Source of the DNA: Vulcanimicrobiota bacterium
GTDB lineage: Bacteria; Vulcanimicrobiota; Vulcanimicrobiia; Vulcanimicrobiales; Vulcanimicrobiaceae
Length of the DNA: 16,631 bases
Direction of reading: 5' to 3'
NCBI GenBank assembly: GCA_003135555.1
Contig: PLCF01000011.1
Location: forward strand, 1-16,631
Positions 1 through 16,631 of the stretch are shown here, piece after piece (position 1 is the stretch's first letter; the number at the start of each line of letters is the position of its first letter). Under the pieces are notes generated by a model that worked only from the letters and a program-made list of their open reading frames with translations, did not search any database and was not told the origin of the DNA. The translations under genes and the position numbers were made by a program.

Positions 1-11
1 AAACCGCGGGG

Positions 12-1178
12 TCACTTCACACCGTCTGAATCGCTAGCCGGCACCATCTTTCCATAGCGAGCGTCCATTCGTCGCGCTGCGTCGATGAACTCGGGAGGCG
101 TTACATCCGTGTAGACGTCTCCAGTGGTGGTCAGGGACGAATGCCCCATGGCGCGGGACGTCACAAGAAGCGTCACGCCGGCTGCTTGCATTAGATTACT
201 ATATGTGTGGCGCAGCCCATGAAACGACACCGCCGGCAACTTACGAGTGTGAACCAGGTGGTAGAACATCGACGATAGTGCATCCGGGCTCCAGTACCCG
301 CCGGTCTTCCAATCGGGGAAGAGCGCCTCGGGTACGCGGGCGATCCCGAAATGATCTTCCACCTCTCTGCGATGGCGTTGCAATTCGGCTAGCACGAATG
401 AGGGCAGCACCACGGGCCGTCTTGAGTGATTCGTCTTGGGCACCTTGAGCCGAAGCGACTTGTCGCGCGCCTCGTCGAGCGAACGGCTCACTGAAAGCAC
501 GCCGGACTGCAGGTCTAAGTCGCTCCACATCAGACCCAAGACCTCGCCGCGCCGTAAGCCTCCGAACGCGGCCACCATGGCGGGACAGTAGACGATCGTC
601 CCATGGAGCCCCGCGAACAGGCGTTGAATCGAGCTCGCCGAGAGGCCTTCGATCTTTTGCCCGCCTTTCGGTACCGATTCAACGAGGTCGCACGGATTGC
701 GTGCGAGCCATTGCGACCGAACGCCGAATCTGAGGACGACTCGCAGCGTCGAGTAGAGATGATGGACGGTCCGCTGTGAAAGCCGGCCTCGCTTTCGGTC
801 TCGCCGCGGCATCGTTGTCCACCTTGCCAGGGCTTCGTCGACGAGCTTCGGAGTGAGCCGCGACAGCCGCACCGGACCAAGCACCGGACGCAAGTGGTGG
901 TTAGCGATCGCCTCATAGCGCTCCAGCGTGGCTCGTTCGACGCGCTCGCGACGAGTCGAAAGCCACCGGTCCAAGAGATCTGAAACCGTCGCTGTACCAG
1001 GGTTGGCATACTCCCCGCGCAGCAAGTCGGCTTTGAAGCGATCGAGAGCGGCCTCAGCCTCTCGCTTCGTCCCTTTGATGGTGAGGCGCTTTTGGGTCCG
1101 GCGGCCGCTGAGCCCGGCCGGCAGCGTGATCCGGACAGTCCAGGAGTCCTTTCCACCCCGGACGAGCTTTGCTGACAA
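12..1178 (-). CDS. Tyrosine integrase, phage/ICE type (about 388 aa)
   Basis: Catalytic motifs GLRRGE (R), VPKT (K), FHGLRH (HxxR), MGHSS (H), DVY (Y); N-terminal arm-binding region KGTKREAE. Start reassigned from 1358 to TTG at 1178, which has a GGAGGG Shine-Dalgarno (rc of 1185-1190) and removes overlap with the XRE gene. Confidence 0.95.
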   Translation of the reverse strand: MSAKLVRGGKDSWTVRITLPAGLSGRRTQKRLTIKGTKREAEAALDRFKADLLRGEYANPGTATVSDLLDRWLSTRRERVERATLERYEAIANHHLRPVLGPVRLSRLTPKLVDEALARWTTMPRRDRKRGRLSQRTVHHLYSTLRVVLRFGVRSQWLARNPCDLVESVPKGGQKIEGLSASSIQRLFAGLHGTIVYCPAMVAAFGGLRRGEVLGLMWSDLDLQSGVLSVSRSLDEARDKSLRLKVPKTNHSRRPVVLPSFVLAELQRHRREVEDHFGIARVPEALFPDWKTGGYWSPDALSSMFYHLVHTRKLPAVSFHGLRHTYSNLMQAAGVTLLVTSRAMGHSSLTTTGDVYTDVTPPEFIDAARRMDARYGKMVPASDSDGVK

Positions 1179-1259
1179 TCGAGACCCTCCTATCGGTATA
1201 GACGGTAGTATACTTATTGGCACAAGGTAGCACGGCCTCCCACGGGACAACCCAACCTC

Positions 1260-1637
1260 GTGCCCAAACCCGTGGGTCAGCTCTTGCAGGCTGCGCGCCG
1301 GCGCGCGAAACTCACGCAGTCTCAGCTGGCCAAAAGCGCGGGCCTTGCCGCCAATCATCTCGCTCGGCTGGAGCGCGGCGACAAGGCGTACCCCCGATTC
1401 GACACAGTCGCCAAGATTGCGGCCCAGTTGGGGGTCTCGTTGGATTGGCTTGCCACGGAGTGCGGCCTGGTCAGCGGCCCTCGCCGGCCGCCTGCAGCGG
1501 CCCTACGGCGTGTCCTGACGGCCCTCACTGCCGGCGCCGAGCGAAATAAGCAGACCCAGGTCGAGCTCGCGGAGGCGGCGCAGGAGCTGCGCGCGGCGCT
1601 GGGGCTCGAGCCCGCCCGCCGACGGACCCGCCAGTAG
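1260..1637 (+). CDS. XRE/Cro-CI family HTH transcriptional regulator
   Basis: LQAARRRAKLTQSQLAKSAGLAANHLARLERG...PRFDTVAKIAAQLGVSLDWL is a typical HTH_3 pattern; divergent from the integrase. Confidence 0.92.
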   Translation: MPKPVGQLLQAARRRAKLTQSQLAKSAGLAANHLARLERGDKAYPRFDTVAKIAAQLGVSLDWLATECGLVSGPRRPPAAALRRVLTALTAGAERNKQTQVELAEAAQELRAALGLEPARRRTRQ

Positions 1638-1785
1638 TCAGAAACCGCGTGAGTGCTGCGGCGAGGACGTAGTCCCGACCGCCGATCCGCAGGCCCAGAG
1701 AGGTCATTACGTGGTCGACCTGGCGGCGGCCGAACCCGGTCCGGGCCGCGAGCTCCTTGCGGGACAGAAGCTGTTCTGGTTGCAT
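1525..1785 (-). CDS. Putative excisionase/AlpA-like HTH protein
   Basis: LLSRKELAARTGFGRRQV...LRIGGRDYV...LTRFL resembles Xis-type winged HTH. The low-complexity tail overlaps the XRE 3' end convergently by 113 bp. Confidence 0.55.
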   Translation of the reverse strand: MQPEQLLSRKELAARTGFGRRQVDHVMTSLGLRIGGRDYVLAAALTRFLTTGGSVGGRARAPAPRAAPAPPPRARPGSAYFARRRQ

Positions 1786-1872
1786 CGCGTATCCGATAGT
1801 CCTAGAGACAGCGGACGAGGTTCATGGTGTCCGCCTGGTGTTAGTACGGCCTAAGGTACGGGTGGCTATGGG

Positions 1873-2775
1873 ATGGCGCGAGAGCAAAAGCCAAAGAGTT
1901 TTGCGGGACGAGCTCGACCCGGGCTAAATCAGCCGTTCCACCCGGAACGATGGGCCCGCTGGCTGGAGCGCTGTCGATCGACGCTCGAGCTCTCGAAGCC
2001 TCAGTTCGTTCGAGCGATCCAAGAAGCAGCGGCGCCCCTTGTACCGCTGCCATCCCGTGGCCGAAACTGGGCGGTCACCGAGGTCTATCCCAAGACCGCT
2101 CGTGGAAGCACGCGTCGCGGGTGGCAAGCATACTGGATCGGCGAGGCGATCCGCGAAATTCAAAAAGAACGACTGTACTATTGGTTGTGGACGAGCGGGC
2201 TCGAGAGTCTGTCGTTCGGCGGCTACTTCGGCGATTTGATTGCAGTCATCGGGCTCACCGTCGGCGAGGAGGCCCTAACAGAGGACGTCCTGGAGGACGC
2301 ATTGACCGTCGCGAATCCCGCATCGGCGTGCATCATCGAGGTCCCCGGCATCGAAGGGCGAGCGACGACGAATGGGGCGTACGAGGAAATGCTCGACGAA
2401 TGGGACTTCTGCTTCCGCCTGCGCGACACCACGCCGTTTTCCGCGTCCCTTTCACGCTGGATGCGCAGCAGCCGCCAACTCATGCTTCCATGGGCGTTCG
2501 ATGCTGCGCGAGCCTGCGTAAGCAACGGAGACGAAGTTCACGCGCTGGAACTCCTCCGCTCCGCGGTCGTCATTAGATCGATCGAGCGCTTTGGCAACGC
2601 GCCCCCGGAATCGACGTGGCTACGTGGTCCCGGCCTCGCACTTCAGAGCAATCGCGCGTGGGGCATCGATGACTTCCACTCCGTCCACGTGCTGGGGCAG
2701 GCCCCGTATCGACCATCTCCCCGCCAGCACCTCCGCATCTTCGCCGAGTTCAAGCTCCCGGAACGAGAGGATTGA
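1873..2775 (+). CDS. Hypothetical protein (300 aa), possible N-terminal HTH
   Basis: Long ORF with protein-like composition; WLERCRSTLELSKPQFVRAI resembles the first helices of an XRE-like HTH (weak). Confidence 0.7.
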   Translation: MAREQKPKSFAGRARPGLNQPFHPERWARWLERCRSTLELSKPQFVRAIQEAAAPLVPLPSRGRNWAVTEVYPKTARGSTRRGWQAYWIGEAIREIQKERLYYWLWTSGLESLSFGGYFGDLIAVIGLTVGEEALTEDVLEDALTVANPASACIIEVPGIEGRATTNGAYEEMLDEWDFCFRLRDTTPFSASLSRWMRSSRQLMLPWAFDAARACVSNGDEVHALELLRSAVVIRSIERFGNAPPESTWLRGPGLALQSNRAWGIDDFHSVHVLGQAPYRPSPRQHLRIFAEFKLPERED

Positions 2776-2816
2776 GCGAATTGCCAAACACCGCTGGAAT
2801 CGCGAAAGGGCGGAGA

Positions 2817-2848
2817 TTGCGTTTAACAGACTTAGCTTGGCTTGATAC
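2817..2848 (+). repeat. 32-bp inverted repeat, left copy
   Basis: TTGCGTTTAACAGACTTAGCTTGGCTTGATAC matches the reverse complement of 4934-4965 at 31/32 positions. Confidence 0.97.
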
Positions 2849-2851
2849 CAT
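2823..2851 (+). promoter_or_regulatory. Sigma70-like promoter, probably leaderless transcript for the 2860 ORF
   Basis: TTAACA (2823-2828), 17-bp spacer ending in TGn, TACCAT (2846-2851); ATG 8 nt downstream with no Shine-Dalgarno. Confidence 0.6.
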
Positions 2852-2859
2852 TGTGAACT

Positions 2860-3870
2860 ATGGATGAAGCCTTTAGCGAGCAGTGCCACGCCGAGTTGTC
2901 GGCGTTGCGCGCGACCGACCTCATGGCCGCCGGGATCGCAACCGATCGGCACCTGTTCTACTGCTTGGACGATAACTGTGGAGCGCCGCTCCGGCTTGAC
3001 TCAACGGCGTCCTCCAAGAAGGCGCCGTACTTCATCAGCTGCGCAACGCCCGCGTGCCTGAAACGGCGCGGCCGTACACACGATCCCTCGAACACGCCAG
3101 TTCAATATCACCGTCCGGACTGCGAATACGTGTCCGGCGACACCGGAGGAAGTCAGCAGCACGCCTACTCGGTCTACCTGAGTGGTGACCTGACGTTGGA
3201 TCCCGGAGGTGAAAGCGCCCCTTCAAAGGCCGCAGCGCGTGGCTCAGGCAGTCCCGCGCCGCTCCGAACGCCGCGCGTCCCGATAAACGAACGGCTCAAG
3301 CTGCGATCGCTCGTCGACTACATGGTCGGCTGGAACTCGCGCACTATTGCAAGGGCGTCAATCGACCTGCAAGGGAAGCCCCGGCTCTTGCGGACACTTT
3401 TCGTGCCGGCGCATTGGCTTCCGGAATTTGACCTGCGGAATGGGCGCGTGCGCTGGCCAGAATGGGTTGGCAAGGTCCGCTACTTCGATGCTACAGCGTT
3501 CGCAGTGATCGCGTACGGCGAAGCCGAGCTCGTCGACGTGCGCGCTGACCTTCCGGCAATTCGCTTCATGCAGCCTGCTCTCCAGCGCCGAGGCGTTGCA
3601 GCTTCGCTCGACGAGAAATTGTACGAGCGTTCGGCGTTTCAGCGTCGTTTCGCGCGCGATCTGGCCGCGACGGGATGGGTCCGGGGCAAGACGGTCCGCG
3701 CGTACGCCTACGTGATGGGAACGGTCCGGATGGATGCAACCTACGTGCGAGTTGACCTGCTCACCACGTTTGAAAACGTGCGAATCTTTCCGATAGGCCA
3801 CGGTGCCGTCCCCGGGCTAGTTGCTGCGCACGAGCCCCTTGAGCTAACCCACGAGTTGAAGACGCTTTAG
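2860..3870 (+). CDS. Hypothetical protein (336 aa) with N-terminal Cys/His putative zinc-binding domain
   Basis: FYCLDDNC...PYF..C...C...H.PDC; layout loosely like the CoiA N-terminal zinc module. Confidence 0.75.
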   Translation: MDEAFSEQCHAELSALRATDLMAAGIATDRHLFYCLDDNCGAPLRLDSTASSKKAPYFISCATPACLKRRGRTHDPSNTPVQYHRPDCEYVSGDTGGSQQHAYSVYLSGDLTLDPGGESAPSKAAARGSGSPAPLRTPRVPINERLKLRSLVDYMVGWNSRTIARASIDLQGKPRLLRTLFVPAHWLPEFDLRNGRVRWPEWVGKVRYFDATAFAVIAYGEAELVDVRADLPAIRFMQPALQRRGVAASLDEKLYERSAFQRRFARDLAATGWVRGKTVRAYAYVMGTVRMDATYVRVDLLTTFENVRIFPIGHGAVPGLVAAHEPLELTHELKTL

Positions 3871-3881
3871 GAAAGCCCACC

Positions 3882-4397
3882 CTAGAGGATGTCGCCGCGC
3901 CGCCAAGACCAGACCAACGCCATCTCACCTAGCCGGATCGAACCCGCGAGGTCCGGATCGAGTAGTACGGCCACGAATCCGTGAATTGTCTCTATCACGA
4001 TGTAGCCGAGCAAATGGGATTGCCGGTAGACCGTTCCGCGGTCTAACCGTCCCTCCCCAAACATCGGATCGCCACTTTCCCTGCTCTTAACGAAGCCGCG
4101 CAGCGTCCCCGGCGGAAGCTCGTCGTCCCTCATTAGCCGGACGTCAAACTCCGCCTCGATGCACTCGCGCAAGTATTGACGACGCGCCGGCTCGTCGTTG
4201 ATCGCGGGAAGCGGCACCGGCGGACGGTCCATGAGTGCGTATAGCCTGTCTGAAGTCTTGGGCCGCGGGTGCAACAGGCTATGCACCTTGAACCGAGCTG
4301 AGAGCACCCATTCCCGGAGCAGCTGCCGAAGCGTCACACCGTCGGGGCAATCCACGTAGACGCCGGATTTCACCACCCGTATACCGAGCAGGTCCAC
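3882..4397 (-). CDS. Hypothetical protein (about 171 aa)
   Basis: In-frame GTG at 4397 lies 1 nt after the TAA of the upstream HTH gene, suggesting translational coupling. Confidence 0.65.
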   Translation of the reverse strand: MDLLGIRVVKSGVYVDCPDGVTLRQLLREWVLSARFKVHSLLHPRPKTSDRLYALMDRPPVPLPAINDEPARRQYLRECIEAEFDVRLMRDDELPPGTLRGFVKSRESGDPMFGEGRLDRGTVYRQSHLLGYIVIETIHGFVAVLLDPDLAGSIRLGEMALVWSWRRGDIL

Positions 4398-4398
4398 G

Positions 4399-4776
4399 TT
4401 AGCCGTCGTAGCCCAGGTCCGCAAACAGCGGCCGCGTCAGCACGAGCTTACGGCGCCCGATCGTCTTGACTCTGATCTGACCGTCATCCACCGCAGCGTA
4501 TGCCGTCGCCCGCGAGATACCCAACACAAAGGCGGCATCCTCTACGGTCATCGTCGGAAGCTGGCGGAGATCTTCGATGTATTGTCCGCGCTCTCGCGCG
4601 ACGCGTGCGTCCTTTCCGATCGCTCGTCTCCTTACGGCTCGAGGTTTGGTCGCCGCCGCCGGCAGCGCGCTCGATCGAGCCGCGCCCTTTGACGGTGTTC
4701 CGGTAGTGGCACTCTTCGCGGTGACCTCTGACCCGGCTGCAACCGAACGCGTACGAATTCGACCGTTAGCGACCAT
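4399..4776 (-). CDS. Excisionase-family (HTH_17-like) DNA-binding protein
   Basis: C-terminal TMTVEDAAFVLGISRATAYAAVDDGQIRVKTIGRRKLV is a classic excisionase/MerR-like HTH; basic Ala-rich N-terminal extension, start uncertain. Confidence 0.85.
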   Translation of the reverse strand: MVANGRIRTRSVAAGSEVTAKSATTGTPSKGAARSSALPAAATKPRAVRRRAIGKDARVARERGQYIEDLRQLPTMTVEDAAFVLGISRATAYAAVDDGQIRVKTIGRRKLVLTRPLFADLGYDG

Positions 4777-4787
4777 TTTCGACCGTT
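4758..4787. repeat. Three tandem 10-bp repeats over the HTH_17 start codon
   Basis: TTCGACCGTT / AGCGACCATT / TTCGACCGTT. Confidence 0.75.
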
Positions 4788-4831
4788 TGTGTCATCGCGT
4801 GATGTCCCGTCATCTTGAGTTTTGGCAAACA

Positions 4832-4861
4832 TTGACGCCCCGACACCGCGCCGGGTACAGT
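4832..4861 (+). promoter_or_regulatory. Candidate sigma70 promoter inside the IR-bounded segment, pointing toward the recombinase pair
   Basis: TTGACG, 18 bp, TACAGT. Confidence 0.45.
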
Positions 4862-4870
4862 CGGGTGCGA

Positions 4871-4896
4871 GTCGGCGGGCCGAGCGGTCTGCCGAC
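4871..4896 (+). other. 11-bp stem-loop
   Basis: GTCGGCGGGCC-GAGC-GGTCTGCCGAC with two G-U wobbles on the + strand; no U-tract. Confidence 0.6.
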
Positions 4897-4930
4897 GCCT
4901 CTCCCGTAGCACTGCGTCCAAAGTAGAACG

Positions 4931-4959
4931 AATGTATCAAGACAAGCTAAGTCTGTTAA
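4931..4959 (-). promoter_or_regulatory. Sigma70-like promoter within right IR, toward the HTH_17 operon
   Basis: Minus strand: TTAACA, 17-bp spacer ending in TGn, TACATT. Confidence 0.55.
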
Positions 4960-4965
4960 ACGCAA
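4934..4965 (-). repeat. 32-bp inverted repeat, right copy
   Basis: GTATCAAGACAAGCTAAGTCTGTTAAACGCAA is the reverse complement of 2817-2848 with one mismatch. Confidence 0.97.
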
Positions 4966-5168
4966 CAAGCCCGAGCGCCGAAAATAGCGCCATCGTGCGG
5001 CGTTCGGGGCAAACGGCCACGCTCGCCCACCGGCGCCGGCGCGCGCGCAACAGCGCGCTCGTGCGCGAGTTGTTGGGCGAGATCGACCTCCCTGCCGACA
5101 CCGGCGAGGCCGGCTACGCGCAGACCGCGGCGCATGGAATCGACGTCGTGGCGCTTTTTGCGGACCCC

Positions 5169-5197
5169 TTGCCAAGTGGGATAGTGTGTGATATACC
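5169..5197 (+). promoter_or_regulatory. Candidate promoter for recombinase pair
   Basis: TTGCCA, 17-bp spacer ending in TGn, TATACC, 40 nt upstream of ATG 5238. Confidence 0.45.
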
Positions 5198-5237
5198 CAG
5201 CGGCACGGGTTGCTCCCAGACACCCAAGGACGATCGA

Positions 5238-6218
5238 ATGAACGAGCTACCCGAAGCGCTCGTCGACGCGATCGACGCGGGATCATCCCAGTTGGGCCGC
5301 CTGAGTCCTCAGGTCGCCTACTATCTGCGGAACTCCCGCGCCCCGTCGACCCGAGCGCTTTATCGCTGGGCCTGGAACCGCGTCCTGCGCGCCTGTCGCG
5401 CCATGAGCCGCTGCCCCCTGCCCATGACCGAAGCCTGCGCCGCGATGGTGATCGTCGACGCCGTCAACGACGGCCTCGTGTTCGGCTCCATCCGCATCAT
5501 CGCCACGGTGATCTCGGTAGCGCACGAAATTGCCAAACAGCCCGATCCCACCAAGACCGAGGCGTTCCGCAGCGTCATCCGGGGCATCGGGCGCGCGCTC
5601 ACGCATCAGCAAGATCAGAAAGTGGCGCTCACGCCGGACGAGCTGCGGCTCATTCGGGACTCCTGCGCCGCTGATCCCAATCGCGCGCGCGGGACGCGCG
5701 ACTGGGCGCTGGTGTCGTTTGGCTTCGCCGGCGCCTTCCGACGCAGCGAGATCATCGCGCGCAACACCGCAGACTTGGAGTTCCTGGCTCAGGAACTGCG
5801 GGTCTATATCGATCGCAGCAAGACCGACCAGTTCGGTCGCGGCGCCTACATCACGATTCGCCCCGCGAACGATCCCAAGGTCTGTCCGATCGACGCGATG
5901 CGCTCATGGCTAGCGATCCTGCCGGGGCCGGGGCCACTCTTCCGGCGCGTCACTGCCCACAACACCGTCAACCCTGCGCGTCTGTCGGCCTACTCCGTGA
6001 CGAGCATCGTCAAGGGCTTCGGCGTCGTTCTCGAGCTACCCGAGGACCGGCTGGGCGCACACTCCTTGCGCGCCGGAATGATCACGGCCCTCATGGAGGC
6101 CGGCGTGTCCAACGTGCTCACGATGGATCACAGCCGGCATAAGTGCGACGATACGCTGCGGCGCTACTATCGGCCGCGACGCTCGGCCGTGAACTATACC
6201 GCGATGGCGGGACTGTAA
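5238..6218 (+). CDS. Cre-like tyrosine recombinase, catalytically intact (about 326 aa)
   Basis: RDWALVSFGFAGAFRRSE (R), RSKTDQFGRG (K), CPIDA, HSLRAG (HxxR), SRHK (H), LRRY (Y). Start reassigned from 4932 to ATG 5238 with AAGGA Shine-Dalgarno at 5226-5230. Confidence 0.93.
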   Translation: MNELPEALVDAIDAGSSQLGRLSPQVAYYLRNSRAPSTRALYRWAWNRVLRACRAMSRCPLPMTEACAAMVIVDAVNDGLVFGSIRIIATVISVAHEIAKQPDPTKTEAFRSVIRGIGRALTHQQDQKVALTPDELRLIRDSCAADPNRARGTRDWALVSFGFAGAFRRSEIIARNTADLEFLAQELRVYIDRSKTDQFGRGAYITIRPANDPKVCPIDAMRSWLAILPGPGPLFRRVTAHNTVNPARLSAYSVTSIVKGFGVVLELPEDRLGAHSLRAGMITALMEAGVSNVLTMDHSRHKCDDTLRRYYRPRRSAVNYTAMAGL

Positions 6219-7141
6219 TGGCACGCGTCGTCTGCCGGCCCGGCACGCTACCCGTCGCCCAACTCCCCGACGATGCGCGGGCGTTCGCGGAACTGCCGTA
6301 TGCGCCGTTCACCGAAGAGGCTCGGCAGTTCCACTTGCGGGCGTACGAACGATGGTGCGCGGGCCGCGCACGAGTGCCCTGGCCGACGAGCCTCCAGACG
6401 CTGCTCGAGTTCGCGGCCGACCGCGCTCCGGGCCGTTCGTACTACACGATTCGCGAGCACGTGCGCGTCGTCTCGATGGTCGAGCGCGCGCGCAGCGGGA
6501 TCGATCTGTATGCGCATTGCGCCATGCGCAAGGCACTCGAGGGCATCAAGCGGGACTGTCCGCCACGCCCAGTCGCGCCGCTGCGCCCGTCCCAAATCAG
6601 CCTGCTCTTCGCCTACCGCCCCAAGACAGCGGCGCACCAGGTGATCCGTACGATGGCCCTTCTTTCCTACGCGGCCGGCTTTACGCTATCGGAGCACCAC
6701 AAATTCCGCTGCGAGATGGTGACCTTAACTGACGAGGGGGCGACAATCGAAGGCTTGGGCGACGATCGGCCCCTGTTTCACATTGGCCCCGCGCAGGACG
6801 CTGAACGCTGTCCGGTTCGCGCGCTGCGCGCTACGATCGGTCGACGTTCGGACGGGTACGTGTACACCACCGTGCGATCCCGTCGCCTCGATAAGCACTT
6901 TAGCTATGACGGGCTGGGGCAGGAGCTCGCGCGATACGGAAGGGCAGCGGGAGTAACGCCGCTGAGCAACGACCGAATCCGGATCGCGGGCCTGGTCGAG
7001 CAAGCTCGAAACATCGACATCGTACGCCTGGCGCACTTCCACGGATATCGCTCGGTCAACACGCTCGCGGGATTGCTCGGTCGCTACATCGAGGTGAACG
7101 CCGCACTGCGGTGGAGCACTGCTCGTCGCGAGAAATGGTAA
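6218..7141 (+). CDS. Cre-like tyrosine recombinase paralog with degenerate active site (about 307 aa)
   Basis: TAATG stop/start overlap with the upstream gene; collinear similarity to it (APST/APFT, CPLP/VPWP, RGIGR/EGIKR, IRPANDPKVCPIDAMR/IGPAQDAERCPVRALR) but catalytic motifs altered. Confidence 0.85.
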   Translation: MARVVCRPGTLPVAQLPDDARAFAELPYAPFTEEARQFHLRAYERWCAGRARVPWPTSLQTLLEFAADRAPGRSYYTIREHVRVVSMVERARSGIDLYAHCAMRKALEGIKRDCPPRPVAPLRPSQISLLFAYRPKTAAHQVIRTMALLSYAAGFTLSEHHKFRCEMVTLTDEGATIEGLGDDRPLFHIGPAQDAERCPVRALRATIGRRSDGYVYTTVRSRRLDKHFSYDGLGQELARYGRAAGVTPLSNDRIRIAGLVEQARNIDIVRLAHFHGYRSVNTLAGLLGRYIEVNAALRWSTARREKW

Positions 7142-7309
7142 GTGGTTCCAAGCGGACCCACAGCGCAACGCAGCGTCGCGACGATGCGCTCGCGGCGGGC
7201 GGTCATGTCGAGTCCGGCAACGCATTGCCAACCAAAGCCAGCCCGTCCCCGCACATTGCCCGTCAGGTCGGGCGGCGGGATCTGAGCTTGTCGCCGGGCA
7301 CCAGGGCGC

Positions 7310-7490
7310 CGCCGAGAACGTGCGACGGTTGAGCGCCGCGAACCGCCGAGACCGCCAGACCCTGACACGTCCGCCGAGCAGAATGGAGCGCCTTAAGGTC
7401 ATCTGTTGTGCGGACGTGGCCTAGACGTCCCTGCGGCCGGGAAGCCCGGCCGTCGAGCGCGTGCGTAAGCGCTAGGCTTGCCCGCGCGCG
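7310..7490 (+). repeat. Diverged direct repeat, copy 1
   Basis: Three collinear blocks against 16095-16258: 32/39, 28/32 and 74/81 identities. Confidence 0.95.
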
Positions 7491-7616
7491 CCCCGCTTAC
7501 CAGAGGTCCTTCGCCGCAAGGAATCGCGGGCTTGGTCGGCCTACCGGTGCACGAGGACCCCCCAAGGTCTTGGCGGAGGGTCTTTCACCGTTTCGACGGG
7601 TAAGGACGGACGAGCA

Positions 7617-7895
7617 ATGAACGGGTTGGAGGTACCGCGCGTGGACGATTTGCCTTCACCGCGGGTCGAAGACGAGTTGGACGAGTTGCTCCTAGAGCTC
7701 GGTCTGCACTATGTCGGAGTCGGTCGCGACGCCGACGGCCAGCAGTACTTGCGGTTTCGCATCGACCGAGAAAAGAACGATCAGAGCGACGTGCCCGCCA
7801 TCGGCCAGCAGGCGGTTGCGCTTCTGAGCACGGCGCGCTCCGATGCGATTCGCAAGCTTTGGGAGAGTAGCCCAAAGGGTATTGTCGTCGAGTAA
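7617..7895 (+). CDS. Hypothetical protein (92 aa)
   Basis: TAAGGA upstream, acidic globular composition, 5 bp from next gene. Confidence 0.7.
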   Translation: MNGLEVPRVDDLPSPRVEDELDELLLELGLHYVGVGRDADGQQYLRFRIDREKNDQSDVPAIGQQAVALLSTARSDAIRKLWESSPKGIVVE

Positions 7896-7900
7896 CTCGC

Positions 7901-8665
7901 GTGAACGAAAAGGGTGAAATCCGGACGCGGAACATCGCATGGGCCGCGCTGGGACTCTTTATCGCCGTCGCCGGTCCGGGCGTCTGGTACTGGATTTCAA
8001 CGCAGGCACATTTTGCGAGATGCGTGTATGGTGACCCGACCTGCTCGCTTACCGTGTCGACGTATCTGCTCTGTGTCCTTACGCTGGGCGCGTTTCTCGC
8101 AGCCTATCGAGCCGCCCGATACGCCCAGCAGGCGATAGAGATCGAGCGCGAGGTTGTGGTTGCGATCGAGAACTGTTCCACGCTACGCGCGAGTCTCACA
8201 CCGGGTGGCGACGACGGAACGACGTCCCACCACAATCCTCATCGCACGGAAGAACGCTACATGAAGACCGTCAACAACGGTTTCCTAAGGGACCGCCCGG
8301 ACAACTATTCGCGTGATCAATACGGGATGGTCGAGTTCGACTGCATGAGTGTCGGTCGCTCTCCGGTCGTGAACGGCAGCATCCAGGTGAAATGCAAGGC
8401 ACCTAATGGCAATGAAAATGACCGCACCATCTCGATCGGAAGTATACCGACGGACGAGTTCATCCATTTGCGGCTTTGGCTGGACAACCGTTTGCGCGAC
8501 GTGGAGTTCACGTGGATCGAACGAAGCGTGAGGCACAAGGACGGCGTTGTGATAGAATTTCACGCTCGGCATAAGGACTTTGCCTTACCGGTTCCGTTCA
8601 GTGCCCTACCGGAGCCGGCACCGGCACCGGCGCCGCCGCCAGCCGGCCGGCTAATAGTCGAATGA
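7901..8665 (+). CDS. Membrane protein, two N-terminal TM helices plus beta-rich soluble domain
   Basis: IAWAALGLFIAVAGPGVWYWI and YLLCVLTLGAFLAAY hydrophobic segments; Pro/Ala-rich tail. Confidence 0.8.
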   Translation: MNEKGEIRTRNIAWAALGLFIAVAGPGVWYWISTQAHFARCVYGDPTCSLTVSTYLLCVLTLGAFLAAYRAARYAQQAIEIEREVVVAIENCSTLRASLTPGGDDGTTSHHNPHRTEERYMKTVNNGFLRDRPDNYSRDQYGMVEFDCMSVGRSPVVNGSIQVKCKAPNGNENDRTISIGSIPTDEFIHLRLWLDNRLRDVEFTWIERSVRHKDGVVIEFHARHKDFALPVPFSALPEPAPAPAPPPAGRLIVE

Positions 8666-8955
8666 CAACAGACGAGGGGCAGCGGCGGCGCTTTACCCCG
8701 ATCGCAATCTTCAAGCCCTGCGCCATTGTCATGTCTGGTGCGGTCGCGGCGATCATGATCGGAGCAGTCTACCTGGGCTTGTATTCGGACCCCTCGCATC
8801 CGACCGAAGACGAACGGAATCAGGCCCTCGATCGGTCGGCGCTGCTCTGCATCGTGGAACGCATAAACGACGCGGCCCGCCCTACCAAGGGCGGGCCGCA
8901 AAAGGAACCCAAGAATTGTGTCGTTTTTAGGTCGGTCCCCGCGCAGCAGCGATAA
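8662..8955 (+). CDS. Small single-TM hypothetical protein (97 aa)
   Basis: ATGA overlap with upstream gene; AIVMSGAVAAIMIGAVYLGLY hydrophobic segment. Confidence 0.6.
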   Translation: MTTDEGQRRRFTPIAIFKPCAIVMSGAVAAIMIGAVYLGLYSDPSHPTEDERNQALDRSALLCIVERINDAARPTKGGPQKEPKNCVVFRSVPAQQR

Positions 8956-9382
8956 GGCCGCCAAAGTATCGTTCGAGCGACTTATGGGTGATCTCCGACG
9001 TGCTTCTAATCCACGCAGGGATCCCCTGACGTGCTTCTAGCCAGGGCTCTTCGTTATGAGTTAACTGACTGAGCGCGGCACCATTGTAGTGCCGGTATAC
9101 CTCAAAGATATGGTCGACGAACGACTGTTGATCGGCGGATAAGTGCCAAGGATTTCCGCCCTCGATCGCGTTGATGCGATAGCGGTGGTGATACTTCTGC
9201 CAGAGCTCAGGAACAACAGGCCCGTTGACCCACGCTTCAATGCGTTCAGGAAACAACGCTCCTCTGCCATTTCCGAGGCTCCAACCCTGGCAGTAATAGA
9301 GAATCTTGTGGAGCTGCATCTGCTCGATCGTCCCGCCGGACTCCCGAAGCAAATGCGCTGCTGTATCAAATACGGATGCCAT
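8927..9382 (-). CDS. Panacea-domain antitoxin (DUF4065, SocA/GepA-like)
   Basis: QLHKILYYCQGW, LFPERIEAWVNGPVVPELW, LSQLTHNEEPW signature motifs; GAGG Shine-Dalgarno upstream. Confidence 0.93.
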   Translation of the reverse strand: MASVFDTAAHLLRESGGTIEQMQLHKILYYCQGWSLGNGRGALFPERIEAWVNGPVVPELWQKYHHRYRINAIEGGNPWHLSADQQSFVDHIFEVYRHYNGAALSQLTHNEEPWLEARQGIPAWIRSTSEITHKSLERYFGGLIAAARGPT

Positions 9383-9499
9383 CGTCTAGCCCTCGGCCGT
9401 TGTGTTACCGAGGTAACCTCTCACTACAATCATTGGTCGGAAGCAATGAGCGCTATGCACGACGGCTCGCGCCATGCCGAAAAGCCGCTCCGTCTAGAA

Positions 9500-10020
9500 C
9501 GCGCGCACTTGTCGTACTTTCCGCGATCACTGTCCGGTCTCACACCCATGTCCTTATCAACGAATTCGGCGCTAAGAACGTCTCTCGGCTCGGTCCGCCC
9601 ACTGAGCCCTGGCTGCCGCATGAACCCAACCCTTCTGGCGCATGCTCCGGCGTAGATGCGTCACCCGATCACGTGTCCGCGTCCGTCCGGGTCCGCCTTA
9701 TGTCTGTTTTCCCGCGAGCCGCCGTCTCACACCAGCCAGCGTCCCGCGGTAGTTTTCATGTCTCTCTGATCGGCAGATATCGGTCCCGGGTTTCGTATCC
9801 GCCGGATGGTGACCTGCCCCACGCGCGGCCTTTCGTCCCGCGGGCGAACAGCCTTTTGGACGGGTCGGCGAGCGCTGTTTTTCCGCGGCGCCAAGCCTCT
9901 CAATCGGCCTACCGGCAACCTTCCCGCACCGGCCACGGCGGCTCGGATTTTCCCAGGTTCCGCGGCGCCGGGCCGCTCCCGCCTACCTGGCAAGCCGTTG
10001 TCACGTCGACGCCATGGGCC
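9500..10020 (-). ncRNA. Candidate structured non-coding RNA (unassigned)
   Basis: No credible ORF; adjacent stems joined by A-rich linkers on the minus strand, several G-U wobbles favouring minus, internal repeats. Limits approximate. Confidence 0.3.
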
Positions 10021-10180
10021 CGGGGATTGGCGCGCCAGCACGCGGCCGCCTCCGTTCTCTTTCGCCGCCGCGATCGTCGGCGCTCCGAAATCAGCGGGCT
10101 CGAAAACGCGCACTGATTCGTCGAGTCGGAGGGAACTCTGCGCAGTCATTGACGGACCTCAAGCGACACCGCGATGCGCG

Positions 10181-11278
10181 TCATTGGTGTCGTTCTTGCT
10201 TGTCGATGTCGGCGACCATCCTATCGAAATCGCTTTGCGGCCAGCCGTCCGTGTAGAGCGCTTGCAGATCGGCCCGAACATCCGCAACTGCGTCGAACGC
10301 CATCTTCTTCAGGACGAGCGACGCGACTGAGGCCGACTCCTCTGCGACGACATCGACCGGGCGAAGAGCAGCGCCCACGCTAAAGTGCGCGATTGCGTTC
10401 CGATAGTCGGCGCGGAAGACGTCATCGATCAACTCGAGGTAGGTCTTCCCAACTGCGTTCATGGCGAGCGTCGCGTAGGGCTCCTCGTTCGGCAGTCGAC
10501 GATGCGCCTCGATCGGCAGTTTTCGCTCCCTCCGGACCTTGCGCAGCTTCCCGTCCATCAGCTCGTAGTAGTAGTGCGCTACGTTGTAATAGCAGAGAGC
10601 GCGGTAGAACGGGCTCTCGGTCCGGAGAGCTTCGACGATCAGACGGCCAAACGCGTCGACAACGCCCATATCTGCCCCGAACCCGAACGGCTCGTGCAGG
10701 CGAACCACCGGGTACGCGACGCGGAACGATACGAGTTGCGGGACACCCGAGACCTCCTCGACGACGAGGGCGTCCCAGCGCAAAGCGATGCCGGATGCTA
10801 CGGCGTACCGGATGATCAACCGCTCGAGCATCACGTGCACCATCTCGGCCGCATCGCGCACGGTCGCCGCGCCGAACGGCGACACCTCGAACCCGCCGAC
10901 TCTTCCGTGTTCGTTAAGGTGAGCCAGCCAATCGATCCGCGAGCCAGCGACCTCTATCCCAAATCGCGCATCCGCGGGCGCCACAACGTAGTTCGAATCA
11001 CCCTGGAGGACGTTGCCGATCGTCGCGTCGACAAGATCCATCGGGCGCGAAGCACCGTCAGCGGGCACGAGCCGGATCGCGGCACGGAACCGACCGACAG
11101 TCGCAAATAATTCGGGGTCACCGAAGAGCCGCGTCACCGCGTAGCCCCATTCGTATTTCTTAAATTCTTCGACGCCCGTTTCGCCGAAAGCAACCTCTCG
11201 CAGCAGCGGCGAGAACGGACGCTGGTCGGCCGCGTCCCCGTCGACTTCGGAACGTGGTAGCGTTGGTGACCTCGTCAC
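10181..11278 (-). CDS. HEPN-domain protein, MauJ-like (about 365 aa)
   Basis: EALRTESPFYRALCYYNV and RNAIAH (Rx4H). GTG at 11278 overlaps the upstream TGA (GTGA). Confidence 0.75.
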   Translation of the reverse strand: MTRSPTLPRSEVDGDAADQRPFSPLLREVAFGETGVEEFKKYEWGYAVTRLFGDPELFATVGRFRAAIRLVPADGASRPMDLVDATIGNVLQGDSNYVVAPADARFGIEVAGSRIDWLAHLNEHGRVGGFEVSPFGAATVRDAAEMVHVMLERLIIRYAVASGIALRWDALVVEEVSGVPQLVSFRVAYPVVRLHEPFGFGADMGVVDAFGRLIVEALRTESPFYRALCYYNVAHYYYELMDGKLRKVRRERKLPIEAHRRLPNEEPYATLAMNAVGKTYLELIDDVFRADYRNAIAHFSVGAALRPVDVVAEESASVASLVLKKMAFDAVADVRADLQALYTDGWPQSDFDRMVADIDKQERHQ

Positions 11279-12105
11279 GTCGGTGCGCCGCCCTTCCAAG
11301 CGGAACACGCCTTGCCACGCAGCGCCGAGCCGAGATCATTCGCGACGGTCAGAAGGGTTAGGAAAATGGTTAGGTTTCCCAGCGCCAACTGCTTGTCGAC
11401 ACGCTTAGCCCTACGGTGCGCGACATCGTCACGGTTCACTTTTACGATCGCGACCAGGCTATCCAGATAGGTCTGGACCTGATACCAAAGATCAGGGGGG
11501 AACTCGTCGTTGTGATAGTCAAGCGCGTTACGAAACGCGGTAAACCGTCGTTCCGTGCGTAGCCGCGTCTGCTCGAACGACTTTCGGAAGCTTTCAAGCC
11601 GATCTGGCGGCAAGTGTGCCATATAGGCGTCGTAAGTCCACTCCATCACCGCCTCGCCAGAAATCCCGAGCATAACGGTGCTACTGAGGTAACGCCGGTC
11701 TTGGAACGACTGATTCGCCTCGACGAGGTACTCTACTATGGTGTCGTCGGCGTCCGGCATGCGCCGCTTCGCATCCGCAATGTAGCCCTCCGCGTCGTGC
11801 GGAGTGACAGGGTTCTCCTTCGGATCGAGCACCTTTCGCCCGTAGGACGTGAGCGAGAAATAAGGGAAATGGCGCCTTGCTTCGTTCCCGAACCCGGGGC
11901 CCAGAGAGTTTCCGGGAACGATGATGCCGTCGGCGACCAGGGAGAACAGGACCGAATAGAAATCCGCGCTCATGTCCGTCATGGTGCCGCCCCAACCGGT
12001 CGAGATGCCGTTGCGCAGGACGTCGATGTTCAATGCGTCCGTGGTCATGCTCCGGAGCTCGCGGAGGTTGTCGAGAACGACTGCCTTCATTTCGTCAAAC
12101 GTCAC
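11275..12105 (-). CDS. Winged-HTH plus HEPN-like (DUF4145-like) protein (276 aa)
   Basis: LVADGIIVPG...FSLTSYGRKVL wHTH wing; YLVEANQSF...YLSSTVMLG...E helix pair; RDDVAH (Rx4H). Confidence 0.7.
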   Translation of the reverse strand: MTFDEMKAVVLDNLRELRSMTTDALNIDVLRNGISTGWGGTMTDMSADFYSVLFSLVADGIIVPGNSLGPGFGNEARRHFPYFSLTSYGRKVLDPKENPVTPHDAEGYIADAKRRMPDADDTIVEYLVEANQSFQDRRYLSSTVMLGISGEAVMEWTYDAYMAHLPPDRLESFRKSFEQTRLRTERRFTAFRNALDYHNDEFPPDLWYQVQTYLDSLVAIVKVNRDDVAHRRAKRVDKQLALGNLTIFLTLLTVANDLGSALRGKACSAWKGGAPT

Positions 12106-12601
12106 TTGTGCGTTTCCCTATCCTCGTTTGCGGCCAGCTCATCATTCCGGCGTGGGCCTGGCGACGCGGCAAGGGAACGAGGCCCGCCGATGGAAGGTCG
12201 CCATCCCCATGCGCGGAGGCCTAGCCGATGTTCGATGCACCGGGTCAATTTCAGCTGCACAACGTGTGGTGTTTGCGACGCTAATCCTGGCCCAGTTCGC
12301 GTCGAGCGCACCCGCCGGCGCACAGGAGCGGGGAGCATATGCCGTCCTGGAGATCCCAGATCTCAGCGATACCATGTTTAATACCGCTGAGCACGCCGCC
12401 CGACTTGACCAGAATCTGAGCCCGCATTCTCCCGATGAAATCTGCGAAACGACATCTTAGCAGCTATCTCTCGCCCGCTGAAGAAGATCGCGCGGCACGC
12501 GGCGTTCGGCTGCAAGGCGGTTTCGGTGTATGGCGGCTGAAAAGATAGGTAAAAATAATTCCTGATGGTAGTGCGCCCCGAACGGACGGCACGAAACATC
12601 G

Positions 12602-12616
12602 AAATATCTGATATTT
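12602..12616. promoter_or_regulatory. AT-rich perfect palindrome, candidate protein-binding site
   Basis: AAATATC-T-GATATTT in an AT-rich intergenic patch. Confidence 0.4.
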
Positions 12617-12663
12617 ATGCAATTTATCGCGCTGGTGACAAAAAAACTGCCGCGCTGCGTCGT

Positions 12664-13566
12664 CTACGGCTTTACGATCATCTCCGCGTCGTCGAGCGAC
12701 CCGAACAGCAGCCGGTCGAACTGACCGATATTGGCCGGCAACCGTGCGCGAATCGTGTTCATCGAAAGCGCCGCTGCCTGCATCCTGTCGTCCAGGGTGA
12801 GCGCGAGCCAGATAGATCGCCCCGGCGTGTACGTTTTGGCCATCTTGTCGCGCAGACGCTCGTCGAAATCGTCCGCGGATTCGTTCGGGTCGAATCCATG
12901 CGCGTCGATGTTCACGACTATCGCGGTGTAGCGGCCAACGGAGACTTCGTACTTCGCCCTGAGTCTGTTGAGGATCGGCGCGACGGCCGGGTCGGGCCCG
13001 AGAGGCGTGTTCTGCTTTACGGTCGCGAAGTCGGTGGCGTAGAAGACCGCCATGATTTCGTCCGGGATGGCGTGCGTCTCACGGCTGGTCGGGAATTTCG
13101 AGAAGAGGAAGTGCATGCGCCACCCTTGCAGCGCGGCGGCGTAGGTCGAGTCCGAGTCGTACCGCCGGCGCAACTCGGTGTTGATGGCCTCCATCGCGCT
13201 CCACGCCCGCGCCGAGGCTCGGCCCGTGACCTGAGAGACCTCGACGTAGATTTTCCGGCCTCCAGTGAGCGTCACGTGTAGGTCGGGCTCCGGTTCGACG
13301 CAGTTCTCGATGTCGATGATCTCAGCGTCCATGTCGGTCGCCACCGCCAGGTTCGCAAAGGCATACGCCTCGCAGAATTTCTTGGAGTCGTTGTCACGCA
13401 CGTAATCGCCGAATGGGCGCCCACGGTACGGGATCTCCATCAGCCGGTCGCATCGGTCTTTTTCCGCGGGGTCGCCCCCGACGTTTACAGCATGGATGGC
13501 GTCGTACTGTTCACGTAGGGTTCGCGGCTTCTGCATCATGCTGGGCCTCGTCTCGATCGGGAACAT
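12664..13566 (-). CDS. Putative PD-(D/E)xK-fold nuclease (up to 300 aa)
   Basis: E-containing helix followed by EPEPDLHVTLTGGRKIYVEVSQ (PD...ExS variant). Start may be the later Met-Met. Confidence 0.65.
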   Translation of the reverse strand: MFPIETRPSMMQKPRTLREQYDAIHAVNVGGDPAEKDRCDRLMEIPYRGRPFGDYVRDNDSKKFCEAYAFANLAVATDMDAEIIDIENCVEPEPDLHVTLTGGRKIYVEVSQVTGRASARAWSAMEAINTELRRRYDSDSTYAAALQGWRMHFLFSKFPTSRETHAIPDEIMAVFYATDFATVKQNTPLGPDPAVAPILNRLRAKYEVSVGRYTAIVVNIDAHGFDPNESADDFDERLRDKMAKTYTPGRSIWLALTLDDRMQAAALSMNTIRARLPANIGQFDRLLFGSLDDAEMIVKP

Positions 13567-13574
13567 CGTGGTAG

Positions 13575-13817
13575 GTGACCATGGACTCGGATCGTTTAGA
13601 TCGTAAGGCGGAAGGCACGCCCTCTTGTTGGCGCCGAGTGGTCGCGGGGCTCGTACTCAGCACGCTCCATGCGGCGGCACCGGAGCCTTACCATGTTCGC
13701 CTTGACTTTAAGGGCGCAAACAAAGAGCCAGTCCTATACTTCGACGAGGCGGACCTGGCCGCTAAGATAGCGCGGGTGATCTGCGAGTACTTTGACGACC
13801 CTGGTAACACGATGTGA
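13575..13817 (+). CDS. Possible small hypothetical protein or gene fragment
   Basis: C-terminal half looks protein-like, but the start is only 8 bp from the divergent gene start. Confidence 0.3.
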   Translation: MTMDSDRLDRKAEGTPSCWRRVVAGLVLSTLHAAAPEPYHVRLDFKGANKEPVLYFDEADLAAKIARVICEYFDDPGNTM

Positions 13818-13994
13818 GCGTGTGACCGCTAGAATGATCGTGTAATAGGGCGTCAGTGAGTTGGCTGTAGGTCCGTCAACGAAATCGCGAGGACTCCCCA
13901 ATCGCCGACATCGGACATCGAACGGGCGTTCGACGCGTCCCCGTGGCGGTCCCTGGCAGGCGCACCGGGCGACGAACGTGAACCCGCGCGCCCC

Positions 13995-14507
13995 ATGGGT
14001 GAAACGGACCTGGAAGCCTTACTCCGCGAGGCCGGCGCGACCCGCGAAGAACTCACGAGCGACGCGCGCGCGCACGCGCTAGATCTCGCGGGAACGATCC
14101 ACGACGAGATTGGTCGCTTGCACGACAAGCTCAACGCAAGGCGATCGGGAATCGAACTGGTCTCGCGGGACCCGGTTGCGATGGCGGACGAGATCGAGCA
14201 TCTTCTACGTGACCTTCTCTCGCAGCTTGAGACGCCCTTGGTGCTCGAAGACACGACGATAGAGCAGATCACTATCGACAACATTCACCCTACCAGCGTG
14301 GCGCCGTTTCTGACCATCGCTGCGCGCGCTCAGCGCGGCGCCCGTGGTGAAACGTCGCCCACAGGTCGCTCCTCGACGTGCGCTGCACTCAACATAGCGT
14401 TGAACCGGGTGGGCCGCTACGTCAGAGGAGTCGCGAAAATCCTCGGACGGCCGATCGACGACGAGCACCCCGCCCCCACCCCATCGTCGCGCGAGAGCGA
14501 CCAGTGA
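13995..14507 (+). CDS. Hypothetical helical protein (170 aa)
   Basis: Acidic, Leu-rich helical composition; stop overlaps the next GTG start. Frame is open further upstream to 13860. Confidence 0.65.
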   Translation: MGETDLEALLREAGATREELTSDARAHALDLAGTIHDEIGRLHDKLNARRSGIELVSRDPVAMADEIEHLLRDLLSQLETPLVLEDTTIEQITIDNIHPTSVAPFLTIAARAQRGARGETSPTGRSSTCAALNIALNRVGRYVRGVAKILGRPIDDEHPAPTPSSRESDQ

Positions 14508-15901
14508 GGGAAGGTGACGGCGAGGGTAACGAAGCTCCAAGTATCGCCATCCTACCGTGGGTAAACATTCACGAGCCCGTCTCGTTTCGCGGCATTGAAA
14601 TACTACCGAGGCGGCGAGCAATCGAGAGAGGGCGCTCGATTAACGGCGAGGATCTGTCGCGCCACGTCGAGATGGCGACCTCATACTTCTGCTCCGGCAG
14701 TCGCGTATTTCGGATTGACCTCCCCGAGCCGGCGGAAGTCGAGCCGCAGTTCGTAGAGCCCGCAGTCGTCTTTCTGAACGACGATGTCACCGTCCGAAGT
14801 CTCGACAACGCCCTGGCACTACTCAACTTCGCCTGCATGGCGGCAAACAACGTCGGAACCACCTACACCAACAGCACCGTCTTCCAACGTTATTTGCAGG
14901 GCCTCAAGGGCGATCCAGGACGCATCCTCATCCCCCTGTCGCGACGGATGTTCCGAACGAAATGGTTCGCGACCCAGGCGATAAACCTCATCGAAGCAAA
15001 GCAGTATTGGTCCGGCGAGTTCCAAGCGCCGGAGCCCGCCCACAAGGAAGGGATGGAAGCGCTGCCGCTTGGTGACGAGCGCGCCGACCGCATCCTCTCG
15101 GCGCTGGTGACGCTGATGGGCGCGACCCAAGAGGCGGAGACGATGTCCGAGGAACTGGAACGGTCCCTCTACGCCGTCTTGCTGGAGCGACTTCTGCATC
15201 CCATCGACATCGAAGAAGCCACAATCGTCGCGGAAATCAACACAGAGCGGGACGCGAAAGGCTGGAAGCCCCTCGATGCAGACAACATCAGCGGCTTCCA
15301 GTACAACCTACGCCTCGCGAAGAACGTATTACGACCGCTGCTGCACCACGAGGCCACCGGAGACGAGTTCGGCTACCACATCCTGCGCGGATGGTTCGCC
15401 ATCCGGGAGCAGCGAAACGCGTATTTCCACCCTGAAAGCCGCAAAGCAGACCTCTTTCCGTTCGAGAAGCAGGAAAAAGTACGCGGCAGCCTCATCCGCT
15501 TCCGCGTGATGCAGGCACTCGTCGTCGCGTCCATGGTGGACGCAGGTTTCGTGCCAGAAGATTCACGACTCGCGTTGGTCGTGCCGGCGATCGAATCGTG
15601 GATCGCGGCGATTAGCGAGGACGATCCGAGAGAGTCCGACGTCGCGTCCGCGACGTACAACTGGTGGGCCCATCTCTTGATCGGCCCAGGCAGCTTCGAT
15701 CTACGCAGACGAGACGATCCAGCACACGCGCTCAATTGGAGGACCTGGCTCACGAACCAGGTCGAAACGTCTCCGCCCACGCACGCCGCCCGGTTCATCC
15801 TGTTAGCACGGAATCGGCTGGGACCTAGCTGCTGCGCGAACGTCCGCCACGTCGCATCAGCCCGAGCACTGGGCCATGCCGGCTTTTGGCCAACCACTTA
15901 G
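14504..15901 (+). CDS. ApeA-like HEPN-domain protein (about 465 aa)
   Basis: SLYAVLLERLL helix and QRNAYFHP (Rx4H). Start reassigned to GTG 14504 (GTGA overlap). Confidence 0.7.
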   Translation: MREGDGEGNEAPSIAILPWVNIHEPVSFRGIEILPRRRAIERGRSINGEDLSRHVEMATSYFCSGSRVFRIDLPEPAEVEPQFVEPAVVFLNDDVTVRSLDNALALLNFACMAANNVGTTYTNSTVFQRYLQGLKGDPGRILIPLSRRMFRTKWFATQAINLIEAKQYWSGEFQAPEPAHKEGMEALPLGDERADRILSALVTLMGATQEAETMSEELERSLYAVLLERLLHPIDIEEATIVAEINTERDAKGWKPLDADNISGFQYNLRLAKNVLRPLLHHEATGDEFGYHILRGWFAIREQRNAYFHPESRKADLFPFEKQEKVRGSLIRFRVMQALVVASMVDAGFVPEDSRLALVVPAIESWIAAISEDDPRESDVASATYNWWAHLLIGPGSFDLRRRDDPAHALNWRTWLTNQVETSPPTHAARFILLARNRLGPSCCANVRHVASARALGHAGFWPTT

Positions 15902-16094
15902 GAGTATCTCAACACTGCCGGAGTCGTTCGATGACAAAGAAGCCCAAGCCCTGGCAACTGTTTTCGGCTCTCTTCACCTTCACACTTGCGCTCGTGATTG
16001 GCGGCGACTTCGTTGAGAGTTAGGTCGTATCTAATAACCTTCGCTAGCCGCCGTTAGACATCAGTCCTGGGGTGACCGTGCTGTACCAGCTCCT

Positions 16095-16258
16095 CGCCGA
16101 GGAGGCGCGACAATTGAGCGCCGCGGCCCGCCGGACCTGACACGCCCGCTGAGTAGAATGGACCGCCCAGAGTCACAGCGGACGTGGGCTAGGCGTCCCT
16201 GCCGCCGGGAAGCCCGGTCGTTGAGCGCGTGCGTAATCGCTAGGCTTGGCCGCGCGCG
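16095..16258 (+). repeat. Diverged direct repeat, copy 2
   Basis: Collinear with 7310-7490; 81-bp core 16178-16258 is 74/81 identical to 7410-7490. Confidence 0.95.
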
Positions 16259-16309
16259 TTGTTCAATGAGCGGTGCGTCATGGCTGCCTGCGCTGTTGTT
16301 GTCCAATGG

Positions 16310-16338
16310 TTGAGGTGATACCGCGGACGCTGTATAAT
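16310..16338 (+). promoter_or_regulatory. Sigma70 promoter
   Basis: TTGAGG, 17 bp, TATAAT; ATG at 16348 with no Shine-Dalgarno (near leaderless). Confidence 0.65.
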
Positions 16339-16347
16339 ATGACCGCG

Positions 16348-16631
16348 ATGTCAGAGTCGTTTACCGATGAGATGCTCAAGGCCGTTGCAGCCGCGAACGA
16401 TTTGTTGAAGCGCGAACTTCGGCGTGCCGTAGCAGAAGGTCACTCAATTCATTTCATGCGCGAAGGCCGGATCATCGAGCGAACCCGTGAGGGTGACTTT
16501 GAACTCGTCAAGGTCGGCGATGCTTTGGTGCGCGCGACGCAAGCAGCGTCTGAGACCTCGAGTCAAGCACTGATTGCATACAGAGGCGAAGTTAGCGATC
16601 TGGAGCGAATCGCGATAGAGGACGAAGACAC
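16348..16631 (+). CDS. Hypothetical protein, truncated by window end (not in the ORF track)
   Basis: Open frame MSESFTDEMLKAVAAANDLLKRELRRAVAEGHSIHFMREGRIIERTREGDFELVK... running to the window edge. Confidence 0.7.
   Translation, partial: MSESFTDEMLKAVAAANDLLKRELRRAVAEGHSIHFMREGRIIERTREGDFELVKVGDALVRATQAASETSSQALIAYRGEVSDLERIAIEDED

Follow-up and report, generated by a model that had tools for sequence, protein, structure and literature searches.

Among systems with a short DNA site beside a tyrosine recombinase gene, fim-type promoter switches, shufflons and hsdS switches have a short inverted repeat that flanks a segment next to that gene, and in XerS/difSL, XerH/difH and XerA/dif the recombinase gene directly adjoins a conserved site of about 30 bp. 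In Tn3-type elements the recombination site overlaps the promoter region of the recombinase. In class 1 and class 3 integrons, as described in section 2.6.2 of PMC8876359, the promoter Pc is embedded in the integrase gene and faces Pint, with starts 100 bp apart. Adjacent, translationally coupled tyrosine recombinase genes are described in PMC10214605 for SE (IntA-Tfp-IntB-Srap), GInt (GinA-D), Tn554 (TnpA-B-C) and RIT elements; according to this source Tfp and GinC keep the recombinase fold, lack the catalytic residues and are accompanied by a small auxiliary protein, the promoter-bearing end region by the first recombinase gene is essential in SE/GInt-type elements, and the recombination site and the promoter region of the recombinase overlap in SE-type elements.

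How does the locus studied here compare with these systems? Our window, a stretch of 16,631 nucleotides from a Vulcanimicrobiota bacterium, contains two 32-nt arms at 2817-2848 (IR-L) and 4934-4965 (IR-R), which are inverted, 2085 nt apart and complementary at 31 of 32 positions (97%), the single mismatch sitting mid-repeat. The pair, first claimed in a sequence-only reading of this DNA, is borne out as the clear best among 101 inverted pairs reported in the window, the runners-up reaching 74% over 34 nt and 86% over 21 nt. Its 23-nt core (at most 3 mismatches) occurs twice in the window, a count of two or more being reached by 0 of 200 dinucleotide shuffles, and there is no further copy in the rest of the genome (98 contigs, 3.57 Mb). 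Partial copies were sought at a threshold of 16/20, which weaker repeats would escape, and none was found further along the first 40 kb of the contig. Target-site-like direct repeats were not seen in the sequence at the outer flanks, and around the module there were neither attC-bounded cassettes nor any repeat family besides this single pair. The claim that both copies are intergenic holds for IR-L, which is flanked by the ORF300 stop codon (2775) and the ORF336 start codon (2860). It fails for IR-R, which lies inside the open frame 4932-6218 of recombinase 1; this copy had been placed about 270 bp upstream of the recombinase, but the ATG of the long form (4932-4934) shares its last base with the start of the repeat, and on the + strand IR-R makes up the first eleven codons, the ATG and ten more (MYQDKLSLLNA). 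The conserved island around IR-R spans 4928-4969 (42 nt).

Recombinase 1 (4932..6218, + strand, 428 aa in the long form) is a tyrosine recombinase by its matches to Pfam PF00589 (E=1.3e-6) and to a PHROG integrase (E=5.9e-13). An internal Met at 5238, with a Shine-Dalgarno-like AAGGA upstream, would yield a 326-aa core. The frame of the N-terminal extension is open and in phase in 3/3 loci, with chances of being open of 0.125, 0.0096 and 0.059 per locus; among 20 homologues, 12 start with MYQ..., four have a diverged version and four lack the extension, Met103 being invariant throughout. A further conserved, AT-rich island within the extension, box 2 (5169..5200, +; TTGCCAAG...TATACC), is single-copy and encodes PLPSGxxCxIPxGTG, with rare codons fixed (TTG, CCA, ATA) and L80, I88 and P89 invariant; it may be an internal promoter or operator. 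Recombinase 2 (6218..7141, +, 307 aa) starts on the last base of the recombinase 1 stop codon. This protein has no match in Pfam, NCBIfam or PHROG and belongs to a family of 18 proteins with 51-100% identity; hhalign relates it to the recombinase 1 family (probability 99.6%, E=2.9e-24), and its profile matches the XerC-like chain 4a8e (E=4.2e-4). Arg II is retained, but Thr stands in place of Arg I and Asp in place of His II, so that this paralogue with the tyrosine-recombinase fold appears catalytically degenerate; across its family, Arg occupies the Arg I position in two of the 18 members, and the last Tyr is His in four. The suggestion of a two-subunit recombinase thus survives only in altered form, and the pair does not look XerC/D-like. 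Together, the two proteins represent a small, undescribed family of recombinase pairs in which the catalytic enzyme carries an N-terminal extension specific to the family and its partner is degenerate; all pairs known to date come from soil and peat metagenomes.

Between the arms lie three genes. ORF336 (2860..3870, +), with a Cys-rich N-terminus, and ORF180 (3882..4424, -) are convergent, their stop codons 11 nt apart, and neither has a match in Pfam, NCBIfam, PHROGs or PADLOC. In the Atlas, ORF336 falls into unnamed clusters of 315-341 aa (score 0.97) with weak leads only, to DUF1173/nuclease-like folds, and 400 other genomes of the phylum contain one distant match. The likely real start of ORF180 is a GTG at 4397-4395, one base after the TAA stop of the neighbouring HTH gene, so that ORF180 would be translationally coupled to it; the form in the Atlas begins at residue 10. 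The HTH gene (4399..4776, -, 125 aa), divergent from recombinase 1, encodes an excisionase-type DNA-binding protein that matches Pfam HTH_17 (E=5.8e-7, 30.1 bits against a cut-off of 27) and, slightly below the cut-off of 28.8, the excisionase domain TIGR01764 (E=2.7e-6, 27.6 bits). To the left of IR-L, the window carries ORF300 (1873..2775, +), an XRE-family HTH regulator (1260..1637, +), which may act on the module in trans, and, at the contig end, a third tyrosine recombinase of the classical phage-integrase type (12..1358, -, 448 aa). In a related metagenome locus, L032, the XRE gene has a syntenic counterpart with 47% identity and the third recombinase one with 28% identity in the same relative place. 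ORF300 is weakly similar (E=0.002 and 0.056, in collinear pieces) to the L032 gene that directly abuts the HTH_17 gene there, and IR-L, ORF336 and ORF180 would therefore be extra DNA in the window.

Both copies of the repeat read as sigma-70-type promoters, each pointing inward. A scan of 2500-5400 flagged three promoter-like sites, compared with 0.3 +/- 0.6 in shuffles; two are the repeat copies, and the third is the site at 4832..4861 (+; TTGACG, 18 nt, TACAGT), facing recombinase 1, that had already been pointed out. IR-L (+) comprises a -35 element TTAACA (2823-2828), a 17-nt spacer and a TG-extended -10 element TACCAT (2846-2851), and is directed at ORF336; IR-R, read on the - strand, comprises TTAACA (4959-4954), a 17-nt spacer and a TG-extended TACATT (4936-4931), and is directed at the HTH_17-ORF180 operon. 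These two copies and the one in L032 all score 9/12. The same consensus occurs upstream of tRNAs in 4 of 55 regions, as against 12 of 3000 random 150-nt windows, and thus is meaningful in this organism and rare by chance. The ATG of ORF336 comes 12 bases past IR-L and 8 nt past the end of its -10 element, so that the predicted mRNA would be nearly leaderless; no other promoter-like site or Shine-Dalgarno sequence was found before this gene. A gap of 8 nt is slightly far for a strictly leaderless start, and leaderless use is weakly supported by a TANNNT peak at -12 in a crude ORF set (0.79% against a background of about 0.27%). The predicted IR-R promoter would give the HTH_17 gene a leader of about 148 nt. 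It faces the site at 4832-4861, the inferred transcription starts lying about 56 nt apart; this latter site is only loosely conserved in the alignment of relatives, and promoter scans flagged no counterpart in L032 or in a second related locus, L035.

The two copies are identical also in the spacer and in six bases upstream of the -35 element, where L032 nearly matches them. Promoter function by itself would not account for these conserved bases, and one has to assume a further binding protein or a coding constraint; the latter does not apply to IR-L. Within the 16 recombinase 1 homologues that have the extension, M1, Y2, Q3, L9 and N10 are the most conserved N-terminal residues, and the codons over the promoter spacer vary more than theirs. 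In our reading of the alignment, M1, Y2 and Q3 would map onto the opposite-strand -10 and extended -10, and L9 and N10 onto the -35.

The sequence-only reading had proposed looking for the motif beside homologous recombinase pairs, and it is indeed present there in two independent metagenome loci, L032 (30/32) and L035 (26/32), making three of the three loci that reach far enough upstream. The flanking genes are about 70% identical. Between L032 and the window the island is preserved at 39 of 42 positions, whereas recombinases 1 and 2 are 70.6% identical and the 180 bases from the island to box 2 are unalignable. The island thus appears to be under strong constraint at the DNA level, and its conservation beside recombinase pairs supports a functional connection of the motif with the recombinase module. 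A single copy is present in each of L032 and L035, and a reverse-orientation motif with up to 10 substitutions was found in neither, L035 reaching only 0.5 kb to the left of its motif; L032 is free of a second copy over 8 kb on the left and 12 kb on the right. In L032, 2.9 kb of sequence yielded just one promoter-like site (0.4 expected), the motif itself, and it faces an HTH_17-like gene (24.2 bits, under the cut-off), located as in the window. The L035 copy, with 4/6 and 4/6 by hand count, is under the threshold of the scan and was not flagged; here, too, an HTH_17 homologue (51% identity) occupies the same place. The distance from the motif to the start of the HTH gene is about 148 nt in the window, 174 nt in L032 and 138 nt in L035.

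What, then, is the role of the repeat? We lean towards a duplicated promoter/operator, face to face with the recombinase promoter, through which two convergent cargo units would be regulated together; the sequence-only reading had itself named this alternative as one that would refute its own proposal, and the inward direction of both promoters agrees with it. The two copies would be a single compact promoter of the sigma-70 type present twice, its spacer probably containing an operator, rather than a pair of crossover sites. IR-R would be the resident copy, belonging to a module made up of a leftward excisionase-like HTH gene, the motif, and rightward recombinase 1 with its degenerate partner. 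It would serve twice, as promoter of the HTH_17-ORF180 operon on the - strand and as the first eleven codons of long-form recombinase 1 on the + strand. Since its promoter faces that of the recombinase at 4832-4861, the excisionase-like operon and the recombinase genes should interfere with each other's expression, as is the case for Pc and PintI1 in class 1 integrons. The second copy, IR-L, particular to this locus, would presumably have been placed in front of ORF336. If both promoters fire as their consensus matches predict, ORF336 and the convergent HTH_17-ORF180 operon would have identical promoters and answer to a common regulator, which could be the HTH_17 protein, the XRE protein or the recombinases.

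Two near-identical inverted sites by a tyrosine recombinase pair are classic inverton anatomy, and the sequence-only reading took them as crossover sites at which recombinases 1 and 2 flip a 2.15 kb segment with ORF336, ORF180, the HTH_17 gene and the promoter at 4832-4861. Inversion would uncouple the recombinases from promoter and start codon, turning the ATG of recombinase 1 into TGG, which makes for a plausible off switch, and the motif is linked to this recombinase family. However, contigs from four peat-metagenome runs (three samples, one study), which may miss rare variants, have only the orientation of the window and run unbroken through IR-L; no strand-change joint is listed in them, and unitigs cross IR-L without a branch even at a depth of 152 in run X4. 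Paired inverted recombinase arms around a 6-8 bp centre, as in a dif or inverton core, were sought but not found: the best 11-nt dyad in the 42-nt island, at 6/11, is reached by 1356 of 2000 shuffles, and the arms proposed for a dif-like dyad match at 3 of 10 positions. With relatives that are single-copy, a one-base difference that falls mid-repeat and both copies accounted for as inward promoters, we consider regular inversion quite improbable. The motif could still be a target of recombinases 1 and 2 besides being a promoter, like the res, IRS, dif and attI sites by recombinase genes, with normally one site per element for resolution, integration or the exchange of flanking modules between co-resident elements. 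The inverted second copy would then be the product of such an event, and inversion might occur occasionally without regular switching being its role. What suggests this is a mosaic junction 16 nt from the motif. In runs X3/X4, a contig of 27-33 kb differs from the window at two positions over 1200-4981, then has 182 replaced letters and, in recombinase 1 past these, 126 differences in 1089 nt; in run X1, a 53-nt unitig (4925-4977) has a depth of 47.3 as against 20.3 on its left, so that in one community the same 53 nt occur with two left and two right contexts. This would also match exchange at a recombination site, as would the conservation of the motif beside the pair in all three loci and of the island, spacer positions included, far beyond its surroundings; an overlap of site and promoter region is known from Tn3-type and SE-type elements. 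In addition, IR-L resembles L032 at 34 of 37 positions over 2819-2855, its inner flank TTGTG included, which suggests an origin from another family member rather than from IR-R. Yet neither dyad symmetry nor paired arms can be recognised in the motif, insertion at a site yields direct rather than inverted repeats, the second recombinase looks catalytically dead, and the junction could equally stem from homologous recombination that stopped in the final stretch of shared sequence ahead of a hypervariable linker. We therefore rate a putative role as recombinase target as unlikely.

Three other accounts have to be weighed against the duplicated promoter. IR-L might be functionless, a young scar left when ORF336 and ORF180 were rearranged into place beside the HTH gene, in which case the identity of 31/32 would merely reflect its youth. 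IR-L is confined to this locus, as the X3/X4 variant shares the left arm and thus counts as one lineage, and ORF336 is rare; but IR-L spans exactly a -35 to a -10 element, at working distance and in the right orientation before a gene that has no other evident start signals, and a scar strikes us as very doubtful. Still more far-fetched is RNA pairing, in which a transcript reading through from ORF300 across IR-L would block translation of recombinase 1 in trans. It would be complementary (31/32) to the first 32 nt of the coding region, start codon covered, in a 5' region otherwise unstructured (z = -0.56). Such read-through is purely hypothetical, however, there is no Rfam family match, and since the relatives lack a second copy, pairing cannot explain the conservation of the motif. 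Finally, the island of 32-42 bp could unite three roles, as the start of the recombinase frame, as an outward cargo promoter and as a heteromeric crossover site for catalytic recombinase 1 and non-catalytic recombinase 2. If so, two inverted copies would make the 2.15 kb cargo invertible, and single copies on different elements would allow arm swaps, which would explain how one left arm is joined to two recombinase pairs about 12% apart in one peat community. The result would be an integron-like gene-shuffling platform, its promoter travelling inside the recombination site, though we rate this combination as distinctly improbable.

If the duplicated promoter/operator is the right reading, the same 32 bases start the recombinase protein and fire an excisionase-like operon on the other strand, and a copy of them has been reused so that a recently gained cargo gene is controlled in the same way, a dense packing of regulation into one short mobile-element sequence. 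For genome scanning, the lesson is that a near-perfect inverted repeat by a recombinase need not mean an inverton; the two readings can be told apart by the promoters on each strand, the number of copies in relatives and any overlap with coding sequence.

With the recombinase-adjacent invertons, the locus shares an inverted repeat flanking a segment next to a tyrosine recombinase gene; unlike them it has one orientation in the contigs, an unpaired motif in relatives, no dyad and a repeat that is itself promoter-like. The Xer/dif modules likewise have a conserved site of about 30 bp next to the recombinase gene. A two-recombinase system of this type was nevertheless rejected as a candidate, as paired arms at a 6-8 bp centre are absent, Arg I and His II are missing from the second protein, and the module is located in a low-GC island rather than at the replication terminus. 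Judged by description, the succession of recombinase 1 and a degenerate recombinase 2 with a one-base overlap, together with a small HTH_17 protein, may be akin to the SE, GInt, Tn554 and RIT elements. The operon differs from those of SE, GInt and Tn554 in having one catalytic recombinase, the third recombinase lying 4 kb away on the other strand; its degenerate member, with 307 aa, compares with Tfp matches of at least 550 aa in PMC10214605, its small protein is encoded by a divergently transcribed HTH_17 gene, and its host is of an uncultured peat lineage rather than one of the Proteobacteria. Terminal imperfect inverted repeats of the SE/GInt type were considered and rejected, no further copy (at least 16/20) occurring in 40 kb of the contig or 20.9 kb of L032; the only second copy lies on the far side, and the recombinases are therefore outside the bounded segment. 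Unlike in integrons, attC-type sites are absent, the cargo by the promoter is excisionase-like, the promoter extends over the initial codons of the recombinase gene, a degenerate paralogue accompanies the recombinase, and a second promoter copy stands before another gene. The likeness to the integron platform is one of layout. As described for integrons, an outward promoter in the 5' part of a tyrosine recombinase gene faces the promoter of that gene, with starts about 56 bp apart by inference here and 100 bp apart there, and the expression of cargo and recombinase would therefore be coupled by convergent transcription.

What is the 32-base inverted repeat beside the two recombinase genes? Its arms (IR-L, 2817-2848; IR-R, 4934-4965) are as the sequence-only reading had described them, matching at 31 of 32 positions with 2085 nt between them, and no other of the 101 inverted pairs reported from the window ranks as high. 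The 23-nt core of this motif, at no more than three mismatches, occurs twice in the window, with two matches in none of 200 shuffles, and no further copy is present in the rest of the 98-contig, 3.57 Mb genome. Following a phage-type integrase (12-1358, minus strand) and an XRE regulator (1260-1637, plus), the order is ORF300 (1873-2775, plus), IR-L, ORF336 (2860-3870, plus), ORF180 (3882-4424, minus), an HTH_17/excisionase-like gene (4399-4776, minus), IR-R, recombinase 1 (Rec1; PF00589; ORF 4932-6218, 428 aa, plus) and recombinase 2 (Rec2; 6218-7141, plus). The window, with a GC content of 62.2% versus 67.9% for the genome, occupies the opening 16.6 kb of contig C69 (65.7 kb) and lies wholly inside a low-GC stretch (about 58-66%; C69 1-29000); as this stretch ends at ~29 kb, by the genes for tRNA-Glu and tRNA-Gln (C69 28828-28976), the locus is placed in a genomic island. 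Paralogues of two genes of this genomic island, 60-63% identical, are found on contigs C97 and C33. Rfam returned no match at E <= 0.1, the exact motif is absent from viral contigs, and among 40 relatives searched for close DNA-level similarity, no match went beyond chance level (32-67 nt). A transposon-like arrangement of terminal repeats plus target-site duplication was rejected, as the outer flanks have nothing in common.

Scanning metagenome contigs with the Rec2 alignment yielded four distinct loci with the recombinase pair, L032, L035, L036 and L037; L033 and L034, being identical to L032, were counted with it as one locus, and L038-L040 were set aside as 24-residue matches. The motif comparison comprises L032 and L035, as the other two loci stop short of the motif's place on their upstream side. 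The expectation that the motif would recur next to homologous recombinase pairs was borne out in both, where it occurs once each (L032, 8447-8478, 30/32; L035, 545-576, 26/32), in the place and orientation of IR-R, between an HTH_17-type gene and Rec1. Neither locus has a second copy at up to 10 substitutions, and partial copies (at least 16/20) are absent from L032 and from the contig's first 40 kb. When the window is aligned to L032 by blastn, the conserved island around the motif (4928-4969) matches at 39/42 positions and Rec1-Rec2 at 70.6%, while the stretch from this island to a second conserved one within Rec1, box 2, is unalignable. Compared with L032, IR-L, ORF336 and ORF180 constitute extra DNA between an ORF300-like gene (weak homology) and the HTH gene. 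IR-L matches L032 at 34/37 positions over 2819-2855, its inner flank included, a flank that IR-R does not have.

The right copy, previously taken to be intergenic, is in fact coding: IR-R starts at the G of the ATG at 4932-4934 and reads MYQDKLSLLNA on the plus strand, in frame with Rec1. From the motif ATG, the frame is likewise open in L032 (519 codons) and L035 (450 codons). The linkers between motif and internal Met in the three loci measure 273, 546 and 339 nt, every one divisible by three, and each is stop-free in the Rec1 frame and has 1-5 stops in the remaining ones; the probability that such a frame is open by chance is 0.125, 0.0096 and 0.059, respectively. Among 20 aligned Rec1 homologues, 41-86% identical to the window protein, the MYQ... 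start is found at or near the N-terminus in 12, in a diverged version in 4, and is absent from 4, all of which are on contigs of at most 3.7 kb. Clustered at 50%, no more than four full-length representatives remain in the family; all other matches are ordinary recombinases whose alignment starts only at about residue 100-138. The N-terminal extension (4932-5237), which is specific to the family, consists of the conserved 11-aa start, a linker hypervariable in sequence and in length (about 10 to 100 aa among homologues), a conserved basic segment (RRRxxNxxLxRxL) and, after it, box 2. As the internal Met (residue 103) does not vary and has a Shine-Dalgarno-like sequence upstream in four loci, a short Rec1 isoform may possibly be made beside the long one; RNA folding of the Rec1 5' region revealed nothing special (z = -0.56). 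Box 2 itself (5169-5200; TTGCCAAG...TATACC) is kept in four loci and contains a loose GGTAT/ATACC palindrome; its rare codons (TTG, CCA, ATA) show no change, with neighboring codons varying synonymously. It looks like a DNA site (an internal promoter or operator) superimposed on the reading frame. A role as a repeated att-like site was ruled out, box 2 being single-copy in the genome.

What the motif shares with promoters emerges from a consensus scan of 2500-5400, which returned three promoter-like sites versus 0.3 ± 0.6 in shuffles. Two of them are the motif copies, in IR-L at 2823-2851 on the plus strand (TTAACA, 17 nt, TACCAT) and in IR-R at 4959-4931 on the minus strand (TTAACA, 17 nt, TACATT), both with a TG preceding the -10 and both directed into the segment. 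The scan also found the promoter-like site at 4832-4861 (plus) that the sequence-only reading had pointed out, directed at Rec1 and face to face with IR-R. Since the consensus is met in 4 of 55 tRNA upstream regions versus 12 of 3000 random 150-nt windows, it is informative in this organism. The IR-L site ends 8 nt 5' of the ATG of ORF336, a gene without a Shine-Dalgarno sequence; for leaderless starts in this organism, a crude look gave only a weak signal. The IR-R site is directed at the HTH_17-ORF180 operon. In L032, the motif is the sole promoter-like site in 2.9 kb, and in L035 its copy falls under the scan threshold. The most conserved residues of the N-terminal peptide are M1, Y2 and Q3 together with L9 and N10, which in our reading would coincide with the opposite strand's extended -10 and -35.

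ORF336 and ORF180 are convergent, their stop codons lie 11 nt apart (3870-3882), and the gap has no terminator-like hairpin or site; were both motif copies to fire, the two transcripts would have to overlap in antisense. Neither of these genes nor ORF300 has a family in Pfam, NCBIfam, PHROGs or PADLOC, the last matching 0 of 12 ORFs (three in or beside the repeat-bounded segment, nine in 7901-15901). Language-model features group ORF336 with unnamed clusters of 315-341 aa from Bacillota and Pseudomonadota with high confidence, structural leads are weak (DUF1173/nuclease-like and OB-fold proteins), and the gene is rare in the phylum, with one distant match among 400 genomes.

Rec2 belongs to a family of 18 proteins with 51-100% identity and no Pfam domain; several of the roughly 15 members beyond the loci compared here are encoded on contigs of 21-640 kb. 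Pairwise BLASTP aligns only a 17-residue piece with Rec1, while profile against profile the two are related with near certainty, and the Rec2 profile also matches the XerC-like chain 4a8e (E = 4.2e-4), with Arg I replaced by Thr, His II by Asp, and Arg II kept. At the Arg I position, just 2 of the 18 members have an Arg, and 4 of 18 carry a His in place of the last Tyr. Judged by these profiles, Rec2 is a true tyrosine-recombinase paralogue, but one that appears catalytically degenerate. Searches with Rec2 found only ordinary single recombinases (24-32%) in 400 other genomes of the phylum, which match Rec1 as well, and better; no relative was found in other species of the genus (0/43), in viral contigs or in plasmids, and a 52-aa match in genome contigs (L031) was discarded as spurious. 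The organism's own genome harbors a broken Rec2 fragment (C56, 97812-98132), 55-58% identical across ~100 aa and containing one TAA stop, which may be the relic of a second element. A 749-aa database protein, P0028, joins Rec1 to Rec2 by a switch into an alternative frame immediately ahead of the Rec1 catalytic Tyr; the window, too, has this frame open (6143-6217). P0028 probably stems from a frameshift or from misassembly and not from a true fusion. About 160 bp 3' of the Rec2 stop begins the first copy of a direct repeat of ~190 bp (7300-7490 and 16085-16258; 78-91% identical), flanking an 8.8 kb block; it has only two copies genome-wide, matches nothing in Rfam, and could represent either a pair resembling attL/attR or an intergenic element that was duplicated. 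A gene with a SocA/Panacea-type antitoxin domain (8927-9382; E = 1e-16) overlaps its neighbors on both sides. In tblastx, the regions downstream of Rec2 gave noise in GC-rich DNA and no usable signal.

Does the segment invert, as the sequence-only reading had proposed? Six sequencing runs were found, and four of them, peat metagenomes from three samples of one study (X1-X4, of which one may be the source), contain 87-97% of the words sampled; they were compared as assembled contigs against window 1200-7400. In 4/4 runs, a single contig extends from 1200 to 4954/4981 in the window's order, crossing IR-L unbroken at depths of up to 152, and the contigs show skips only, no strand-change joints. 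Of the two orientations sought, only the window's is seen at the level of contigs, from which rare forms may escape; this speaks against an abundant inverted form and is compatible with a rare one. The X3/X4 contig, which confirms the architecture of a repeat-bounded segment followed by the recombinase pair, shows 2 differences across 1200-4981; after this, 182 letters stand in place of 158, and a Rec1 with 126 differences in 1089 nt (~12%) and a Rec2 more diverged still follow. In X1, a 53-nt unitig (4925-4977) has a depth of 47.3, its left neighbor 20.3, and its right continuations 15.9 and 23.6. In that community, the shared 53 bases accordingly occur in at least two left and at least two right contexts, with a mosaic junction 16 nt from the motif. 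As no Logan contig spans 4925-4977 into the window's own right arm, the window's join across these bases could be an assembly chimera.

The simplest account is that a promoter plus operator forms part of a conserved module, in which the promoter would be embedded in the first codons of Rec1, and that this promoter was copied once, yielding an IR-L that would drive ORF336; with two inward copies, transcription of ORF336 and of HTH_17-ORF180 would converge. Two features fit this account poorly, namely that the spacer positions of IR-L are identical as well and that a mosaic junction lies at the motif; for this reason, two rivals are retained. That the island is at the same time the DNA target of the recombinase would accommodate both observations, yet the arms proposed as a dyad match at only 3 of 10 positions, and the best dyad in the island (6/11) is equalled in 1356 of 2000 shuffles. 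The absence of a dyad beyond chance is only moderate evidence, as a heteromeric site could be asymmetric; all told, we regard a target function as unlikely. A regular inversion of the segment, against which the single contig orientation speaks, appears quite improbable.

Full-text literature searches turned up no account of the recombinase pair, nor of an inverted duplicated promoter coinciding with a recombinase start, and precedents come from other systems. For Rec2, non-catalytic partners of the recombinase fold are known in Tfp of SE and GinC of GInt elements, according to PMC10214605. For our preferred reading of the motif as a promoter within the Rec1 start, PMC8876359 offers a counterpart: IR-R, lying in Rec1 and facing the 4832-4861 promoter, resembles Pc, which lies inside intI1 and faces PintI1, and by analogy the two arrangements might work alike.

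Follow-up and report, generated by a model that had tools for sequence, protein, structure and literature searches.

The recombinase gene pair and its setting

The window, by which we mean the whole stretch of 16,631 nucleotides that was analysed, comes from a peat metagenome-assembled genome and contains two adjacent plus-strand genes: gene 1, coding for a Cre-like tyrosine recombinase (long ORF 4932..6218, 428 aa; core 5238-6218, 326 aa), and gene 2, coding for a recombinase-fold paralog of 307 aa (6218-7141), whose start codon overlaps the stop codon of gene 1. The TAATG junction claimed by an earlier, sequence-only reading of this DNA was confirmed at 6216-6220, where a single base belongs to both the TAA of gene 1 and the ATG of gene 2. 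At 12..1358 on the minus strand lies a gene for a phage-type integrase whose N-terminal domain is SAM-like (PF00589 2.2e-14, PF14659 7e-9, phrog_1 6.6e-64), indicating that the surrounding DNA is an integrative mobile element, and the recombinase pair is carried by this mobile element of a peat bacterium. Two copies of a 32-bp AT-rich element, a candidate recombination site, lie in inverted orientation at 2817..2848 (minus strand) and 4934..4965 (plus strand), the latter overlapping the long ORF of gene 1 at codons 1-11. Between them are two ORFs to which domain searches assigned no function (2860-3870, plus strand, 336 aa; 3882-4424, minus strand, 180 aa; no match in Pfam, NCBIfam, PHROG or PADLOC), of which the 336-aa protein has unnamed relatives in Atlas. 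A gene for a 125-aa HTH_17/excisionase-family DNA-binding protein (4399..4776, minus strand; Pfam HTH_17 5.8e-7, TIGR01764 excisionase domain 2.7e-6) is divergent from gene 1. Searches of the window with Rfam gave no match and with PADLOC nothing relevant.

Related loci in metagenomes were used for comparison. At locus L004 a comparable integrase is located 1.9 kb left of that locus's 32-bp site, and at locus L007 a homolog of the HTH_17 gene with 51% identity occupies the same divergent position; no such homolog was found next to the site in L004. Across the window, L004, L007 and L008, only gene 1 and gene 2 were conserved, and the downstream genes had none in common.

The ORF of gene 1 probably starts at 4932 and not at 5238. 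The 102 codons upstream of 5238 are in frame in all loci examined, and the Met at 5238 is invariant and begins the conserved two-domain core. The resulting N-terminal extension, of 102 codons in the window, 193 in L004 and 124 in L007, is always in frame, evolves fast (pN/pS 0.62-0.85) and is predicted to be disordered (model residues 1-136 mostly pLDDT <50). Gene 1 exceeds the Pfam cut-off for PF00589 (29.6 bits; cut-off 27.1) and has Cre as its top Foldseek match (1.8e-12 over ~320 columns); NCBIfam gave no match, and no solved structure was found by phmmer. The residues R, K, HxxR, H and Y previously attributed to gene 1 were all found, in a catalytic set consisting of R168, E171, K195, H275/R278, H301 and Y310, and are near-invariant in its family (R, E, K, H, R and Y each in 22/22 relatives, His III in 21/22). 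Judged by its sequence, gene 1 is an intact tyrosine recombinase with the two-domain Cre/Xer fold and the full catalytic residues.

Fold, active site and conservation of gene 2

The AF2 model of gene 2 has a pLDDT of 80, with 80-95 over residues 40-110 of the conserved N-terminal DNA-clamp domain. Foldseek yielded full-length matches to Cre (up to E 4e-9 over ~320 columns), VIA aligned 230-279 residues of the model with XerA and Cre at Z 17, a comparison with 97 canonical recombinases by hhalign gave a probability of 99.7% (E 6e-26, 298 columns), and the Atlas neighbours are integrases (TM 0.75-0.77). YopR (8bpz, Z 12.6), SroF (9rd5, Z 12.7) and MrpR (8a0a, Z 11.9) were also among the structural matches but were outscored by Cre and Xer (Z 16-17 vs 11.9-12.7). 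No solved structure was found by phmmer and no match by NCBIfam. BLASTP related gene 1 to gene 2 through just a 17-residue patch (E 0.013), so that their paralogy rests on the profile comparison (gene 2 vs gene 1 family, E 5e-8) and the fold; the description of the two genes as full-length collinear paralogs stands on these grounds, but they are not recognisably alike by BLASTP. Profile and Foldseek analysis of both proteins returned a Cre-type fold for each, and the profile alignments showed no full catalytic set in gene 2.

The catalytic substitutions that had been read from the gene 2 sequence were examined by alignment. At Arg I, GAFRRSE of gene 1 corresponds to AGFTLSE, placing T156 in gene 2, in agreement with the reading; this alignment was checked against the gene 1 family, against XerA and Cre, and against the 97 canonical recombinases, and the position is occupied in 20 gene 2 relatives by T (13), S (2), G (2), N (1) or R (2). 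The hairpin SKTDQ carrying the Lys, noted as missing, is indeed deleted relative to the gene 1 family and the 97 canonical recombinases, and none of the 20 relatives has a Lys at this position. HSLR is aligned to DRIR against both XerA/Cre and the 97 canonical recombinases, as proposed, with D (14), E (4), N (1) or T (1) at the His II position of the relatives; the proposal can be refined in that Arg II is retained as R255 in 20/20. The change of RHK to GYR likewise holds: His III of the recombinases aligns with G276 or Y277 of gene 2, and the His III position is G in 20/20 relatives. As for the nucleophile, L286 is found at the Tyr position and Y290 four residues further on, as had been seen, but the profile alignment sets a 4-residue insertion before Y290, which may make Y290 the residue that corresponds in position to the nucleophile. 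Position 290 is Y in 14/20 relatives, H in 5/20 and N in 1/20. Several other residues are near-invariant (R184, R253, R255, H275 and G276 each 20/20, H273 19/20, Y277 18/20), Y277 being replaced by L or F in the two most divergent relatives, and the sole invariant Tyr in the last 80 residues, Y230, aligns outside the active-site motifs. Against Pfam PF00589, gene 2 itself (P0002) gave no match at E <= 1 and stayed below the gathering score, and 9/18 relatives matched at E <= 10 (best 7.2e-5). In silico, these results support a gene 2 protein that has the recombinase fold over its full length but no working active site.

The frame of gene 2, described as unbroken despite deep divergence, proved intact in all full-length relatives. 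The frame is kept at full length by each of the 18 family members that were aligned (293-332 aa, 50-82% identity), and the alignment contains 57 invariant columns. The dN/dS of gene 2 was 0.17-0.32 in five pairs, the sixth pair being saturated, and showed no neutral decay; that of gene 1 was 0.10-0.24. Gene 2 was less identical than gene 1 in 28/28 pairwise comparisons, and the identity matrices of the two genes correlated modestly (r = 0.46 over 28 pairs). Contig C56 of the same genome holds a second, truncated and unlinked gene 2 copy with 3 stops in ~185 codons. In silico, the substitution patterns support purifying selection on gene 2 and not decay.

Linkage of the two genes was strict. 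Nine metagenome loci were found, of which L010-L012 were left out (24-residue patches); in 6/6 loci where the gene 2 relative is real, with 3 distinct sequences among them, gene 1 lies directly 5' of gene 2, a positive outcome of the search for syntenic homolog pairs that the sequence-only reading had called for, and the stop and start codons overlap in 6/6 as TAATG, ATGA or TGATG. Moreover, for 8/17 gene 2 protein relatives a contig of equal size carries a close gene 1 relative. The pair is at the same time rare. Among 1.84 billion proteins only 7 representatives match gene 2 at E <= 1e-30; 347 other genomes of the family contain 0 matches at this threshold, and among 400 genomes drawn from the phylum the best match was no better than 6.8e-22. 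The phylum matches, frames of 268-374 aa that partly cover the query, were read as ordinary recombinases. A search of genome contigs with the gene 2 profile gave one match of 52 residues, which was spurious; viral contigs searched with this profile and with the site pattern gave nothing, phage records gave no match, and matches in plasmid records were only ordinary integrases (24-27% identity). A 749-aa database protein resembling a gene 1-gene 2 fusion (P0141) is a frameshifted read-through of gene 1 into gene 2, and was therefore not counted as Rosetta-stone evidence. The pair is a rare accessory module and not a set of lineage housekeeping genes.

The predicted subunit contact and the 32-bp element

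Structure prediction of the gene 1-gene 2 complex gave ipSAE values of 0.70, 0.67 and 0.65 in three runs, and the best of 3 controls gave 0.00; the mark thereby passed is reached by 116/157 solved complexes vs 2/215 mismatched pairs. The partner pLDDT was 80, and at least 89% of contacts agreed between runs. On the gene 1 side the predicted interface is formed by the C-terminal tail (residues 420-428 of the long form, including the invariant N421, T423 and G427), and on the gene 2 side by residues 148-153, 188-200 and 258-284. Invariant columns of gene 2 are enriched in this interface (18/46 vs 39/261, odds ratio 3.7, p = 3e-4), and those of gene 1 show no enrichment (8/40 vs 51/286). The prediction is of a Cre-type contact in which the C-terminal tail of gene 1 binds gene 2 on its best-conserved surface; since Cre-type tetramers have already been solved and the model contains no DNA, the passing score may stem from resemblance to such structures instead of real binding.

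The two copies of the 32-bp element match at 31/32 bases and are separated by 2085 nt. Searching the 3.57-Mb assembly with <= 8 mismatches returned just these two copies and no third full or half-site copy. The element is found directly upstream of the gene 1 homologs of L004 (31/32 bases) and L007 (27/32 bases), whose proteins are only ~71-72% identical, and L004 has a single copy within 8-12 kb. It is asymmetric, with little dyad symmetry beyond AGAC/GTCT. Each copy also contains a promoter-like motif: that at 4934..4965 has TTAACA-17-TACATT on the minus strand, facing the HTH_17 gene, and the copy at 2817..2848 has an inward-facing TTAACA-17-TACCAT, a motif that stops 8 nt short of the ATG at 2860. 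Both are sigma-70-like (TTAACA-17-TAC(A/C)(T/A)T with an upstream TG), and the promoter scan detected 3 promoter-like sites vs 0.8 expected. Since both copies carry such a promoter, each facing a gene, the element may be a promoter/operator and not a crossover site.

In contigs of sequencing runs X1-X4 an identity break and a unitig node fall together with the element at 4934..4965. A contig in runs X3 and X4 matches the window over 1500-4981 with 2 differences and then continues into a different allele, in which gene 1 differs at 126 positions over 1089 nt and gene 2 diverges further; past 7139 its DNA shows no relation to the window. The identity break, which lies up to 16 nt right of the element, could come from homologous exchange. 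The layout is that of an invertible switch, with inverted 32-nt arms (31/32) that flank a segment beside the recombinase gene. No strand-change joint was observed over 1500-7600 in contigs of the 4 runs, but contigs drop rare variants, and this absence is no evidence against inversion.

Mechanism, rival explanations and known systems

We favour, at roughly an even chance of being correct, the reading in which integrative mobile elements carry gene 1 and gene 2 as a site-specific recombination module of two subunits. Gene 1 would be the catalytic Cre/Xer-type tyrosine recombinase and gene 2 a paralog that has lost the active site while retaining the two-domain DNA-clamp fold and its surface for subunit contacts; translational coupling would ensure that both proteins are made together, and the gene 1 C-terminal tail would dock into the catalytic-like domain of gene 2, as between neighbours in Cre/Xer synapses. 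The likely substrate is the 32-34-bp element, asymmetric and located where gene 1 has its 5' end, with one arm per protein; here we infer that gene 2 binds DNA, which site is used and how the reaction ends. Because only gene 1 would cleave, a 2+2 complex could exchange just one strand pair, the outcome then depending on host resolution of the junction, or on gene 2 gating the firing of gene 1. It counts against this reading that a heteromer in which a single kind of subunit is catalytic is unable to finish the canonical two-step exchange, whereas a homotetramer of gene 1 could do the whole job alone; the lack of enrichment of invariant gene 1 columns in the interface and the modest correlation of the identity matrices count against it as well. 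In an extended form, which we consider unlikely, the pair would be an obligate heterotetramer of two live and two dead subunits that exchanges one strand pair at an asymmetric site and leaves the host with a Holliday junction or nicked circle to process. The site would then serve both as the excisionase-like gene's promoter and as codons 1 to 11 of the recombinase, and recombination would rewire expression. The heteromeric recombinase proposed in the sequence-only reading, whose non-catalytic subunit would recognise the second half-site, set directionality or inhibit the active partner, gains partial support from the fold without a working active site, the selection, the strict adjacency and the predicted contact, but is less new than assumed, for dead recombinase-fold proteins are already known, Tfp and GinC being coupled to active recombinases and YopR/MrpR acting as repressors.

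The likeness to repressors leads to a different reading, to which we assign a minor though appreciable probability: gene 2 may be a recombinase-fold transcription regulator like YopR/MrpR/SroF of SPbeta/phi3T, acting at the twice-present 32-bp element as promoter/operator and controlling the HTH_17 gene and ORF 2860-3870, with gene 1 recombining alone. YopR, SroF and MrpR do appear among the structural matches of gene 2, the promoter-like motif of both element copies faces the two genes in question, the HTH_17 gene is syntenic in L007, and YopR is described as having a recombinase fold without most catalytic residues and as not recombining in vitro (bioRxiv 10.1101/2022.10.21.513154). Cre and Xer are the better structural matches, however, L004 lacks a detected HTH_17 homolog next to its site, and a free-standing repressor would need neither the adjacency and stop/start overlap of every locus nor the predicted tail docking. 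That docking, together with the lost active site and with coupled translation, which would yield near-equal amounts of both proteins, also suits a dominant-negative brake, in which gene 2 caps or poisons gene 1 through the tail-pocket contact until a signal removes gene 2. No observation here separates the brake from the partner model, but a pure inhibitor would not need the whole conserved N-terminal DNA-clamp domain, and we regard the brake as quite unlikely.

The residues clustered at the former active site (R184, R253, R255, H275, G276, H273 and Y277, all near-invariant) raise the question of whether gene 2 is still an enzyme, using non-canonical residues (R253, R255, H273, H275, and Y277 or Y290) or supplying the pocket of gene 1 with a Tyr in trans as Flp does. 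Mutagenesis of Cre has found Arg I and Lys essential, which counts against this; besides, Y277 is lost in the two most divergent relatives, Y290 is replaced by H or N in six of twenty, and the invariant Y230 lies outside the active-site motifs, so that such an activity appears very improbable. There is next to no chance that gene 2 is a functionless, decaying duplicate whose frame stays open simply because its G+C content is high. Its faster evolution than gene 1 and its lack of a Pfam match of its own would fit, but this reading is contradicted by the dN/dS values, by the full-length frames and invariant columns of the 18 family members, and by the unlinked copy on C56, which did decay, unlike the linked gene 2.

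Should the two-subunit reading be true, the locus would offer a natural module with one permanently dead subunit type as a compact model (two genes, ~34 bp of DNA) of how two of four subunits are chosen to cleave and in what order, a choice studied mostly with engineered Cre heterodimers and XerC/XerD. It could also show the use by mobile elements of single-strand-pair exchange, as proposed for SE elements and CTX phage, and a two-component recombinase for asymmetric sites could serve genome engineering if directional.

Among known systems, XerC/XerD at dif consist of two paralogous Cre-type subunits acting on an asymmetric core site with differing outer arms; their C-terminal neighbour contacts control catalysis, and some reactions need cleavage by one partner only, as in the XerD-independent integration of CTX phage. 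Both Xer active sites are full and the genes are chromosomal housekeeping genes, whereas here gene 2 would be permanently dead and the module is rare. Cre of phage P1 is the best structural match of both gene 1 and gene 2. Cre is a homotetramer acting at loxP, which lies just upstream of the recombinase gene and has two perfect 13-bp inverted arms. Cre/loxP and the gene 1 system share a ~320-aa recombinase and a ~34-bp site, which is a candidate in our case; near-identical inverted arms of the loxP type are absent, with only AGAC/GTCT palindromic, and a second, dead subunit is encoded.

A literature search, with supplements left out, found no description of a tyrosine recombinase pair of which one member is active and the other dead. 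RIT, the recombinase in trio, is reportedly a multi-recombinase module. Like the present pair, RIT, Tn554 TnpA/TnpB and GMT GmtY/GmtZ/GmtX are, in the descriptions available, adjacent, co-oriented recombinase-family genes forming one mobility module; these descriptions give their recombinase members a catalytic motif or integrase domain and present none as an active-plus-dead pair. Tn554 TnpA/TnpB and the GMT trio are named as multi-recombinase modules in PMC10214605 and bioRxiv 10.1101/2023.03.28.534373, respectively. YopR/MrpR/SroF resemble gene 2 in that most catalytic residues of their recombinase fold are replaced, and they are described as binding DNA but not recombining it (bioRxiv 10.1101/2022.10.21.513154). 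According to the same source YopR has retained Lys and Tyr; in gene 2 the retained residue is Arg II. YopR/MrpR/SroF are stand-alone master repressors of SPbeta-like phages, uncoupled to an active paralog, the phage using a serine recombinase.

Close parallels are described, in PMC10214605, for Tfp of the integrative elements that circularize with a strand bias (SE) and GinC of the GInt islands, whose role is still unknown according to that source. Like gene 2, both have a recombinase fold without RHRY and belong to an overlapping, presumably coupled recombinase operon on integrative elements (PMC10214605). Tfp was reported there only in Gammaproteobacteria, in a survey in which hits <550 aa were filtered as truncated, and GinC in Gamma- and Betaproteobacteria (PMC10214605). 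In PMC10214605 Tfp is flanked on either side by an active recombinase (intA-tfp-intB), and srap is the fourth gene of the set; the present module has one active recombinase. Compared by these descriptions and not by sequence, gene 2 further differs from Tfp and GinC in having no conserved third or fourth gene (srap or ginD) and in being a full two-domain partner of 307 aa. Gene 2 would represent a third, independent lineage of recombinase-fold pseudo-enzymes beside Tfp/GinC and YopR, which suggests that loss of catalysis with DNA clamping and subunit contacts kept recurs in this superfamily.

Catalytic positions and fold of the two genes

The window covers bases 1–16,631 of a contig (C69) of 65,682 bases from a metagenome-assembled genome of 98 contigs that is 84% complete. 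Gene 1, a Cre-like tyrosine recombinase, has a core ORF of 326 codons at 5238–6218 (+ strand) ending in TAA, and gene 2, a 307-codon ORF starting with ATG, occupies 6218–7141 (+ strand); they share one base, the last A of the TAA being the first base of the ATG. Gene 1 narrowly passed the Pfam Phage_integrase threshold (29.6 bits versus 27.1), and Cre was the best solved structure for its model (Foldseek 1.8e-12, about 320 columns). Its catalytic R, E, K, H, R and Y were invariant in an alignment of 22 close relatives (42–92% identity), with His III in 21 of the 22.

By BLASTP, gene 1 and gene 2 shared just a 17-residue patch (E = 0.013), and gene 2 had no sequence match of its own in Pfam, NCBIfam or PDB. 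Its family profile matched the gene 1 family (E = 5e-8), archaeal XerA (E = 4e-4) and 97 canonical recombinases (E = 6e-26, 298 of 307 residues); PF00589 was touched weakly by 9 of 18 family members, and the Atlas neighbours of gene 2 were integrases. The AlphaFold model of gene 2 (pLDDT 80) matched Cre over its full length (Foldseek 4e-9; VIA Z 16–17, 260–279 residues aligned). The profiles and the predicted structure settle the assignment: gene 2 has the recombinase fold but no active site.

The catalytic positions were placed by alignment in 20 relatives of gene 2, including the two most divergent. The Arg I position (T156 in gene 2) was occupied by T in 13, S in 2, G in 2, N in 1 and R in 2; the Lys hairpin (deleted or G181) contained no Lys in any relative; the His II position (D252) was D in 14, E in 4, N in 1 and T in 1; the His III position (G276) was G in all 20; and the Tyr position (Y290, after a four-residue insertion) was Y in 14, H in 5 and N in 1. 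Arg was found at the Arg II position (R255) in 20 of 20. The sequence-only reading had described the junction and both frames correctly, and the alignments bore out its list of catalytic substitutions, with two refinements: Arg II has been retained, and conservation does not extend to the late Tyr. Beyond the family, the gene 2 profile next matched a 325-aa protein (P0148, E = 3e-21), seemingly without RxSE and HxxR motifs when inspected by eye, which may represent another, separate degenerate recombinase lineage.

Conservation, rarity and linkage of the pair

Only 17 relatives of gene 2 were found among 5.8 billion clustered proteins, and only 7 representatives at E ≤ 1e-30 among 1.84 billion proteins, ordinary recombinases appearing from about 1e-21. 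Every relative was an open frame of about 300 aa, with 57 invariant columns in the family. Nei-Gojobori dN/dS across four loci was 0.17–0.32 for gene 2 and 0.10–0.24 for gene 1, values that are upper bounds because dS is near saturation, and gene 2 was the less conserved of the pair in 28 of 28 comparisons. Gene 1 lay directly upstream of gene 2 in all six metagenome loci bearing a true gene 2 relative (three distinct sequences), with a stop/start overlap of ATGA, TGATG or TAATG, and 8 of the 17 protein relatives stood on contigs equal in size to those of close gene 1 relatives. The dN/dS and synteny comparisons had both been proposed in the sequence-only reading, and both came out as it anticipated. 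The pair was found in none of 347 other genomes of the family (E ≤ 1e-30), and no ortholog turned up among 400 genomes drawn from the phylum.

A truncated second copy of gene 2 (residues 119–304, 55–58% identity; loci L003/L032) lies at 97815–98363 (−) of another contig of the assembly, C56, 3 kb from the contig end; it carries three stops (two TGA, one TAA), and no gene 1 remnant was detected beside it. This copy shows what decay looks like in this genome. A phage-type integrase lies a few kilobases from the pair both in the window and in the metagenome locus L004. In a 749-aa database protein (P0141), a gene 1 homolog runs straight into a gene 2 homolog, and the final ~35 gene 1 residues ahead of the join are in the wrong frame, reflecting either a sequencing frameshift or natural inactivation of the gene 1 Tyr region.

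The gene 1 extension, the 32-bp element and flanking DNA

The 102 codons upstream of the gene 1 core (from 4932) are in frame and stop-free in the window, a longer N-terminus is called in most database relatives, and the counterparts in the metagenome loci L004 and L007 comprise 193 and 124 codons, respectively. The extension is fast-evolving (pN/pS 0.62–0.85) and predicted to be disordered in the structure model. Gene 1 probably starts at 4932; on sequence grounds a second start is possible at the invariant Met (5238), which follows AAGGA. Three short conserved motifs (MYQDKLSLLN, VRP..T..RR.N and PLPxGxxCxIPxGTG) were seen within 4932–5237, and the linkers between them vary among relatives by multiples of three. 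The first motif coincides with the 32-bp DNA element, so this stretch is under constraint both as protein and as DNA.

The element, at 4934–4965 (+), overlaps codons 1–11 of the long gene 1 ORF and has an inverted copy at 2817–2848 (−) with 31 of 32 bases identical and sharp edges; no third copy exists in the assembly. It occupies the same place in L004 (31/32) and L007 (27/32), while the recombinases there are about 71–72% identical. Its arms have little in common beyond AGAC/GTCT, so the element is asymmetric, as is dif.

Context contigs came from four runs labelled peat metagenome (X1–X4). In X3/X4, a 27–33 kb contig matches window 1500–4981 with 2 differences; beyond 4981 the extension (182 nt instead of 158, a 24-nt difference that keeps the frame), gene 1 (126 differences over 1089 nt) and gene 2 (matching only in patches at ≥90% identity) are all present as other alleles, and the DNA past 7139 is unrelated. 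The X1/X2 assembly graph contains a 53-nt node at 4925–4977 whose depth is approximately the sum of two right-hand variants. This pattern indicates that the site, gene 1 and gene 2 are a conserved unit and that the element marks a junction of exchangeable parts. The junction fits a recombination site without proving one; the identity break could stem from homologous exchange, and the two sides of the assembled contig may derive from different elements. No flipped 2.1-kb segment was present in the contigs of the four runs.

Speaking against a pure recombination-site reading, both copies contain a sigma-70-like TTAACA-17-TAC(A/C)(T/A)T with TG before it; 3 promoter-like sites turned up in the scan, where 0.8 were expected. 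One copy faces the excisionase-like HTH_17 gene (4399–4776, −), a gene with a syntenic counterpart in L007. The element may serve as a promoter/operator, as a crossover site, or as both. Across 4832–4959, a promoter-like site on the + strand (4832–4861, 5′ of the long gene 1 start) points towards another on the minus strand (4959–4931, in the element); their transcripts would overlap by ~50–60 nt, and transcription of gene 1 and of the excisionase-like gene could then interfere with each other. The −10 of the left copy stops 8 nt 5′ of the ATG of a 336-aa ORF at 2860–3870 (+) (interval 2851–2862), and, should this promoter be real, the mRNA would have little or no leader.

A direct repeat of ~190 nt (78–91% identity) lies at 7300–7491, just past gene 2, and at 16095–16258, 8.8 kb downstream; its last 86 nt form three consecutive hairpins (−50.9 kcal/mol). 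It occurs just twice in the assembly and matched nothing in Rfam; it could delimit an inserted 8.8-kb unit in the manner of an att site, or be a structured RNA or a terminator. A SocA/Panacea-domain antitoxin-like gene (8927–9382, −; Pfam 1e-16, phrog_1281 9e-35) and an unannotated 246-aa ORF (9376–10116, +) are arranged back to back and may be a toxin–antitoxin pair in the cargo of the element. The cargo region also holds a 375-aa ORF (10181–11308, −) with a marginal MauJ-domain match (30.6 bits versus a 28-bit cut-off).

Predicted contact, possible roles of gene 2 and known systems

The gene 1 core and gene 2, both given as alignments, were predicted as a complex alongside three controls. 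The ipSAE values were 0.70, 0.67 and 0.65 (best control 0.00), with a partner pLDDT of 80 and at least 89% of contacts common to the runs; among 157 solved complexes 116 attained this level, as did 2 among 215 mismatched pairs. The predicted interface places the extreme C-terminal tail of gene 1 (invariant N421, T423 and G427) in a pocket of gene 2 (residues 148–153, 188–200 and 258–284, including the invariant RLAHFHGY). Contacts of this type join neighbouring subunits in Cre and Xer synapses, and the pass may therefore be partly recall of solved structures. Invariant gene 2 columns are enriched in the interface (18/46 versus 39/261, p = 3e-4); invariant gene 1 columns show no such enrichment (8/40 versus 51/286).

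We give about an even chance to gene 2 being the non-catalytic subunit of a two-component recombinase, translationally coupled to gene 1 and bound to it via the tail–pocket contact. Coupled translation would make gene 2 together with gene 1, to which it would bind through its pocket, and we infer that one arm of the asymmetric element is probably held by gene 2. With gene 1 as the sole subunit able to cleave, a 2+2 complex would exchange one strand pair, or gene 2 would gate gene 1. Gene 2 might instead be a YopR-like repressor acting on the element, whose two copies both carry promoter-like sequences; we consider this rather unlikely, and a role as a dominant-negative brake, which the predicted contact would also accommodate, is doubtful to a greater degree. 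Residual non-canonical catalysis by gene 2 appears highly improbable. Least credible is neutral decay, contradicted by the open frames with their invariant columns, by the low dN/dS and by the contrast with the decayed C56 copy.

Non-catalytic recombinase-fold proteins are already in print as Tfp, GinC and YopR (PMC10214605; bioRxiv 10.1101/2022.10.21.513154). Tfp (SE elements) and GinC (GInt islands) lie inside coupled recombinase operons with an unknown role (PMC10214605), and YopR is a repressor with a recombinase fold for which the authors' in vitro assay detected no recombination (bioRxiv 10.1101/2022.10.21.513154). For MrpR and SroF, the designations regulator and repressor come solely from the titles of solved structure entries. 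No description of a pair of one live and one dead recombinase was found in the literature searched. Compared with Tfp, GinC and YopR, the pair combines a live and a dead subunit of equal size, both Cre-like across both domains, without a third or fourth conserved gene, and comes from a different lineage.
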